From an uncultured virus (IMG/VR IMGVR_UViG_3300037089_000135) (taxonomy: Duplodnaviria; Heunggongvirae; Uroviricota; Caudoviricetes), in the IMG/VR virus record IMGVR_UViG_3300037089_000135: a DNA stretch of 63,715 nucleotides; one strand, 5' to 3'. A model generated the notes under the pieces. That model had not been told where the DNA came from. It did no database searches and saw nothing but the letters and a program-made list of their open reading frames with translations. Shown in pieces: positions 1-63,715 of this stretch. Within the stretch, counting starts at the first letter, position 1. The number at the start of each line of letters is the position of its first letter. The translations under genes and the position numbers were made by a program.

Positions 1-899
1 CATCATCATATATTCTAACTTCTATATAATGTATATAATGATATTCTGAAGTATACCCTTCATCTACTTTGTCTTCTTCCAGGAATACAACTCTATATGA
101 ATCTTTATGCCATCCTTGTTTATTAAGATCAACCATAGATTCAAGTTTTTTCCTGAATGCCATTTCGACCGGCCCATAGACCGGAAGCTTCCCCTTTTTA
201 GGAGTGTTCCAAAATGCCATATTTATCACATCCTTTACATTTATATCCATATATATATGATACATGATACTTAGTTAATGTATTACTGTTATATACTCGA
301 TATATATATTTCTCCGGACTAGATGCACTAATTAAAATATACTTTTGAGAATGTATCTCCTGATATCTTTCGTTAATGCATATAATGAGGAGAATTAAAC
401 ATATTAATATTATAAACTAATGTTTAATATTTAATACATACCTCATTTATATCGCCCTTATTTCCATATCTATATGTACCGTGAATGCTGGAGGGTTACA
501 TTCATCACCATGATCAATTTCGACTTCCATATATTCCCTTTTCACTCCAGTTACACCTAACTCTTCTTTAATATAGTTCTTAATTGCGACTACAACTTCC
601 GCTTCAGTTAACACTATTTCCATTTATATCTCCACCGCTATCGTTTCCATGATAGTTATCATCATTGATATGCTGCTCGACAGCGGTTATAAATGTGCCA
701 GTCATCTCCAGATCGAACGTAGACTGGACAGAATGCTCAAGGATAAGGGCAAATACTAAGAAATCATCATATGTAAAAGGTTCTCCCTCAGCACCTTTCG
801 TAAACCACTCATGCCATTTATCCGGGTTCTTCAGCACCTCTTCTCTATGATCCCTTTCTACATCCATCGCAATCGTATGTACCTTAGCTGCTTGCATTT

Positions 900-1193
900 T
901 TATCCTTCCTTTATTCTTATTTTCTTGGTTTCACTTTCATTAAACAACCACAAGCTCATTGAACTTGGTACTCTTAAATCGCTAGTATCATGCATCCTCG
1001 GATATATTCCGGGTACATTTCTATTTATATCCGGATACATTTGGGATACAGTTGCACCTTGGTATTTAAATGTTAACTTTGGATCTTCAAGGTTAGTTAC
1101 CACTATTGGCCGGGGTCCCTGAAATGTTTTAAACATCCGGATATCGCCTATTTTAAGAGTCATTTTACTACCTTCCGTATCTTTATTTCGCAC
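900..1193 (-). CDS. small hypothetical protein, paralog family A (probable start MTLKIGD at 1163)
   Basis: Shares MTLKxGDIR...MYPD...YP...W motifs with 1160..1456. Confidence 0.6.
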   Translation of the reverse strand: MRNKDTEGSKMTLKIGDIRMFKTFQGPRPIVVTNLEDPKLTFKYQGATVSQMYPDINRNVPGIYPRMHDTSDLRVPSSMSLWLFNESETKKIRIKEG

Positions 1194-1456
1194 AATTTTG
1201 ATTCTGTTATCCAGAAATACATTCCTACTCTTGTATTTGGATAATTAGGATATTTTGGGTATGCAGCCGGATATGTGGTTTTTACAAATCTGAATGGAAT
1301 TTTTCTAGCTTTATCAGGATACATATCGTCCAGTATTGCAACCTGCATCATTCCCGGCCAATTTATATCGTCTTCTGGTCCCACTACTATGCATACCTTT
1401 TTTCTACGTTCATCACGAATATTCATGAATCGGATATCACCTGTTTTTAGAGTCAT
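1160..1456 (-). CDS. small hypothetical protein, paralog family A
   Basis: ORF with GAGG RBS; similar to its neighbours. Confidence 0.65.
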   Translation of the reverse strand: MTLKTGDIRFMNIRDERRKKVCIVVGPEDDINWPGMMQVAILDDMYPDKARKIPFRFVKTTYPAAYPKYPNYPNTRVGMYFWITESKLCEIKIRKVVK

Positions 1457-1572
1457 CTATATAACCTCGGAATTTTCGTCTCACTATGTCCAATATCGAA
1501 CACCTTTAATCCTATGTATCCCAATACAAATGCTAAGAATATTACCAATGCATATACTTCAAGTACTTCCAT

Positions 1573-1836
1573 TTATTTCACCTTCTTAATTGGCCTCAGC
1601 GTGTCTTCAGTAGCCCACAGATAGACTCCTAACTTCGTGTTTGGATAGTTCTTATCACCTGGATATTCTCCTGGCGTTCTTTGTCGTATATGCGGGAACA
1701 TGTTATATAGGGTAGCTACTTATGAAATCCTTATCTCTCGACCTATCTTCCGGCCCTACTATGATGCAAACTGACCCTTATACATACTATCATTCGAAAT
1801 ATGCATCATCATTATCGATCCAGCTTTAATTTCCAT
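1573..1836 (-). pseudogene. frameshifted third copy of paralog family A
   Basis: Pieces MEIKAGSI.., VCIIVGPED, VATLYNMFP..NYPNTKLGVYLWATE match 1160..1456 but need two frame changes and cross a TAA. Confidence 0.7.
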
Positions 1837-1959
1837 GTATATCCCTTGAGGCCCTGCTCTCTACGAACTTCATATTTCCGTCTACATTTCTAACCATAAC
1901 GAATCTCCGGCCACCCATGCCGGTTTTCCTTTCTTTGACATGATCGCCTCTGATAGACA

Positions 1960-3935
1960 TTATACGGTACCTCCAATATTAATTCCCAAAGCTTCTTCCA
2001 GCGTTGTAGCGACTTGCAATTCGTCTTCAACATTTCGCACTAAGAACCCGGATGAGAACATATGATCAAGGCCCTCAATTTTTACAAATCTGGTATGCAT
2101 TGCCTTATCGACGCTTATAACGGTGATCAAGTCTTTGTTCGGATTTTCACCCATGACCAAAGTATCTCCGGGTTTTATCATTCCAGCTTTTTCAGTTCTC
2201 ATTTAATCTTCCTCTCCAGCTCTAATGCAAACAGTATAGGCGCTCTCTTAATCGTTATAATATATTTGATTTTATCTATAGATGCTACATCCATAGCTTT
2301 CCTTGCAAGTTTCACATATGTTTTATGTGTATTGCCACTCCAATCATGTACGCCGTTCGTTATTTCGTATTCCCATCCACATTGATCTGTATGTGAATAT
2401 TGACATAGATCATGAAGCAATATAGCGATTTCTTGTACTTCAGGGGAAAGGTTTTTCAAATCCTCCAGCTCTTGCAATGCTTCTTTTGCATCTTTTATTT
2501 GGTCATCAAGGGTCTTTGCCATTTATATTACCTCATGTTTATGAGGGGTGTACTCCAGCTTCGTGAATGCTAATTCTACTAGATCTTGAATTTGTTTATC
2601 GTATTCATCTTGATCATCGGCATCCAGGGCCTTTACCGCTGCATTTCTGAGGTTAAATATTTGGTAAAGTTGTGCTCTCTTCTCTCCCACCTTCTTAATC
2701 TTCTTAGCCATACCTATACCTATACCTTTATTGTATTTAAGCTTTTCTCCTCATATCCAGGGCATAACAACCCATTAAAGGGATACCGGCACTGTGAACA
2801 TACTACCTCATCACAAAAGGCTTCATCGCGGACCCAATATCGATGCATACAAACCATTCATATCACCTAACATATAGGAACTGGATCAAGTCGCTCTATT
2901 TTTATTTCCATGCCAATGAAATCATCCGGATTACCATAGTACATTGCATCACCCATATAAATTCATAGGTGCATATAGTATTAGGTCTCTAGCCATCTGC
3001 ATAGCCATCTTAGAATCCATCTCCATTGATACGATATCCTTACCGGCCTTATCTACCAATGTCAAATAAACTATTCCGCCTAGTTCGTAATTTATTCTGT
3101 AGTTCGCCGGAGCCAAGTTAATGTTTAATTCTAATTGAGTTTTTCCTTTTACTGGACATTCACGCATTTGGCACTGCTCACACGTAATAGTAAGATGCCC
3201 GGCGTGATCATTTTCGGTTATATTCGTACATGCATATACCTTAACTGCTTTTGCTTCCAGATCGTATGCATAAAGTTCTTCATATACACGATTTCCAATT
3301 TTAAAAACCATATGTATTATACCACCCAATAATTTTCGATATCTCCGGGGTCATTCCGCCACATTCACCATATTTCTTATTTAGAGCTATGATAGCCTCC
3401 AGCTCTCCTTCAGTGCTCGCGACTGGAAAGAATCTATACGCCCGGCATATCTGCAACCGGGTTTGTAGTCTCTCTACATCTGATATATTGTATCTATCCA
3501 TTTATATATCCTCACTGTAGTAATTATCTATTGCTTCCAGAGATAATGCAATCCACGCGGGTTTATCAATTGCCGGAAGGTGACTTAGACGTATCAATTC
3601 TATGATGATATTATACAACCTTCGGCTTCGTCTTACCATAATCATATCTACGTACCCCATCTTATAAATAGATATCGTTAAAAAAAAGATTATAGCGGCT
3701 TTCCGCAATACGGACACGTTTTCTGCCATTGACCATACCAATAATCCTCGTTATGCGTATTATCTATGTATCCTCTATTCATGTCCATATCTCCATGCTG
3801 AGCATCACTTTCTATATTCATTTGATGCATAACCCAATGATGATTTTCATCACCATAAACTATCGAATCCAGTACTAAAGGCCCGGTAATATTGTGATGA
3901 TGATGAGAACCATTTATACAATCTTCAGCCTTCAT
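1960..3935 (-). CDS. run of small tightly packed hypothetical genes (1960..2202, 2199..2522, 2523..2711, 2949..3329, 3301..3501, 3502..3741, 3690..3935)
   Basis: Abutting or overlapping minus-strand ORFs; no recognisable domains. Confidence 0.55.
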
Positions 3936-3987
3936 CGGAGAAGGGTAAGGTCTTCCTTCATAGTCTCATCTCACGTTTTGTAGGCCC

Positions 3988-5421
3988 TTAAGTACTTGGT
4001 ATTCCAAGTATTCCTTTGTCATCGTTTTCCAGCTCCTCACCGTCTTCTCTAACTCTTATTCCAACCCATGTATAAACTCGCGTCTTTCCGCCCGGCCCGG
4101 TTCGTATCTGCCCGGTATGAATCGTATCCTTATACGTCTCGATTAACCGCTTTCCAAACTGTGAAAAGTGTACCGGCCTTCCATGACTTTTTATACAAAA
4201 CTTTGCATATTTATCATACAAAAGGTTTTTCGTTATCACCGATTCCGGACTCTCTACAACCATGAACTCCAGGAATGCCTTTGTAGGATTACTAGCGGCT
4301 GCATATAGAATATACATATCCTCGGCAGACGTTTCATTCGTGTATCTCTTTGTCTTCAATAGATGCTTAAGATACGGCAATACCAGATTAAAGAGTCCTG
4401 AATATTCCTCGGGTTCTTGGAAGTCCTTTAATAACTGCTCGTCCTCCGGGTTCAAAGTGAATTTATTATCACAAATAAATATTTCCACTCTGCGTGAGAA
4501 TCCAGTGGTATCATCATGCACGGCTGAAAGAATATTAGTCGCGAATACTATTTTTGCGAAGTTTGACATATCAAATGGCTGACCAAACTTTCTCTGGACT
4601 CTCATCATGTCCCGGCTTCCGCCTGTTAGCATCTTGAAAGTTCCAGTGGTCTTAATTGCCGTGCTATCCAAATCACCGGCTTCATTCAGCAACTTATTGT
4701 GTAATTCAGCCACAGCGAACTTATCTTCTGCCATTTGTTGAAAAGTTACATTGCTGCAATTACTGTCACCTACAAAGGTCCTCGCGATTTGAAGCATCAT
4801 GGACTTACCGCTTTGTCCAGGGCCATAGAAGATAAATGCCTTTTGCACCTCATATGATCTATACATGAGATACCCGAGAAGCTCATAAAACTTCGTGACA
4901 TCTTCCGGCTTTAGGACCCTAGTTACCACCGTTTGAATAGCTGGACATTTGGCCTTTGGATCATATTTTACTGGCACCTGGATGAATGAAAAGTACTTCG
5001 GATTGTGCGGCTCCAGCTTTCCATCCTTAAGATTATACAACCCATTCTCCATGTTAATTATATTAATATCAGAATCGAATTCTGACAGTGGGTGCATAGT
5101 TAGATTCCGGATTTTTGCTATTATTTCTGACGTTGTTTTGATATCTAGTAGTGGAATTTTATCCGGCCTCTTAAAGTTGATAAATAAAGTTTCCAGCATT
5201 TGCCTTACGAATGCTTCTCCATAATCGATATATATGCCGTTATGATAAAGCATGATATTCTTTGTTTCTGTTACTGTAATTATATTAAAATTTCGAAGTA
5301 TATACTGGACCGTTTCATCTATATTTATATAATTAACTTGAATCTTGTCCGGGTCTTTTTTCGACCGCTTAAATACTATACAGCATGTAGGATCTTCCGT
5401 TAAATTTCTATTAAATTCCAT
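3988..5421 (-). CDS. phage/plasmid primase-helicase P4/D5 family, SF3 helicase (no primase domain seen)
   Basis: D5_N-like region (INMENGLYNL..PHNP), Walker A GPGQSGKS, motif C FATN, RR finger, C-terminal winged helix. Confidence 0.9.
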   Translation of the reverse strand: MEFNRNLTEDPTCCIVFKRSKKDPDKIQVNYINIDETVQYILRNFNIITVTETKNIMLYHNGIYIDYGEAFVRQMLETLFINFKRPDKIPLLDIKTTSEIIAKIRNLTMHPLSEFDSDINIINMENGLYNLKDGKLEPHNPKYFSFIQVPVKYDPKAKCPAIQTVVTRVLKPEDVTKFYELLGYLMYRSYEVQKAFIFYGPGQSGKSMMLQIARTFVGDSNCSNVTFQQMAEDKFAVAELHNKLLNEAGDLDSTAIKTTGTFKMLTGGSRDMMRVQRKFGQPFDMSNFAKIVFATNILSAVHDDTTGFSRRVEIFICDNKFTLNPEDEQLLKDFQEPEEYSGLFNLVLPYLKHLLKTKRYTNETSAEDMYILYAAASNPTKAFLEFMVVESPESVITKNLLYDKYAKFCIKSHGRPVHFSQFGKRLIETYKDTIHTGQIRTGPGGKTRVYTWVGIRVREDGEELENDDKGILGIPST

Positions 5422-5442
5422 TTAAACACCTCTAAAAAAGTT

Positions 5443-6167
5443 TTAATCGAAGATATCATGTTTTTCATATTCATCTTCGGATTCATGTTCGTCTACTCTT
5501 TTATTTACCCATTTAAATACATCGTTTCCAAATACAGCCATCATAGCGGCTTCAAATATATAATGAGCATCATTACCATCTTCGTGATATTCATCACTAT
5601 CGATGAAATCGATATATTCTTGGCACTGCTCGATTAAATGATCCAGGTCCATATCCTCTAAAACTTTAGGCTTAGGCATCTTCAGCCCTCTTTTGAATTC
5701 TTTCTGTTATTTGTTGAATTTCTCGGATTTTGACTAATACTTCCGATTTATCATTGTTATCTTTGCACATCAAATCCCATGCATCTACTATTTTTTCCAT
5801 ATTTTCTTGATAATTTACTTGAATAGGAAATGTAACTGATGGATTATCATACAAAAATAACTTCAGATTGCTAAATTTTCTATACGTACCATATGGTGTT
5901 TTTTCTTCTGTTAAATCGTATTTTAATCCTACTATATTTTTAGTCATATATACCAATCCTCCTAAGTGCTTTATCTCTTAACACATCAATTATAGCATTT
6001 TCTAACTTAGAATCTGCCACAATGTCTTCTGTTGTTCCGTCATCTCTCCGGATTTTAATTTCTATCATCTTGATATTCCGGAGGTGTTCTGTTGCATCAT
6101 ACCGGCGATCAGCTTCATGCATATCGGATATTTCTTTTATTGCTGTGTCCAAACTAGCTTTACTCAT
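5443..6167 (-). CDS. three small hypothetical proteins (5443..5679, 5672..5956, 5940..6167)
   Basis: Overlapping ORFs in operon orientation. Confidence 0.55.
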
Positions 6168-6248
6168 TCTATTACCACCTTATCTTGAAATACCTGAATA
6201 TTATTTACCGCTATCTCTTTTCCATTTTCATCCTTAAGATATATCTCT

Positions 6249-6701
6249 TTAAATTGATTTTTTTGGGTTGCAATACCGCCACGATTGGGGGGCAGTCCAA
6301 TGTTCACGAACATCTATGTCATTCTGTTTAGGGTCCCTCGGGTCAATTGGATGAATAAGCCTCCCTGGAGCTATGATCTCAATTTGATACCATTTCCGAT
6401 CTCCGAGTACTTTTATTACTTCTTTAAGGTCTTCATCCCCACCTGGAGCAGACATAGGGTATTCCCCTATTAAATGAAAAATTCCATACTCATCATATAA
6501 TTCAGATGCAGTTTTAGGAGATTCGATTTTTCCCGGCCTGAAGGACCCGGTAATCATCTTAACCGGCGCTGATTCATAAAGCCATATACGCCTAACTTCC
6601 TCTACTGGCACTCTGGTCCTCAGCTCTACTATCTTTCGGCCTGCATAAATTGCTTCTGCCATATTCGGCTTGATCGAAAAAATTGCATCGCGACGCATCA
6701 T
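6249..6701 (-). CDS. ASCH/PUA-like domain protein
   Basis: SIKP..AEAIYAGRKIVELR, YESAP, APQSWRY signature. Confidence 0.85.
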   Translation of the reverse strand: MMRRDAIFSIKPNMAEAIYAGRKIVELRTRVPVEEVRRIWLYESAPVKMITGSFRPGKIESPKTASELYDEYGIFHLIGEYPMSAPGGDEDLKEVIKVLGDRKWYQIEIIAPGRLIHPIDPRDPKQNDIDVREHWTAPQSWRYCNPKKSI

Positions 6702-6703
6702 AT

Positions 6704-7060
6704 TTATGCGCCGCCTTCAATAGTTACCGATTCATATGGGATTCTCGACTTTTCGATTGCATACTCATATAGGAGTCTCTTAATATCTTGCTTAACGCAT
6801 TCAATAGGCAACGTCACCCACTCAGTATGTCTCCGGTCGTTTTGCATGAGGTGCATGAATTCTATGCATGTGCAATTCCGATATTCATATTGCATAGTTT
6901 TCTCATTATAGAATTCCTCTTGCATATTGATGCTCCAATAGGAGCCCTCATTCTTTTTATATCCCCGCGTAAAGTTAACTTTGAACATCTTTATTCCATC
7001 TCCAAAAATATTCGATATATTCTCTAAATCGTTTACCTTCTTCTGTTTTCTCAAAATCAT
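6704..7060 (-). CDS. hypothetical protein (true start probably internal, MFKVNF)
   Basis: ORF track. Confidence 0.5.
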   Translation of the reverse strand: MILRKQKKVNDLENISNIFGDGIKMFKVNFTRGYKKNEGSYWSINMQEEFYNEKTMQYEYRNCTCIEFMHLMQNDRRHTEWVTLPIECVKQDIKRLLYEYAIEKSRIPYESVTIEGGA

Positions 7061-7109
7061 CTGATATCCATACTTTTTCGGGTATAATTTCTCGAATTAG
7101 TTTTACCAT

Positions 7110-7631
7110 CTAAAGTTCTCCTTTCATTCTACCACAGCAAGTTAAAACCTTATCGATAGGCTTCTCATATTGCGCCCATTTTGACAGACCTTTTTCACTA
7201 TTTGGAATACTTAAACCTAGTTTACTATTTATCAACTCTCCAGGTATTAACCAAACATGCAACGGGTTCAAATCGTCCCTATTGTCAAACGCGATACAAA
7301 GGAAATACTCACATTTATCATTTCTTTTTATATTAAATAACCAATGTGTATTTCTTTTATTATGATGACTTCGTAAGCAACTTGATTTACAATCGATCCG
7401 TTTCTTCTTTCCGCAAACAAAGTCCCATCCAGGATTCCCATAAGGGGCCTTTTCGACATGATCGAATAGACCTGCTAATACCTGCTCAGCTACGTGGCAC
7501 CCTAAAAAAGATGCACATTCCCTATTTTCCGACATAGGTTTAATCTTTCCAAATTTATGTCTCCTATTTACTTCATATCCAGGATGGGATTTAATCCATT
7601 CTTGTTTATATAAAGTACGACTTGTTACCAT
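7110..7631 (-). CDS. putative PD-(D/E)XK free-standing endonuclease
   Basis: GWDFVC..IDCKSS catalytic-like motif; paralog of 15170..15736. Confidence 0.6.
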   Translation of the reverse strand: MVTSRTLYKQEWIKSHPGYEVNRRHKFGKIKPMSENRECASFLGCHVAEQVLAGLFDHVEKAPYGNPGWDFVCGKKKRIDCKSSCLRSHHNKRNTHWLFNIKRNDKCEYFLCIAFDNRDDLNPLHVWLIPGELINSKLGLSIPNSEKGLSKWAQYEKPIDKVLTCCGRMKGEL

Positions 7632-8196
7632 TTATATATCACCCGATTTTAAAGGATTTTCCAGATTTATAGGTTATGGTAACGAAATCAATCGTATCAT
7701 CGCCACATTCAATAACCTCTGTGATCGATTTACCGGCCTCTGCCCTGGACAAAGCCAATCTCTTATCAATCTCTTCAGACATAAATCTTTCCCTCAATTT
7801 AGCTTTTATAACATTTTAATTTATATAAATTTCCTCCAATACTCCATAATTGCAAGTCCTTACCAGATCCGGAACATATTATAATACTCTCTTCCGGTTC
7901 TAGTTTTAGTGGTTTATTGCGATCGATTATAGGTGACATTCCCATCAAATGTGATTCTATAGATTGCAGGCTTTTGATAATATCTAATGCACATCTTTTA
8001 CATAGTCCCAACGTTTCTGTATTTTGCAGGACCTCAGTATCACCGGCTGCATCACAATCATGTCATGATTTTCCTGATAGATTTACGTGATATACGTCTC
8101 TCTCCAGCTCGATAATCTTTTTACAATCATCGCACTTCCAAACTTCAATCTTCCCCATATATAATACCTCATTTTATTATTAAAAAATAATATTAT

Positions 8197-8652
8197 CTAC
8201 ATATTACTATGTAGATTTGCAAGTCCGGAGTCATTTAGAGCTACTAAATGCCCTTGTGGAATAACTTCTTTTGATATTAATCTAAAAGACGGTTGTAGAT
8301 CTCGAATATATTCTTGCCTCCTAATTCTTTCTTCTTGGAATAACGCTAACAGGAGAACATAATAGTTGATCTCATCACCGATCTTTTCTTCTAGTAGGGC
8401 CTGATCTGGAATAGTCCCATTAGTCGCGAAGTCATTTACAATATCATCAATAGATACATCATGCTTCAGCTTAAAGCCCATCAGGGACTCTTGGGGGGTT
8501 TCATTGGCCTTTCTAGCCGCCTCATGGAAATTATGAAGCCGTGCCCCTCTAGCGTATTCCTGAGCTTTCCTGGTGAGAGTATTCGTACAACGTCCAAACG
8601 TGTCCGAGACAAGGATATTGAATTCCTCATCTCCCATAAAATATTCACTCAT
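8197..8652 (-). CDS. MazG-like / nucleotide-modification-associated alpha-helical protein
   Basis: KAQEYA..LHNF..KH..EEKIGDEINYYVLL pattern resembles phage all-alpha NTP pyrophosphohydrolases. Confidence 0.6.
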   Translation of the reverse strand: MSEYFMGDEEFNILVSDTFGRCTNTLTRKAQEYARGARLHNFHEAARKANETPQESLMGFKLKHDVSIDDIVNDFATNGTIPDQALLEEKIGDEINYYVLLLALFQEERIRRQEYIRDLQPSFRLISKEVIPQGHLVALNDSGLANLHSNM

Positions 8653-8938
8653 GTTTTTCTTCGTCTCCTGGAGTCATACATTCAGCTAAATCATGTGTTA
8701 ATGTATCGACTACTCCATTTGTGGCATACAAATCACCGACGATTAAACCGATAGCGAAGGCTTCTTTTGTCGTGAAATCTCCATCTGCAATGATTGAAGA
8801 TGTATCCTTTATCTTAATTTTTCCTTCCTTTGCAAGCTTCTGGAATTTCTGATATACAGCGTCCATCTCTTTTTCATCAAATCCGGCCATTACTTCCAGT
8901 CCTTCCGGACCATATAACATAGTGTGCATTGTATTCAC
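8645..8938 (-). CDS. hypothetical protein, paralog family B
   Basis: II...FTTKEAFAIGLIVGD shared with 8935..9228. Confidence 0.6.
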   Translation of the reverse strand: MNTMHTMLYGPEGLEVMAGFDEKEMDAVYQKFQKLAKEGKIKIKDTSSIIADGDFTTKEAFAIGLIVGDLYATNGVVDTLTHDLAECMTPGDEEKHE

Positions 8939-9228
8939 TCCTTTGTATTCTTATATCTATATGCTTCTGCGGTGTCTTCTAAAGCTTTTGCTCCAAGTTC
9001 ATGTAACAGTTGATCAAATCCCATGCAGGTAAATCCATCACCAAGAATCAACCCGGTGATAAATCCTTCTTTCACAGTCATCTCAGATTCAATAATAGTC
9101 TTATCTATGCTTTCTCCGATAGTGTTTTTTCCCATTATGGGCAAACAGTATATTTCATATATTCTTTGTATATCTTCTTCAGTACAATTTCCTATTTTGC
9201 ATAGGCCCATAACATCATATAATTCCAT
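8935..9228 (-). CDS. hypothetical protein, paralog family B
   Basis: II...MTVKEGFITGLILGD. Confidence 0.6.
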   Translation of the reverse strand: MELYDVMGLCKIGNCTEEDIQRIYEIYCLPIMGKNTIGESIDKTIIESEMTVKEGFITGLILGDGFTCMGFDQLLHELGAKALEDTAEAYRYKNTKE

Positions 9229-9237
9229 ATGTTTACC

Positions 9238-9879
9238 TCACCATTTAGATAATACTGATAGCTCCCGTTTTCCGGCCCATTCCTCGTATCCCTGGAGGGC
9301 TACAATCGGGCTCTCGAATCGTGTCATTAATTCTTTCAACTTCTCCGGTCCCACTGATGGGATCGCGAGCATAAACTCTCTTCCGCCTTCCGTTTTCTTC
9401 GGTGGTACCAGTCCTATTCTTGGTAAATACTCCAGAGTGTTTAATAACACTTGTACCGTTCCATCCATATTATAACTATTTAATATGGTAGTATGGAACT
9501 CTTGCTGAGATGTTAGGAAGTTCGTAAATGTTTTGAATGACATTGAAGGAGTTAGTACCGGCCCTCGCCACAGGCATATATTTCCATCTTTTAAAATATA
9601 TGTACCTTCTAATAGTAGCCCGGTTAACTCATAATCGTGCCTCATATGACTTAATCTTTGTTTGAGATAATCCTTATCGGAAGCCGCAAAATCTGCAAGA
9701 GCTTTCCGTTCTATGATCATTTCTACGCCGTCTTTCCTGAGCATGTAATCGCCATATGGTAACGCTTTAACTACAAAATCTAAATCTTGCGCGAGTACCG
9801 GGCTCTGCCTTCGATACGATTCGAAAATAGGTAAAATTTTTTTAACGGGCTCGCGACTGTCAATTATTATAAGAGACAT
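9238..9879 (-). CDS. ERCC4/XPF-family structure-specific nuclease
   Basis: IIIDSRE, LPYGDY, IIERK...DF, LLLEG and C-terminal HhH (IPSVGP). Confidence 0.9.
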   Translation of the reverse strand: MSLIIIDSREPVKKILPIFESYRRQSPVLAQDLDFVVKALPYGDYMLRKDGVEMIIERKALADFAASDKDYLKQRLSHMRHDYELTGLLLEGTYILKDGNICLWRGPVLTPSMSFKTFTNFLTSQQEFHTTILNSYNMDGTVQVLLNTLEYLPRIGLVPPKKTEGGREFMLAIPSVGPEKLKELMTRFESPIVALQGYEEWAGKRELSVLSKW

Positions 9880-9887
9880 TGTATAAA

Positions 9888-10388
9888 TTACCTCATATTA
9901 TCGTATCTTCTCTTTTTGGCATTTTCTATTCTACTTATAAACCTACAATTTCCAGGTTCGTAATTCCCGTCGTTGTCAATCCTATCTATTGTAAGTCCTT
10001 TAGTCCATCCATTTGCTAAAGCCCACTCCTTAAACTTTACATAGTCGTTCCATTCATCGCAAACCTTAATCCCTCTCCCTCCATATCGTTCGCATCTAGT
10101 AGCATTTTTATTATGACATCTAGCTTTCATACTACGCCACGTTTTATAAGGGGAATTAGGATTTCTACGATCGTTATGAATGCGTTTAGGAATATTCATT
10201 TCGTATTTCCTATAACATCCACAACTTTTAGTACTACCTCCGGTTAAATTACTTCCAGTAACCACTACGATTGATCCACATTTACAAAGGCATTCCCATT
10301 TTTGATTTGTTTTCTTAGGAACGTCAATCTTCCTAATTACTGTTAGATATCCGTATGTACGACCCGTTTTATCATCAAATTTCCTCAT
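9888..10388 (-). CDS. HNH-type homing endonuclease
   Basis: WECLCKCG, SCGC, W.SMKARC, YGGRGIKVCDEW, TIDRIDNDGNYEPGNCR. Confidence 0.85.
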   Translation of the reverse strand: MRKFDDKTGRTYGYLTVIRKIDVPKKTNQKWECLCKCGSIVVVTGSNLTGGSTKSCGCYRKYEMNIPKRIHNDRRNPNSPYKTWRSMKARCHNKNATRCERYGGRGIKVCDEWNDYVKFKEWALANGWTKGLTIDRIDNDGNYEPGNCRFISRIENAKKRRYDNMR

Positions 10389-10643
10389 CTACATACTACT
10401 CCTCGCGGCCTCGGCCATTTCGACATGAATTTCGAGGTGACATTTCGAATGCACCAGAGTTACATTCTCATCCGTATCAGGTCCACCTTGTGATACCGGA
10501 ATGATATGATGAGCTTCAATTAGTTTCCAGCTTTTCAAAGGCTCTCCGCACCTGGAGCACGTTGGATGGAAGTCCTTACGCAATTTTTCTTTTTTTATCC
10601 CTAGAAGTTCTTTCCATCTTCTCTGACGTTCACTAAGATACAT
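10389..10643 (-). CDS. small HNH endonuclease
   Basis: CxxC..HHIIP...GG...N....CH. Confidence 0.85.
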   Translation of the reverse strand: MYLSERQRRWKELLGIKKEKLRKDFHPTCSRCGEPLKSWKLIEAHHIIPVSQGGPDTDENVTLVHSKCHLEIHVEMAEAARSSM

Positions 10644-10884
10644 TTACCTTACCTCCTTGTAGTTGCACCTGATCATCATATCTTTGCTCAAATGATGCTC
10701 CGGGCAATAGGTTAACAGATTGTGAAACCTCGAATCACTGGTAAGGCTATGTCTGCCTTCTACCTTTTGCCATTTAGATACTTCAATATCTGTAACATCT
10801 ACAGCATTGTTGCATCCGATCATGCAACACCTATACGCATGAATTCTTTGCATAGCCTATACTATAACTCCATTCTATTTAAGG

Positions 10885-11247
10885 TTAATGGAACTCATCG
10901 ATGCACCAAAGCTCTGGAATATCATCACCAAGCGCCAGCATCAACCATTTAGCTACCAGTTGTCTATGGCAAAATTTGCCTGCCGGTTCATAGCAAAGTA
11001 ATACTGCATCGTGTCCAAGTTCCTCGGCTACTTGTCGGGGATCTAGCTTATCTAGGCATTCTTCATAATATCTCTTTTCGAATTCTTCTTTTGTCTTGAT
11101 TTTTCCAGTTCCATTCCATTCACAAAGTAATCTCGGACTCGGAGCCAACTTTGGATACCACCGGCCCTTCCAATTAGACGGCGGGTACCTGCATATTGCG
11201 ACTCCATTTGGCACATTTCCGTACCGTTTAAAAAAAGATGTCCTCAT
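10885..11247 (-). CDS. DUF488-family protein
   Basis: LAPS..LL, LLCYE....FCHR.LVAKWL. Confidence 0.8.
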   Translation of the reverse strand: MRTSFFKRYGNVPNGVAICRYPPSNWKGRWYPKLAPSPRLLCEWNGTGKIKTKEEFEKRYYEECLDKLDPRQVAEELGHDAVLLCYEPAGKFCHRQLVAKWLMLALGDDIPELWCIDEFH

Positions 11248-11254
11248 GAGGTTC

Positions 11255-12343
11255 TCACTTCCCCACGAAGCCTTTCAGTAGAGTATATGCAGCCTTTGCA
11301 GCCTCCAGGGGCACCCACAAAGTCTTGCATCCTATTGTCACCTTTACCTTACCAGTATCGTACTTTCCGAGTATTTCCTCATGTACCTCGCGTCCGATGT
11401 CTACTTTCGACTTTGTGCAATCGTCTTCAGTGACATGCCCGGTGCAAGGTCCTGCATCCGGAAAGTGCATGTGAACTTCTTTACAATCGCACTTTTGCTT
11501 GTATCCGTGTGTGCAACACTTTAATCCTTCATGATCTCCAGTGCATCCCAAACATTGAGTTGGCTGATAGTAAGGCCCACGATTGCACCGGCATTCGGAT
11601 ATGTATCTGGAACATATTAAGCATCTTACATCTTTACAGGATGATCCTGTTCTCGTTCTCTGCGCGTTTTTTGAAGTATATCCGCATCGATTGCAAGACT
11701 TATGATTTATAAAGTTTGCACAATCTATGCATTGATACGGGTAATGTGGTCCGAAAGTACATTTGCAATTTGACAGTAAGCTACTACATACGACACATCT
11801 AATATTTATGCATTCATCACCGTTTTTTGTACGTTTGCATGGTTCACACGGTTCGCATCTTCTTCTGCTATTGCATTCTTTATTTATATAGTATGATTCG
11901 CAATTTATGCGCCGGGTTCCATCTTGATTGTAATGTTCGTATGTCGCATTTCGATACCGGCAATCGCAACAATTTTCCGGCTTGCAGCAATCAGATCTAT
12001 CACAGCAAAAATTACATGCCTTGCAATGATATGTGCAATCGTTATTTAGATACCGGCACTGATCTTTGCTTTCAATCCATTTATTGTCACAGAACTCTTC
12101 TGGCAAAGTATACACTTTGGTACTTCCATGTATACATCCAGCATCAAATCCGGTATGTGTATATTTTATTTCGTGACAATTTGCGGATATGATGTGTAAT
12201 GGACATATGCATCCTTTTTGGTACAATCCATTTATGGAATATGAATAATCTTCACGTCCACGTTTATGCCCATCTTTACCGCAATACTTTTCCGTGTGAC
12301 AGACTCTTACTGCGTCTTTCCCAATTAATTGCTCTGCGTACAT
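11255..12343 (-). CDS. cysteine-rich multi-Zn-finger-like protein
   Basis: About 46 Cys in 362 aa by hand count; duplicated C-x4-CxxC-x6-CxC-x2-GP unit. Confidence 0.7.
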   Translation of the reverse strand: MYAEQLIGKDAVRVCHTEKYCGKDGHKRGREDYSYSINGLYQKGCICPLHIISANCHEIKYTHTGFDAGCIHGSTKVYTLPEEFCDNKWIESKDQCRYLNNDCTYHCKACNFCCDRSDCCKPENCCDCRYRNATYEHYNQDGTRRINCESYYINKECNSRRRCEPCEPCKRTKNGDECINIRCVVCSSLLSNCKCTFGPHYPYQCIDCANFINHKSCNRCGYTSKNAQRTRTGSSCKDVRCLICSRYISECRCNRGPYYQPTQCLGCTGDHEGLKCCTHGYKQKCDCKEVHMHFPDAGPCTGHVTEDDCTKSKVDIGREVHEEILGKYDTGKVKVTIGCKTLWVPLEAAKAAYTLLKGFVGK

Positions 12344-12580
12344 TTATCCTCCAGAATTTAAACAATTTCTACTTTTGATACTATTGCGCTACCACAAATA
12401 CCATCTATCGATGTATCTGTGATATTGCGAATTACCATGTCTCTGTATTTATTATATACACCTTCGTTATCGCCTTCTACTTCAATATCTACTGAAAGGT
12501 GTACGATCCCCTTGATTTTAGGGGATATACCGGCTTCAACTTTTGCCATAGCTACCTACATGTTTCAATGCTATTTAAAT

Positions 12581-13735
12581 CTATCCCTTGATTACTGCCA
12601 GAGGTGTCAACTTTACCAGAGAGCCTACTAAATCAACCTGATTTGCCATTACCTCAGTGATATCTTTGTATGCGCTGCTTGCTTCATCCAGCTTATCAAC
12701 CGATCTCATATCATGGATAATGCCGAGGGCATCCAGTATTTCGATCTCTTTCTTTAGATCCAGGGTCCTCTTTGCTTCACCCCGACCCATCGTTCTTCCG
12801 GCCCCATGAGAACACGATTTAAAGCTCTGCTCATTTCCCCGGCCCTTAACTATGTAAGATGATGTACCTTGTGATCCTGGTATGACTCCAATTTGATCTC
12901 TATAAGCTGATGTAGCTCCTTTTCTGTGAATCCACATCATTTGTCCATACATCTCTTCCTGCCTAGCATAGTTATGATGAACATCGAATTCAGTCATTGC
13001 CTTTACATCTGGTATGATTGATTTCAATCCTTCTATAGCTTTCTGCATCATAAGCTCGCGGTTAGCCTTCGCGAAGTCTAGGCAATACATCATCTCATTG
13101 ATATATTCCCGGCCATATTCGCTAGTTACCGGCAAATAATCTAATTCCCAACTTGGATTTATCTGGACATCTGCATCTTTACCGTATTTAGTAGCTTCCT
13201 TTATGTAATATTCGGCTACCTTTTTGCCGAGGTTCCGGCTCCCGGAGTGAATCATAATCCAGATATGGCCGTCGTCTCCCCACTGTACTTCTATGAAGTG
13301 ATTTCCTCCTCCGAGAGTACCAACTTGATGCATTGCGCTGTCGTACTCTTGAGGTACTACATTCATTGCGCCGTATCCTTTGTATAGAGGAATCGCATTT
13401 ATATCTTTGCTGTGGGCGAATCCTACTGGCACATTAGCTTTGATATATTCAACTAACTTGATTAAATCCTCTCTGGATATATGAGGTAAGTTCGTTCGGA
13501 TCGCACGCATTCCGCAGCCGATATCTAATCCTACTGCTCCAGGGATAACTACGTTCCTGCATCCGATAACGCCGCCAATGGGCATTCCGTACCCCTGGTG
13601 ACAGTCTGCCATCATTGCTACATGATGCACCGTATACGGATGTAGGGCTAGGTGCATGGCCTGAGCCTTCGCACCGTCTTCCATATATTCAGCCCATAGC
13701 CAAATAGGGATTTTTTCAGTTTCAATCGTCTTCAT
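12581..13735 (-). CDS. rtcB: RtcB-family RNA ligase (3'-phosphate or cyclic phosphate to 5'-OH)
   Basis: DCHQGYGMPIG, DIGCG, GTLGGGNHFIE, HSGSR, HHN, HRKGAT, SHGAGR, DEA..AYK, terminal IKG; start set at MKTIE. Confidence 0.95.
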   Translation of the reverse strand: MKTIETEKIPIWLWAEYMEDGAKAQAMHLALHPYTVHHVAMMADCHQGYGMPIGGVIGCRNVVIPGAVGLDIGCGMRAIRTNLPHISREDLIKLVEYIKANVPVGFAHSKDINAIPLYKGYGAMNVVPQEYDSAMHQVGTLGGGNHFIEVQWGDDGHIWIMIHSGSRNLGKKVAEYYIKEATKYGKDADVQINPSWELDYLPVTSEYGREYINEMMYCLDFAKANRELMMQKAIEGLKSIIPDVKAMTEFDVHHNYARQEEMYGQMMWIHRKGATSAYRDQIGVIPGSQGTSSYIVKGRGNEQSFKSCSHGAGRTMGRGEAKRTLDLKKEIEILDALGIIHDMRSVDKLDEASSAYKDITEVMANQVDLVGSLVKLTPLAVIKG

Positions 13736-13736
13736 T

Positions 13737-14018
13737 TTACAATACCTCTTGAGATGTATATAGGATAGTTCCACAAGCCGGGTTCCTTGTATTTTCAGCT
13801 ATCAGCTCAATGGATGACATTTCGCGAGACGCACTAAATCCTATGCTGCATTGATCAAGGTAAGATTTGACCATCATGTAGGCTGCATCTGGATTTGTAG
13901 CTACGACGTAAGATACCTTTTGAGGATTATTTACGTCGTTTGTTCCTATAAAAGTTGTACCATCTTTTTTTACAAGAAGGGCGACAACTCTCCGCTTAGC
14001 GCAAGGGCCTTTTACCAT
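13737..14018 (-). CDS. hypothetical protein with a deaminase-like N-terminal fragment
   Basis: PCAKRRVVALLVKKDG..FIGTN resembles the start of dCMP deaminases; HAE and PCxxC absent. Confidence 0.45.
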   Translation of the reverse strand: MVKGPCAKRRVVALLVKKDGTTFIGTNDVNNPQKVSYVVATNPDAAYMMVKSYLDQCSIGFSASREMSSIELIAENTRNPACGTILYTSQEVL

Positions 14019-15158
14019 TTATACATCCCTCTTTTCGCGCGTCTCGAAAAAACCATCATGTTCTTTATGCATATTCATAAATTTTCTTGCATAAAATGGT
14101 GCAACGTGGTCATTTATTTTAAATAGTTTTGGATTTCCATGTTCATCTTTTTCATGCAGCATGGTATCCCATCTAATATAATAAATAACCGAATGGGCGC
14201 TAAATTTGTTTCTATGATCTATTTTAATAGCTTCAAGTGTTAGTTTTTCAAACGTATTCCATATATCAGGATTTTCGTTATCAAACTTATCGAATTCCTC
14301 TTGTCTCATTCTCATTTATTCTCACCTCATCTCTAATATCATATCTCATTTTGTATACTCTTTGTGTGCTGGCTCCAGTTGCCGGAAGTGATGGATATAA
14401 TATATACTGTGTAATATCTACATTCCTAATATTTACAGTTTTTCTATATTTTATGTCCCACCATAACTTATTTTTCATCTTTTCCGGGATGAACCAGTAT
14501 TTTTCCATGATCATGAATATATCAAATTTCATATGATCAAACCAACTATCGAATTCCAGATTCGTAAAAGATACTTTGATATTATCTTTTTTCGTTTCTG
14601 CCAGTACCGTGGCTGTTAATTCATACATCAAACCTTGATTTATTCGGTCCCTATATGATTCTAAAACCAAATTCTGAGCCTGAATCATATCTACATCAGG
14701 TATCAACCGGCATGATTTCCATCTAGTAGCCTCTAGCTCTACAGTGTCATAAGATATGTTTTTAAGACTATTTAAATCATTCATGTAAACTTCCTCTTGT
14801 CAAGCCATTCAAATGCGATTTTAACCGCTTCTTCCTCATCTTTAGCATCAATAGAAACATCTACATGTTCTTTAGATTCGAATATAGTCCGGACGTAAAG
14901 ATAATAATCCGTTTCTGTATATTCAGAGTATACGTCAAATTTCCAAACTGCCGGGAATCTTCTCGATTTATGTCCATGAAAGGTAGTTTCAATTTTGCAT
15001 ATGCGAGCTACTGTTGTAGTTCCTTTCCAGATAAAATGTGATACTTTTTTATGTTTTTGATTAAAATACGAATGCACAATATCTTCTTCGAATTCGCTTA
15101 TTTGTTTAAAGTACCGGCCTGATCCATCTTCAACTGAAATTAATTTTACAAATTTCAT
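14019..15158 (-). CDS. three hypothetical proteins (14019..14315, 14287..14784, 14781..15158)
   Basis: Overlapping ORFs in operon orientation. Confidence 0.6.
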
Positions 15159-15169
15159 TAAAGTACCTC

Positions 15170-15736
15170 CTAAATCAATTCAAATTCTCTCCATTTATCC
15201 AATGATTTTTTAGTATTTGTGATTCTAAATCCTAACGTTCCAACCACAATTTTATTAGGAATCAACCATTTATGTACTAATTTCTCATTAGTATCAAATC
15301 CTAAACATAAAAATCTATCTGGAATAGTACTGCGTTCTGTATTAAAATGCCAATATGGATTTCTTCCAATTTCAACTTTTAATTTAGATGATTTAACATC
15401 AATCTTTATATGATCGCATACAAAATCATATCCTTTATTGTTTATCGACATTCTTTCTACATTTATAAATATATTATTTAATATATTATACGCAGTATTT
15501 TCTCCAATATGTACTCCTAGATACATGGAACATTCTTTAAATTGATTAAAGGCTTGCGCTTCTCCGGTAATATGTCTTCTATTTGCTCTATATCCAGGTC
15601 GATTTTTATTCCAATATATTTGTCTTAGTCGTATACATTCTCTACATGGCATTCGTAGAGTTCCTTTTTGTCTACCACTTTTATAAATGAAAAACTGAGA
15701 GGCATCTTTATCCTCTCGGCACTTTTTACATATCAT
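15170..15736 (-). CDS. putative PD-(D/E)XK free-standing endonuclease with N-terminal Zn finger
   Basis: CKKC..CREC, GYDFVC..IDVKSS; AT-rich; paralog of 7110..7631. Confidence 0.6.
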   Translation of the reverse strand: MICKKCREDKDASQFFIYKSGRQKGTLRMPCRECIRLRQIYWNKNRPGYRANRRHITGEAQAFNQFKECSMYLGVHIGENTAYNILNNIFINVERMSINNKGYDFVCDHIKIDVKSSKLKVEIGRNPYWHFNTERSTIPDRFLCLGFDTNEKLVHKWLIPNKIVVGTLGFRITNTKKSLDKWREFELI

Positions 15737-15756
15737 TTATATCACTTCTTAAATAT

Positions 15757-16587
15757 TTAAAAGCAGTGGCGTGGCATACCGATCTGCATTAACACGTTTA
15801 CCGGGTCCGGGTTTTCAAACACGGTTGTTACTTTATCGCCGCAATCATCGAAATAAGAACATCCGAGGACCTTGATGTATCTCTTCTTCTTTCCGCTTGC
15901 GATATCATCCTCTTTATACAATTCCAAAGATATTGGACATGTATAGTCAGTGCCGGGCGGGTACGGGGTGCTGAGCCATTCACCAGTTTCATAATCACTT
16001 TTCATACGGTGAATTAGGACCACATTGAAATGCGCCTTTAGCTCATTGATCTTATCATTCATTTCCTGACTGATAACGCCCCACTCTTCTTTAACCGGCC
16101 AGTCCATCTTTGTCCCGGTCTTTCTTGTCTTACCTGCATTCAGCTTCATCCAATTGATAACGCAGAATGCCCTCCAACGGGCCGTGTCGTCAATCACAAG
16201 CCATGCATTCCCCGGCTTCTTACCCGAGTCTAGGGCCGTCTTGATAATCTCTTCCTTCCAGACTAGGGCCGCTTTAATGGCACTCTCAAATTCTGCATAG
16301 GTCGTTACAAACCTATATCTCTTGTCTAACTGATCTGCCGGAATGACTTTGGCAACGCTGAAATAGGCTTCGCCTTCAGTCTGCGCCGGATTATGGAGCA
16401 GCTCAATTTTTCGGAGTCCCATCGCGACGTTCGCGAAATCTATGACAAAGCTATTAGGATGCTTCGCAGCATACGTAGATTTACCGACTTTTGGTCTTCC
16501 ACATATACTTTCTACGATTGGGGTCCTGAGTTTATAGTCATCAATACTAAATGGTATTTCTTGCTGTTGTTTTTCCACTACTGACAT
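15757..16587 (-). CDS. AAA_24/Sak4-like P-loop ATPase (putative recombinase)
   Basis: GRPKVGKST Walker A, LVIDD Walker B, NVVLIH. Confidence 0.7.
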   Translation of the reverse strand: MSVVEKQQQEIPFSIDDYKLRTPIVESICGRPKVGKSTYAAKHPNSFVIDFANVAMGLRKIELLHNPAQTEGEAYFSVAKVIPADQLDKRYRFVTTYAEFESAIKAALVWKEEIIKTALDSGKKPGNAWLVIDDTARWRAFCVINWMKLNAGKTRKTGTKMDWPVKEEWGVISQEMNDKINELKAHFNVVLIHRMKSDYETGEWLSTPYPPGTDYTCPISLELYKEDDIASGKKKRYIKVLGCSYFDDCGDKVTTVFENPDPVNVLMQIGMPRHCF

Positions 16588-16718
16588 TTATTCATCTCCT
16601 TTCCATATTCGATCACGATTTTACCACATATAGGACAAACTGTAGTGCGCGGATTTTGTCGCACTACTTCTAGTTCATCTTCCGGGCACTTTTTGCAATA
16701 TTTCTCGCCTTTTGACAT

Positions 16719-17562
16719 TCACATCACTATGTCTTGTTTTATCTCTTTTGTTTGCTCGCGTAGCACTTTTCCACATTTACTGCATTTATATGTGGCTTTA
16801 CCATGCCTATATGATTCTAAATATAGTTCACCGTGGCAATCGCTACAATACAATTTTACTTTTGGTCTTTTTATTTGCGGCCAATCATCCATATTGATTT
16901 TTCCGACATACCATCGGATATTACTTAATTGACCACTTGGAAGAGGTTCTGCCTCCAGGTTGATTGCTGGATGGACTTTCGAGGGAAATATATTTTGAGC
17001 AACGAAATCGATAGGCTTTTCTTGATACCTTGCAATGGCCTCAGCAAATGCTTTGTTCATTGCTTTATCTTTTTCATTTATCTCTGGTCTATGATATTCT
17101 TCAACTGATATAATATCAGTAACCTCGATTTCACCTACAGCGTCACCATCAATAGGTTCATCAAATACTGCCTGTTTTGCAGTTTCAGCATCAATAGCTT
17201 CGATATATACGTTCGTGTATCCTATAACTTTAATATTTATCTTATATTCAGGCAATTGGATTCCCCTCATCATCTATTCCTACTGGTTCTGCCGATCCCT
17301 CGGCTTTGTTTCTCTCTTCCATTTCTTTAAGCTTTATCGCCCGGCCTTCTGGATCAGGATGAGACTTATATTCGTTTCTCCATTCTTTCCCCATATCATC
17401 TTTCGTAGGAAGGTTAACCTTCGTGTTTCTCACGTAAATAGCCTTCTTCTGCGATGGATCACCAAATACTTCAACGCAAATTTCGCATTTCATGTATTTC
17501 CAATTTAGTCCCGATGGTATCATGACCCCGAGCTGTTTAAGATGCTTCTCACAAACTAACAT
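16719..17562 (-). CDS. two hypothetical Zn-ribbon proteins (16719..17273, 17248..17562)
   Basis: CxxC pairs. Confidence 0.55.
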
Positions 17563-18203
17563 ATTTTATCCTCCGTATTTAACTTTCTGTTCTTATTACA
17601 CAGAATTCTATATACTTGTGCAATACTTATTCCATATTTTTTTGCAATATTTGTACGGGTTAATTTTGAAGCTCGTATTTCAATAACTTCGTTATCACGC
17701 AATTTTGCAGCCGGGTTAGATTCTCCTGGTTTCGCATGAATGCGTGCGTGATTTTTTTGAGATATAAACCTGCAATTTTCAGGTTCGTAATTTTTATTAC
17801 TGTCAATTCGATGTATTTGCATCCCCTTTTCCCATCCATTTGTTAATGCAAAATTTTTGAAATTTACATATATTTTCCATTCATCACATACTATAATTCC
17901 TTTGCCTCCATAATATTTATAAGCTTTATGTGTCGGCTGATAACATCGTGATAACATTGCTTGCCATCTAGGATAAGGAGAGCTTCTATCTTGACTATCG
18001 CCATGTATGGTTGCTGATTTTCTTTGTAGACATCCACAACTGCGAGATTTTCCAGTTACAATACTACATTTTGGTATAATCTTAAATTTACCACAGTCGC
18101 ATTGACACAACCATAGAGAATGTCTTGCATCCGATACTCCAATCTTCATTAATATTTCAAGATTGGTATATTTAAATCCTGATATATCAACGAATTTTCC
18201 CAT
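17556..18203 (-). CDS. HNH-type homing endonuclease with C-terminal HTH
   Basis: WLCQCDCG, SCGC, YGGKGI.VCDEW, HRIDSNKNYEPENC, GESNPAAKL..IAKKYGIS. Confidence 0.85.
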   Translation of the reverse strand: MGKFVDISGFKYTNLEILMKIGVSDARHSLWLCQCDCGKFKIIPKCSIVTGKSRSCGCLQRKSATIHGDSQDRSSPYPRWQAMLSRCYQPTHKAYKYYGGKGIIVCDEWKIYVNFKNFALTNGWEKGMQIHRIDSNKNYEPENCRFISQKNHARIHAKPGESNPAAKLRDNEVIEIRASKLTRTNIAKKYGISIAQVYRILCNKNRKLNTEDKIC

Positions 18204-18207
18204 ATTT

Positions 18208-18753
18208 TTACCATCCTAGATCTATATTCACACTTGGTACATGTATCGCGTATCTAACGTATTCATTCTTTTCTATAACTCGACTGGTTAAGAAGTAAGC
18301 TCCTTCAATATCGATATATGCACATCCATCTTTTTCATTTATATTATATACGATATCTTCCTCAAAAGATCTATCTTCTTTAGTTTCGTCTATTATTATA
18401 ATATTACTATCATCTTTAACTATGATAGAATTCTTGAATTTAAAAGGCCCTGACGTTCCATTTCCTTCGAATGTCCCTACTTCAACAAATTTCCATCCAT
18501 CTCGACAGATACTAAAGTCCATCTTATCAGCTCTGGATTGTGTTATTTTTATAAGAGGAATACCAAACTTACTTTTTAATTCTAAGGGGTTATTTTTTAA
18601 AATTTCTATCATACATGAACGCGGCATGTCTTTTAGGTTTTCATCAATAACTTCCGCATATATTCCTTCAAATGAATTTAATCTATCGCATAACATATCT
18701 AAATTAAGTATATTCATAGCAAAAGAATAGTGCGGACGATTTCTATTGTGCAT
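18208..18753 (-). CDS. hypothetical protein
   Basis: ORF with GGAGG RBS. Confidence 0.55.
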   Translation of the reverse strand: MHNRNRPHYSFAMNILNLDMLCDRLNSFEGIYAEVIDENLKDMPRSCMIEILKNNPLELKSKFGIPLIKITQSRADKMDFSICRDGWKFVEVGTFEGNGTSGPFKFKNSIIVKDDSNIIIIDETKEDRSFEEDIVYNINEKDGCAYIDIEGAYFLTSRVIEKNEYVRYAIHVPSVNIDLGW

Positions 18754-18789
18754 AAATTCCTCCGAAAAAAAAGGGGTGAAAATAGATAA

Positions 18790-19545
18790 CTACAGTACAA
18801 TATTTACTGTGTTATCGTCGTTCTGGAACTTCTGGACTTTACCCTTTATACCATTCCAGGTGTCCAGGATTTCAGCGGGGGTGCCGAACTGAGTCAATTC
18901 AGTCAGATCAAAGACTGGCATTCCTGCGCCTTCGCCACTTAGATAAGTGACAAGTGCCTGCTCTTTTTCGGAAAACTCTGCCTTTTTGACGGTCTTCTCT
19001 CCAACGTGCGGCGTTAGGGTAGTTGGATTGATATGCATGTACTTCTTTCCTTCTTTACTCTCCTGCTCGACAACCACGGCATCAAACCATGCGCCAAGAG
19101 GCAAAGCATTAGAAAGGTTGAACTCTCCGCTTGATACTTCTCCTCCAGTCAACTTCTCTACGAAGTCATAGAGCGCCTTTTTCGGGCCGAAAGTCTCGGA
19201 TAGATAGAACTTTACGTCTTTCTTAAATTGCCACCCGGTGATAGTTTCAGTGAACTCCAGCTCTACGATATGAGATAGCTTCTCGATTGGTTCGCCGTTC
19301 GACCACTTCTTAGGTTCGGTATCGTTTACGATTTTTTGCTCTGCCTTTGACAGTTCGCTGTATTGCTTACCCTTAATTGACTGCGGAAGTGCATCACTAA
19401 AGTTGCCTACTACGCCTTCAGTAAGTGTGACTTTAGTTAACTCAAATGTTCTTGTCTCACCATCAATCATTTTGGGTGCGAAAGTCTTGTCGGATTTAAT
19501 CGGAAACGTTACCTTTAGTTGTGTTGGATTAATCTGTACTGCCAT
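18790..19545 (-). CDS. hypothetical protein, possibly ssDNA-binding
   Basis: Strong RBS, beta-rich N-terminal part, lies near the Sak4-like ATPase; function is inference only. Confidence 0.35.
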   Translation of the reverse strand: MAVQINPTQLKVTFPIKSDKTFAPKMIDGETRTFELTKVTLTEGVVGNFSDALPQSIKGKQYSELSKAEQKIVNDTEPKKWSNGEPIEKLSHIVELEFTETITGWQFKKDVKFYLSETFGPKKALYDFVEKLTGGEVSSGEFNLSNALPLGAWFDAVVVEQESKEGKKYMHINPTTLTPHVGEKTVKKAEFSEKEQALVTYLSGEGAGMPVFDLTELTQFGTPAEILDTWNGIKGKVQKFQNDDNTVNIVL

Positions 19546-20473
19546 TTATTTCATACTCCTTTAAATTACTATAAAATAGTTGTTCACAAACTCTATACCT
19601 AACTTGCTTTCCTTCTATTTAAATCTATCTATTTCTTGGATCAGTTTCGAGTGCTCTTAGTTCTCCTTCCAAACCTTCGATTCTTTCCTGTAATCGCAAT
19701 ACCGGCCATATCACGCGCCGGGTTATTTCTTCCTTTAGCTCCGGTGAATCCCATTCATCGCGAAATGTTTCTAGGTCTTGTATTAAATCACTTTTCTTAA
19801 GGAACTCTTCACCTGGAGTCAATCCTTTATATAGTGTTGACATATTTTAAGCACCTATCTTTTGTTCATGCCCACAATTAAGGCACCTTATTACTTTTGA
19901 ACTTACTGTAGATTTTTTCGCAATAATGTTAAAAGATCGTACACCGGCTCCATATTGAGCATCTAGTTCTGGATTTTTACATCTAGCTTCACATATATAA
20001 AACATCTAAGATTCTACCTCCTCATAAACGGTATCCTCTGGATCACCGTTACCTTCGCGCATATGTCGGGTAACTCCCTCTACAAATGCTATCCGGGTCT
20101 CATCTTCAGTTTCTTCTTTACACATTTGGATCAGTCCAAAATATATTTACTATTAGTCCTACCACTATAATACCAAAGAAAGCGCCAACTATCGCTTGAA
20201 TAACATCAGGGCTTAACATTGTAATTCACTCCGGTACATCTTTTTTATCCTTAAAATCATTCATATGAGATTCAAGTATTTCCGTGTGATGTTTAAGTTC
20301 GTTAAGCATCGAGGTTTGTGCATTTCTTAAATCTGCCCATGTATTAGATCTATTTGTAAATATTCTATCTATCTCATCTATATTCCATCTAATACGTCTC
20401 GCGAAATGTTGTAATCTTTCTTTATGTTCCTCGAATTCCGGCATAATGCAAACCTCCTATAAATAAAAATGTT

Positions 20474-20947
20474 AGTATGGTGTGTTGTTACACCAAATAG
20501 TCCATATTGTACTTGTGCTGGCCTATGAATGCGTCAGATATAGTACATCAAATCTCATCATCCACAGCGAAGTTGTGCCTCTCTTCGCGTCGGCCTTCGC
20601 GCCTCCAGTCCATGAGGATAGTTTAATTCCTCTCCATATTCACCGGGCAACGCCCCGCCTAAACCCCGATAAGATACACCTCAGTTTGGTGAGCTAATGA
20701 GTTTATCTAGGGACTATCCTACATGGATATCTAGCCTGCAAGGGTAGCGCAGGTGCCAGTATGCGAAGCATACCGCAGTTTCCTCATTTATTTCCTTCAC
20801 GTTTGCTCTTTGGGTCTTTCGTTATCTGGCTAGTACGTCAGGTCGCGAATTGTGAGTATCCTTCCGGATTCCCCGGACTCCTATTCTCACATCTGCATAC
20901 GACTAACTCTTTAAAGGATAGCTACTCCTAAGCCAACCTTCCATACT
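20474..20947 (-). ncRNA. large structured RNA containing a split mimic of 23S rRNA H43-H44 (GTPase-associated centre)
   Basis: 5' AGUAUGGAAGGUUGGCUUAGGAGUAGCUAUCCUUUAAAGAGU and 3' GGUGUAACAACACACCAUACU; terminal stem AGUAUGG/CCAUACU; insert closed by UAGUC/GACUA; oligo-U follows. Confidence 0.85.
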
Positions 20948-20951
20948 GGTT

Positions 20952-21100
20952 TTCATCTTTGACACGTTCTAATATATCGCACCGTGTAACCCCACATGTA
21001 GCGCATTAAGGGACGGATTTATGCCATATTCAGTACGACTTGCTGCAATCCGCTACCTGATTCGATACCTTGTCGCCGTGTCATAACTGTTGTTGATGAA
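20952..21100 (-). ncRNA. ~150-nt multi-stem structured RNA of unknown class
   Basis: Nested stems UUCAUC/GAUGAA, UGACACG/CGUGUCA, UAUCG/CGAUA, GUAGCG/CGCUAC. Confidence 0.6.
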
Positions 21101-21229
21101 TGACGCTATCCGGGAATCGAACCCGGTTTTTGACCCACCCGTTGCAACAGGTCGTTACGGCCAACGCATGAAGCCGCAAGCATCTCGCGCGATTTGTGGT
21201 AATGCTTGGAACGCACATGCTGATAGCGA
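21101..21229 (-). ncRNA. tRNA-like RNA (acceptor stem and T arm, non-canonical middle)
   Basis: CGCUAU/AUAGCG acceptor, CCGGG-UUCGAUU-CCCGG T arm, internal GCAUG/CAUGC and CAAGCAU/AUGCUUG stems. Confidence 0.7.
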
Positions 21230-21301
21230 AATGATGTATCGCCTCCTCTTGTTAATCTCAGAGCTTCTAACATCATTAAATATTATCTCTGACTGGAGGC
21301 A

Positions 21302-21381
21302 TGGCAAGTATGGGAATCGAACCCATTAAGGCTGCCCAATCGCTTTTGAGGCGATTCCTTTATCCAATTAGGTAACTAGCC
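21302..21381 (-). tRNA. tRNA-Leu(CAA)
   Basis: GGCUAGU/ACUUGCC-A acceptor (one U-U), D arm CCU/AGG with GG, AUCGC-CUCAAAA-GCGAU, long variable region, AUGGG-UUCGAUU-CCCAU. Confidence 0.85.
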
Positions 21382-21384
21382 AAA

Positions 21385-21455
21385 TGGAGCTACTCAGAGT
21401 CGGACTGAGATCACATGGTTCCAGGCCATGTAGGATACCGCTACCCTATAGCTCC
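21385..21455 (-). tRNA. atypical tRNA, nominal anticodon UGG (Pro)
   Basis: Cloverleaf GGAGCUA/UAGCUCC-A, CAUGG-CCUGGAA-CCAUG, CUCAG-UCCGACU-CUGAG; has C33 and a UCC T loop. Confidence 0.75.
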
Positions 21456-21459
21456 TGTT

Positions 21460-21615
21460 TGCTGAGGCCCGGAGTTGAACCGGGTTCGGAGGGAGTATAC
21501 CCGCCTTAATGTTCCGCCTAAGTTTTCAAGGGTGAACCTACGACTTGGAAGGAGGAAATTCACCTGGATGTAGACTTTTCTTTTTACCGGCGTACTTCGT
21601 TAATACTACCTCAGC
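21460..21615 (-). ncRNA. 156-nt tRNA-like RNA with enlarged anticodon region
   Basis: GCUGAGG/CCUCAGC-A acceptor, D-like GUAU/GUAC, CCCGG-UUCAACU-CCGGG T arm, internal GGUGAAUUU/AGGUUCACC hairpin. Confidence 0.75.
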
Positions 21616-21639
21616 ATAATACCTTATACACACTTAATC

Positions 21640-21653
21640 TATTTAAACTTTAC
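21640..21653 (-). promoter_or_regulatory. archaeal BRE/TATA promoter of the ncRNA array
   Basis: GTAAAG-TTTAAATA ending 25 nt upstream of the first tRNA-like G at 21615. Confidence 0.7.
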
Positions 21654-21831
21654 GCCTTCTCTTAAACTGATACTGCAACTGTCGTTCCGATCTGCTTTGT
21701 TATAATCTATACCGAGGAACTTCTTATATCGGCATATGCCAGTATCCTCAAATAGTTTATCCCACTTTTTGCAGTTACCACAAATATGAGCATCTGCCTT
21801 CAATACGAATGCTTCTGTTGCCATATCTCCT

Positions 21832-22941
21832 CTAACTGACCATTACATCTGCTTTAGTTTGCGCTTTTTGATTAACCTTTCGTACTGACTCTATATAGTC
21901 CGACTCCATAATATTTAAAGCTTCCGGGTCCTTTCTAAGTCGGATCATACCGGCCTCATTTATTACCGCTTTCAATTGGGCTCCATTCATCCCACCAGTT
22001 ATTCTTGCTATCATTGATGGATCAGGGATGTTTTGCTTTCCCTTCGTATGGATCTTGAGGATGTCTATTCTCGCGGCCTCATTTGGAAGGGGAATTTCGA
22101 TCAACCTATCAAACCGGCCCGGCCTGAGTATAGCGGGGTCCAGGATATCAATTCGGTTTGTTGCTGCGATAATTTTAATATTGCCTCTTGCTCTGAATCC
22201 ATCCATTTCTGCCAAGAGCTGCATCATGGTTCTGTTAACCTCCGCGCTTCCGGTTGTACCATCGTTAGTGCGGACGGCTGCAAGAGCATCAATCTCATCA
22301 ATGAATATGATGCATGGAGCTTTGTCGCGAGCCATCTGAAATACGTCGCGAACCATCTTTGCGCCTTCGCCTATGTATTTTTGCACTACTTCCGGTGCTG
22401 CTAAATGAATGAAGGATACGTTAGTGGCATTAGCTACGGCTTTAGCTAATAATGTCTTACCTGTTCCTGGAGGCCCATAGAGTAGAACACCCTTTGGCGG
22501 CTCAATTCCTAACCGGCTAAATCTCTCCGGGTATAGTAACGGAAGTTCAACGGCTTCCTTAAGCTCTATAATCTGTGAGTCCAGTCCTCCAATCTCGGAG
22601 AATTGCGCTTCCGGCTTTGATATCATTTCCATTACTCGGACTCTTGAATCACTTCCGGTTTCCAGAATGTCTATGATACCGAGGTCTGTATTTATAACAA
22701 CCATGCAACCTGGATGAATTTTATTCTTAATTGCTTCGTTATGACATTTCACGGCATACTCCATATTATTGCCATGCTGTCGTATTACAATATATTCTAA
22801 ACCTACATCAACCACATCCGCTACTAAGAACGGTGGATTTTGCAAAATTGCAAGCTTACCGAATTGCATCACGATTAGTTCTATCTTTTCCTTTGTAGAT
22901 AGTGCTTCTATATCAGTTAGCGTAGATTGATCAATTTCCAT
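21832..22941 (-). CDS. pan: proteasome-activating nucleotidase (PAN)-like AAA+ ATPase
   Basis: OB domain, IGGL..QI.ELKEAVELPL, GIEPPKGVLLYGPPGTGKT, KYIGEG, IFIDEID, EVNRTMMQLLAEMDGF, ATNR.D.LDPAILRPGRFDR. Confidence 0.93.
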   Translation of the reverse strand: MEIDQSTLTDIEALSTKEKIELIVMQFGKLAILQNPPFLVADVVDVGLEYIVIRQHGNNMEYAVKCHNEAIKNKIHPGCMVVINTDLGIIDILETGSDSRVRVMEMISKPEAQFSEIGGLDSQIIELKEAVELPLLYPERFSRLGIEPPKGVLLYGPPGTGKTLLAKAVANATNVSFIHLAAPEVVQKYIGEGAKMVRDVFQMARDKAPCIIFIDEIDALAAVRTNDGTTGSAEVNRTMMQLLAEMDGFRARGNIKIIAATNRIDILDPAILRPGRFDRLIEIPLPNEAARIDILKIHTKGKQNIPDPSMIARITGGMNGAQLKAVINEAGMIRLRKDPEALNIMESDYIESVRKVNQKAQTKADVMVS

Positions 22942-23544
22942 TTACATGTCTCCGTAAAATGCTTTGCGTTCTTCTTGTATTCTTTGGTTATCCCACTCGA
23001 TATATGAAAGTACTGCGAACATCATTAAAGCTACTTCACGTTCGGCACCAACGAAATGCTGATTTATGAAGTCTACTCCTTTTTGTTCATCTTTAATTTT
23101 TTCTATCCGGATAAGAATGCTTTCTACTTTCTCATCGGATACACCCATAATTTTATGAAATGATGCAACCATTAGTATCACCCATCGTATGTAATATCAA
23201 GTTCTTCATACATCGTAACTTTATGCATGATATCGCAAAGTGCCGCTATCATTTTGTAGTTTATATCCTTTTCGTGTTTAGGTTGAAGTCTTCGCTCAGC
23301 TTCTTCTTTTTTATATTTTGCGCACGTTTCTCGAATTTTGTCATAAATGCTATATATCATAAAAATTTACTCCTTTTTTGGAGCAGTGCATATATGAGCG
23401 ATAGCGTTTTTCACATCTTGTGGTAGCATTGACAAGGGTATTCCTAGCTTCTTTGCCATATCTGCCATTGCGTCTTCCGGGCATAACTTATCGTTTACCT
23501 GAGCCATTTAATATCCATCCTTCAATTTTTTAACCTATTATTAT

Positions 23545-23719
23545 CGCAGGTCGATTCTAGTTCTCGGCCATTTATCGACGCGGGCGCTCGCCGCTTCTCA
23601 AATCGCCGCCAATTATTATTAGGGGTAGGCATGTCGGAGAGCGACTCCGGCCATGTTATCTAAAAGGGGCCTCCGGTTTACCGCGAATAAGCCGGGTTCC
23701 TTTTAGTTTGCCCTACAAC
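23545..23719. ncRNA. GC-rich intergenic structured element (three-way junction plus upstream hairpin)
   Basis: TCGGAG/CTCCGG, CTAAAAGGGG/TTCCTTTTAG, CCGGTTTA/TAAGCCGG, GTCGAT/ATCGAC stems; no long ORF. Confidence 0.55.
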
Positions 23720-23755
23720 TTAACATTATAGCTTATACTATTTATAACTTTGCAT

Positions 23756-24217
23756 CTACAAGGTCTTCCATTTCTTTCCGTTACATATTTTACTTATATG
23801 TGGATAAGAAACTCCAAAGCTTTGCGCGATCTCTTTTAACAGATATCCATACATTCGCATTTCTTTTATTTTAATAATATTATCTTTATTTAATTTTACT
23901 GATCCATGCGCTTCTCCGCTATTATCGACGGCCCTTCCTTTAGTATACATATCATGTATATTATCTTTTTGCGTGCCTAAGAACAAATGATTTGGGTTGA
24001 CGCATTTCGGATTATCGCACCTATGACATACGATCATTCCATTTACAATTTCTGTAATATAAATTTCATATGAGAGGCGGTGGGCGAGAATTATCTTCCC
24101 GCCGTATTTGAATACCCCATATCCGTTATTACATGCGCCTTGCCAATTCCAGCATTTAGGTGTTTTCTGAAATTTGGATTCAAATCTTTGTAATATTACT
24201 GGACTTACAAGTTTCAT
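23756..24217 (-). CDS. HNH homing endonuclease (HNH_3-like) with HTH
   Basis: CWNW.G...GYG, AHRLSY, VCHRCDNPKCVNPNHL.LGT..DN. Confidence 0.9.
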   Translation of the reverse strand: MKLVSPVILQRFESKFQKTPKCWNWQGACNNGYGVFKYGGKIILAHRLSYEIYITEIVNGMIVCHRCDNPKCVNPNHLFLGTQKDNIHDMYTKGRAVDNSGEAHGSVKLNKDNIIKIKEMRMYGYLLKEIAQSFGVSYPHISKICNGKKWKTL

Positions 24218-24222
24218 GGTTT

Positions 24223-27036
24223 CTAACTGGATGCCTGACTATTTAAGGCTTTTCCTCTGACCGGGCATTCCGCCCCACAGCTTTCACAGAACTCGAATAG
24301 CCCAAATACTGTATCAACGCAGCCGTATATGATTCCATCTTTGTTATATACCTCATTCAATATCTCATCTTCGTCGTCTAATACTTCAATTCTAAACATC
24401 TTTTTCACTCTCCGGGTAATCTCATTCCTATAGCGATCTGACTTTCCATATCTTGAATAGCGATTCTCATCTTCTTGATATCGATCATTTTATGGTCTAC
24501 ATTTCTATATAGTTTCGCGATGTGATTCATATCGCTTTGTACTGAATCCTTTTGCCTTTCTATATTCTTTTTTAGTATTCCTATCTCTATTTGTAATGAG
24601 CTGTCATATACCGGCTTCTGAAATTCATCACTCATAAAGATCGCGAGGGTACAATCTCCATTAGGAGCTTCTTTCGCTCTTTGCTTATAGTGCTCATGTA
24701 TCCAACTATTCCAGCTCTTTTTCTTTCTCATACGTCTCACCAATATTCTGTGATCAAATAATTACCTTCTGGCAGAACATCATTATTTACCATATCTTGA
24801 AGTAGATATCGTGATATGCAACAATACTCACCTGTATCTCTAAATTCTTGTACTACCTCCGGGAATAGTAGCTCGTTTTTCTTTACTTCGTATAAGTGAT
24901 TACTATCGTTTGATACTTCTTCTGATGCAGCGAATTCAAAATCTTGATTATAAGTTTTTTTAACTAGATCATCGAATTCTGATGCATTTATTTTAAAAAT
25001 TGATATTTGCTCCATGAAAACCTCCTAAGATGGATCTACGTCGTCGCGATCTATCAATCTGCTCATGGCATCTTCTAATATCTCCATAATCTCACTACCT
25101 GCCTCATTCATATGCAGCGTATCGAGGATTTGAGTATGCATCCTGTCCAGGGCTTCATAAACATCCTGAGCACAATTTGCGTCTACGCAAAATCCTTCGA
25201 TTCCTAAAAAGTCATTTACCGGCATCAGAAATCAAATCCAAAATTAATCTTGATCTGAGCGCATAAGTCTTCGAATGCATTTCGGGACCCTTCCAGTATT
25301 GTAGATCCGCCAGATTGCATTACTCGAATTATATCACCACCAGATTGATCAGGGGTGATAATTACCATAGCTCGTACTTTTGATTTACCGTCATCTCCGA
25401 TACAATTATTAAATTTTATCATTTTCATTCCTCTGGTCTTTTATATCCATCTAGTTCGCGATACCCCAAATTGTTAAACCAATCTACACCAAATCTTTGT
25501 TTTAGTAACCAAATTTCGTCTTTTGTTAGATCTTCTGGTAATAATCCTCCTGTCATATTAAGCAGCAAATTATTCGTTTTATCAGTTAGGTCTATGTTTT
25601 TAAGGTTAACCACTTGCGTTCTTGTAGCTCTTGCAGCTCCAATCATTTTCATATCTGATGTCATTGTCACCTCAAAAAAGTTTTAATCCGGATGAATCTG
25701 ATTTATGAGATTCTCCAGAATATTTGGTATACTACGTTCGCCCTCGGCATTATCCGCTATGTCCATTAAATCATGTTCGGGGCCTTCATCCATCTTCCGG
25801 GCAGTTATTGCGACTTTTGTTGTATCCGGAATAACCTCACATGTTAGAATGAGGTCTTCTGCCTTATTTGCGATCTCCTCGCTTGATACCTTTATGAGTA
25901 CTCTTCTTCTTCTTCCGCTTACCGTTACATACTGTATTACTTCAACTTCATCAGGGTTTCTTGGATCACCATGAAATAGATCTTGGTCAAATTCCCGGCC
26001 ATCTTTTGCCCACTCTTGAATCGGTTCCTCATCGTGATTGAGGATTATATCAACGCCGCTATTGCTTTCCATTTACTATCTCCTAACTCATTTGGCTCGC
26101 GAGCACAAGTTTTTCTGCCAATGTCATTTCAGTATTATCTAATAGATACTGAAGTCCATCACTTTGCTTTGGATCAGTTATACCGGCTTTCGTCAGGTCT
26201 TCAATCATTTTGTCATACAATTCTTTCCCTCTTTTGAACGGTACATCAATTTTAACTGCTGCCATATATTCATTCTCCTTTATTAACTACTTATTATATT
26301 GACCTCTTATTTTAAACTTTTATTTCGTTCATTGATAATTGCACATAAAACATGATTAAAATTGAAATTTGGGCAAATGAAAGGATAAGGTGCTGATTTT
26401 AGCAACCTTTGCATCCTGGACAACTGAGCTTACGGATTTCTTTAGCATCTGTGATTTTCATTCTTAGTATGCTTAGCGCACATGTTCCGATTTGCCTTCG
26501 ATCATCGCACCCGGATAATGTACTATACTTGCATCGTGACGCATATAGGAATGCTCCGAGAGACATCACTTTTTGAAGTCTATGAAACTGCATGTGTGTG
26601 TATTGCTCTTTGAAATGAGCATCAAATACCTTTTGATACTTAGATTTATGGATTCTCATGTTTAGCACCTTATCTCATATAGTATGTCGCGCATTTTTCT
26701 GAGCTGATCCAGGGTATAGTTATCTGTATAGTTCCTGGACTGGAGGAAATCAGATAGTTCTTTTCTTTCAATTTTGTCGCGAATGTCCTGAGTCAAAGGC
26801 CCGATTCTCTGCCTGTAGTGGTCAACAGCGGTTCGCTCAGTAAGTAGATCCTTATTATATATCGCCTCTTTACCTTTTACTATTACCGCGATATTGCCGG
26901 AGGGTGTTATTCTTGTGACCTCACCGATAAAGGTGTCTCTTCTTCCAAGTCCACAATATACCGCTACTTCCATACCGGGCACCAGTCCGGCAACCCATTC
27001 GTCTCCATTTAGAATCATCATTCGAGTTTTCCTCAA
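24223..27036 (-). CDS. cluster of about ten small early hypothetical genes
   Basis: Tightly packed ORFs with GGAGG/GGTGA RBS. Confidence 0.55.
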
Positions 27037-27055
27037 GCATACCTACATGCTGATC

Positions 27056-27091
27056 ATATAAAAGCCTTTCTATGTGCATAAGATTTAAATA
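27056..27091. promoter_or_regulatory. divergent TATA boxes
   Basis: TTTAAATA (27084-27091, +) 24 nt before ATG 27115; TTTTATAT (27063-27056, -) at the strand switch. Confidence 0.6.
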
Positions 27092-27114
27092 CTATGGGAC
27101 CTCAATGAGTCCTT

Positions 27115-27867
27115 ATGAAATATCTTGGATATGGATTTAATCGGATAACGGATAAGAATGCTATCCGAGGGACCCTTGATGTTTACATGATGCAGAAAGA
27201 TAAATTGGATTCTAAGTTCGTATCTTCTGTTTTCATAACATCCAAGAACGGTATATATGTATGCGTTAACGTATCGTCAGCGGTTACTACATACGATAAG
27301 TATGGAATCGAGCACAAGAAATATTCATTTGCGTGGTGCGATGAAAAACATGGGAGACCGTGCTTAACCGCGTGGCTTGATGATATTGGATATATCGAAA
27401 CCATGTACCCGGCCTTGGATAGATTCGACTACAAGAGGAATCCGGGAATGCCCAAACCATCAGATAATGTGTTGGAGATGCTTAAAGAGGGAGGATTTTA
27501 TGTGAAGCCTACTGACGAAGTGATAAATATAGCTAAAAAAATGGCTAATAAATCTACTATGAAATATAAACTTGCAGCGGTAATATATGATAATGATGGT
27601 AATATATTGGGAAGGGGATATAACAAAAGGTTGAAAGACAGATCCGGAAAACCGGCAACGGTTAAATTCGGAATACCTACGTTTTCCATTCATGCTGAAA
27701 TAGCATGTATTATGTGGGCTATTAAGAAGTTTGGTATTAACCAGATTACAAACCAAAATATATATATTCATAGATCGAATAACAAGATTGCAAAACCATG
27801 TGATTGCTGTCAAAGTGTAATTGACATGCTTAAATTACATATATACTATTCTAATGAGGTGAATTAA
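27115..27867 (+). CDS. cytidine/dCMP deaminase-fold protein with unknown N-terminal domain
   Basis: LAAVI..GRGYN, HAE, PCDCC Zn-binding motifs. Confidence 0.85.
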   Translation: MKYLGYGFNRITDKNAIRGTLDVYMMQKDKLDSKFVSSVFITSKNGIYVCVNVSSAVTTYDKYGIEHKKYSFAWCDEKHGRPCLTAWLDDIGYIETMYPALDRFDYKRNPGMPKPSDNVLEMLKEGGFYVKPTDEVINIAKKMANKSTMKYKLAAVIYDNDGNILGRGYNKRLKDRSGKPATVKFGIPTFSIHAEIACIMWAIKKFGINQITNQNIYIHRSNNKIAKPCDCCQSVIDMLKLHIYYSNEVN

Positions 27868-28544
27868 ATGGCACAAAAATCAACTAATAAGAAGCCGGGC
27901 TATAAGCCAAGGCGATCCAGATCTCCTAAAAAGGATATATCTACAAAAGATACTCGCGAATTCAAGTTAGCATTTACAATGAAGGAAAAAGGTCTTCATG
28001 ATACCATGAACATAGCCTTCGTCGCGAATGTCAAAACCAAGATGTATAATGGAATGTGGTTCGCGTGGGATGATTTTTATCTAGGTATCGGGGAATCAAT
28101 TCGCGAAGCTATGGCTGAATATACAGCGGATAGGTTAGGAGTTATAGGCTACATTGAGAGAGCAAACAATAAGGAGCTTTTCCATTTTGCTCAGAAGAAC
28201 AATGGCAATTCTGGATATCGTATCGAGAAAGAAGGTCCGGAGACTGATGCAGTATGAAAATAAGCGATGTTAAAAATCTATGGCAATCTGATGGATATAC
28301 CTTACATCTATTATTTTTGCATAGAGCCGAAAGCTCAATATGGTATCTATATGTTACTGAGTTTTGTTATGAGATGTATGAATATCGTAGGCACTTTGGA
28401 ATAATTACTGAAGTGGATGCAAAATCTGGAGATGTTATTAGATCCAGGGTTCTGGAGTATGATAAATCTTCATATTCACCGGCTGAAGAAATGAAGCATC
28501 AAGTATTTAATATCATAAATACTAAGTGGGGAATACTCAAATGA
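27868..28544 (+). CDS. two hypothetical proteins (27868..28257, 28254..28544)
   Basis: Coupled ORFs. Confidence 0.55.
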
Positions 28545-28837
28545 TGATAGCATTTGTAGCAAAGTCTGTTGAAAGTATTTGTGGTAATTGTGAGCATTGG
28601 TACAAAAATTTTGGAAGACAATCACTTTATGGAACTTGCGAAGTTGATGGCGATATTCAGCAATATGCTCATAATTGCTCTTGTGATATAGATGCATGGG
28701 GATAAATATGGGACAATTTACAGTGTATACGTTGTGGCGGGCCGATGAAGGCCCAATACCAGAGGGATGGACTGAAGTACCACCACCTACTAAAGATCAA
28801 TTAAGAAAATTCAAATAGAACTTGTACCCGATTAATT

Positions 28838-29581
28838 GTGGATGCGAAAATAATGGTATTGATTCAAGGGGATGAAAGACAAAAGCTTCTAGGGCGGGGA
28901 TGTTATGGACATATTCCTCATGTCCTCGGCTCCAGATTGGGCTCCGGGGATCACCACATTTCACCCGGACAGAGTGATATTTGCACCAAGAAGACAAGGG
29001 ACTCCAGGGACCTAGTTATAATCTCCGAGAAGCTCGATGGTAGCTCTGTAGCCGTCGCTATGCATGAAGGCTTGATATATGCCCTCACGCGCTCCGGGTA
29101 CCCGGCACATACCTCTAGGTGGCCTCAGCATCGATGGTTTGATAGATGGGTTCATGAAAGGGAGTATGTATTTGACTTCCTGGAGGAAGGTGAACGTGTT
29201 TGTGGTGAGTGGTTAGCTCAGGCCCACGGTACGAAATACGCCCTGGAGCATATACCCTTCGTACCTTTCGACATTTTGCGAGCTGGAGGACGGGCTTCAT
29301 ATGAGGAATTTAATACAAGGTTGCCTGAAATATTCCCTAGACCTTACATTTTGTCGATGGGATACCCCATGAGTATAGAAGAAATAGAAAAAAAGTTAGG
29401 CCCATATGGACATCATGGAGCTTTAGAAATGGCCGAGGGCGTGATTTTTAAGGTCGAAAGAGATGGCATTTTTGATTTTAATGCCAAATATGTTAGACCT
29501 AATAAAAAAGTAGGCCAATATCTCGGAGAAGATAAAGATCCTATATATAATTGGATGCCTGGAGGTGGAAGAAGTTGGTGA
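28838..29581 (+). CDS. ATP-dependent RNA ligase (Rnl2-like nucleotidyltransferase domain)
   Basis: Motifs I EKLDGS, III GEWL, IIIa FVPFDI, IV EGVIFK, V AKYV; no OB domain. Confidence 0.85.
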   Translation: MDAKIMVLIQGDERQKLLGRGCYGHIPHVLGSRLGSGDHHISPGQSDICTKKTRDSRDLVIISEKLDGSSVAVAMHEGLIYALTRSGYPAHTSRWPQHRWFDRWVHEREYVFDFLEEGERVCGEWLAQAHGTKYALEHIPFVPFDILRAGGRASYEEFNTRLPEIFPRPYILSMGYPMSIEEIEKKLGPYGHHGALEMAEGVIFKVERDGIFDFNAKYVRPNKKVGQYLGEDKDPIYNWMPGGGRSW

Positions 29582-30096
29582 ATATATTAATTTCAAAAGA
29601 TAAAATTGCACTCGTTGATGATATAGATAGCGATTTATTACAGTTTAAATGGTATGCTTCAAAAAGTGGTAAAAATTGCATATTGATTTATGCTGTACGA
29701 AGTATTTATATAGATGTGCATACAACTAAACATGTAAAAATGCATCGTACCATCATGGAACGGAAACTAGGTAGAACTCTATTAAAAGATGAATTGATAG
29801 ATCATATAAACCACGATGGATTAGATAATCGACGTAAAAACTTACGATTGGCATCTCATCTTGATAATGTTAGATATCATAGAAAAGGTGAATGTGCTAC
29901 ATCTAAATATATAGGAGTGTATTGGAGTAAGGATCATAATCGATGGGTATCCAGAATTCATGTAAATAAAAAAATAATCCATCTTGGATACTTTAGAAAT
30001 GAAGATGATGCTGCCATAGCTTATAATGAAGCGGCGGATAAATACTTTAAAAAATTCGCGAATTTGAATGATGTAGATTGTTATGGAAAAATTTGA
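29551..30096 (+). CDS. HNH-AP2 endonuclease
   Basis: MHR.IM, DHINHDGLDNRRKNLR, SKYIGV.W, LGYF..E..AA.AYN. Confidence 0.9.
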   Translation: MDAWRWKKLVNILISKDKIALVDDIDSDLLQFKWYASKSGKNCILIYAVRSIYIDVHTTKHVKMHRTIMERKLGRTLLKDELIDHINHDGLDNRRKNLRLASHLDNVRYHRKGECATSKYIGVYWSKDHNRWVSRIHVNKKIIHLGYFRNEDDAAIAYNEAADKYFKKFANLNDVDCYGKI

Positions 30097-30385
30097 GGTG
30101 TTGAAGATATGAAGATCGGACTAAAAACATATGAAATCGAGATAACTGATACGAACGTAGAGAATAGGGCCTCTTTGCTCGCGTATAGAGATAATGTAGA
30201 ACCTTGTCCAGTGGTAGACACCGGCTATTATTCAGGTCTTACGTTTGGAGTCAAGCCCTGCGCTACCTTCGGTAAACCTGGATCTACATTAGATTCGCCG
30301 TTTGACTGAAAAAAAAAATTAAGATAGTTGAAATTCTCTATAAAAAAATCCGCCCTCGATGATGAGTCGAGAGCGTACTATTTTT

Positions 30386-31825
30386 CTAAGGATATGTTAT
30401 ATTTACAGTTACCGTACCGGGTTCTATTCTTTGATCAGCTTCCATAGTAATAATACCACCGTTTTGGTTGATGCTTGTGCTATTGCCGTATATCGTACAT
30501 GATTGAATTGAATCAATACCAACAAAGAACCTAGATGTTATGAAATCGGAAAATATGTTTTTATTTAAGTCACTATATTCTATAGCTTCTCCTATTCTGT
30601 AACTATTTAGGAATGTATATATTGATGCTTCAATATTAGGTTTTAGATTCATTTCAGGAGTTTCATCTGCAATTATATTTATTACACCAGATATATATGA
30701 TTTTCTTGGTAGAGTATATAAATATGGATATATTCCCATTCCAATGAGGAAATCAAATGATCCACTACCAATATAGATTATATCAGTGATTTCAATAGCC
30801 CTATCAGTTGCAGGGGATAATGTTACTTTATATCCAGTTCCTCTTTGTGTTCCGCGAGGAATTTCAACGTTTGTTGTTTGTGCAAGGCCATTTGTATTTA
30901 TATAATGAATAACCATGTTAGTATCGGTGCTTACATGATTGCGGGGCCTGACCCATATATTTCCTCCTTTGGAAATGTCTATAGAACTTGATACAGATCC
31001 AGATACAATCGTTGCTGCCAATACGCCGCTACAAATAATACCGGCTGCTATATTTTCTTGTAGACAGTTCATAATTTCAATGGAATTATTTTCAATACCA
31101 CCACTATAATCTACAATTACTTCTATATCTCCGGGATTTGCAGTATACACATGACATTCTGCTACATCTTGTAAAGCTTGAACATGCTTTTCAATTAACT
31201 GTGTGGTAGAAGTTCCAGTGGTTGACCATGCATAAATATACCTATTTCTTAGATCTGTATCACTCTCTGCATTAGTTCCTCCAGAGAATTCATAATTATT
31301 AATTACAGATGTAACTTGATCTATATTGTATTCAATAGAAGAAATAGCTCCGCCCGGTACATTGCTGGATAGTCCAGGATTTACAGATTGTGCTCCTACT
31401 GTAGTACTGTATTGATTAATAGCAATAGTTCCGGTTTCAGTAGTTTCGAACTCTACGATAGCTCCATTTTGTCCTATAGCATCTATTTTTGTGGCTATAG
31501 GGATTGTTATAACAGATATTGCCGGAAACTCTGTAGAAAATGTTACTGATCCTATTGCTTTATCTCCTGGCAATCGGCCTTCAGGCAAACGATCTCTAAC
31601 TCGCTCATCTAATTTATCTCCGGATGCTTTGAATATTGAAAGATCGTTGGATTTTTGCTCGATTCTTTTATATACTAAAACGTCCTGAATAGCAACCGAT
31701 TCATTAAGAACGCTTAACATAGAAAGGGGAGAAAAGTTTTTTATTAGTGGATGCTTATTTATGATGAAAGTTTTCATAGAATACATTATTTCTTCTTCTG
31801 TTGGAATGTCAATTATTTCTGCCAT
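30386..31825 (-). CDS. baseplate J/gp47-like wedge protein
   Basis: ASGDKLD, A.GSVTF, PG.SSNV, GGTNAESDTDLRNR. Confidence 0.88.
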   Translation of the reverse strand: MAEIIDIPTEEEIMYSMKTFIINKHPLIKNFSPLSMLSVLNESVAIQDVLVYKRIEQKSNDLSIFKASGDKLDERVRDRLPEGRLPGDKAIGSVTFSTEFPAISVITIPIATKIDAIGQNGAIVEFETTETGTIAINQYSTTVGAQSVNPGLSSNVPGGAISSIEYNIDQVTSVINNYEFSGGTNAESDTDLRNRYIYAWSTTGTSTTQLIEKHVQALQDVAECHVYTANPGDIEVIVDYSGGIENNSIEIMNCLQENIAAGIICSGVLAATIVSGSVSSSIDISKGGNIWVRPRNHVSTDTNMVIHYINTNGLAQTTNVEIPRGTQRGTGYKVTLSPATDRAIEITDIIYIGSGSFDFLIGMGIYPYLYTLPRKSYISGVINIIADETPEMNLKPNIEASIYTFLNSYRIGEAIEYSDLNKNIFSDFITSRFFVGIDSIQSCTIYGNSTSINQNGGIITMEADQRIEPGTVTVNITYP

Positions 31826-31840
31826 TTTATGTTCACCGTC

Positions 31841-32293
31841 CTAAAATACTGCATGAAGGATATTATCAAGAGTACTTGATATGTTCATTAAGCTCTTTGC
31901 ATTAAATAAGAAATTGATATTATCGACTGCTAATAATGTGTATATGTTTACTTTATAAGCATCTTCTTCAGACAGTTCACAAGTTACCGATTTTCCTTTC
32001 ATTTCGGGGAAATATGCTTGCAAATCTGCATAAATATCTTGAGACATTTTACGCATTTCAGTACTTACATTCTTTTCATGTAGGTAATCGTATTCCGCAC
32101 ATCCCAACAGTGGATTTAATCTTTCTCCTTTTGGAGTTGCTCGATACATTACAAATCGTTGCCTTAGTTCAAGATCTCCAGTGCAAATTGCGAGATCACC
32201 ATCTGGAGTAAGAAGTATATCCAGTGCGCTATGACAGTTGGCTCTGCCATAACTTAAATCCATGTTTGTTAAAATATCCCACATCGGCTGCAT
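31841..32293 (-). CDS. gp25/GPW-like baseplate protein
   Basis: DGDL..., TPKGER..P..G; position next to baseplate J. Confidence 0.7.
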   Translation of the reverse strand: MQPMWDILTNMDLSYGRANCHSALDILLTPDGDLAICTGDLELRQRFVMYRATPKGERLNPLLGCAEYDYLHEKNVSTEMRKMSQDIYADLQAYFPEMKGKSVTCELSEEDAYKVNIYTLLAVDNINFLFNAKSLMNISSTLDNILHAVF

Positions 32294-34152
32294 TATTTCA
32301 CCTCTAACTTTTCTAATCTTTCGCGGAGATCGTTAATTTTTTTATCTCTTTTCTCAAGTTCTTCCATGAGTTCTTGTACGGCAGTTGTTAAAATACTAAC
32401 CATGTTTCCAACGTTTCGTTCTTTATTACCGCCAACCTGAGATACTACTGCAAACTCTGGTAATGTTTCGTGATCTATCATTCCATCTTCTGTAGGGGAT
32501 ATTTTACTAATTGCTTTTAGAGCTTCGCCTGTAAAGGCTTCGGTTCTATCGGTAAAACTTTGAGCAGAGCAGTTACCTACAACGTAAAGATTATCGTCTC
32601 CTGGGTCCGTATTTCCGCCGATATTGCATCCTCCATTAACACATAATTTGGCTAGAGGAGTTGTAACGTTTCCAACGCATACGCATCCACTTGGTTGAAT
32701 TGTTACTTTTCCAGGTGTTACGCTGGAGTTAGATTCTAAAGTTAAATTTTCACCGGATACAGTGCCGCCACATATGGTTTGCCCTCCAGCTTTACCATTT
32801 GTAAGTACAAATGCTGATGAATTGCCTATATTTTCTTCCAGGTTTTCAACTCTTTCTGTAAGATCTACACAACTTAAATCTTCTCCATGCGTGATACTTC
32901 CGGTTATTACTACGTCACCATCTAAGTTTATGGTTGTAGCTTTAACATTACAATTTCCATCTGTGGGAAACTCTATATATGTGTCTTCTAATATATTCCA
33001 TAGATGACATGCACCATTGGAATTTAACATACACTCGGATGATCCATTTTCCGTTCCAGCATTCGCCACGCTACGGATTGATCCATCTCTATATATTCTA
33101 GTTCCTGCATGTTTAGGTAGATAAATATTTTCTTGTGCTATCGTTCCGAAGCTATCGGAATAAATCATATCCGCCCCGGTTACGAGCATCCTGGCACCAA
33201 GAACCTCATGCTCGATACTTACTTCCTCAAATGCCGAGTGGATATCAACCGTTCCAGTAGGATTGAAATTTATGTGCGCTTTCTGTCCATACGTCTCATT
33301 AACGGCATTTCCTATTCGGATGTGACCAATACCTTCAGAATACTCTAAAGATGGCTTATTCGCGGGATTATGGTCATCTGACTCGAACCTGAGATATGAT
33401 CCGCACCTAGTATGAACTTCGTACCGGCTATTGTATGCTTCCTCGGACTCAGTTTCTTTGCTGTAATTTTTAACCCACTGCTCACCGGATCGTAGAACGC
33501 TATCAATCGTATTGCATGATGGACATCCTCCGCAATCTGCTTTTTCATCCGGACAAATATTGCCTTTTTGACAATCATATACGAGCTGGCTATCTCGTCC
33601 TTTTCCGGGTACTCCAGTAACCGGCCCATGAAAAATTTTTATGCATGTAGCATCTTGTCCTGGAGGGTGATCATGAAAGTCACCCGTAGTTTGATTTTGT
33701 ATTGGTTTGAGCCATTGGCACCACTTCCAAACTAAATCGTACATTGCGTCTTTCGCATTTGGTCCTCTCATTACTGGTTGCTGACTATCGGTTACTACTG
33801 GTCCAAGGATGATAGGTTTTCTGTGACCTAACCAAACAACTAATACGGTATCTCCTACTCGGGGAGTATAAGGATGACCAAATCTATTTCCTGTAAAATT
33901 TTGAAGTATCGTGCAATCTTTTATTTGATTTTTTCTCCAATCACCGGGTTTCATCGATCTCGGTTTGATTGACAATGTATTTTGAAATTCTGGATGATCA
34001 GGGGAATGATTTTGTACTCCTGGATTACCGTCGCTGTCAGTTAATAAAACAGTGCATTCTTCAATTCTGAAGTGTTGTCCTAGAATTCTTTCGACTTGCT
34101 CTGTTAGATTTGTTTGTAATCCTCTCATGGAATATCCCCATAGTATCTGCAT
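32293..34152 (-). CDS. baseplate spike (gpV/gp5-like) with C-terminal chaperone-like coiled coil
   Basis: P.VGDTVLV..PIILG OB-fold motif, INLDGDVVITG beta-helix end, ALKAISKI...LTTAVQEL..LEKLE tail. Confidence 0.7.
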   Translation of the reverse strand: MQILWGYSMRGLQTNLTEQVERILGQHFRIEECTVLLTDSDGNPGVQNHSPDHPEFQNTLSIKPRSMKPGDWRKNQIKDCTILQNFTGNRFGHPYTPRVGDTVLVVWLGHRKPIILGPVVTDSQQPVMRGPNAKDAMYDLVWKWCQWLKPIQNQTTGDFHDHPPGQDATCIKIFHGPVTGVPGKGRDSQLVYDCQKGNICPDEKADCGGCPSCNTIDSVLRSGEQWVKNYSKETESEEAYNSRYEVHTRCGSYLRFESDDHNPANKPSLEYSEGIGHIRIGNAVNETYGQKAHINFNPTGTVDIHSAFEEVSIEHEVLGARMLVTGADMIYSDSFGTIAQENIYLPKHAGTRIYRDGSIRSVANAGTENGSSECMLNSNGACHLWNILEDTYIEFPTDGNCNVKATTINLDGDVVITGSITHGEDLSCVDLTERVENLEENIGNSSAFVLTNGKAGGQTICGGTVSGENLTLESNSSVTPGKVTIQPSGCVCVGNVTTPLAKLCVNGGCNIGGNTDPGDDNLYVVGNCSAQSFTDRTEAFTGEALKAISKISPTEDGMIDHETLPEFAVVSQVGGNKERNVGNMVSILTTAVQELMEELEKRDKKINDLRERLEKLEVK

Positions 34153-34338
34153 CTATACGCATTATTTTTTACGAACTCATCTGATAGTTTAACCCAATTT
34201 ACGTTTTGCCCATTTCTAGGTATATGTTGTGCCATCCAGAAACTTCCATTTCTAAAAATGATATTTTCGTTTGATACTATAGACATTGCATCTACAAATT
34301 GATCAAATGTTATACCTTTATCATTTATATCTTTCTGC

Positions 34339-36096
34339 TTAGTTTTCATGAATAGCCCTCAAATTAGGGTTTGGTTCGTCCCACCACAATTGCTTATTTT
34401 TCATTAAATTAGTTTTATACGGTTCTGGAATCATTTGATATTCTATTTTAGTTGCAGTATTAAAGTTTTTATCTTCTGAGAAATAATAATTATTATTTCC
34501 ATCAACATAAAATTCTCCATTTACTCCATCAACATTTCCAGGCGCTCCAGCGGTTTCATAGCTTTTTGGTTGTTCGGTAGGTGCGTTTGTTGAATCCGTT
34601 CCTTCATCGGGAGCTTTGGCTACTCGCCACCCCGTAAGGTGACAAACTAATCCGGAGCTATCATATGTTATATCTTTATGCAAAACTTTCATTACTATAG
34701 GTATTGAGTTGTCGCCTGTAGCAAGATCTACTTCTAGATTAACTGTAGATCCCATTATATCTGGTACTTTATATTTACAGAAACTTAATAATGGAGGTAC
34801 AATAGTTACCACAGTGCATTTAATTTCTGCATCATGATACATATCATAATCTAATAGTGCTTGTATAGCTATTTGTTTAGCTACCCCCCGAGTTGTAGCC
34901 GTTGGTACAATTATAGTTGGAGCCTCGATTATGCCGTACAAATCTTGCGTTGCTTTAACATCATTTAAAGTATTATCCCCTTCATCTATTTCATCTGGCA
35001 TAACGATTCTAGTTTTTAAAACATCGCTATCGTGCGTACCCTTATCTGGTTTTCCTGGGACACCTGTTATTGGAGCACTTCCAACGGGAATTACTGTTAC
35101 TTTATTTGCAAATCTAAGGATAGAAGATGTATCTCCGGGGTCAGTTACATATGGATCTAATACGTAATATCCATTATGATAAGATGATGAATATAGTATT
35201 AATCTAAATACATTATCTCCAGTAGCGCCTTTATCAACTTCGCTATATATTGCAGTTCTATGATCTTTACATAGATTTGCAATAGAGTCCATGAACGAAT
35301 AGGATGCTGAATAATAGTCATCTTGATGAATTTCTTCTTTATCAGTGCTTCCATGATCTATTACAACTATTTCGTATGGTAAATCTTCTGATGCATCTTT
35401 AACTACATCTGAAAGTTTCTTAACTAGCGTATCTGTAGAGTCCCATGCATAATCATGTTTCATTGCAGGTTGTAATGCACCTACAACGCATTCGCATTCG
35501 ATAGTTGCTATTTCATGATTGTAATTTGATTTTGATATAACTCCAAAGAAAATTGGATATTTTTCGTATGGTAATTGAGTTTTAGTTGGAACGCCATGCA
35601 GTCCAATATCACTTTGTTCTTGTGCGCTTGGTGTTAGCGATATATCTTGTGACATACTTATATCATATCTAGCTACATATGCAATTGCACTTACAGTTGT
35701 GGTTCTTGCTGCCCATTTGTGTGCATCATCACCGGCTGTGGGATTGTCTGGAGTATTTTTAACACTATCTGCATATTCTTGTCCTGTAGCTTCCGTAGGA
35801 AATTGTCCAGTCGCTATTTTTGTACCATAATAATTTCCGCCATTATGCAATACTATAGTACATTTTGATGGTTCTGCTCCCTGCTCTTGAGCACTATGTA
35901 AACTTCCAGTAATAGAAATTACATCAGCGGAAACGTCTGCTCCTCCGATAACTACATAACATGATATTCCATCTGGTATAGAATCTTCTTGTATTTTTGT
36001 TCCATTATGTAGTGTTATTTCTGTCACGTTCTCACTTCCTGCAATTTTAAATCCCAATAACAAACATTGTCGTCCCATCCGGCATTCTGCGTACAT
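34339..36096 (-). CDS. baseplate hub-like protein (true start probably GTG at 36027)
   Basis: IFFGVI, ANKVTV, YGII pattern; synteny after tape measure. Confidence 0.6.
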   Translation of the reverse strand: MYAECRMGRQCLLLGFKIAGSENVTEITLHNGTKIQEDSIPDGISCYVVIGGADVSADVISITGSLHSAQEQGAEPSKCTIVLHNGGNYYGTKIATGQFPTEATGQEYADSVKNTPDNPTAGDDAHKWAARTTTVSAIAYVARYDISMSQDISLTPSAQEQSDIGLHGVPTKTQLPYEKYPIFFGVISKSNYNHEIATIECECVVGALQPAMKHDYAWDSTDTLVKKLSDVVKDASEDLPYEIVVIDHGSTDKEEIHQDDYYSASYSFMDSIANLCKDHRTAIYSEVDKGATGDNVFRLILYSSSYHNGYYVLDPYVTDPGDTSSILRFANKVTVIPVGSAPITGVPGKPDKGTHDSDVLKTRIVMPDEIDEGDNTLNDVKATQDLYGIIEAPTIIVPTATTRGVAKQIAIQALLDYDMYHDAEIKCTVVTIVPPLLSFCKYKVPDIMGSTVNLEVDLATGDNSIPIVMKVLHKDITYDSSGLVCHLTGWRVAKAPDEGTDSTNAPTEQPKSYETAGAPGNVDGVNGEFYVDGNNNYYFSEDKNFNTATKIEYQMIPEPYKTNLMKNKQLWWDEPNPNLRAIHEN

Positions 36097-36410
36097 GTAC
36101 CACTTATTATTTCCATATACATGGATCTTGGATATGTTCTAACCGGGAATGGTCCAATTTGATCTATTAATCTAAACATTTCATCGTTTACCAGTGGATC
36201 TAAAACATAAAATTGGAGGCTTAGACCCCAAAGAGTTAAGGTAGATGTCCGGCATGTACGATCAGCCGGACTTGGTATTTCGTGTATCTGTACTCGATTG
36301 GTCTTCGACCATACGAGGGTTTGGGGGTTAAAAGCGCCTGTATGCTCAGGGTCGCTTGGTAACGTGGGTTTATCTAAAATTACTGATCCGATTACAACTG
36401 CAAATGACAT
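36024..36410 (-). CDS. tail tube initiator/distal tail-like protein
   Basis: Synteny; C-terminal WDLKLQEV. Confidence 0.5.
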   Translation of the reverse strand: MSFAVVIGSVILDKPTLPSDPEHTGAFNPQTLVWSKTNRVQIHEIPSPADRTCRTSTLTLWGLSLQFYVLDPLVNDEMFRLIDQIGPFPVRTYPRSMYMEIISGTCTQNAGWDDNVCYWDLKLQEVRT

Positions 36411-36424
36411 TAAATCTACCTCTT

Positions 36425-39220
36425 TTAAAATCCTATTGCTGATCTTGGGCTTTCGTTAACCCATCCCTTAATTTCTCTCTTAAGTTTTACAAGTACGGGA
36501 TCGTTCATTGATAGCGGAACTGTAGAACCTCTGTTATCAATATAGAAATTTGCATTATATGTATTTCCGGATTTAGATCCTCCACCTTGAGCAATATTTG
36601 CTAATGTCTCTTGTAGTTGTGAGGATTGTGCAATTTTTGCGGAAATGATAGGTTCTTTTTCATGCCCATAAACTAATCCTTCCTTAAGTATTTCTGCCCC
36701 GGATTTTGCTTTAGGAACATTATACGCGCCGGTTAATTTTTTCCCATTTAATTGTATAGCATTTTGGTTATCAATTAATGAGGATGTAGAGTCACCCATA
36801 GGATTGACTATAGTTTGCCCAAAGGGGGTAGCATGTATCATCGCAGGTCCACCGGACCCGGTTTTTACGATTCCTCCATTTTGGGTTTGCCCTGGTTGAT
36901 TGGGAACTGTTATGTCAGCATTTGCTAAATACGCAGCCGACACGCTTGCGATTCCGGATGTATGTGTAATCGCACCGTTCGAATTGGGTGTCGCATTTGA
37001 TGTACTTATTAACGATTTATTATTTGCAGGGTCAGTAAATCCGGGTGCTCCTCTTGCAATTCCATTTTTATCTATATCACCATTAGCAATTCCAGTTTTA
37101 ACACCATTTTGTTGATTTGGATCTTTATAACTATCTATTAATGCTTGCTGTGCTGCGGTATATTGAGATCCGCCTACTCCTAATCCTGGAGCTGTGTCAT
37201 ATCCAGATGGGAGTAAACCTAATGCTGCTCCTGTTCCTGGTATACCAGAATGTCCTAACGATTGTAAAAAGTCTCCAATTAAAGTTCGATCTTTTGCATC
37301 TTTTGGCATTCCGCCTGTAAAGTATTTCCAGACATTATATATTGAAGTTTTTATACTTCCGAATACATCCCATGCTTTCTGTAACCAGTCTTTGATCCAC
37401 AATGTAGTTCTATTATTACTGTCTACAGATTCAGCAATAGTATCTGATGTAGATAGTTGTTTCTTATCCATTGGAGATGCATCTGCAAGAGTTTTAGTTT
37501 TATCTTTATCTTCAGTTTCTTCACCACCGGCAGGAAGAACATTATCGATCCAACTTGTGAACCCATCTGTAGCTTTAGCTAAGCCTTCTGTAGTTGTAAG
37601 ATCTATAGCATCTTTTTGTGTGCCATCTTTATTTTGTGCGTCAGATCCTCCTCCAACCCATCCAAATAAATCACTAATAGGCTTAGATAAACCTAATAAA
37701 TTTGTAATATAATCATATGCCATTTTTATGCTTCTTGTAAATATTGTAGATGGAAGCACTAATGCGATGTATATTACTTTTCCGATAGTTGTGAATAGTG
37801 AAATCATACCAGTTAAAAAGTCTACAACTGCTCCTAAAATTGGGAGAGCAATCGTTCCAAAATTTGTCATAGAAATACTTATCTGATTCCACAATTTAGC
37901 TGTTTTAACATTAAACTCACCTTGCGTAGATTCAAACTTCTTTCGGACTTCATCGCCACTTGCATATGCGCTTTTTACGTTTGCAGCTTGTTTTTGAGTT
38001 TGGGTTTGATTATTTGCTAAAGTGACCCAAGCGTTAGCTGCATTGTCATCTTTCGCACCAAAATTTTTAGCTAAGGCAATTTGTCTTTCTTTAGGCGTGT
38101 TTTTAATTGCATCCAATTTTTCTTGTATTACGTCTGTTACATTACGTGTTGGATTTATTGCGCTAAGATTTTGTATCAATGATGTTAATCCAGACGCTCC
38201 TCCTCCTTCAGATCCTGTTGATCCGCCTTGCTGTAGTAAGGTATCCATTAACGGTGCAATATCGGTTAACTCGTATTTTACACCTTGTGTTCGTTGCTTT
38301 AGTCTTTCTAAATTATGTTCTAATAATGATGTATCTACAGTAGAAAACTTTTGCATTCCTACTAACATTGATTCTACATTGCCAATATTTTCTTTCGGAA
38401 TAGCGAAAGCTCGCATCATGTTTCCAATGCTTGTGGCGGCACTGGACGCATTTTCTCCGGTTAACTGTGCATATTTTGATAATCCGTCCGCGTATTTCGT
38501 AGCCTCATCTGTTGCGTATCCTTGTTGTAATAATGATTTTGTTGCTCCTGCGACTGCATCTTTGTTAACACCTGATGCAGCGGATACTTCTAAAATTTTA
38601 TCGGATAGATCACCGAGTTTTGTACCAGCATCGCCTATAATATAGCCGATATCCGTCATTTTTTCTTGCCATGCAGCGGCAACCGGAATTGATGCAACCA
38701 TAGCGGCGGTGAGTGCAAGAACGCCTGCAACTGCCCCGGTCATTACACTAACACCGAGAGCCTCTGCCATCCCACCTAGACTTCCTAATTTAGATCCTGC
38801 AGCTATTGCGTCTTCTCCTAATGCAGCGGCATCATTACCAAATGCGCCTGTAGCTTTTGCTGCATCTTCCATACTCATTTTGACATCTTTGCCAAATGAG
38901 AATATTCCAGATTTCCCTCCGGATGCAGGTGTATTTATTTTTTCTATTCCTTTAAATATAGAGTTTAGTGGGCCTTGTGCTTGTTTTATTTTGGTGGTAT
39001 CAAAAATTTGACGACCTGCCATCTTGTTAATTTTATCCAGAGAACCTAGAACTCCATCCATAGATTTGGATAGATCTTTAGACAGTCCTCCGGATGATCC
39101 TACTTCCAGTTTAACTTTCTTTGGTATCTCGGAAGTTTTCTTGATGATTTTATCAAGTGGATCGTTAGCGTGATCTACCACTTCTACTAGCATTTGTGCA
39201 ACACGCGCATAGTCAACCAT
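36425..39220 (-). CDS. tape measure protein
   Basis: 931 aa, Ala/Gly-rich helical, TP901-like core, hydrophobic segments, follows tail chaperones. Confidence 0.9.
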   Translation of the reverse strand: MVDYARVAQMLVEVVDHANDPLDKIIKKTSEIPKKVKLEVGSSGGLSKDLSKSMDGVLGSLDKINKMAGRQIFDTTKIKQAQGPLNSIFKGIEKINTPASGGKSGIFSFGKDVKMSMEDAAKATGAFGNDAAALGEDAIAAGSKLGSLGGMAEALGVSVMTGAVAGVLALTAAMVASIPVAAAWQEKMTDIGYIIGDAGTKLGDLSDKILEVSAASGVNKDAVAGATKSLLQQGYATDEATKYADGLSKYAQLTGENASSAATSIGNMMRAFAIPKENIGNVESMLVGMQKFSTVDTSLLEHNLERLKQRTQGVKYELTDIAPLMDTLLQQGGSTGSEGGGASGLTSLIQNLSAINPTRNVTDVIQEKLDAIKNTPKERQIALAKNFGAKDDNAANAWVTLANNQTQTQKQAANVKSAYASGDEVRKKFESTQGEFNVKTAKLWNQISISMTNFGTIALPILGAVVDFLTGMISLFTTIGKVIYIALVLPSTIFTRSIKMAYDYITNLLGLSKPISDLFGWVGGGSDAQNKDGTQKDAIDLTTTEGLAKATDGFTSWIDNVLPAGGEETEDKDKTKTLADASPMDKKQLSTSDTIAESVDSNNRTTLWIKDWLQKAWDVFGSIKTSIYNVWKYFTGGMPKDAKDRTLIGDFLQSLGHSGIPGTGAALGLLPSGYDTAPGLGVGGSQYTAAQQALIDSYKDPNQQNGVKTGIANGDIDKNGIARGAPGFTDPANNKSLISTSNATPNSNGAITHTSGIASVSAAYLANADITVPNQPGQTQNGGIVKTGSGGPAMIHATPFGQTIVNPMGDSTSSLIDNQNAIQLNGKKLTGAYNVPKAKSGAEILKEGLVYGHEKEPIISAKIAQSSQLQETLANIAQGGGSKSGNTYNANFYIDNRGSTVPLSMNDPVLVKLKREIKGWVNESPRSAIGF

Positions 39221-39254
39221 GTAATTACCTCATAAAAATTTAAAAAATTAAGAG

Positions 39255-40030
39255 TTATGCAAAGATTCCTGCATCTCTTAATCGCTTTTCTTCATTTTGT
39301 TGTGCAACTGCTTCTTCGTTAAGTTTTTTACGTGCTGCTACTCTGTCAAGCCACTCTTGTCTAACGTCTTCCGTTACCGGCTCTGTGAAGAAATTTTCTC
39401 CATTTGCACGTTTAACGTAATCGTCGTGAGATATAGAAGTTACGCCATTGGAAGCGTTTTCATATGCTTTTCTTTTCTCTACGTTTATTATATCTTGCAA
39501 AACTCCTATAGCTTGAACTTGAACTCTTGTCAAATTTTCTATTCTGCCACTTGCAAATTGATACCCTAAATAAAAAAGAAGAACTATGTCACTTCCTTCG
39601 GCTTTAGGGCCTTGAAAAAATCCGCTAATTCTTTGGATTCGCTACTAGAAATTTCTATGATTGCAGTGCCAATTTCACGAACGGACCCGCCAATCATTAG
39701 GTCAACTCCGGTATATATGTGTGTATCTTCAGGATCAGGTTTACCATCAGGAAGCTTTTTTCTCATCTCATCTTGCATTTTTCCAGGTAGCGGCGCAATA
39801 ACTTCTTTATCAACTATTCCATACTGACATGCCCAATATAGCATAGTATAATTTGCAAATAGTGACGTTTTTACATTTTCTAAATTCTGCCCGCTATTTT
39901 CAAGTTCTCTAACAATTTGAGTTACTTCTGTTTCTAACAAAGGTCTTATTTCTACATCTTCATCGTATGCAGAAACTCGTACTTTCTTTCTATACCTGTA
40001 TCCTTTCATCAATATTTCACGTTTAATCAT
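39255..40030 (-). CDS. tail assembly chaperones G (39584..40030) and GT via -1 frameshift
   Basis: Slippery T-TTT-TTC at 39620-39614; the -1 frame is open into 39255..39533. Confidence 0.8.
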
Positions 40031-40117
40031 ATTTAAAACACTCCTTTATATACGAAATTATAATAATTTAAAAAAATAAAAATTTTAATATGGGAATATT
40101 TAAGTACCCATATTTAT

Positions 40118-40702
40118 TTAACTAGGTAAGAATGCTGCGGCCCCGCCTATGTCTACTACATTGGATGCTCCTGTGTCCTGCATGGAGTCTCCATATTCTC
40201 GCCTGAAGCAAGTGAACGAATATTTCTTTGTAATGAGTCCGCCAACTTCCGGTATATCGATACCATCTCCCTTTAAGATGCATCTCATGTACTTTTCGAT
40301 AACACCGGATGGGATATTACCATTGCTAAGTTTTGGATTCAACTGGCCGGATCTGGCTCCAGTTCTTCCTTTGGAATGAATTTCTATAGAGAATTCTTTC
40401 CCGAGACCTTCTTGAGATTTAACGGTTAGATGCTCTGATAGTAAGTAATTCCAAGATGCTGGATTTTCACTATCTGAAACCCACCAAGTACCGACAACGA
40501 AATCGCCTTCGAAATCAATCTTACCTTGCAACTGTCCATATTTTTCATGACTTCCGATACCATACAAACTTTCTACATCAATTGATCTGTTAATACTGAA
40601 TGTTTTTAATGGAATTTCAAGTCCGTAAGGTGCGCTATTAGTCATTATAGCAACTACGATATCACCTGGAGAGCTGTTAATAATTTGTTCAACGTCTGCC
40701 AT
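40118..40702 (-). CDS. tail tube protein
   Basis: LYGIGS....GKIDFEG; directly after sheath. Confidence 0.75.
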   Translation of the reverse strand: MADVEQIINSSPGDIVVAIMTNSAPYGLEIPLKTFSINRSIDVESLYGIGSHEKYGQLQGKIDFEGDFVVGTWWVSDSENPASWNYLLSEHLTVKSQEGLGKEFSIEIHSKGRTGARSGQLNPKLSNGNIPSGVIEKYMRCILKGDGIDIPEVGGLITKKYSFTCFRREYGDSMQDTGASNVVDIGGAAAFLPS

Positions 40703-40725
40703 TTTATATCACCTTTAAAAATAAT

Positions 40726-42396
40726 TTAGGCCGGGGTCATTGTGGTCCCGGCGCTTGCGGTATAGCTAGAAGCATTGGATGGTAGAATACCTACTGCCAA
40801 CTTTTCATCTATCCGCTCGATGTGTCCAATATTTTCCATATTGATATTTACAAATACTTTTCCAGTGTCCGTATCTGATGGATACACTGTAATAGTATAT
40901 GCTCTTACACATTCAGCTTTCCTTAGATCTTCTAATACTGAATTCCATGACGCGCACATACTGGACATGATTCTATCAGTCCTCTTTTCATGGAAGAACT
41001 GTTGTGCGATTTCATTGGATGCAACGATCACAAAGTTAATTGTGCGTTGGTCAACAGTTCTTAGGAACTGCCAAGTGCTATCTGTGGTAATTCCTACATA
41101 CGGTCTAAGACCTCTGCTCTTGATGATACAATCAAGTCTTGCATCGGTATCCTGAGTCATCGTGTCAACTTCAGCCTGAGTAAACGTATTGAGCAACCCG
41201 TTTAGGCCGTTCATTGCATTTCTAGGCAGAGCTGCGGATTCCCCGAGAGCACATGCAGCTTCTTTACCGGCCCTGGCTACTGCAATACACTTTGGTACTG
41301 AGCTGCCATCCCATCCGTTAGCTACGATTGTAAGTAGACGGTTAGAATATCCAGATGCTAGATCTAACAGTGCTGCAACTCCCATATTTGGAGCAGCGGA
41401 TACGAACCACTGACATGGATGGAACTTATTTGCAAGCTCCATAGACTGTCCATCGACTTCAGGAATTAGGTCGTGGGTTCCAGGTTCAACTTCATAAGCT
41501 GTGATTGCAGCGGTTTGAGGCGCGCCGATTAACTCGGATGCTTGATCTCCGCCTACGCGCATTGCGGTTCTCCAGTTAGTAGTAGTGATTGCATCACCTT
41601 GAGTACCACCGGCGAGTTTCACTGTTCCGAGTGCTGGAAGATGTGTTTCTCCTGCTATTGCAGATATTTCGACAAGTCCAGTGCCATGTAACTTAGCAAT
41701 AAGCTGAGTAATAGTATGAATGTTATCGAATGTTTGTGTAATAACATTATCTGTAATTTGCACTTTGATTGTCTGATATTTCAGAGCATATGATATTGCC
41801 TGCGTATCCAGTAATGTATCACCGAAAGTAAAGTCTCCAATGGCATTAATTAACACTTCGCCGGTTGCAGGTACTCCAGTGTAAACAATATGTACTTCTG
41901 TTCCTTCGACTGCCATCCAGTTAGATCCATCATTTAGGATAGTTCTAGCTTTGGTATGATAAGGTCCTGCTCCGAGAGATGCTGGAAGTAGGTTATTTGT
42001 TTCTGTAGCCTTCCAGGACCCGGCCAGAATCTTAAGTTTGACTGCGTTGCCCCAAATACCTGGACTGGAAGCATTAACAATACAAACATCATTTCCTTGC
42101 CCATCGTTAAGAGTATAAGTTGCTGTTGCGTACCTTGTACCTAGTACACGAACTGCATAAACTACTGGAGCACCTTGACTAAATGCTAATACAATTGCGT
42201 CACACAAATCGCCACTGTCGAAATAAGTAGCTGCATAAGATGCGTCTGTCATTGCTACTGCCTCGCTTACAGGGCCTCTTGAAGACTCACCGATCAATAG
42301 GACTACTCCTTTGCCGACGATTACCGGCACCGGGCCTAATGTTTCGAGCTTTACCATCAGTCTCACGAAAGCTGCGCCATTTCCATATTCTACCAT
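40726..42396 (-). CDS. tail sheath protein
   Basis: IGESSRGP, ASSPGIWGN, LAGGTQG, VDQRTINF, IERI sheath motifs. Confidence 0.9.
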   Translation of the reverse strand: MVEYGNGAAFVRLMVKLETLGPVPVIVGKGVVLLIGESSRGPVSEAVAMTDASYAATYFDSGDLCDAIVLAFSQGAPVVYAVRVLGTRYATATYTLNDGQGNDVCIVNASSPGIWGNAVKLKILAGSWKATETNNLLPASLGAGPYHTKARTILNDGSNWMAVEGTEVHIVYTGVPATGEVLINAIGDFTFGDTLLDTQAISYALKYQTIKVQITDNVITQTFDNIHTITQLIAKLHGTGLVEISAIAGETHLPALGTVKLAGGTQGDAITTTNWRTAMRVGGDQASELIGAPQTAAITAYEVEPGTHDLIPEVDGQSMELANKFHPCQWFVSAAPNMGVAALLDLASGYSNRLLTIVANGWDGSSVPKCIAVARAGKEAACALGESAALPRNAMNGLNGLLNTFTQAEVDTMTQDTDARLDCIIKSRGLRPYVGITTDSTWQFLRTVDQRTINFVIVASNEIAQQFFHEKRTDRIMSSMCASWNSVLEDLRKAECVRAYTITVYPSDTDTGKVFVNINMENIGHIERIDEKLAVGILPSNASSYTASAGTTMTPA

Positions 42397-42411
42397 ATTT
42401 ATTCACCTATT

Positions 42412-43155
42412 TTAATCGTTATCATTTACTAATGTAATTCCGAATCCACACGTTGTGGATACTTCTTTTTTATTTAAAATATTAAACTTGATAGGCTTAG
42501 CTGAGCCTTTTAAAATGATATCCATTTTGTAAATATACTTTACAAATATTTCACCTAAGATATGGGATCTTTCCCCTCTGTTATCTTTATCATATGATTC
42601 AACTCCAATGTCAATGTCAATTTCATGTATGTTCGGTGTTGGATCAATTGCACTAAACTCATATGTAAATCCGAAATCAAGAACCACCGGGTACACCCAA
42701 ATATGCGAATGCTCGTCGTGCCACGGTGGGAGATAATTTGGTTTTATTGATCCTGGAATAATTTTTATTTTATCAGTACCAAAATTTAATCCAAGTCTAT
42801 TATTTTCTATTTCTAATGATAAATAATATTGTAATACATCAAGAGTTTCTACAATATTATCATCAGTACCGGCTTTCTCTGTGGCCGCTTCTAATAATAT
42901 TGAGCATGTTCCTCGATATATACCACCTATTCTTTGTTCTACATCACCGTTAGGCCCTGATCGGCTTCTCCAGGTTGTACCAAATGTTGAAGTTCCAAAA
43001 GGAATTGATTCTGATGTTATTGAAACCCGCATTGATGGATATGCATTTAAGCCGGGGTCTTTGAATCTATCTTTTCTTTGCTTATTAACAATGGTTCCGC
43101 CTAAATCAGTAGGTATAGAGTCGATTAATTTTTTTCTTTGCTCAGGATTTAACAT
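42412..43155 (-). CDS. tail completion/terminator-like protein
   Basis: YPS.RVS motif; upstream of sheath. Confidence 0.5.
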   Translation of the reverse strand: MLNPEQRKKLIDSIPTDLGGTIVNKQRKDRFKDPGLNAYPSMRVSITSESIPFGTSTFGTTWRSRSGPNGDVEQRIGGIYRGTCSILLEAATEKAGTDDNIVETLDVLQYYLSLEIENNRLGLNFGTDKIKIIPGSIKPNYLPPWHDEHSHIWVYPVVLDFGFTYEFSAIDPTPNIHEIDIDIGVESYDKDNRGERSHILGEIFVKYIYKMDIILKGSAKPIKFNILNKKEVSTTCGFGITLVNDND

Positions 43156-43166
43156 CTCTAACTACC

Positions 43167-44921
43167 TCACATATCAGGGCTTGGTCTTCTAACTCTACTA
43201 TCCCACGGAATGTAATGTTCTTTTGGCATAACAATATCAATCGCTTGTATAGTATATTCTTCCTCGCTAACAAGTACTTTATCCAGATGAGAATTTATTA
43301 ATCGGATATCCATTGATGATGTATTCGTTTGATCATTCAGTTTTATAGCCATACGCATTCTCATATATTTATTAACATTTGGATTGTCAAGTACTACGTT
43401 ATATGGTATCGATAATTGATTTATTGTTGCTAATCCTATGGAGTACGTTGTAGGGTAATCAATTATCTTATTGTTAACAATATCAAATTTACATAATGCT
43501 GGAGATGTTTTCAATATTAAAATATCGTTAACTGTAGATATTTTAAACAATTTTTGTGTTAACATATCATATGTATTATCAACATTATAGTCTTTTGAAA
43601 TTACTATGTCAAATGATTTTTCTTTTATGCACGCTATAGGGCTCCTATTTTGTATCAAAAGATCCATACCATAGCTTTGCGATTTCCTTACATAGCCACC
43701 GTAAACTTTCCAACCATTATGACAATCCGGGTGAATCCAAGTATACAATAAACACGTATCCTCTGTGAATGGTCCTCCTATTGAAGATAATTGTGAAAGA
43801 TCCGGACCACTGTAAATTTTCGCATTTGCTATATTTATGGTTGCCCAATCATCACCACCGTTCGAGGATTTCATTAGGATTGGAGCTGTTAAGCTTCCTC
43901 CAGAAAATATTATATCATTCTGTATTAAATTCGATCCTGTTACGTAAGCTTCTTCACAGTATAAAGAATCTGATAATGTACTAATAGAATCAAATTTTGG
44001 GAATACTGTAAACATTATATAATAGAAGGGGGCTTTTATTCCTTGTAAATTACGTTTTAAAGTGTAATGTCGTAAAATACCATTTTTCATTTTCACTTGA
44101 ACAACAAACCAAGGCGTTCCATCACTGGAAATATGACTTAGTTGAATATCAGTTATTATATCAGTCCATACATCTCTCGGCATTAACGGATAAAATCTAC
44201 CTGCGTTATCTGTATTTCCAGTTGTATATTCTCGGAACCACCAAGTACATTGTTGGTTCGCATAGCTAAATGATACCGCTGCATTATCTGAATATAATAA
44301 TAATGCAGTGTTACCTACAAACATTTGCGGTGTGTAACCACCGGGGCCATGATCGCTCGCAGGATCTATATTTGTTGCTGTGCACCCAATGAGTATATCA
44401 AATATAGTGCCATCGATAGTTGAATACGATGTTTTCGCAATTACTGGCGTAGATGTTCCTGCAATTAATGATTTCGACCAATCGAATCCGCCGTTTACTG
44501 TTCTCCAAATGTAAGTTCCATCAAGGGCTACGATAAGATCGTTTGTTAATTCTTTAACGCAAATACATCCAGGGGCTTGAACTGAAATTTTAGTGAAAGT
44601 CTTTCCAGCATCTACGGATCGCCACCATCCTCCGGAGGTTGCAACTAATGCTACTCCATAGTCCGGCCTGCAAATTGCTAATATATTTTCGGTTGTATTT
44701 AATACTTGAATCCATGTAAATCCGTTATCTGGAGTTCTAAATATTGAATATGTTCCGTCTACTAATTTTGCTGTGCAAATATGAAACTGTCCATAAATAT
44801 ATATAGCTTCACCGAAAGTTTCAACACTTGCGGGGAGTGGCATACTTTTCCACCAATTTGTATCATCTATTGTAAGAAGAAATCCTGGATAATTTTCTAA
44901 TTTCGCAATTGATACGACCAT
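43167..44921 (-). CDS. BNR/Asp-box beta-propeller protein (putative receptor binding)
   Basis: RTPDNGFTW, RSVDAGKTF, RTVNGGFDW, KSSNGGDDW repeats. Confidence 0.75.
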   Translation of the reverse strand: MVVSIAKLENYPGFLLTIDDTNWWKSMPLPASVETFGEAIYIYGQFHICTAKLVDGTYSIFRTPDNGFTWIQVLNTTENILAICRPDYGVALVATSGGWWRSVDAGKTFTKISVQAPGCICVKELTNDLIVALDGTYIWRTVNGGFDWSKSLIAGTSTPVIAKTSYSTIDGTIFDILIGCTATNIDPASDHGPGGYTPQMFVGNTALLLYSDNAAVSFSYANQQCTWWFREYTTGNTDNAGRFYPLMPRDVWTDIITDIQLSHISSDGTPWFVVQVKMKNGILRHYTLKRNLQGIKAPFYYIMFTVFPKFDSISTLSDSLYCEEAYVTGSNLIQNDIIFSGGSLTAPILMKSSNGGDDWATINIANAKIYSGPDLSQLSSIGGPFTEDTCLLYTWIHPDCHNGWKVYGGYVRKSQSYGMDLLIQNRSPIACIKEKSFDIVISKDYNVDNTYDMLTQKLFKISTVNDILILKTSPALCKFDIVNNKIIDYPTTYSIGLATINQLSIPYNVVLDNPNVNKYMRMRMAIKLNDQTNTSSMDIRLINSHLDKVLVSEEEYTIQAIDIVMPKEHYIPWDSRVRRPSPDM

Positions 44922-46202
44922 CTATAACCACCAGTTCATTATAAGTATGCTAATTCCATAATCACATCTTAAATTTTTGTTATTTGTGATCATTCCAAAT
45001 TGTACGGTGTTCATAAAGTGAATATTTTTTATTATAATATTCATGTCGTATGGTATTAATGATTGATTTAGTATACGTATATCATATTTGGTCCTCGCAA
45101 TTTTAGATTTCTGATTAACTATGCTCATATTTTGATAAGCTTCTTTATTTGGATTGCAAGAAATTATATCTATATAAAGATTTTCTAAATTAAGTTTTTG
45201 TGAGCACAAATCAAAATCGCAATTTTTTAGGGCGTTCTGATTTTTATTAAGTAAATCAAATTGCGTCGATTTTATGATGCGTTTTCGAATAGCTAAAAAT
45301 GTTTTAATGCTTTCTGTATGCATTTTTTGATTCGCAATTTTCATGTAATATTCAAATTCCGGACGTTTTGCTAAGGTTGTACGTATTATATATTCTTTTT
45401 GTAGATTGCTTCTTCCGATGTATGCAGTTAAGAAGTATTCATATATTGATACACCTCGCATTAATATCTTCATATTTAGATCTACTAAAGGAGTTCGGAT
45501 ATCACTGGATACACCGGCTGCAAACATCCTATCGGACATGAGCTTCAGCAAATCCTTTTTAGTGATTGCTGCTCTCATTCCAGCATCGGATGCGAATGTG
45601 ATTCTAGCAATACACGGTGATCTGCTTTCGATAGTTGTCTCACCATCCATACCGATAATTCTGTCTATAATTTTTTGGCATCTTGGTATAGTTCCACAGC
45701 ATGTTAAAACGTCACTGTAATTTTGCAGGTAAGCTTTGTAATCAGTATCAGATTGCCCTGTCCTTCTTGGAAGTTGGTAAGCTGCGCCCCAAAAATCATC
45801 TAATTGTGAACCTTCAGCGGTACCTATGATCATCTCTGGCTTCATGGTATCCATCTTTCGCCAAATACGATCAATTTCGTTACCGTATGCCCAAAATAAA
45901 GTATTTATTACAGTATCTTTTGGAATCCTGTTATTGGGGTGAGGAGCTAAAAGGATATCCATTTTATATCGCTGGATGATATTTTTAAGTGTTAATGAGA
46001 ATGGAACTGCGATCGTACCTTGAAATTGACATTTCATTACAATTGGTAAACCTACGCTTTCACGTTTTACCATTATGATATTAGCACCATACCGGCCTAA
46101 GTTTAGTTCATCGAGAACACCCATGTTATAAGTCTTACTTTGTATTAAGTAAGAATCGCCAATAGCCGGTAAATTTCCAACGCCTGAATATCCAATTATC
46201 AT
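44922..46202 (-). CDS. baseplate gpI-like protein with C-terminal repeats
   Basis: AEGSQLD..G...LPRR.GQSD.DY, AAGV. Confidence 0.65.
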   Translation of the reverse strand: MIIGYSGVGNLPAIGDSYLIQSKTYNMGVLDELNLGRYGANIIMVKRESVGLPIVMKCQFQGTIAVPFSLTLKNIIQRYKMDILLAPHPNNRIPKDTVINTLFWAYGNEIDRIWRKMDTMKPEMIIGTAEGSQLDDFWGAAYQLPRRTGQSDTDYKAYLQNYSDVLTCCGTIPRCQKIIDRIIGMDGETTIESRSPCIARITFASDAGMRAAITKKDLLKLMSDRMFAAGVSSDIRTPLVDLNMKILMRGVSIYEYFLTAYIGRSNLQKEYIIRTTLAKRPEFEYYMKIANQKMHTESIKTFLAIRKRIIKSTQFDLLNKNQNALKNCDFDLCSQKLNLENLYIDIISCNPNKEAYQNMSIVNQKSKIARTKYDIRILNQSLIPYDMNIIIKNIHFMNTVQFGMITNNKNLRCDYGISILIMNWWL

Positions 46203-46213
46203 GATAACCCTCT

Positions 46214-47032
46214 TTAAAGTATGTCTATGTCTACGTTCTTACTCCCTACGGAAATTCTAACTTTATCATTAATCTGTATTACATAATTAACGAATGGGAT
46301 CAAGTCCGCTACCTGATCGATCATTGGAAGTCGGCCTAGTCCTGATGCATGAAATTTACAAACAGGGCAATATATTTTTCCATCTTTTTCTCTAACTACA
46401 TTTTTTTGATCTACAATGCTAAAAACTCCGGTCTTAATTGCCCACTGTGCGTATTCTGTACGTAGTGCTATTACCTGCCTTTGATACGAATCAAATTCAA
46501 TTTCTTTACTTCTCATTTGTTCTACAAGAGGATTAATTTTAGATGCGAAAATAACATCTCTTCTAGCTTTTTCTTCAATTATCTCTTGCGATAATGGAAC
46601 GTTGGAATGTCTATGTTCACAGTACCAAATATCAGTCAACCCGCAATTTGGGCATTCGTAGAACTTTGTGCTATCGGTGTGCTTCCATGTGTGACCGCAA
46701 TCACGGCATTCCATGTGTGAAGTTTGTTCAATTCCATTATCCCAAAAGCTAATAGCATCTTCATTATAATAATGTACTTCATCGTCCGGATTCAAATTAA
46801 CTGTATATTGTGGTAAGTATGGCACGGCTGCGGCGGATATATTACATTCTTTTGTAATTTTATCTGCTAGTTCTTCAGTAAGTGGCATAAGGATAATTTT
46901 TGACATCGGAATATTATCATCATACCATTTGTTTTGTTTTCCCGTATCTATATCAAATTGAGGAATAAAAAACTTACCGTCACTGCTTACCTTAGTCCAC
47001 ATATATTCCAAAACACTTTCCATATTTTTCAA
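46214..47032 (-). CDS. Zn-ribbon hypothetical protein
   Basis: CRDC, CPNC, CPVC. Confidence 0.55.
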   Translation of the reverse strand: MKNMESVLEYMWTKVSSDGKFFIPQFDIDTGKQNKWYDDNIPMSKIILMPLTEELADKITKECNISAAAVPYLPQYTVNLNPDDEVHYYNEDAISFWDNGIEQTSHMECRDCGHTWKHTDSTKFYECPNCGLTDIWYCEHRHSNVPLSQEIIEEKARRDVIFASKINPLVEQMRSKEIEFDSYQRQVIALRTEYAQWAIKTGVFSIVDQKNVVREKDGKIYCPVCKFHASGLGRLPMIDQVADLIPFVNYVIQINDKVRISVGSKNVDIDIL

Positions 47033-47094
47033 TCTCCTATTATTTATTTATGCACTAAAAAGGTTATAAATAGGGAATATTCCCTATTTAATGT

Positions 47095-47685
47095 TTAAAT
47101 TTCATTATAACGCCATGTAACCGTCTCGTTGCTTTGGTCGCCCTGAATTGCATCAGATGCGATGAGGGCCTGAGAAACCACATGGTAAGAATGGCCTGAA
47201 ATTGCACCGTAAGTATTGCTATCTACGACGAGTGGGTTTGTGCTCAGATACGTATCTGCATCGACTGGAACGTGATGATTAGAGCTTCCTATCTTGTAAT
47301 ACGTATGGCCTACGCCTGCATCGTCTACATTGTCACCAGAGGTACCTTGTACGCCGGTTGCCTGGACATAAGACGCAGTTGGGCATCCATTGTCGCCGGT
47401 GCTCTTGACACATACCAAAAGCATTCCGCCTGTCCCGAGGTGCCATGTATTCTTGATGTTACCACTGGTATACCATCTGATATCGGATATGGATACGGAT
47501 GGTGCTGTCCATGCAAGCCTATGTGACTTAGCATATGATCTGTTAAAGTCCGCTAATGGAACTATACATGGATCTTGCAATTGTGGGTTAAACCCGTCGC
47601 GTGTGCAATATCTTCCCTGAGTAATAGGAGTCCAGGTGCCTACACCGGACCCGTTGCATTCTTCTACATTAACTATTGCTGGCAT
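47095..47685 (-). CDS. virion structural protein
   Basis: In the late operon with GGTGA RBS; beta-rich. Confidence 0.5.
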   Translation of the reverse strand: MPAIVNVEECNGSGVGTWTPITQGRYCTRDGFNPQLQDPCIVPLADFNRSYAKSHRLAWTAPSVSISDIRWYTSGNIKNTWHLGTGGMLLVCVKSTGDNGCPTASYVQATGVQGTSGDNVDDAGVGHTYYKIGSSNHHVPVDADTYLSTNPLVVDSNTYGAISGHSYHVVSQALIASDAIQGDQSNETVTWRYNEI

Positions 47686-47695
47686 TTATATCACC

Positions 47696-48094
47696 TTAAT
47701 ATTCTTTCATTTTCTTGTAATAATGGTCGAATACCTTATCAAAAATTTCTTGGGATATTCTATCCATTTCTTCATCAAAAGTTGATCTAATAAACGATCT
47801 TTCTGGAATATGCTTTGTGCCGTATTCATTTGAGTATGCTTTTTCGAGAACTTCCTCCCCGGCATCTTCAAATATTCCAGCTTCTATTCGCAATGAACCG
47901 CTACTATTCTGCTCTACTCTTCCTTCAATATTTGCGAACATTTCGCCTGTATCTACTAGCGGGAGAGATGAGCCTTTTCGTTTTATAGTGGCTTCCGCAT
48001 TAGGCGGATCAACGCCACTTAGAACTTTATTTTCGATGCAAGTTTTGAGGTCATTTGCGGCATCTCGATAAATTGCCACTAATTCTTCATCCAT
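47696..48094 (-). CDS. neck/virion morphogenesis protein
   Basis: PPNAEATIKRKGSS.PLVDTG, NEYGT..IPERSFIR. Confidence 0.8.
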   Translation of the reverse strand: MDEELVAIYRDAANDLKTCIENKVLSGVDPPNAEATIKRKGSSLPLVDTGEMFANIEGRVEQNSSGSLRIEAGIFEDAGEEVLEKAYSNEYGTKHIPERSFIRSTFDEEMDRISQEIFDKVFDHYYKKMKEY

Positions 48095-48104
48095 TGTATC
48101 TCTC

Positions 48105-48908
48105 CTAAATAAACATTGTATTTATAGGTTTTTTGACTCGATGTTTCGTTGGAGTGCTAGATAAATAAATTCCAAATGAAACACCTTTTTGTTTGTTCTT
48201 AAAAAGGAATGGACACGATATGTCGTAAAAATATCGAGTTACCTTTGCTAATCCCATGCTTATACCATTGTACGAAAACATATGTAAATTAGCTAATGCT
48301 ATTTGATACGTATTGAGATTATATGTTTTCACTACAGTAAGATCTTGATACACAAGTAAATCGTCGATGTATACCACGCTACCTGCCGAGCTTCCACTTA
48401 ATACAAGGTCTACAATGCTATTAGATGGGCCGAGCAGGACGGTATCACTATCAGAAAGAACCGCAGATCCCTTACTTGATCCGTTTATGATCCAAGATAA
48501 TGATGATAAGATAAAATCTATTATGACTTCACAGTGATACCACGTATTAGCGGCATATATTGTATCAGTCGGAAGATTAACTATTGCCCCCGTAGAATTT
48601 TGATACCTAAAATGTCCGTCTTGGCATACCAGAGGTAACATGTTGCCCCCAAGATCATCAATGGGTTCGAGGATGTATTTGGTGCCTGATGTAGAAGACA
48701 TCAAAATATAAAAATCTAAATATAATTTACCTCCTAGATTTAATGTTTTGGAAAGTTCATAGTCTGCTGTCGCCGCGCATTTTGCCGCATACGTTCCGTT
48801 GTGCTTCGTGATAGATTGTACCGACCAAGCACCGCCCATATAATCCCATTTTGTGAAATCTCCGGTTTCAAAATTGTCGGAAAACATTAGATTCTTGCTC
48901 ATATACAA
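48105..48908 (-). CDS. ConA/LamG-like lectin-fold virion protein
   Basis: FSDNFETGD..W, NTWYHCE, VYIDDL. Confidence 0.65.
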   Translation of the reverse strand: MYMSKNLMFSDNFETGDFTKWDYMGGAWSVQSITKHNGTYAAKCAATADYELSKTLNLGGKLYLDFYILMSSTSGTKYILEPIDDLGGNMLPLVCQDGHFRYQNSTGAIVNLPTDTIYAANTWYHCEVIIDFILSSLSWIINGSSKGSAVLSDSDTVLLGPSNSIVDLVLSGSSAGSVVYIDDLLVYQDLTVVKTYNLNTYQIALANLHMFSYNGISMGLAKVTRYFYDISCPFLFKNKQKGVSFGIYLSSTPTKHRVKKPINTMFI

Positions 48909-48920
48909 TCACCTCAATAA

Positions 48921-50381
48921 TTAACTTATGGACATTGTTAATGAACAAAGGATTTGCGTTAGAGCGGTAATTCCAGTAACTTTAATTCTTACATAGTCAC
49001 CGGCTGCAACTGTGATAGGAGCTGCCAAATTTTCATCATACCAATTGTCATTGGTAATAACATATTGATCTAATGCCGATCCAGCAGATCCTCCAGAATG
49101 GCGTATATATAAAGTACACGTTATATATCCTACTGTATCGTGTATTTCGCGAATATGCGTTTTTGTTATCGTACATGCTACTGGTATTTCCCATTCTTCT
49201 TCTAAATTTTCAGGTATTACCGCAGCGGCGTTACCAAATTTGTAGCCTACTGTGAATATCTTACCTTTAAGAACATTTGTTAACAGTTCTCCGCTTACTG
49301 CGGGCAGTTGTGCGCTTGTGTTTAATTGCACCAAGTTATATGCAGATGTACCTACACCAAACCCATTTTTCAGTTTTCTTGCATTTACACCGTCCCACTG
49401 AGGAACATAGTTATCATTGTTAGTTGCTGGAGATAATACAACGCCTGTAATCTGAGTTCCATCTACAGCGGGGATTTTTGAATTGGCATCTAACTGGAGT
49501 AAATTATTTGCGCCGGTTCCGACTGCTAGACCTGCCTTCAGAGTCTTGCTATCTGCCCCGTTCCACTGAGGAACGTAGTTATCGCTATTATTTGCAGGGC
49601 CAATTACATTTCCTACGCCTACAGCGGACTCAGTGCCTCCAGCGGGCACAATATAAATCTTACCATCAGTTTTTGCATAGAGTAAAGTATACCCGGTTGC
49701 GGGTGCGACAGGTGTTGCTATTTGTTTAATTTTAGCTGCAAGATCAAGCGTTGGAGCATCGTCAAATGTTTTATATGTCAAATGCTGAGCATCATACGAT
49801 CCTATAATGTCTCCAGCGGGCGCGGTTTTTCCATCTACTAAGGTACCTGGGGTAGAACTCCAAACCGGCATTTTTCCTGCCGTAGTTGCTGTGGTAGGGC
49901 CTTGAACAAACGAAGTACCGGCACAAGCCATATCATCAATACTTGCATTTAGGATAGTTGTTACACCGGCTCCTACGAATACTCGCGCTATGATAACACC
50001 GTTCGGAATACTGTCGCCTGGAGCTGGAGAAGCCCATCTTTTAGGATACGCAGTTTGCGTACTTGGATCAATAATAGCGGGGGTTCCTTCATATTTCTGC
50101 CCGGCAGCATTTCCATCAATATATATAATTGCAACTCTAGGGAGACTTGGATCAGAATTATCTAATGTTAATGCTCCTCCTGCTACTGCTAATGGAGTGG
50201 TTCCCCATCCAAATTGTACTATTCCAGAGTCTATTACGATTCCCATACTCGGAGATGCTGCTTGATGAACATCACACCCCGAAATGACAAAATATCCAAG
50301 TTTTGATCTACTATCGGATTCAACGTGCGCGGAGGTAAAAACTTCATTTTTGGCTACTTTTATAAATCCAATCGTTGCCAT
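48921..50381 (-). CDS. tail fibre protein
   Basis: Duplicated DNYVPQW.G..LK.G..VGT.A.NL.QL...PAV.G repeat. Confidence 0.75.
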   Translation of the reverse strand: MATIGFIKVAKNEVFTSAHVESDSRSKLGYFVISGCDVHQAASPSMGIVIDSGIVQFGWGTTPLAVAGGALTLDNSDPSLPRVAIIYIDGNAAGQKYEGTPAIIDPSTQTAYPKRWASPAPGDSIPNGVIIARVFVGAGVTTILNASIDDMACAGTSFVQGPTTATTAGKMPVWSSTPGTLVDGKTAPAGDIIGSYDAQHLTYKTFDDAPTLDLAAKIKQIATPVAPATGYTLLYAKTDGKIYIVPAGGTESAVGVGNVIGPANNSDNYVPQWNGADSKTLKAGLAVGTGANNLLQLDANSKIPAVDGTQITGVVLSPATNNDNYVPQWDGVNARKLKNGFGVGTSAYNLVQLNTSAQLPAVSGELLTNVLKGKIFTVGYKFGNAAAVIPENLEEEWEIPVACTITKTHIREIHDTVGYITCTLYIRHSGGSAGSALDQYVITNDNWYDENLAAPITVAAGDYVRIKVTGITALTQILCSLTMSIS

Positions 50382-50394
50382 AATTTAATCCTCC

Positions 50395-51859
50395 TCAAAT
50401 TTCTACTATATATGTATATTTCTTGTCTAATTGTACTGTTGGATAAATATTGGTAATATCGCTTTCATTAGTCATGGATACAACTGCGTTTTCATCGTCT
50501 GGTAATATAGAAACTTTTAATGGGATTGCACAAAGTGTATGCGCTATTGTTTGCATTGCTCCGGTGCCTATCGATCTACCAACTTTTCTAAACACTGGAG
50601 TAGCCAAAATAATATCCATTCCATACGCTTTTATTGGATAATCTATTTCTATAGGCTCATTTAGATTGTTACCATTATGGTCCAACCTATAATGATATTC
50701 AGCTTCAGATATAAGTGTTGATCTGTATGCTTGATATAGTTCTATTGTAAATTTCAACTTTATCACCTTTTATACATTATAAATTCTATAGGTATCTGTG
50801 CTTTCCATCGTCCGGCTCTATCTGCCGGTTGTATGATAAGGGTATCAGATTCTAAGAATAACCGCCAATTATTTTTAAATACTTCGTGGTGATCAATAAT
50901 ATATTGCTGAATATATGTAGATACATGTCTACAATATGTATCTTTTTCACCGTTAGAAGTTAACACATCAATTCGTACTATTCCAGTGAATAGCTGAGTG
51001 TCTCTATAACCTCCATGCATCGTTCTTTGATCTGAGCTGTTGTGAGCTTCGTAAGTTTTGATATTTGGAAGTGTAAGCCCTATAATCGTTGCATATTTGC
51101 CTGTTAATACTTCTTCAGATACGAGTGCTTCTGTTCGGATTTCATCGACAATGGTAAGAAGATTAGCTTTGTATGTAAGTATATCTGATAATTCTATAAG
51201 CATCTGCTCTACTGTTGTTAGGGGTATTTCTGGCATAGTCTCGATCCTCAATCCTTCCGCACGGCATAAAATTCATATCCTGCGATTACATTTGAATTCG
51301 GTAATCTGATTGCGTTAATGCTACTTGCTGAAGTTAGTTTTATTCCGGGCAAACCATTACAATAGAATTCATCACCGGCCTGAATAATTGCGTGGGTTCT
51401 TATGTAGTAAACTTCTTTATCTGTTAGACCTAATTCATTTACTATCCACATTGCTCGCGATCCACCAATCTGTGAAAATGCACATTTGTATCGTCTTTCT
51501 GTATATATATACTCAGGTTGTAACATTATGTTTACTGAGTTTATTTTTAAGTTTGGTATAGGGTCCTCACCTGATAATCCTCTCGATGTAAAGTTTATGA
51601 TACGATCAAACATGTTAGTAGAAAAGATTTGAGAAGGTCCTGTAAACCGGATACTCTCGCTTATGTTTACATCATCATTAACACCGTTTACTGTTATTGC
51701 TCCGGTACAATCTGATGTACCACTTAAAACAAACAATAACTTACATTTACTTGGTAGTTCAATTGCCGGGATCATTGTTTTCCCAACAGATTGATCGATC
51801 AGAGTGTTAGTGTACTCTTTTTTAGTGAGCACATGAGTATATCTTGTCCGGAGAACCAT
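50395..51859 (-). CDS. three head-tail joining-region proteins (50395..50766, 50763..51251, 51248..51859)
   Basis: Synteny and coupled ORFs; individual roles uncertain. Confidence 0.5.
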
Positions 51860-51873
51860 CTTTTATCCCTCTT

Positions 51874-52656
51874 CTAAACTATAGCTTTCTTTACTAAGGT
51901 CCCGTTTGCGAGGACTGTATACCCCTCCGGGATCTTAACAAGTTTTCCATCCTTATTAATCGTATATCCTACTGGCACAACGTATACGCCATCAGGTACC
52001 GATTTATCAAGAATCATATCTTTATCTAATGTTATACAGAATGAAAGAGGATCTTCTGCAACTTTTTGTGGTACGGATACATTAAGATACTGATTAATTG
52101 CAAACTGTCCTATTGCTAAAGTTTCTGATTCTGTTACAGGATGATTTCCGGAATTTGTATTGATTACACTTCCTGAGAAAGTAGCGTTTCCGCCTCCATT
52201 GACCTTATTATCCATAATGATTAAACTGTCTATAGATACATCGGTTGTGACGACGTTTGCACTTCCAGTGAAATTCCCGGTTATATCAGTAGCTTCTAGC
52301 CTATGTTTATATCCAGCACTATATACTCCTATAGAATATTTATTGCTAAATGGCTGCCCTTTTATGCTCTTTAAAGCTTCTACTGTATAAGAGCTTGTAT
52401 AATGCATTTCGGTTGTTCCATCTTCCCATGTAGTTTCGAACTTGTAGTTTACAATACCGTTATTCACGGACGCTACATCTGTAAATTTTCCTCCAAAGTT
52501 ATCTCTTTCTTCCATACTTCCGGTACCTATTATACTATTTGTAAATATATTAGAGTGACCGTATTGTGATCCTAATAGAAACATTATTATAACCAAAATT
52601 ATTAAAAGAATTCCGGCTTTAGCTAATGTATTTGCGTTAATGCATATGTCTGTCAT
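51874..52656 (-). CDS. membrane-anchored or secreted protein
   Basis: N-terminal hydrophobic helix AGILLIILVIIMFLLG. Confidence 0.65.
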   Translation of the reverse strand: MTDICINANTLAKAGILLIILVIIMFLLGSQYGHSNIFTNSIIGTGSMEERDNFGGKFTDVASVNNGIVNYKFETTWEDGTTEMHYTSSYTVEALKSIKGQPFSNKYSIGVYSAGYKHRLEATDITGNFTGSANVVTTDVSIDSLIIMDNKVNGGGNATFSGSVINTNSGNHPVTESETLAIGQFAINQYLNVSVPQKVAEDPLSFCITLDKDMILDKSVPDGVYVVPVGYTINKDGKLVKIPEGYTVLANGTLVKKAIV

Positions 52657-52797
52657 TTAAAAATTACCTCATTGGTGCTACTCCAGTCGTTACTAAAAAA
52701 AGTAATACGCTTGATATTATTCCTAAAATTCTATACTTAGAGATCATTTAAGATCTTTACTCCGGCCTTGCGTTTTGCCATTTCAATTCATCTCCGA

Positions 52798-53529
52798 TTA
52801 AATCCCTTTGTTATCAAACATATCCCTGGTAAAATAAGGATCTACTGGTAACATGAAAGGTTTTGTTATGCTGATTCCAGGGGCAAAAGACCAAATTAAT
52901 TTATTAAACGCGGCTCTAGGCGCGGTTGTAGCTGCCCTGGAGAAAGATACACCCGGTGCGGTTGTTTCGCTTGGATTATTCCAATCTGGATTTCCCATTT
53001 CTATGTAATCCCTGATCAAGTGTGCTAGAGCAGTATGCCTTGTAAGGAGATCCATATTAGCGATTCCTTTGGTTCGTAACGTATTTTTTAGCTCCACTGT
53101 AGCTCTTTCTAGGTGATGTGAAAAATCTAAGAATGAAATATAATCAATACTTAATGCGTCTTCTCCGGTATTGGTACCATCATAGGCTTCAAGTTCACTT
53201 TGAACTGTGACATCTTTATACCAAACTTTGAAAGCTGCGATTGTATCCTGTACTGGAGGTTGGAACATCTCGTATACTCTGATGGTCCTGAGACTGCCTG
53301 TACGCTTCCTAGAACCCCATTCGATGTATGTTTGGAGTACATAGGTCCCGGACTGGTCTAAGTCGTCGTCTTGGGTCGTATACGTAATCGTAGAGGAATC
53401 GTACTTAGTTCCGATCCACTCGGCAACGGATAAATCAGGTTTTTGCACGTATATTTTAAGTAGCGTGGCCTGATCTACGTTAGCTCCAATGTGAATCTTA
53501 ATCTCTCTTGTATCATTTTTATAAAGCAT
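52798..53529 (-). CDS. BppU-like domain fused to a head-tail-adaptor-like region
   Basis: KPD...W, DLDQSGTY.LQ motif; C-terminal AHL..GVSFS. Confidence 0.5.
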   Translation of the reverse strand: MLYKNDTREIKIHIGANVDQATLLKIYVQKPDLSVAEWIGTKYDSSTITYTTQDDDLDQSGTYVLQTYIEWGSRKRTGSLRTIRVYEMFQPPVQDTIAAFKVWYKDVTVQSELEAYDGTNTGEDALSIDYISFLDFSHHLERATVELKNTLRTKGIANMDLLTRHTALAHLIRDYIEMGNPDWNNPSETTAPGVSFSRAATTAPRAAFNKLIWSFAPGISITKPFMLPVDPYFTRDMFDNKGI

Positions 53530-53537
53530 AATTCCAC

Positions 53538-55862
53538 CTACAAATTGAGTACGTCATCTATATTCTCTGCATTTAATTCTATATCTTCTATATTATCATC
53601 ATATAGGTCTATTTCGTCACTATCGATTAAATCATAAAGTACTGTTATTTCTACCGAATTTATATTAGGAATAACCTTACAATATGCCTTAGATTCAGTA
53701 CTTAATTTTTTAAGTATTTTCATATTGCTATCTGAGATAGTACATGCTTTTGATTCCATCGTAAATCGAGTAAATGGAATCCTGAATGATATAGCGAAAG
53801 CCGTATTTCCGGATGCTGTTGATACTATTGAATAATTAAAACATAATTTTAAATAGTCGTCGCTAACACCTGTTGCGGGCGAACTCATTTCGCCTCTATG
53901 CAGGGCTTTCAAAGTTGCATCTGATGCTCCAATTACATTCGCATTAAATGCATTTCTATGTATTGCTTTAAATGCTACTTGATCATTTCCGATAGCGATA
54001 GCACTTATTGAACCTCTATGATTGCTTTTTAAGGTTATAGTGCTTCCTCCGGCTTCTATTGAACTCATTGCACCATGATGCAGGGCTTTCATTACATCAG
54101 CGTGTTTTCCTATGCTACTTGATGTGAGGCTTCCGCGATGTGCGGCTTTCATAGTGCTTGAGCTACTTCCGGTTTCCTTTGAACTAACTGATCCATGATG
54201 CAAAGCTTTTTCGTTTGCGCTGGAGCTGCTAATAATGTTTGCGTGAAATCCTGCATGATGTAAAGCTTTTTCATTGACTGTTAGGTTTCCGAGGATACTT
54301 GAGACTATTGATTCTTCTGCTAACGTTTTTTTGGATGCACTTGCATATCCGATTCCAGTGGAACTCATTGCAAAGTGAACGTATCCTATAACAAATAATC
54401 TGATATAGGCGCTCGAATAACCGGCTTCTTTGGATGCTATAGCCCAATGAACTAAGCTTTTGTGAGTTGCTGAGGATATGCCGTATGCTTTACTTTCTAT
54501 GGTCATTTTTCGAGCCATCTTCATACTAGGTGATGAGTAATATCCGTCTTCCGAGGATGCCCACGCTGACCTATGTAAAGCTTTTAGTTGCCCGGCTGCG
54601 TACCCGTATCCAGGAGTAGAAAATGCGCTTTTATGCAGGGCCTTAGATGATATAGTTGTATTACCGTATTCTATAGAACTCATCGCGTTCCTATGCAACG
54701 CTTTCTCGGATATGATAAAATTGGCTATTTCGATTGCGGACATTGCAGCTCTATGTAATGCTTTTTCTGATATCGTTGTAGCTCCATTTGCTGTAATAGC
54801 TGCGACTGTAAGTTCATAAAATGCGGCTGCGAGAGCACTTATATGTACTGATGCATATCCGAGTGATGCTGATGAGAATGCAGCTCTATGTAATGCTTTG
54901 TTACTTATTATAGAATTTCCAATGATAGTTGATGATAGTGCTCCTCGATGTAGTGCTTTTTCTGATATTGTGGAATTTACTATTTCAATTGATGCCCACG
55001 TAGACTTATGCAATGCTTTGTTACTTATAATTTCTTTTCCTAGTCCTAATGAACTAAATGCATTTTTATGTAATGTCCTATCGTATGCCGTACCTTTTCC
55101 AATGATAGATGATACCGCGCATGATTGTCTTAATATTCCGGCCTCAATAGCTGCGGCTTTTCCAATCGCAGATGAGACTGTTATCGTTAATTCGTAGGGA
55201 CCATCCGCCACACTTGGTGCAAAAGACACGCCAGACATGGCCCACTTGGTATTGCTCGCCGCAGAAAGGGTGAATCCCACTGACTTCGATCCTGCAGGGG
55301 TTTGAGCGGCGTTGGTATCTTCCACGGCCATTTTAACGTAGGTTGAATACACGTTTACGTTGCCGCGTGCTGTCTGAAGCGCGGCTATCGAAACACCAGA
55401 TACTTTTCTTACTCCACCAACTGCAAAAATCCAGCAGTTGTCGGACTGAGTAACGACATTGAAAGATTGTGCTCCACCAGTTGTAGTTCCGACTGCACCG
55501 CCAACAGCGTCAAGTGAATCGACCTGAGCGCATCCAGTGTAGGAAGCACTTACTCCACCAGAATAGGGAGTAGCGCCAGTAATAGTTGCGGAAACGGCAT
55601 GAGTTCCAGAATCGGGATTTTTCAGAAACCAAATACTAGACTCTAAATAATAATTGGATTGCTCCGCCTGGTCATAGCGGGCGCGAACCATTGCCACGCC
55701 ATTGTACGTAACATCGCTGACCGAGGGTTGACCTGATAATTTATAGGCCAAAATGCCTACAACAAGCAAACGATTGGCACCAGATCCAACGGTGTGATTC
55801 CACGCCAATGTTCCTGTATCTGATGCCGCGCTAGATGTGGCCGCGTCAAGTGAAATTGCCAT
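53538..55862 (-). CDS. long fibre-like protein with 20-aa KALH repeats
   Basis: N-terminal beta-sandwich followed by many (E/N/M)KALH repeats with 20-aa period. Confidence 0.7.
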   Translation of the reverse strand: MAISLDAATSSAASDTGTLAWNHTVGSGANRLLVVGILAYKLSGQPSVSDVTYNGVAMVRARYDQAEQSNYYLESSIWFLKNPDSGTHAVSATITGATPYSGGVSASYTGCAQVDSLDAVGGAVGTTTGGAQSFNVVTQSDNCWIFAVGGVRKVSGVSIAALQTARGNVNVYSTYVKMAVEDTNAAQTPAGSKSVGFTLSAASNTKWAMSGVSFAPSVADGPYELTITVSSAIGKAAAIEAGILRQSCAVSSIIGKGTAYDRTLHKNAFSSLGLGKEIISNKALHKSTWASIEIVNSTISEKALHRGALSSTIIGNSIISNKALHRAAFSSASLGYASVHISALAAAFYELTVAAITANGATTISEKALHRAAMSAIEIANFIISEKALHRNAMSSIEYGNTTISSKALHKSAFSTPGYGYAAGQLKALHRSAWASSEDGYYSSPSMKMARKMTIESKAYGISSATHKSLVHWAIASKEAGYSSAYIRLFVIGYVHFAMSSTGIGYASASKKTLAEESIVSSILGNLTVNEKALHHAGFHANIISSSSANEKALHHGSVSSKETGSSSSTMKAAHRGSLTSSSIGKHADVMKALHHGAMSSIEAGGSTITLKSNHRGSISAIAIGNDQVAFKAIHRNAFNANVIGASDATLKALHRGEMSSPATGVSDDYLKLCFNYSIVSTASGNTAFAISFRIPFTRFTMESKACTISDSNMKILKKLSTESKAYCKVIPNINSVEITVLYDLIDSDEIDLYDDNIEDIELNAENIDDVLNL

Positions 55863-56020
55863 TAGTTATATCCCCCCAATAGTTTTGTATCTGTCACAAT
55901 TACTCCCAGATTGACCAAAAGAAGCCGATTGGTATCGGATCCAACCGTATATGACCACGTTCTTGGTGAAGATCCATAATCAATTGTGCGTGATGTAGAA
56001 TTATCAAATGTTATAGCCAT
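55862..56020 (-). pseudogene. 52-aa truncated paralog of the N-terminus of 53538..55862
   Basis: MAITFDNSTS..TWSYTVGSDTNRLLLVNL vs MAISLDAATS..AWNHTVGSGANRLLVVGI. Confidence 0.75.
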
Positions 56021-56089
56021 ATTTTAGACCCCTGACGAATTTACCTAACAGGTAATAATCAGAAAAAAGAATTAAGAAAGATACTGGTT

Positions 56090-56509
56090 TTATACGCCGG
56101 CTAACGCTATGTTGATATCGGCTAATGGTGCGAAATATACCGTGTCACCAGCGTCAATGGCTCTTGAATTCGAGATAGTTCCCCATAATAGCGTATTCGT
56201 ATTTCCAGTTGCTTGATCGGAAATAAATGCTACTGTTGGAGTACCCCATGATCCTGTTGCTGGAGGAAATATAATGTTAATATTTACGAACTTCGCACCA
56301 AGGCTTGCAGCCGGGAAATTTTGTACGTTATTCGTAAATGCTACTCTGGCATAATTTTGACCAGATGGTTCACCTGTTACTTCACCAGTATCCGCGACGG
56401 AGGTTGCCAGTCCCACATAAAGGGTAGCTGGAGGTGTCCAAGCGACTACGCTAAAAGCATGATCCATAGCTTTATTACGTAGCCACGCGCACCAATAATA
56501 CGTTGTCAT
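56090..56509 (-). CDS. small tail-fibre/collar protein
   Basis: LYVGL, E..G.NYARV, FP.ATGSWGT, GDTV.F. Confidence 0.75.
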   Translation of the reverse strand: MTTYYWCAWLRNKAMDHAFSVVAWTPPATLYVGLATSVADTGEVTGEPSGQNYARVAFTNNVQNFPAASLGAKFVNINIIFPPATGSWGTPTVAFISDQATGNTNTLLWGTISNSRAIDAGDTVYFAPLADINIALAGV

Positions 56510-56541
56510 ATTTATTCACCTTTTATTTTTTTTTTATTTAT

Positions 56542-57216
56542 TTATTCTATACAGTCAGGCCAATATACGCATTTTCCAATATGGCCTAATCGCAATTTTC
56601 CATCAATGTAAATTTTAAAGCCTAGTTCTCTGGCTCTATGACAAAATGCATAATCCTCGCTTAAGTACGTGCCTTCTGGATAGAATGGTTGGAACATCGG
56701 ATAAAATAAACAATTTGGAGTTCCATCTTTCTTTACTCCAGCACCAGAGTCTACTTTTGGCAACGTTTTAGCAACTGCCTCGATAACAGTTCTTGGGATA
56801 GACATGAATCCGGCCCCGGCATATTTTACTTCAATTAGTCCGGGTGAATCGGGTCCTATTGCTATCGGATCATTGTTAAGGTAATGAATTGCTAATCTGT
56901 GCTCTTTAATATTCTTGATTCTGTAAGCACCACATACAACAGTTTTATTTTCAAGAGAATCCATAACTACTTGCTTTATTGCATCGGGGTTCCAAACTAG
57001 ATCGTCATCTATAAACAGTAAAACATCAAATTTATCTTTATTTTCTAAGAATTCTGTAGCTACTATAGACCTAGCTCTGTCAATTTGAGCATCTCCTTCA
57101 TGCCCGAATGCTACTTGAAAATCTGGATTTGATTCCATCCAAGTGCCAAATACAGAGTCAACAGTTTTCCAATCCGGTTCTCTTATACTGCATACATTAA
57201 TTAATACCTTTGTCAT
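56542..57216 (-). CDS. GT-A (GT2-like) glycosyltransferase
   Basis: IDRAR, LLFIDDD, GAGFM.I.R, SEDYAFC, GHIG. Confidence 0.85.
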   Translation of the reverse strand: MTKVLINVCSIREPDWKTVDSVFGTWMESNPDFQVAFGHEGDAQIDRARSIVATEFLENKDKFDVLLFIDDDLVWNPDAIKQVVMDSLENKTVVCGAYRIKNIKEHRLAIHYLNNDPIAIGPDSPGLIEVKYAGAGFMSIPRTVIEAVAKTLPKVDSGAGVKKDGTPNCLFYPMFQPFYPEGTYLSEDYAFCHRARELGFKIYIDGKLRLGHIGKCVYWPDCIE

Positions 57217-57237
57217 TTAAATTACATCCTTTAAAAT

Positions 57238-58879
57238 TTAAGTTAACATTGAGCCATAACCACTTTCTGTTGATCCAAATAACCATGTAGAAAGTGTGCC
57301 GTGTGCTCCTCCGACTGATGGTTTTACACTTATTTGTAGTGCATCGAAATGCCCATAAGAAGAAATATCAACTCTTGTAGGGGCTGCTCCGGCTGTTAAT
57401 ACGGTTTCCTGAATAACAGTAAACGGAAACGTTTTACCTTGATCTCTCGATCCATCTACTTTGATGGTAAGATTATGTGTTATGGCCGCAAACATTATAT
57501 CTTTATATCGTAACATTTCGACCGGCCAAAAGTCTATAGCTATAGCCTTGTCAGATGTCCAATGTAAAGGAACTACCACATACGTATCAACGTTTGTAAG
57601 TAGATCATCTACAAGTGGTCTATCTGTAAACGGTTTAATTTCTAGCTTCATAATAATAACCTCAAAAAATTTAAAAAGATTATTATTTATGCAGTTAGAT
57701 CATTAAACAGCACAAGTAATGTATCTCCAGTTGTGTTAGTGGAAGAAGTTGTAATCTTACCGGCTCCAACAGTACATTCAGCTTTAATATCCGTAACTGC
57801 GGAAACCTTATTACCGCTTGCGGTTGTTCCAGTATCAACTTCAATATCGAATCTGATTACTGCGATTAACTGATCACCAACAGCAATTCCGGTAACGTTA
57901 ATATCACCGGCTGTTGATCCAGCTACGACAACTCCCTTAACTCCTTTGAACACTAAGTCGGAGACAGGAATTCCGCCACCCGGCTTCTGATAAGCGGTAC
58001 CGGCTGCTGTCAAATTGGATTGTACTCCAGTTGCCAGATCGGTTGCAGGGATACCATTTGTAGGCTTAACGTATGCGTCGTTAACGCCCTGGTAAACCAT
58101 AATTTTCTTACCGGGGAAGAATCTAATTTCACCGACAGTTGCAGATTTAACTTGAACTACGCCTACTTTCTGTTTAATAACAGTATCAGGAGTTGTAGGA
58201 ACTGTGCTAAATCCACCGGCTGTAGTGCTAAGATATACAATGTCACTTACAGTGTAAGCGTTAGTATTTAGATCTCCAATAACGGCTACAGTTGCAGCTT
58301 GTCCGGTATCTCCATTGTCAATATCTTCGATTAGAACTAAATCGGCGGCAATAGGTGCGTCGGCATCTGCCTTTGCTACTATCGGATATCCGCTAGTTGC
58401 ATCATAACCGGAAATATATACTAGCATACCTTTTGTAAAGTTGCCTCCGGACTTATTTGCAACATACATAACTTCGCCCTGGACATCAGTGACCTCCAGT
58501 TCTTGAGTTATGACTTTATCGAAGGCTACAGCGCCCTCGAATCTTTGACTAATTGCGTTTCCCATTAATATCACCATAAATAAATTTTAACCGGGATTTA
58601 AGTTTCCCCGGAAGCTACAGGAACTATGGCAGTAATTTTCTTTTTGGATGCTGTTTTCTTTTTTAGATTTCTCTTTTTGATAGCTCTGCCAACCATATCA
58701 TTACCTACATCGGCATCAGTATCGGCATCGTCTTCTTGAATTAATTTTTCAAGATATCCGGAGCTAACCATTTTGTCAAGATTCATCCATTCTTTAACGT
58801 CTTCCGCCGTTAGTTTCTTACCAACTGGAAATAGCTGGCCTCTACCCTTGAATTGTATTTTTACTAAATATGAAACCAT
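57238..58879 (-). CDS. three head-region structural proteins (57238..57651, 57687..58577, 58598..58879)
   Basis: Downstream of the capsid gene; 57687..58577 resembles head decoration/fibre proteins. Confidence 0.5.
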
Positions 58880-58890
58880 TAAAATCTCTC

Positions 58891-59382
58891 CTAAGTTTTA
58901 TTTATGCACGCAAATTCGCCATGATAGATTTTAGCTGCTTGATTATACGCATTTGCAGCATCTTTTTCTAATTTAAAATATCCTAGATAAATTCGCTTTC
59001 CTTTGATTCTTATTCTTGATTGCCACTGTTGTTTTCCTTTGTGCCATATGACTCCTTTATATATTGAAGTTTGATTTTCAGTTTTGTTAGGAGTTCTATT
59101 TTGGCAATTCTCATTTTTAGTGGCTAGTCTTAGATTAGATCTTTGATTATTTAGACCGTTATGATCTATATGATCAACAAATTCTCCAGGCATTAGTGTT
59201 CGTTTAAGTATTCGTTCTAATATCAATCTATGCATACGAACATGTTTATGTCCTTTACATGCATAAAATTGAATACCTTGTTTGATAGTAAACCATTTTA
59301 ATATAGATAAATCTATATCTATATCATCTATCATAGCTGTTTTGCTTTGCGTAAGTTTAATTTCAATCATCATACCCTCCAA
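58891..59382 (-). CDS. HNH-AP2 endonuclease
   Basis: MHRLI, VDHIDHNGLNNQRSNLR, YKGV.W, LGYF...AA.AYN. Confidence 0.9.
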   Translation of the reverse strand: MEGMMIEIKLTQSKTAMIDDIDIDLSILKWFTIKQGIQFYACKGHKHVRMHRLILERILKRTLMPGEFVDHIDHNGLNNQRSNLRLATKNENCQNRTPNKTENQTSIYKGVIWHKGKQQWQSRIRIKGKRIYLGYFKLEKDAANAYNQAAKIYHGEFACINKT

Positions 59383-59428
59383 AATTACTTAATGTCATTA
59401 GGTGCTCATGAGATATAAACTTATCTGT

Positions 59429-60454
59429 TTAAGGAGTTAATACGCCTTTGATAAACGCTCCGGTGCTAGGTGATATGATCTTTTGATCGTAGCATAGCAA
59501 CCCTTGTGTGTAATCAACCTTACATCTTGGATCTGGGAATTTCTGGATAGAGATATCGTATCCTGCGCTCAGTCCGGTAAAGTTGAAAGTGTATCCGGAC
59601 GCGGGCATCATCATACTCGGGGATGCTGGCACGTATCCAATCCAGGCACCATCGCTAAAGATCCAATCGAAGTCGGTATCTGTGGCATCATCTGCCATTG
59701 TCATACCTTCCTCCGTGGTTGCATGTAGGGCCTGGGCCACGTAAAGCTTCTGGAGGCCAAAGACCTTTGCAAGCATATCTTCCGTTACAAGAGGTACCTG
59801 AGTATACTTGAAGTAATCCTTGATGATAGGATGCAGTCTCAGAGCATTAAATACCCTAAGTGGAAGAACCAGAGTGTTAGGTGAGAACAAACTATCTCTC
59901 TTGATACCTTCACAGATTTTTACTACATCTGCTACTGGATTGCTGTCAATCGGATCATCCCAATAAACTACCTGCGTGCTGTTAGGACCGGAAGCGACTC
60001 CGGTAAGGTCTGCGCCCCAAATTCCATCCTTAAAAAAGTTTGTTGCAAACTCTTCTTCCCTACCAATTAATAGGGATCGGGTGATGAATTCGGAAACAGA
60101 TCTGTCGAAATTAACTTGGGAATCTGCGTGCATTGCGATATCCCATCTTAATGGGTGCTCGAATGCGCGGAACTCACAAGAATATTCCGGAGTGCTGTCC
60201 AGGTCGAAGCTGGACTGTGGCATAGGAGTGCCAGGAATCCACTTGCGGCCTCTAGCTCGGGCGAATGCGTCGCGAGCGAACCTGTAGTACTTACCAGTTT
60301 GCTTTGGTACTGGTATCTTGGGGAAAACCTTGTCGGCTATAAATTCATCAAGGTTCTGCATGTAGGCCACTGAAAATGCAGACAGTGGCAGATTGACATG
60401 GATATCCCCCATGTCATAGGATTTGCGGATTTGTTCTGGTATTGCGCTTCTCAT
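59429..60454 (-). CDS. major capsid protein (HK97 fold)
   Basis: LS.FSVAY.Q...FIADKVFP.IPV, W.D...SNP.AD, PNTLV, L..HP.I, GYTF; follows scaffold and cement genes. Confidence 0.88.
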   Translation of the reverse strand: MRSAIPEQIRKSYDMGDIHVNLPLSAFSVAYMQNLDEFIADKVFPKIPVPKQTGKYYRFARDAFARARGRKWIPGTPMPQSSFDLDSTPEYSCEFRAFEHPLRWDIAMHADSQVNFDRSVSEFITRSLLIGREEEFATNFFKDGIWGADLTGVASGPNSTQVVYWDDPIDSNPVADVVKICEGIKRDSLFSPNTLVLPLRVFNALRLHPIIKDYFKYTQVPLVTEDMLAKVFGLQKLYVAQALHATTEEGMTMADDATDTDFDWIFSDGAWIGYVPASPSMMMPASGYTFNFTGLSAGYDISIQKFPDPRCKVDYTQGLLCYDQKIISPSTGAFIKGVLTP

Positions 60455-60502
60455 ATTAATTCACCATTTAATAATTTATATTGTTAAACCTTAAAGTGTA
60501 AT

Positions 60503-60901
60503 TTATACACTTAAGGTATGTAGGATACCGCCCTCGACGGTAACAGTTGCTAGATCATCTTCGGATGCAGTTCCGGCATGTAATGTCTGCCCAAGAACGA
60601 TAGCCTTATCAGCGGAACGTGCGACGGCTCTACCATCACTATTAGATCCATACTGAGTGTTAATGGCTAATCCGGCGCTAGATACTCGGACCTTGGATAT
60701 TCCGCCAACTCTGACCATTGCTACTTCGCCCTTATTCGGTTTGTTCTGAAGAATGCCGAAAGGTGTTTCTGCATCATCACAAATTTCTACTTCAGTTGCA
60801 GATTTTACATTTACAATGAAGTACTGCTTAAATCTTAGATCGTCAGCGGCGACGAAAAAAGACCAGTCTTTACTATTGAGTTCAAATTGAGCATCGCTCA
60901 T
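60503..60901 (-). CDS. capsid cement/decoration protein 2
   Basis: PFGILQNKP..G..A.VR..G.SK. Confidence 0.75.
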   Translation of the reverse strand: MSDAQFELNSKDWSFFVAADDLRFKQYFIVNVKSATEVEICDDAETPFGILQNKPNKGEVAMVRVGGISKVRVSSAGLAINTQYGSNSDGRAVARSADKAIVLGQTLHAGTASEDDLATVTVEGGILHTLSV

Positions 60902-60924
60902 AATTAATCACCTTAATATAATAT

Positions 60925-61344
60925 TTATGTCTTGCTTATAGTGGACTTAACGCCACCTTTTACGATTACTGTTGCCAACCGATGTAATTTCCCTGCGGTT
61001 GCAGCCATCAGAACTTCTCCGAGTACCATATTGGTATCTGCGGTTTTAGCGACACCGTGAGCAGTAGCATCAGCGCCATAGTGGTCGCCAACTGCTAAGC
61101 CTCCAGTGTTAACACGAAGCTTTGAAACGCCATCTATTCTAACAACTGCCATCTGTCCGGCTACTGGCTTATTTTGCAATATGCCAAAAGGTACGGTGCT
61201 TGCTGTTGCTGGAATAATGTAAGTGCCATCTCTCTGACTGACAATATGATATTGATAGTCACTCAGGTCAACGTAAGCTGCAAAAAGAGAAGTATCGGCA
61301 GGCTTTCCACCTTCGCCGGTGTTAGATTCGAATAAAGCTGCCAT
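60925..61344 (-). CDS. capsid cement/decoration protein 1
   Basis: Paralog of 60503..60901. Confidence 0.75.
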   Translation of the reverse strand: MAALFESNTGEGGKPADTSLFAAYVDLSDYQYHIVSQRDGTYIIPATASTVPFGILQNKPVAGQMAVVRIDGVSKLRVNTGGLAVGDHYGADATAHGVAKTADTNMVLGEVLMAATAGKLHRLATVIVKGGVKSTISKT

Positions 61345-61355
61345 TTAAATCACCA

Positions 61356-62129
61356 TTAATGTTGTCTCATTTCTCTCTGGTATTGATCATACCAATCAAC
61401 ATGCTCTCCCCATACTTGAGCTTCTGCCATTGCCTTCGTAAGAGATCCAGCGGACTTCGCAATTCTGTCATTAACTAACGCATTTACTTTTTCTACGACA
61501 GAACCGGGTATAACACCGGACTTACCAATTTCGGTATATGCAGTTGCATCGATCCTATCTGAAGCGGCCTTAAGGAATCCTGTAATTTTTCCGAATGTCT
61601 CTGGAGCAACTTTCTCAGATATTTCTTTCATTACCGGCCCTAACTCGGCTGCGGGTGCAATCCTGGAGTAATCCCTTTCAGCGATATCTACGTGTTCCTT
61701 AGTGACTCTTGCATTAAGTTCAACTTGCAGAGCCTTTTCAAGAGCTACGTTCTTTTCGACTGTAGCGGCGGACTTTTTCATTTCTTCTTTGCGCTCTGCC
61801 TCGGACTTCTCATAAGCCTTGGTGAGAACTTCTAGCTTCTCATTAAAGGACTTCTCAAGGTCGTCAACGGACTTTGCTACAGGAAATGGAAGTTTTCCTT
61901 TCTTCTTTGCAGGTCCTTTTGCGTCTGCGGGATCGCATTCTTCGTCGTCCATTTCTTCGTCATCCATCTCTTCATCTACTGGTTTCTTTGCTGCTGCTTT
62001 TTCAATATTCTTCATATTATCTTCCTCATCGTTTTCATCTATTGATTTAAATATAATCACTTTGTTGTTCGCGCCTTTTTTGACATAAGAGACTTCTTCA
62101 ACCTCTACGTCAGTTAAAATTCTTGGCAT
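61356..62129 (-). CDS. scaffold protein with protease-like N-terminus
   Basis: EEVSYVKKGAN start, acidic tract, coiled coil. Confidence 0.7.
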   Translation of the reverse strand: MPRILTDVEVEEVSYVKKGANNKVIIFKSIDENDEEDNMKNIEKAAAKKPVDEEMDDEEMDDEECDPADAKGPAKKKGKLPFPVAKSVDDLEKSFNEKLEVLTKAYEKSEAERKEEMKKSAATVEKNVALEKALQVELNARVTKEHVDIAERDYSRIAPAAELGPVMKEISEKVAPETFGKITGFLKAASDRIDATAYTEIGKSGVIPGSVVEKVNALVNDRIAKSAGSLTKAMAEAQVWGEHVDWYDQYQREMRQH

Positions 62130-63227
62130 TTAATCACCGTGTAAATGTTTAGCTTGATGTGCTCCTGGTTCCACATTTCCACTTTCTAATATCCTTCTAG
62201 CTACAGATTTAACATCTTTCTTAGGTACGCCTGCTAAAAGATTCTGTAAGATTGCGTTGGGTCCGGATATTTCATCTCCAACTACTCTATATATTTGGTA
62301 TTCATTTTTTCCAGGACTACCAACTATTTTTAAAGTGTTCTTTCCATCTGTGGCTGTCATATATCGCCCTTTAGTCTTGCTTTTCTTCCCGGACCTATTT
62401 GGCATAGCATCTGTGTTTTTTTCATGCTGTAGATCGGAAGGTTTTAGTTCATCATCGTGTTCACCACGGCCACGAATATCCCATCCTGCTCTTGCACCTT
62501 CGGGGGTTCCATATTTTAGTAAAATTTCTTTATAAATCTCATTGCGGTTTCCTCTACCACCAATAGAATATCCGGTGATCTCTTTGTTTACAATTTGCTT
62601 CCAGATATCTTCATCAAGAACTTTAGTAATCAGCACCCACGAATCTTTTAGAACTAATTGACCATCCATTTGAAAATCGCATGGAGCAATATAATTCTGC
62701 AAAATGTAAGCTTTTGATACGTTAAACTTGTGATGGGCATTTAACTTTTGGAAGTTAATCATATAGAGATCGGAAGCTTTCTTAATCTCTCCTGGTGATA
62801 TAATATCATCTTGAAGATCAATACTCCAGGGCTCTAGCACAACCCCAAATACCTCATGCTTGTACTCATCAAACTTGAAAATCTTTACCTTGACTTCTTT
62901 AGTTACTAAGTTCTCTTCCTCGCGTTCATCCTCATCCGGCTCAACGATTCGAGACTTTTTCTTCTTTTTTGAGGGGCCATCTTTGACCCCTCCTAAAGCC
63001 TCATCTACATGCACATCTTCCATGTCAAAATTTTTGATTAGTTCGACAAGTTCCGACATATCAGATTTTTCAAGTTTACCATTTGCCTCAGCAAACCCCT
63101 GCATATATGCTAATCTTCTAGCATCGTTCCTTGATTTTTCATCGCCGGATTTGTAAGTGTAACCGTGGCCTGATTCTCCCCATTTTTGTATGGGTTTCCC
63201 ATTTTCGGTACATTCTATAACTGGCAT
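62130..63227 (-). CDS. XkdF-like prohead serine protease
   Basis: VFGVVLEP..DLQDD, H, W, ITGYSIGG. Confidence 0.85.
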   Translation of the reverse strand: MPVIECTENGKPIQKWGESGHGYTYKSGDEKSRNDARRLAYMQGFAEANGKLEKSDMSELVELIKNFDMEDVHVDEALGGVKDGPSKKKKKSRIVEPDEDEREEENLVTKEVKVKIFKFDEYKHEVFGVVLEPWSIDLQDDIISPGEIKKASDLYMINFQKLNAHHKFNVSKAYILQNYIAPCDFQMDGQLVLKDSWVLITKVLDEDIWKQIVNKEITGYSIGGRGNRNEIYKEILLKYGTPEGARAGWDIRGRGEHDDELKPSDLQHEKNTDAMPNRSGKKSKTKGRYMTATDGKNTLKIVGSPGKNEYQIYRVVGDEISGPNAILQNLLAGVPKKDVKSVARRILESGNVEPGAHQAKHLHGD

Positions 63228-63237
63228 TTTTACACCT

Positions 63238-63715
63238 TTAAAATCCTATTCCTATTAATTGTGCTCTACTAGCTATGTCTATAATTAAAACCGATAATGT
63301 ACTTGACCATCCAGAATATACGTTTGATGTATCATAAGCTTTGACTTTTACTAAATATGTACCCGCCGCCATGAAACTATGATTTACGGTTCCTGTAGCT
63401 CCAGATGCATATGGTCCTATATCACTGACATTTCCATCTCCCCAATCTATATAATAATGAATATTGTCTCCTTCTGGATCTGTATCATAAAATTGATAGG
63501 ATAATGATTGCCCAATTATTCCCGTGGTATTTCCAGTTGGAGTGTTCGGAGTGTTTGGAGCCGTGTTATGAACCAAAGTGCTATTTAAACTAACTGGAAC
63601 TAAATTATAATACAGTGGCTCAATATTTGCAGATCCTAAATCAAAGGTAAATGTATGTGTGTGCGTACGCAAAACTGCGCTGTCTTCACTGTATGCTTGA
63701 TAGCTGTAAACTTGA
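63238..63715 (-). CDS. PKD-domain protein, 5' end outside the window
   Basis: DPEGD..YYIDWGDG..HSF..GTY.V; frame open to the window edge. Confidence 0.8.
   Translation of the reverse strand, partial: QVYSYQAYSEDSAVLRTHTHTFTFDLGSANIEPLYYNLVPVSLNSTLVHNTAPNTPNTPTGNTTGIIGQSLSYQFYDTDPEGDNIHYYIDWGDGNVSDIGPYASGATGTVNHSFMAAGTYLVKVKAYDTSNVYSGWSSTLSVLIIDIASRAQLIGIGF

Follow-up and report, generated by a model that had tools for sequence, protein, structure and literature searches.

The GTPase-associated center (GAC) of 23S rRNA is bound by uL11, uL10, thiostrepton, and translation GTPases. We take it to consist of the top of H42 together with H43 and H44, corresponding to E. coli nucleotides 1051-1108 and the uL11-binding 58-mer, and the contact between 1072 and the pair 1092:1099 is presumably the tertiary base triple known from rRNA. 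Mimicry of rRNA sites is familiar from the mRNA leaders of r-proteins, such as the L10 leader, which are cis-regulatory elements of cellular r-protein operons. tRNA-like structures can serve as processing signals, as in mascRNA/MALAT1, and phage tRNA arrays are usually viewed as codon supply or as anti-defence tRNA sets. Phages also encode GOLLD and ROOL, large structured ncRNAs of unknown function that often lie beside tRNAs or contain them, and for which the available part of the source describes no rRNA mimicry (PMC12286853).

Here, we analyzed a 63,715-nt stretch of DNA (the window) from an uncultured tailed virus from peat. The data support the view that a 1.2-kb gap on its minus strand (20445-21638) is a polycistronic non-coding locus, one unit of which mimics the ribosomal GAC. 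The mimic copies nucleotides ~1054-1090 and 1091-1105 of 23S rRNA almost base for base, keeping the H43 stem-loop, 1082:1086, G1087:C1102, the H44 hairpin, the covarying pair 1058:1080, and the 1072/(1092:1099) triple. Whereas the rRNA version is embedded in a 2.9-kb rRNA, the mimic is free-standing with its own closing helix, is encoded by viruses within tRNA arrays, and carries an arm of 74-441 nt inserted after 1090. U1101 is replaced by A both in the mimic consensus and in the window copy, which additionally departs from the family and rRNA consensus by A1069G, C1072U, and C1076U. The probable 633-nt RNA that contains the mimic is large, encoded by a tailed virus, and associated with tRNAs, like GOLLD and ROOL; however, the covariance models of these and of the other ncRNA families in Rfam gave no match to the locus. 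It shares with r-protein leaders the imitation of a 23S r-protein site by an extra-ribosomal RNA, but is proposed to be a stable product of processing encoded within viral tRNA arrays, and the Rfam leader models were unmatched. As in mascRNA/MALAT1, a tRNA-shaped element apparently defines the end of a neighboring long RNA, although here the element (unit E) is on the 5' side of the RNA to be released, and we infer its cleavage by RNase Z or P.

Organization of the non-coding locus

The longest sense ORF in the gap has 56 aa, as expected from the original prediction that sense ORFs of at least 60 aa are absent, and neither of the two antisense ORFs (71 and 79 aa) has a Pfam match. The locus contains two tRNAs along with a pair of degenerate tRNA-like units, one stable hairpin, and one large RNA, with the following features:

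21640-21647, minus strand: TTTAAATA motif (candidate promoter), with its end 25 nt before the first tRNA-like unit
21459-21616, minus strand: tRNA-like unit A, 156-158 nt, with an acceptor stem of 7-8 bp, a T arm, and a D arm lacking G18G19
21385-21455, minus strand: tRNA-Pro(UGG); ARAGORN default, Rfam 55.2 bits
21301-21382, minus strand: tRNA-Leu(CAA) with a long variable arm; ARAGORN default, Rfam 52.1 bits
21241-21300, minus strand: 60-nt hairpin spacer (GCCUCC...GGAGGC), MFE -19.6 kcal/mol
21102-21229, minus strand: tRNA-like unit E, combining a perfect T arm (CCGGG-UUCGAUU-CCCGG) with an acceptor-type helix of 7 bp
20466-21100, minus strand: probable 633-nt RNA with a head-to-tail joint; 5' end at 21098-21100, 3' end at 20466-20468 in the oligo-U tract
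20952-21098, minus strand: domain F, the 5' domain of the 633-nt RNA, with a UCAUC/GAUGA closing pair in the MFE fold
20474-20947, minus strand: split GAC mimic (copy of 23S H42-H44), closed by a 7-bp helix, 20947-20941/20480-20474
20894-20939, minus strand: H43 (1067-loop hairpin) and 1082-1088 junction; G1062 is 20934
20498-20905, minus strand: insert of 408 nt, located in H44 on the 5' strand, with a 5-bp base helix, UAGUC(20905-20901)/GACUA(20502-20498)
20482-20493, minus strand: H44 hairpin with G1091-C1100, U1092-A1099, and the loop GUAACA
20461-20470, minus strand: oligo-U tract (AUUUUUAUUU), holding the mapped 3' end of the 633-nt RNA

Both tRNAs had been proposed before, and ARAGORN and Rfam agree on their identities; tRNA-Pro(UGG) is indeed atypical, with C33 and C55 assigned from the alignment. 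These two (21455-21385 and 21382-21301) were the only cloverleaves of the RF00005 type recognized by Rfam at gathering score or by ARAGORN with default settings. Over the whole locus, tRNA was the sole Rfam match at gathering score, with nothing above sub-threshold noise at E values up to 10, and a tmRNA call made by ARAGORN at relaxed thresholds was dismissed as noise.

The two tRNA-like units predicted at ~156 and ~128 nt are also present, each with a recognizable acceptor helix and T arm. In unit A, the anticodon region carries an insertion of ~76 nt; ARAGORN read the unit as tRNA-Leu(UAA) with an insertion of 76 nt at relaxed thresholds (-i) only, and neither default ARAGORN nor Rfam called it. 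An RNA contig over this unit (21469-21603) is colinear with the DNA and retains the insertion, that is, it is unspliced. Unit E is expanded and aberrant outside its acceptor helix and T arm; it was likewise visible to ARAGORN only at relaxed thresholds (-i), failed the Rfam and default searches, and matched the Rfam mascRNA-menRNA model weakly (E 3.4, 17 bits versus a gathering score of 42.5). The predicted 60-nt hairpin between tRNA-Leu(CAA) and unit E is far more stable than expected by chance (z -4.83; none of 200 shuffles was equally stable), whereas units A (z = -2.5), E (z -1.1), and F fold just marginally beyond shuffles (z -1.1 to -2.5). The 150-nt multi-stem RNA (21098-20952) originally proposed as a unit of its own did not hold up as such (z -1.2, no Rfam match) and is part of the probable 633-nt RNA, namely its domain F. 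No homologues of units A, E, and F or of the hairpin were found in any collection searched, and blastn against INPHARED returned no relatives of the 1.2-kb region.

Motifs like TTTAAATA recur in other intergenic gaps of the window. The RNA contig 21522-21671 extends across the proposed start, and a scan of the window for sigma-70 promoters performed at chance level. A role of TTTAAATA as a TATA-box promoter is unconfirmed.

A family of split GAC mimics

In the window, the 5' half of the mimic (20939-20906) comprises the H43 hairpin with the core GGCUUAGRAGYAGCY followed by AUCNUUUAAAGAGU, and the 3' half (20497-20480) carries the H44 motif UUUGGYGUANNARCACAC downstream of the variable insert. 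H43 was matched by positions 1098-1144 of the Rfam LSU_rRNA_bacteria model in a 131-nt search (15.5 bits, E 0.0032). The element is not a true LSU rRNA, since H44 sits 441 nt downstream of H43 (G1062 to G1091) versus 29 nt in 20 true rRNAs, and no LSU match (RF02541/RF02540) reached the gathering score in the window. C1102 pairs with G1087 (20909), the coupled state of 1072 with 1092:1099 is U/U:A, and both the 7-bp closing helix (-7,+13) and the 5-bp helix at the insert base (+29,-5) lie at the consensus registers. The insert accounts for 408 of the ~474 nt of the mimic and holds a C/D-box-like hairpin (20565-20531), whose weak match (E 5-10) is a lead only. The original prediction of a GAC mimic was right in kind, as H43, H44, and the closing helix were all found, but far too small in size; the oligo-U tract said to follow it is present at 20470-20461. 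The two tRNAs and two tRNA-like units are located upstream of the mimic on the same strand.

A pattern scan of IMG/VR gave 86 stretches. Among the 80 loci that were fetched, all-against-all blastn revealed no shared similarity to 23S at the kb scale, and L152 alone continues as true 23S. An H44 motif that had not been searched for was found downstream in 53 of 62 rows, at a calculated chance of ~8e-4 per locus. The family was defined as 59 distinct split copies (58 loci and the window), with the caveat that the search pattern itself partly builds in the conservation of H43. The pair 1058:1080 is Watson-Crick in 59/59 copies, using all four pair types, and 1072 with the pair 1092:1099 is C/C:G in 46 copies and U/U:A in 12, with a single exception. 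The closing helix, whose register (-7,+13) is common to 53/59 copies, reaches a median length of 8 bp versus 3 bp in mismatched-locus controls. In alignment A2 (31 sequences, 23 pairs), 93.7% of the cells are paired versus 69.9% in shuffles, and the covariation score of 0.651 compares with 0.190 for shuffled alignments (0/500 reach 0.651) and 0.10-0.15 for slid controls; compensatory changes occur in 15 of the 23 pairs across these 31 diverse viruses. These observations make it almost certain that the family is a real, conserved structured RNA with the GAC fold.

Family members retain the 1067 and 1093-1098 loops. Neither the sequence nor the length of the insert is conserved, in contrast to the GAC core and the tertiary triple, although some subfamilies in A2 have common insert motifs. 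The G1062-G1091 spacing is 74-367 nt elsewhere in the family, making the 441 nt of the window the longest. The covariance model of the family, R1, matched both halves of the window mimic, 20948-20745 (39.3 bits, E 6.5e-9) and 20641-20473 (23.6 bits, E 8.3e-5), with no further match across 63.7 kb; R1 is unable to span the 441-nt spacing, so each match includes a genuine half and a spurious counterpart. Nearly all members sit in tRNA arrays, and the flanking tRNAs are invariably co-oriented (264 on the mimic strand, 0 on the opposite strand). An upstream tRNA lies within 15 nt of the closing helix in 17/37 loci and a downstream tRNA in 17/35.

Cultured carriers, all of them bacteriophages, include jumbo phages of enterobacteria and the Pseudomonas putida phage pf16, in which the unannotated element lies between tRNA-Asn and tRNA-Pro and is matched by R1 as one unit (107.5 bits). 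Among the matches listed, 30 full-length phage records leave the element unannotated, except for two that label it as a hypothetical protein. A metagenome scan for the U1076 variant returned mostly true rRNAs and ~11 mimics, with no close relative of the window. Matches of a genome scan with the 3' motif were mostly due to chance, as 114/120 lack an upstream H43 motif; the archaeal-labelled contigs L231, L238, and L248 are among these 114 and were set aside. Nothing alike was found in Rfam 15 or in the literature searched (papers without their supplementary files).

The probable 633-nt RNA and the RNA-repair genes

Seven RNA runs contain part of the stretch, and RNA contigs cover 20466-21098 in 4/4 metatranscriptomes mapped. 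A 567-nt contig of run X14 (depth 20.1) follows 20637-21098 and then continues with 20466-20570, a backward step of 633 nt with a 2-nt ambiguity, and the contigs of runs X13, X15, and X17 also fall within these 633-nt bounds. The head-to-tail joining of 21098 to 20466 implies that the 633-nt RNA is possibly circular. The evidence for the joint is one contig from one run, which might also be explained by template switching of the reverse transcriptase at natural ends (2-nt UU overlap) or by a tandem DNA variant. In Logan contigs, strand and ends are not directly visible, and DNA carry-over in RNA libraries is possible. We made no use of differences in depth between the RNA and the flanking genes because contig depths cannot rank genes, and stretches without RNA cover carry no evidential weight. 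We regard a discrete 633-nt species with these ends as probable and its circularity in vivo as a tentative suggestion. Mapping of RNA ends in metatranscriptomes, the check proposed along with the original prediction, yielded RNA contigs over the element, with ends at 21098-21100 and 20466-20468 from the one joint contig. The 5' end is located 1-3 nt past the discriminator (21102) of unit E, and in part of the family tRNAs lie within 15 nt of the mimic; both findings lend support to the earlier idea that tRNA-shaped units act as processing punctuation. Unit E is likely to be a processing signal. An HDV-like or other self-cleaving ribozyme in domain F was considered and rejected, as there was no Rfam match and no obvious fit.

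The locus had also been linked to RNA repair through RtcB, an Rnl2-like ligase, a deaminase, and an ASCH protein encoded in the window. RtcB, an RNA ligase of PF09414, and the deaminase were found, but an ASCH domain was absent from the Pfam scans (103 queries, a few of them repeats). Co-occurrence of the array with rtcB and the ligase in related viruses, the absence of which had been named in advance as grounds for refutation, was not supported: RtcB is present in 1/50 mimic-bearing records and in 0/15 of those at least 90% complete, PF09414 is above the cut-off in 13/50, and the nearest relative, G001, has RtcB without the mimic. Coupling of the array to RNA repair across the family is not supported. 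Given the head-to-tail joint, a ligase may still play a role in this one virus.

Proposed function and alternative explanations

Our best overall explanation, to which we assign a probability of roughly 55%, is a tRNA-array ncRNA unit with a processed GAC-mimic RNA. A minus-strand transcript of the tRNA-array type, generated at least in part by read-through from upstream, would be cut at the tRNA and tRNA-like units, which retain the acceptor/T-arm minihelix recognized by RNase P and RNase Z. The products would be tRNA-Pro(UGG), tRNA-Leu(CAA), two tRNA-like RNAs, the hairpin, and the 633-nt RNA. The last would consist of domain F at its 5' side and an expanded family member, whose two ends would fold as a self-closed H42-H44 copy with the variable arm emerging from H44. 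Its termini, after unit E and in the oligo-U tract, would be joined head to tail, and the molecule may be circular. A more specific route, which we consider rather unlikely, is that RNase Z-like cleavage and 3'-end formation release the RNA and that a viral ligase (PF09414 or RtcB) circularizes it, giving an exonuclease-proof GAC copy. Off the ribosome, the RNA might serve as an independent GAC copy that binds uL11, perhaps also the uL10 stalk base, or another GAC-recognizing factor. We put action through binding of a GAC-recognizing protein at about even odds, and a free-standing decoy of the uL11/uL10/factor site would be our best guess.

Compatible with this explanation is an unlikely variant in which the RNA is a decoy substrate, absorbing an ADP-ribosyltransferase, nuclease, or methyltransferase of host defence or of a competitor that attacks the GAC and thereby sparing the ribosomes. 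The GAC is a proven toxin target, as Tre23 ADP-ribosylates H44 nucleotides 1095-1098 and blocks the EF-G GTPase according to the available part of the report (PMC8661411), the 1067 and 1093-1098 loops persist across the family, and the siting among phage tRNAs parallels the link, described in the portion of the source at hand, between phage tRNAs and escape from tRNA-cleaving defences (PMC13096335). However, Tre23 is an interbacterial toxin and not a phage defence, and no GAC-directed phage-defence system was found in the literature searched. The fixed insertion point and the length of the arm (74-441-nt spacing; 408 of ~474 nt in the window), together with the insert motifs common to some subfamilies in A2, would also suit a stable closing module similar to a tRNA scaffold, with the variable insert as the functional part. 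We consider this improbable, as the insert is unconserved across the family while the GAC core and base triple are conserved, so that selection is visible on the mimic and not on the payload. The rRNA likeness, the two pseudogene-like tRNA units, and a tRNA-Pro lacking U33 and U55 could even suggest captured or decaying host rRNA and tRNA genes without function. Such a relic is highly implausible because of the compensatory changes in 15/23 pairs among 31 diverse viruses, the fixed insertion point, the covarying closing helix, and the strict co-orientation with tRNAs; the RNA is also present in all four metatranscriptomes mapped.

Archaeal circular RNAs are made by EndA together with the ligases RtcB or Rnl3, some of them without a bulge-helix-bulge (BHB), as far as the accessible part of the source goes (PMC12558985). 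An archaeal host would allow unit A to be an intron-containing tRNA-Leu and the 633-nt circle to arise by a splicing endonuclease at a BHB and the viral RtcB. Among the AAA-protein neighbors in IMG/VR, one true relative was found (L001/G001), which shares 16 of the 123 window ORFs that have at least 80 aa (both strands counted) at an E value of 1e-5 or lower; of these 16, two are frames antisense to the ATPase gene. RtcB, with 57.6% identity, belongs to the shared ORFs, and the tRNA-Thr(UGU) of this relative has a 36-37-nt intron at 37/38 with a BHB-like fold (helix-bulge-helix-bulge-helix; 5 bp followed by 4 bp, bulge sizes 3 and 4 nt). ARAGORN intron-mode counts on tRNA arrays were discarded because they were mostly fusions of neighboring tRNAs. 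The AAA ATPase encoded upstream is closest to archaeal CDC48, TTTAAATA lies at the archaeal TATA distance, and U1076 in true rRNAs was archaeal in 4/6 tested. Against these points, no BHB could be constructed at 21098-21100/20466-20468 or at the borders of the unit A insertion by inspection and folding, EndA is absent from the relative, and the splicing-endonuclease family is absent from the Pfam scans of the window ORFs. Furthermore, the window RtcB is a short form whose named relatives are Bacteroidales MAGs only, all six genome-borne mimics with an upstream H43 motif are in contigs without an archaeal label (five with bacterial titles), all cultured carriers are bacteriophages, and unit A appears in its RNA contig with the insertion still in place. 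Archaeal-style processing is quite improbable on this balance. The relative, whose record is only 80% complete, has no similarity to the 1.2-kb region and no mimic. Shine-Dalgarno-like motifs before 49/90 ORFs do not discriminate the host domain, and comparisons with the capsid-protein atlas and the PDB were uninformative on it.

A conserved RNA encoded in phage tRNA arrays reproduces, off the ribosome, one of the ribosome's functional centers together with its base triple, and the family is spread over many phage lineages. The head-to-tail joint raises testable questions about the circularity of such RNAs and the purpose of the RNA ligases of large phages. If a ligase-sealed circle proved true, it would be the first circular ncRNA from a tailed virus and would give viruses a novel means of tampering with the translation machinery or of shielding it. 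If the mimic binds uL11 or uL10, or diverts GAC-directed enzymes, it would represent a new class of viral factors that manipulate translation, as well as a natural probe of the GTPase center.

A split copy of the GTPase-associated centre in tRNA arrays

A 131-nt Rfam search matched 20939-20894 of the window to positions 1098-1144 of the bacterial LSU model, corresponding to H43/H44 of the GTPase-associated centre (GAC) of 23S rRNA (15.5 bits, E 0.0032), and a degenerate pattern of the GAC core found 86 stretches in IMG/VR. True 23S rRNA accounts for the pattern match in L152 only, whose sequence continues as 23S. Because all-against-all blastn of the 80 fetched loci detected no shared kb-scale 23S similarity, these loci are not rRNA operons. 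A second motif, UUUGGYGUANNARCACAC, was not part of the search pattern and represents H44 of the same rRNA domain; it lies downstream of the core, beyond a variable insert, in 53 of 62 rows, for which we calculated a chance probability of about 8e-4 per locus. The mimic is ordered as an H42-like closing helix, H43, the junction AUCNUUUAAAGAGU, an insert-bearing helix, H44, and the return strand of the closing helix.

This GAC-shaped RNA is conserved and covarying. Among 59 distinct split copies (58 loci and the window), pair 1058:1080 is always Watson-Crick, with all four pair types used, and position 1072 changes together with pair 1092:1099 (46 copies have C with C:G, 12 have U with U:A, and 1 departs from this rule); this we take to be the base triple already known from the GAC. 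The median length of the closing helix is 8 contiguous pairs, compared with 3 for strands drawn from different loci. When the 31 shortest members were aligned with MAFFT, our own 23-pair structure was 93.7% paired against 69.9% in shuffles, and its covariation score was 0.651 against 0.190 (none of 500 shuffles reached 0.651), or 0.10-0.15 with partners slid. Compensatory changes were observed in this alignment at 8/8 closing-helix pairs and 5/5 insert-base pairs. The search pattern partly imposes the conservation of H43; it does not impose that of the 3' half or of either covarying helix. The hypervariability of the insert argues against its being a conserved payload.

The tRNAs flanking the 58 loci all lie on the mimic strand (264 versus 0). 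Of 37 loci, 17 have an upstream tRNA within 15 nt of the closing-helix start; of 35, 17 have a tRNA no more than 15 nt downstream of the mimic. The 30 full-length cultured-phage records listed represent 20 distinct phages, including Pseudomonas pf16, Astolliot, Milchi and UNO-G1W1, Paenibacillus Pd_22F, Aeromonas 4_4572, and jumbo phages of Erwinia, Serratia, Cronobacter, Pectobacterium, Xanthomonas and Yersinia. In pf16 the mimic is flanked by tRNA-Asn and tRNA-Pro; its score with R1, a covariance model built from 31 members, is 107.5 bits. No feature is annotated under the match in 28 of the 30 records, and a hypothetical protein in 2; at the Rfam gathering score, 20 family loci gave tRNAs only (84/84 hits). 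Full-text searches, which reached part of the literature, returned no description of the family, and the passages on GOLLD and ROOL in PMC12286853 do not mention rRNA mimicry. Three mimics, from an Acidimicrobiales MAG (L240), a Pseudobdellovibrionaceae MAG (L263) and the contig of L312, carry GCUAAGGAG or AUCUAAGGAG in place of UUUAAAGAG, which suggests that the mimic may track lineage-specific rRNA variants.

In the window copy, G1062 is 20934, the closing helix has 7 bp (20947-20941/20480-20474), the insert-base helix has 5 bp (20905-20901/20502-20498), and H44 is at 20493-20484. The pair G1087(20909):C1102(20482) is present, and the base triple is in the U/U:A state. R1 gives two hits in the window, 20948-20745 (39.3 bits, E 6.5e-9) and 20641-20473 (23.6 bits, E 8.3e-5), and no others. 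Both are true halves paired with spurious partners, since the 441-nt spacing, greater than in any other member, is too long for the model. The GAC mimic of the original prediction is therefore real but is not a short terminal module, as it spans about 474 nt. Inside its insert, a 35-nt hairpin (20531-20565, minus strand) has C-box-like (GAUGAUGA) and D-box-like (CUGA) elements. It weakly matches models of archaeal C/D-box sRNAs (E 5-10) and is a candidate kink-turn.

Neighbouring modules and a probable 633-nt RNA

ARAGORN, Rfam and folding essentially bore out the predicted modules of the 1.2-kb stretch.

Modules upstream of domain F (20952..21098) and the mimic
21616-21459 (-), unit A, tRNA-like: 7-8-bp acceptor stem, D arm without G18G19, T arm, anticodon-region insertion of about 76 nt
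21455-21385 (-), tRNA-Pro(UGG), ARAGORN and Rfam agreeing
21382-21301 (-), tRNA-Leu(CAA), ARAGORN and Rfam agreeing
between tRNA-Leu(CAA) and unit E (-), very stable 60-nt hairpin (z -4.8)
21229-21102 (-), unit E, tRNA-like: perfect T arm, 7-bp acceptor-type helix, aberrant interior

In the Rfam alignment, C replaces the near-universal U33 and U55 of tRNA-Pro(UGG). Unit A (folding z -2.5) was read as tRNA-Leu(UAA) by ARAGORN at relaxed settings only; a metatranscriptome contig colinear with the DNA over 21469-21603 indicates that its insertion is present in RNA. A tRNA-Val(AAC) of a 245-kb phage contig that also has a GAC mimic (L114:23-176, minus strand) resembles unit A in size and in the site of its insertion (81 nt, between positions 33 and 34), which may be an intron or a mobile insert; in Rfam this gene counts as a single full-length tRNA (52.6 bits). 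As predicted, the coding (minus) strand has no ORF of at least 60 aa between a 61-aa ORF ending at 21639 and a 72-aa ORF starting at 20444, and small ORFs on both strands of the stretch gave no Pfam match.

The non-coding stretch occurs in peat metagenomes and seven RNA runs. When four metatranscriptomes (Logan contigs) were compared with window 19500-22500, all four had contigs inside 20466-21098: X13 (20500-20705, 20757-20990), X14 (20466-20570, 20637-21098), X15 (20673-21033) and X17 (20677-20852, 20829-21087). A 567-nt contig of X14 (depth 20.1) covers 20637-21098 and then jumps back to 20466-20570, a step of 633 nt that is ambiguous by 2 nt. Read on the sense strand, this joint links a 3' end at 20466-20468, which falls within the oligo-U tract directly after the closing helix, to a 5' end at 21098-21100, 1-3 nt past the discriminator (21102) of unit E. 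Because both ends sit where RNA processing would put them, we read the joint as the termini of a discrete 633-nt RNA, comprising domain F and the mimic joined head to tail in this one contig. The joint may come from a true circle, from a reverse transcriptase that switched template from one natural end to the other, or from a tandem variant of the DNA. The minimum-free-energy fold of the 633-nt RNA brings the two ends together at a single junction that separates the F helix from the closing helix. The GAC-shaped RNA is present in RNA with defined ends.

A single TATA box had been proposed to drive the array. The proposed start at 21616 lies inside a contig spanning 21522-21671; unless this contig is DNA carry-over, the motif is not the sole transcript source. 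TTTAAATA(G)-like motifs recur on the coding strand at 21640-21647 and in intergenic gaps (about 19546-19624, 26266-26398 and 47033-47094); they could represent a promoter element, either virus-specific or archaeal in type.

RNA ligases, the virus and its host

The window belongs to a tailed virus: its genes include those for a tail sheath, a tape measure, baseplate J, an HK97-type capsid protein and a D5-like primase-helicase. The anticipated RtcB, PF09414 RNA ligase and deaminase are also encoded; Pfam scans of the window ORFs found no ASCH domain.

Genes discussed in the text
10885-11247 (-), DUF488, conserved with G001, the nearest viral relative
12581-13774 (-), RtcB, conserved with G001
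21832-22941 (-), single-domain CDC48-like AAA ATPase, conserved with G001
27115-30096 (+), island: deaminase, two unknown ORFs, PF09414 RNA ligase, HNH-AP2 homing endonuclease
10389-10643 (-), 23756-24217 (-), 29551-30096 (+), 58891-59382 (-), four HNH endonucleases

The genome is otherwise minus-strand, and GC skew is inverted in the island. Two of the four HNH endonucleases have AP2 domains, and one adjoins the capsid gene. G001 shares 16 of 123 window ORFs (at least 80 aa, both strands; E <=1e-5). Two of the 16 are frames antisense to the ATPase gene, and RtcB (57.6%) and the AAA ATPase (58%) are among those shared. The G001 homologues of these two and DUF488 are grouped beside its tRNA array (23.8-27.4 kb).

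The co-occurrence check proposed for the suggested coupling to RNA repair gave no support for it across the mimic family. RtcB (PF01139) occurs in 1 of 50 mimic-bearing viral records and 0 of 15 at least 90% complete, and PF09414 exceeds the cut-off in 13 of 50 (6 of the 15 at E <=0.001), so the family is not tied to these ligases. In G001, an 80% complete record, the tRNA array and RtcB are present and the mimic was not found. A ligase role in joining the ends of the 633-nt RNA is possible in the window virus. RNase Z-type cleavage and transcript 3' ends yield 5'-phosphate and 3'-OH, the substrate of an ATP-dependent ligase; RtcB uses 5'-OH plus 3'-phosphate or cyclic phosphate.

The host may be an archaeon or a bacterium. 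The window AAA ATPase has archaeal CDC48 as its best cellular matches, TTTAAATA lies at the archaeal TATA distance, the U1076 variant of the window mimic occurs in true rRNAs of which 4 of 6 tested were archaeal, and the G001 tRNA-Thr(UGU) has an intron at 37/38 with a near-canonical helix-bulge-helix-bulge-helix, all pointing to an archaeon. A bacterial host is favoured by the window RtcB, a short form whose only named relatives are Bacteroidales MAGs; by the capsid, whose nearest cultured relatives are bacteriophages (about 33% identity); and by the mimic family, whose every cultured carrier is a bacteriophage and whose genome-borne members are in archaeal-labelled contigs in 0 of 6 cases (five bacterial titles; that of L312 not printed). 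Nor could a BHB be built at unit A or at the joint. The G001 tRNA-Thr(UGU) (L001:11684-11792, minus strand) lies between tRNA-Cys and tRNA-Ser, 2.7 kb from RtcB; the minimum-free-energy fold of its 36-37-nt intron is an archaeal-type splicing motif with 5 bp followed by 4 bp and bulges of 3 and 4 nt. A search of the G001 record for a splicing endonuclease was negative.

A possible role for the GAC-shaped RNA

According to PMC8661411, the toxin Tre23 ADP-ribosylates H44 nucleotides 1095-1098 and blocks EF-G; the GAC is, on this account, a known battleground. Because the GAC is such a toxin target, the main rival to a simple ribosomal-protein or factor sponge is that the mimic would be a decoy for GAC-attacking enzymes such as Tre23. 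In the mechanism that we propose, RNase P and Z would process the precursor at the tRNA and tRNA-like units, and the GAC-shaped RNA would act as a free copy of the uL11/uL10/factor site.

Follow-up and report, generated by a model that had tools for sequence, protein, structure and literature searches.

What use would a tailed archaeal virus have for the ATPase that regulates a proteasome? Where the eukaryotic 26S proteasome has six Rpt ATPases, archaea have PAN as the counterpart, and the roles of its coiled coil in substrate selection and of its Hb, Tyr and X tail positions are still debated. A gene for a PAN-type AAA+ ATPase (P0001, 369 aa; identified by Pfam AAA, NCBIfam, PDB, AF2 and Foldseek) is located at 21832..22941, on the minus strand, of the 63.7-kb stretch of DNA analyzed here, referred to below as the window. 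The product of ORF 21832-22941 is very probably a functional viral PAN-type unfoldase. What such a motor might serve, and whether it would work on the proteasome of the host, are the questions addressed below.

The gene and its surroundings

The window is a fragment of a myovirus-like archaeal virus genome, and the virus is a tailed one that infects an archaeon of the methane cycle. Genes for a tail sheath, baseplate J, a tape measure protein, a D5-type primase, a prohead protease and HNH endonucleases surround the PAN gene, which lies 21.8 kb and 40.8 kb from the window ends; with viral genes on both sides, the proposal that the ATPase is virus-encoded holds. A single substantial match to the tail sheath was found in 50,697 phage records, in a virus annotated with the host Methanosarcinales (32.5% identity, E 1e-47). 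When positions 20001-40000 of the window were searched as DNA against 105 genomes of the order of G106, the PAN AAA core alone was returned, at 64-75% identity, and no spacer-like or prophage match was present among the matches listed (best 2 candidates per genome, 105 genomes).

The PAN ORF opens at the first start codon behind an in-frame stop, so that a longer version is impossible. Directly upstream of it is a 79-aa ORF (22942..23181, minus strand; no Pfam family), the TAA stop of which abuts the PAN ATG, and an SD-like GGAGA is found 8-12 nt before that ATG. A 61-aa Cys-rich ORF (21639..21824, minus strand; no Pfam family) starts 7 nt past the PAN stop; it has no similarity to the ORF behind the PAN gene of L001, a related viral contig. 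As judged from this layout, the PAN gene is translationally coupled to the small viral ORFs.

The original prediction had placed the gene just upstream of an ncRNA array. This stood for two sure tRNAs, tRNA-Pro(TGG) at 21385-21455 and tRNA-Leu(CAA) at 21301-21382, both on the minus strand and both detected by ARAGORN and Rfam; the pair (21301..21455; Rfam 55.2 and 52.1 bits) is 376 nt downstream of the PAN stop. The rest of the supposed array consists of tRNA-like pieces and an RNA-covered non-coding stretch. Neither tRNA pointed to a host (best E 0.17). At 20466-21098, a 633-nt stretch was also noted as a candidate circular RNA; it folded no better than shuffled sequences (z -1.19).

Contigs from three RNA libraries, each of a different study, contain pieces of the PAN gene at 99-100% identity (22140-22340 in X12, 22621-22824 in X13 and 22228-22440 in X16). 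These contigs may stem from DNA carry-over, and stretches lacking RNA contigs do not count as evidence of silence. Short pieces of X15 over the same gene (90-95% identity) were set aside; they continue into unlike sequence and probably represent AAA genes of other organisms.

Assignment to the PAN family

The AF2 model of the 369-aa protein (pLDDT 84.3) displays the order of domains expected of PAN, namely a coiled coil, an OB domain, one AAA+ module and a lid, with a coiled coil that is about 40 residues shorter. The N-terminal segment is a single 29-residue helix (residues 5-33; 22843..22929, minus strand, as are all features of the gene), followed by the NPPF hinge (residues 35-38) and the OB-fold domain (residues 37-100, with AF2 strands at 39-93; 22642..22833). 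The AAA+ nucleotide-binding core was delimited by motif positions and invariant alignment columns (residues 110-300; 22042..22614), and the lid domain by Pfam AAA_lid_3 and the alignment (residues 301-364, with AF2 helices at 308-368; 21850..22041). The ORF closes with the tail DVMVS (residues 365-369; 21835..21849), located in the translation and by the motif script. The length, the short helix and the ending thus agree with the original prediction.

The same script recovered the motor motifs said to be intact: Walker A GPPGTGKT (residues 156-163; 22453-22476), the pore-1 loop KYIG (188-191; 22369-22380), Walker B IIFIDE (211-216; 22294-22311) and the Arg fingers RPGR (273-276; 22114-22125), as well as the ISS motif MDGF (246-249; 22195-22206); a pore-2 loop maps to 22240-22272. 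The set characteristic of PAN (Walker A/B, an Ar-hydrophobic-Gly pore-1 loop, Arg fingers and ISS) is therefore present, and all of the motor motifs sit at invariant columns of the aligned PANs. The core is 64-76% identical to those of viral and cellular relatives, and the hinge proline P37 is invariant among 24 aligned PANs.

Profile and structure searches pointed in the same direction. The protein matched Pfam AAA with an E-value of 9e-46 and the NCBIfam PAN subfamily models (NF003069 / TIGR01242) with 461.6 and 425.5 bits. In the NF003069 match (461.6 bits), residues 29-362 align to positions 44-378 of the 379-position model, and the score is just under the curated cut-off of 500, a shortfall caused by the missing N-terminus and by divergence; both scores are well above those for FtsH (283 bits) and CDC48 (272 bits). 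PAN of Archaeoglobus (6he8) was the best single-AAA-domain relative in the PDB (E 5.5e-106, residues 30-360), and the top Foldseek matches were full-length Rpt/PAN chains (TM 0.6-0.8, 347-369 aligned columns). Two other identities were considered and rejected. CDC48/VAT would require two tandem AAA modules and an N-domain, and only one AAA module is present here; high scores of CDC48 in searches are sums over the two AAA domains of the targets. For FtsH, the TIGR01241 score of 283 bits compares with a cut-off of 600 and covers the AAA part only, and Pfam detected no peptidase domain.

Origin of the viral gene

Seven clusters of viral homologues, defined at 90% identity, carry this N-domain and are 55-61% identical to the window protein. 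The relatives are P0055, P0100, P0115, P0119/P0121 (on IMGVR_UViG_3300028907_000003), P0158 and P0326; the last two lineages bear an intein in Walker A. The members of the clade, short or intein-bearing, have in common a short N-terminus, a methionine at position -3 and the lid motif NGAQLKA, which the alignment shows to be specific to them, cellular PANs having SGA[DE]LKA. The 85-kb IMG/VR contig encoding one relative has RtcB (58%), a DUF488 protein and a baseplate gene in common with the window. P0158 was yielded by an exhaustive representative search that was otherwise swamped by multi-AAA proteins, the scores of which add over domains, and that was unusable for phylogeny.

In an IQ-TREE analysis of 62 rows, five viral sequences formed a clade (SH-aLRT 100) within a 44-row cellular clade (100), placing the viral proteins by descent among cellular PANs; the window protein was the most divergent viral branch (end branch 0.7) and carries a two-residue lid insertion in comparison to the other clade members. 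In this tree, the viral clade nests in one paralogue group of the cellular Halobacteriota PANs, which agrees with the suggestion that the gene is host-derived. A tree constraining the clade to Methanotrichales was not rejected (AU p 0.253). The best cellular identities, 57-59%, were obtained in six Methanothrix genomes; no other genome among the 301 sampled from Halobacteriota exceeded 55%, and none of 61 Thermoplasmatota exceeded 51%. The nearest cellular PANs found, those of Methanothrix, have neither the length nor the tail of the viral protein: they are 404-410 aa long and end in RMFY, and the 41-residue length gap is wholly N-terminal. On this point the original prediction withstands its own check, by which a match in both features would have told against it.

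As seven diverged viral lineages share the gene, its capture is not recent, and it is to be regarded as an old, maintained viral gene. Its source would be one PAN paralogue of a Halobacteriota host, captured long ago by a lineage of tailed archaeal viruses, and a clade of such viruses would have retained it since.

The N-terminal helix and predicted self-association

Ahead of the conserved proline, the window protein has 36 residues; the 57 cellular PANs have no fewer than 53 there, with a median of 75. This helix region (residues 1-36) is only 6-20% identical to its relatives, and a word-indexed search with residues 1-112 returned the query alone. In a heptad scan, the pattern was weak, the best register having hydrophobic residues at 5 of 8 a/d positions. 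A change in substrate specificity, as originally proposed, would fit such a truncated and very divergent helix.

Folding of four copies of residues 1-115 yielded a score of 0.44, compared to 0.00 for the best of three controls, in favor of self-association of this part; a PAN N-domain complex is already solved, and the score may reflect likeness to it. The helices were predicted to be parallel and in register (contacts 19:19, 23:23, 30:30 and 33:33), with OB-OB contacts of residues 38-40 with 60-64; the runs agreed in at least 72% of contacts, with a partner pLDDT of at least 75. In the calibration, a score of this level was attained by 20 of 30 proteins with a solved structure as one-chain pairs and by 1 of 23 with a solved single-chain structure; that calibration was based on two copies, whereas residues 1-115 were folded as four, PAN being a hexamer.

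The C-terminal tail and possible partners

The HbYX-type ending (hydrophobic, aromatic, any) is incomplete in the window protein: its M-V-S tail has the Hb residue, Met at -3, and lacks an aromatic residue at -2. Across the seven viral lineages, the protein ends in MVS, MCA, MCY, MFC, MCW, MCW and MCW; MVS alone lacks both Cys and an aromatic residue. All seven retain Met at -3 though the preceding 10 residues differ, in keeping with a tail under constraint. It is also the commonest -3 residue of cellular PANs (31/57), and its presence could be plain inheritance rather than constraint. At the penultimate position, cellular PANs have F (34), Y (21), W (1) or S (1), and thus keep an aromatic residue in 56 of 57 cases. 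No C-terminal tail is shared among the 107 ORFs of the window, in which no 4-residue ending is repeated.

We tentatively prefer to regard the protein as an active viral unfoldase that assembles by itself and acts on the host 20S, selecting substrates differently and docking less firmly. The protein would form its own hexamer via parallel helix pairs and the OB ring, thread proteins through the KYIG pore loops using ATP, and hand the unfolded products to the host 20S, docking through its free C-terminus and the Met at the 'Hb' position. Because the aromatic tail residue is missing, docking would be weaker or gate opening altered. The shortened, very divergent N-terminal helix would alter the choice of proteins, and the virus would in this way redirect proteolysis during infection.

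The loss at the tail may go further. According to PMC10349882, the aromatic residue hydrogen-bonds into the alpha pocket, and without it docking may be lost rather than just weakened. One possible, if doubtful, explanation is a 20S-independent unfoldase or chaperone that remodels, disaggregates or unfolds proteins without a peptidase, for example while virions are assembled, replication complexes are turned over or host factors are inactivated; the degenerate tail would be a relic. Loss of the penultimate aromatic in 6/7 viral lineages, compared to 1/57 cellular PANs, is in line with this explanation, as are the intact motor motifs and the lack of a peptidase partner in the 63.7 kb. Cellular PAN has chaperone activity without the 20S. 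On the other hand, Met at -3 is retained in 7/7 lineages and the length of the tail past the lid helix is steady at 17-18 residues, where drift or shortening would be expected of a tail without use.

An alternative docking partner would be a viral one. HslU docks on HslV, and the window protein might similarly be the ATPase half of a virus-encoded two-part protease, docking on a BPH/HslV-like Ntn peptidase encoded outside the window. This idea draws on the related contig L001, where a 182-aa protein starting with MT matches the N-termini of BPH (5ovs, E 1.4e-6), HslV and proteasome beta, and is encoded 2.8 kb from a PAN homologue on the same strand. The window is, moreover, a fragment whose end falls in the head module, and a recorded contig of 125,715 bp carries the same PAN-type protein. 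Within the window, however, neither phmmer (best E 0.12) nor Pfam (93 ORFs) nor an HMM of 5 peptidase-family sequences run on all six frames (best E 0.91) detected a proteasome-, HslV- or BPH-like ORF. The top weak phmmer match, ORF 18208-18753 (181 aa), was rejected as an Ntn peptidase, having no PDB match; it shares with P0122 only a 33-residue BLAST patch. A PAN-like gene is found within 8 kb in only 1 of 5 IMG/VR contigs carrying the L001-type peptidase family, and the tail MVS is unlike the L001-type MCW. A viral peptidase partner is on balance improbable.

The original prediction also offered a dominant-negative subunit. Such a factor would mix into host PAN hexamers via the OB ring, or cap the host 20S unopened, and so stop host proteolysis. 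The identity to Methanothrix PAN (58-59%, and 73% in the AAA core), the invariant hinge proline and a tail with Hb but no aromatic residue are all compatible with it. A poison subunit, though, needs no motor, and yet the catalytic motifs are all kept in seven diverged lineages, two of which harbor an intein whose splicing is needed for an intact P-loop. The low identity of the subunit-pairing N-terminal helix to its relatives likewise favors self-pairing over mixing. Taken together, these points make a blocking role quite improbable. That the gene is a mere passenger without function in the virus is highly improbable: nothing specific speaks for it beyond a PAN score under the curated family cut-off, and against it stand the intact frame, the translational coupling, the motifs kept in seven lineages at 55-61% identity and the gene pieces in RNA libraries.

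Discussion

The closest known counterparts of the window protein are the cellular PANs of Methanothrix thermoacetophila (WP_175265885.1 / ABK15045.1) and Archaeoglobus fulgidus (6he8). They share with it the coiled coil-OB-AAA-lid order, Walker A/B, the Ar-hydrophobic-Gly pore loop, ISS and the Arg fingers, and the Methanothrix protein is 58-59% identical over residues 31-356. The differences are that the window protein is virus-encoded and under the NCBIfam cut-off, that it has 36 rather than 76 residues before the hinge proline and 369 rather than 404-410 aa in all, that it ends in MVS rather than in an Hb-aromatic-X tail (RMFY in Methanothrix), and that its lid reads NGAQ where cellular lids read SGA[DE].

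Jumbo phages, with their FtsH-, ClpX- and Lon-type genes, are known examples of viruses carrying host-type AAA+ unfoldases. In the phage collection, the best matches of the window protein were genes annotated as FtsH in such phages of Microcystis and Pseudomonas, at about 43% identity and in the AAA core only; 0 of 263 matching records covered at least 80% of it. These phage proteins are bacterial-type, with a fused or partner protease, and none has the coiled-coil and OB N-domain of PAN. HslUV and BPH offer a further parallel, that of an AAA+ ring docking by its C-terminal tails on an alpha-less Ntn peptidase. The idea fits the L001 gene pair, in which the peptidase gene is near the PAN homologue, but the window ATPase is PAN-type and not HslU-type, and the window has no such peptidase.

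In its broadest form, the preferred reading holds that a clade of tailed viruses infecting methanogen-related archaea brings its own proteasome cap, a PAN-derived hexamer. A short coiled coil peculiar to these viruses would choose the substrates, the tail, lacking tyrosine and anchored by Met, would still insert into the host 20S, and the set of proteins destroyed by the archaeal proteasome would be reprogrammed during infection. Taken whole, this is possible but rather unlikely. If the proteasome-cap reading is true, it would be the first virus to bring the regulatory ATPase of the proteasome. A full-text literature search, the reach of which did not extend to the paper releasing the related virus vir525, did not turn up any published account of a virus-encoded PAN.

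The tails bear on gate opening as well. PMC12352868 makes the recent claim that occupancy of the Hb pocket opens the archaeal gate, and a viral clade that keeps Hb and drops the aromatic residue bears directly on that claim. For gate-opening assays, the viral tails and the tails of Halobacteriota PANs, rich in F, offer a set of existing variants, and viral PAN as a whole would be a natural experiment on the coiled coil and the docking tail. If true, the proposed role would be the first example of an archaeal virus seizing proteasomal or unfoldase functions with a motor of its own.

Identity and predicted structure of the viral PAN homologue

The gene at 21832-22941 on the minus strand encodes a 369-aa protein related to the proteasome-activating nucleotidase (PAN), the archaeal 20S unfoldase. 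Its ORF opens at the first start codon past an in-frame stop, and the shortness noted originally is thus no artefact of gene calling. Upstream, an ORF of 79 aa ends in a TAA that abuts the ATG, GGAGA lies 8-12 nt ahead of the ATG, and a 61-aa Cys-rich ORF begins 7 nt past the stop. The motifs read earlier from the sequence were all located where they had been placed, namely Walker A (GPPGTGKT, residues 156-163), Walker B (IIFIDE, residues 211-216), the pore-1 loop (KYIG, residues 188-191), the Arg fingers (RPGR, residues 273-276) and the C-terminal tail DVMVS; an ISS motif, MDGF, was also identified. As observed in an alignment of 24 PANs, the motifs fall on invariant or nearly invariant columns.

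Pfam detected one AAA module and the AAA lid. The PAN subfamily models of NCBIfam scored 461.6 and 425.5 bits, narrowly missing the curated cut-off of 500, and the scores for other families were far lower (FtsH 283, CDC48 272 bits); the PAN match opens at model position 44, indicating that the N-terminus is missing. The best single-AAA-domain relative among solved structures was Archaeoglobus PAN (6he8; E 5.5e-106, residues 30-360). CDC48/VAT scored higher, its scores being sums over two domains. An AlphaFold2 model built from a 24-row alignment (mean pLDDT 84.3, pTM 0.71) predicts a helix (5-33), OB strands (39-93), the AAA core and the lid, in that order, with disorder in the last five residues only, and Foldseek aligned 347-369 of its columns with Rpt and PAN chains of full length (TM 0.6-0.8). 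When residues 1-115 were folded in four copies, the prediction joined them by in-register, parallel helix pairs and by contacts between OB domains, with a score of 0.44 versus 0.00 for the best of three controls. In a calibration made on two copies, not four, 20 of 30 one-chain pair structures and 1 of 23 single-chain structures attained that mark, and the score may stem from likeness to a complex that has already been solved. Contact agreement between runs was at least 72%, with partner pLDDT of at least 75. By descent and architecture the protein is a PAN homologue; it lacks two formal PAN features, a score at the curated cut-off and a tail of the Hb-aromatic-X type. We consider it very probable that this is a functional viral PAN-type unfoldase.

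Viral relatives and cellular origin

Seven clusters at 90% identity, the window protein among them, contain this PAN N-domain. Four viral homologues, P0055 (386 aa), P0100 (359 aa), P0115 (364 aa) and P0119 (364 aa; ten members, including P0121 on the 85-kb IMG/VR contig L001), share 55-61% identity with the window protein. The other two, P0158 (733 aa, on a 113 kb contig) and P0326 (700 aa), bear a LAGLIDADG intein that separates the K of Walker A from its T (GPPGTGK/C...THN/T) and are otherwise the same protein. The P-loop reads GPSGCGKT in the intein-free allele P0121 versus GPPGTGK/T in P0326, a change that may represent escape from, or resistance to, intein homing. L001 and the window have RtcB (58%), a DUF488 protein (47%), a baseplate gene and several more in common, which indicates that the two viruses are related. 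In both, DUF488-N3a (window 10885-11247, L001 9237-9662) and RtcB (window 12581-13774, L001 11755-12909) are found close to the PAN gene as well as to tRNA genes, in differing order.

Among the 301 Halobacteriota genomes sampled, the best cellular identity was 57-59% in six and at most 55% in the rest; PANs of Thermoplasmatota (61 genomes) reached at most 51%. Exact-sequence look-up named the top cellular proteins as Methanothrix thermoacetophila and Methanothrix sp. PAN, followed by those of M. harundinacea, Methanocrinis and Methanotrichaceae. A tree of 62 rows (five viral, 57 cellular; IQ-TREE, quick search under LG+G4), built without one duplicate row and without P0158 and P0326, which bear inteins, joined the five viral sequences in one clade (SH-aLRT 100). 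This clade lies within a larger one of 44 rows that represents a single PAN paralogue group (SH-aLRT 100); second paralogues of Methanothrix and Methanoculleus were placed elsewhere. The identities and the tree together indicate that the viral gene is host-derived, from a Halobacteriota PAN, and the origin suggested by the original prediction is thus upheld. The viral branches are long, and the 44-row clade gives the viral clade no fixed place within it; constraining the viruses with Methanotrichales yielded a tree 9.6 log-likelihood units worse, which was not rejected (AU p 0.253). The gene is old in viruses and fast-evolving, and the Methanothrix line is a possible donor.

The N-terminus and the C-terminal tail

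In the window protein 36 residues precede the invariant hinge Pro, and in the five viral sequences 28 to 55 (at most 36 in four of them), versus a minimum of 53 and a median of 75 in 57 cellular PANs, whose N-termini, being taken from the longest ORFs, may be overlong. The short N-terminal helix noted earlier is borne out by this comparison. The annotated Methanothrix PAN (410 aa) is longer by 41 residues, all of them N-terminal. Identity of the N-terminal part is 6-20% to the other four viral sequences and Methanothrix PAN, and up to 26% in another cellular PAN; that of the AAA core is 64-76%. The lid reads NGAQLKA in the viral clade versus SGA[DE]LKA in cellular PANs.

The C-terminal 20S-docking motif HbYX was reportedly defined by Smith et al. 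in 2007. The viral tails end in MVS (window), MCA, MCY, MFC and, in three lineages, MCW. At position -2 an aromatic residue is found in one of the seven viral lineages (MFC), compared with F in 34, Y in 21, W in one and S in one of the 57 cellular PANs; at position -3, Met is present in all seven viral lineages and in 31 of the cellular sequences. The tail had been called non-canonical, rightly, and two refinements can be added: the nearest cellular PANs already have Phe in place of Tyr (RMFY), and the Hb position is kept across the viral clade. With penultimate Phe commoner than Tyr in the cellular PANs sampled (mostly Halobacteriota; L082, L162-L228), the textbook 'HbYX' amounts to 'Hb-aromatic-X' in these lineages; MF[AGSTY] is the tail of one cellular PAN paralogue group. 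The motor gene of the window combines a shortened N-terminal helix with a tail devoid of an aromatic residue. Occupancy of the Hb pocket has recently been claimed to open the archaeal gate (PMC12352868), and the tyrosine hydroxyl of the HbYX tail is described as bonding to the alpha-subunit backbone (PMC10349882); taken together, these reports suggest weaker docking for the viral tail, not necessarily none.

Viral setting and RNA evidence

The window is part of a tailed, myovirus-like virus genome, encoding a tail sheath (40726-42396), tape measure (36425-39220), baseplate J (30386-31825), D5-type primase (3988-5421), RtcB (12581-13774), RNA ligase (28838-29581) and XkdF-type prohead protease (62130-63227), as well as a deaminase, a Sak4-like ATPase and a cement protein. 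Five HNH endonuclease genes, at 29551-30096 on the plus strand and at 58891-59382, 17556-18203, 23756-24217 and 10389-10643 on the minus strand, suggest many homing elements; two of the enzymes have AP2 DNA-binding domains, and one of the genes interrupts the structural module. Neither portal nor terminase was seen in the 63,715 nt, and a contig of 125,715 bp is recorded as carrying the identical PAN protein; the window is therefore not the whole genome. The sole substantial match to the sheath among 50,697 phage records was Caudoviricetes sp. vir525 (BK063673.1; E 1e-47, 32.5% identity over 77% of the query), which has Methanosarcinales as annotated host and comes from a methanogenic enrichment culture. 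Its tail module is similar to that of the window, and no PAN gene is annotated in the 41 kb of its record that were covered. Window DNA was found in peat metagenomes, and four further DNA runs from four studies contained 0.48-0.96 of the sampled words, seven possible-source runs being left out.

Pieces of the PAN gene were present at 99-100% identity in contigs of three RNA libraries from three studies (X12, 22140-22340; X13, 22621-22824; X16, 22228-22440), a weak hint of expression, as such contigs show neither strand nor level and may reflect DNA carry-over.

A separate observation concerns a non-coding stretch immediately downstream from the tRNAs. In two runs, each from a different study (X13, peat, 2018; X16, bioreactor, 2025), RNA contigs lead from 21098 back to 20466, a return of 633 nt, at depths of 20 and 3.3, respectively. 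The candidate is a circular RNA of 633 nt; a tandem or permuted arrangement would fit as well. Within the 5 kb compared, RNA word depth is highest in this stretch, which on the minus strand starts 3 nt past a tRNA-like element and has a T-run at its end. It had no Rfam match, no fold signal (z -1.19) and no look-alike in other loci; RtcB and a second RNA ligase are encoded by the same virus. The tRNA-like element (21102-21176, minus strand) has an unusual anticodon loop. It and a possible tRNA-Leu(TAA) interrupted by an intron of 76 nt (21459-21616, minus strand) flank the two sure tRNAs; both were found by relaxed ARAGORN, and neither was called by standard ARAGORN or Rfam.

Partners and proposed role

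Phages carry FtsH-, ClpX- and Lon-type genes. The best phage matches of the window protein are FtsH genes, alike in the AAA core only, and none of the 263 matching phage records covers 80% of the query. A full-text literature search, whose reach did not extend to the paper behind vir525 and its supplements, found no report of a virus-encoded PAN. Any proteasome-activating role of the window protein is putative.

That the protein acts on the host 20S is the reading to which we tentatively lean. Cellular PAN has chaperone activity independent of the 20S, and a viral unfoldase working without the 20S is a somewhat less probable alternative. A third reading, in which the partner is a viral peptidase encoded outside the window, draws on P0122 of L001 (13789-14337, plus strand), a 182-aa Ntn-hydrolase-like protein starting MT... 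and lying 2.8 kb from the PAN homologue, with BPH (5ovs, E 1.4e-6), HslV and proteasome beta N-termini as best matches. No such gene was found in the window by phmmer (best E 0.12), by Pfam on 93 ORFs (30 + 63) or by a five-sequence family HMM run over all six frames (best E 0.91). The peptidase family occurs on five IMG/VR contigs, and L001 alone among them has a PAN-like gene within 8 kb. Part of the virus genome lies outside the window, which leaves room for such a partner; for this virus it is improbable and not the favoured reading. A blocking or dominant-negative factor, the other option originally offered, is slightly less probable still. The gene is intact, viral and maintained in seven lineages, and that it is a passenger is highly improbable.

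On the preferred reading, action on the host 20S, the viral PAN would form its own hexamer and unfold proteins with ATP; its conserved Met-anchored tail would still dock on a ring-shaped partner, for which the host 20S is the simplest candidate, and the divergent short helix would alter the choice of substrates.
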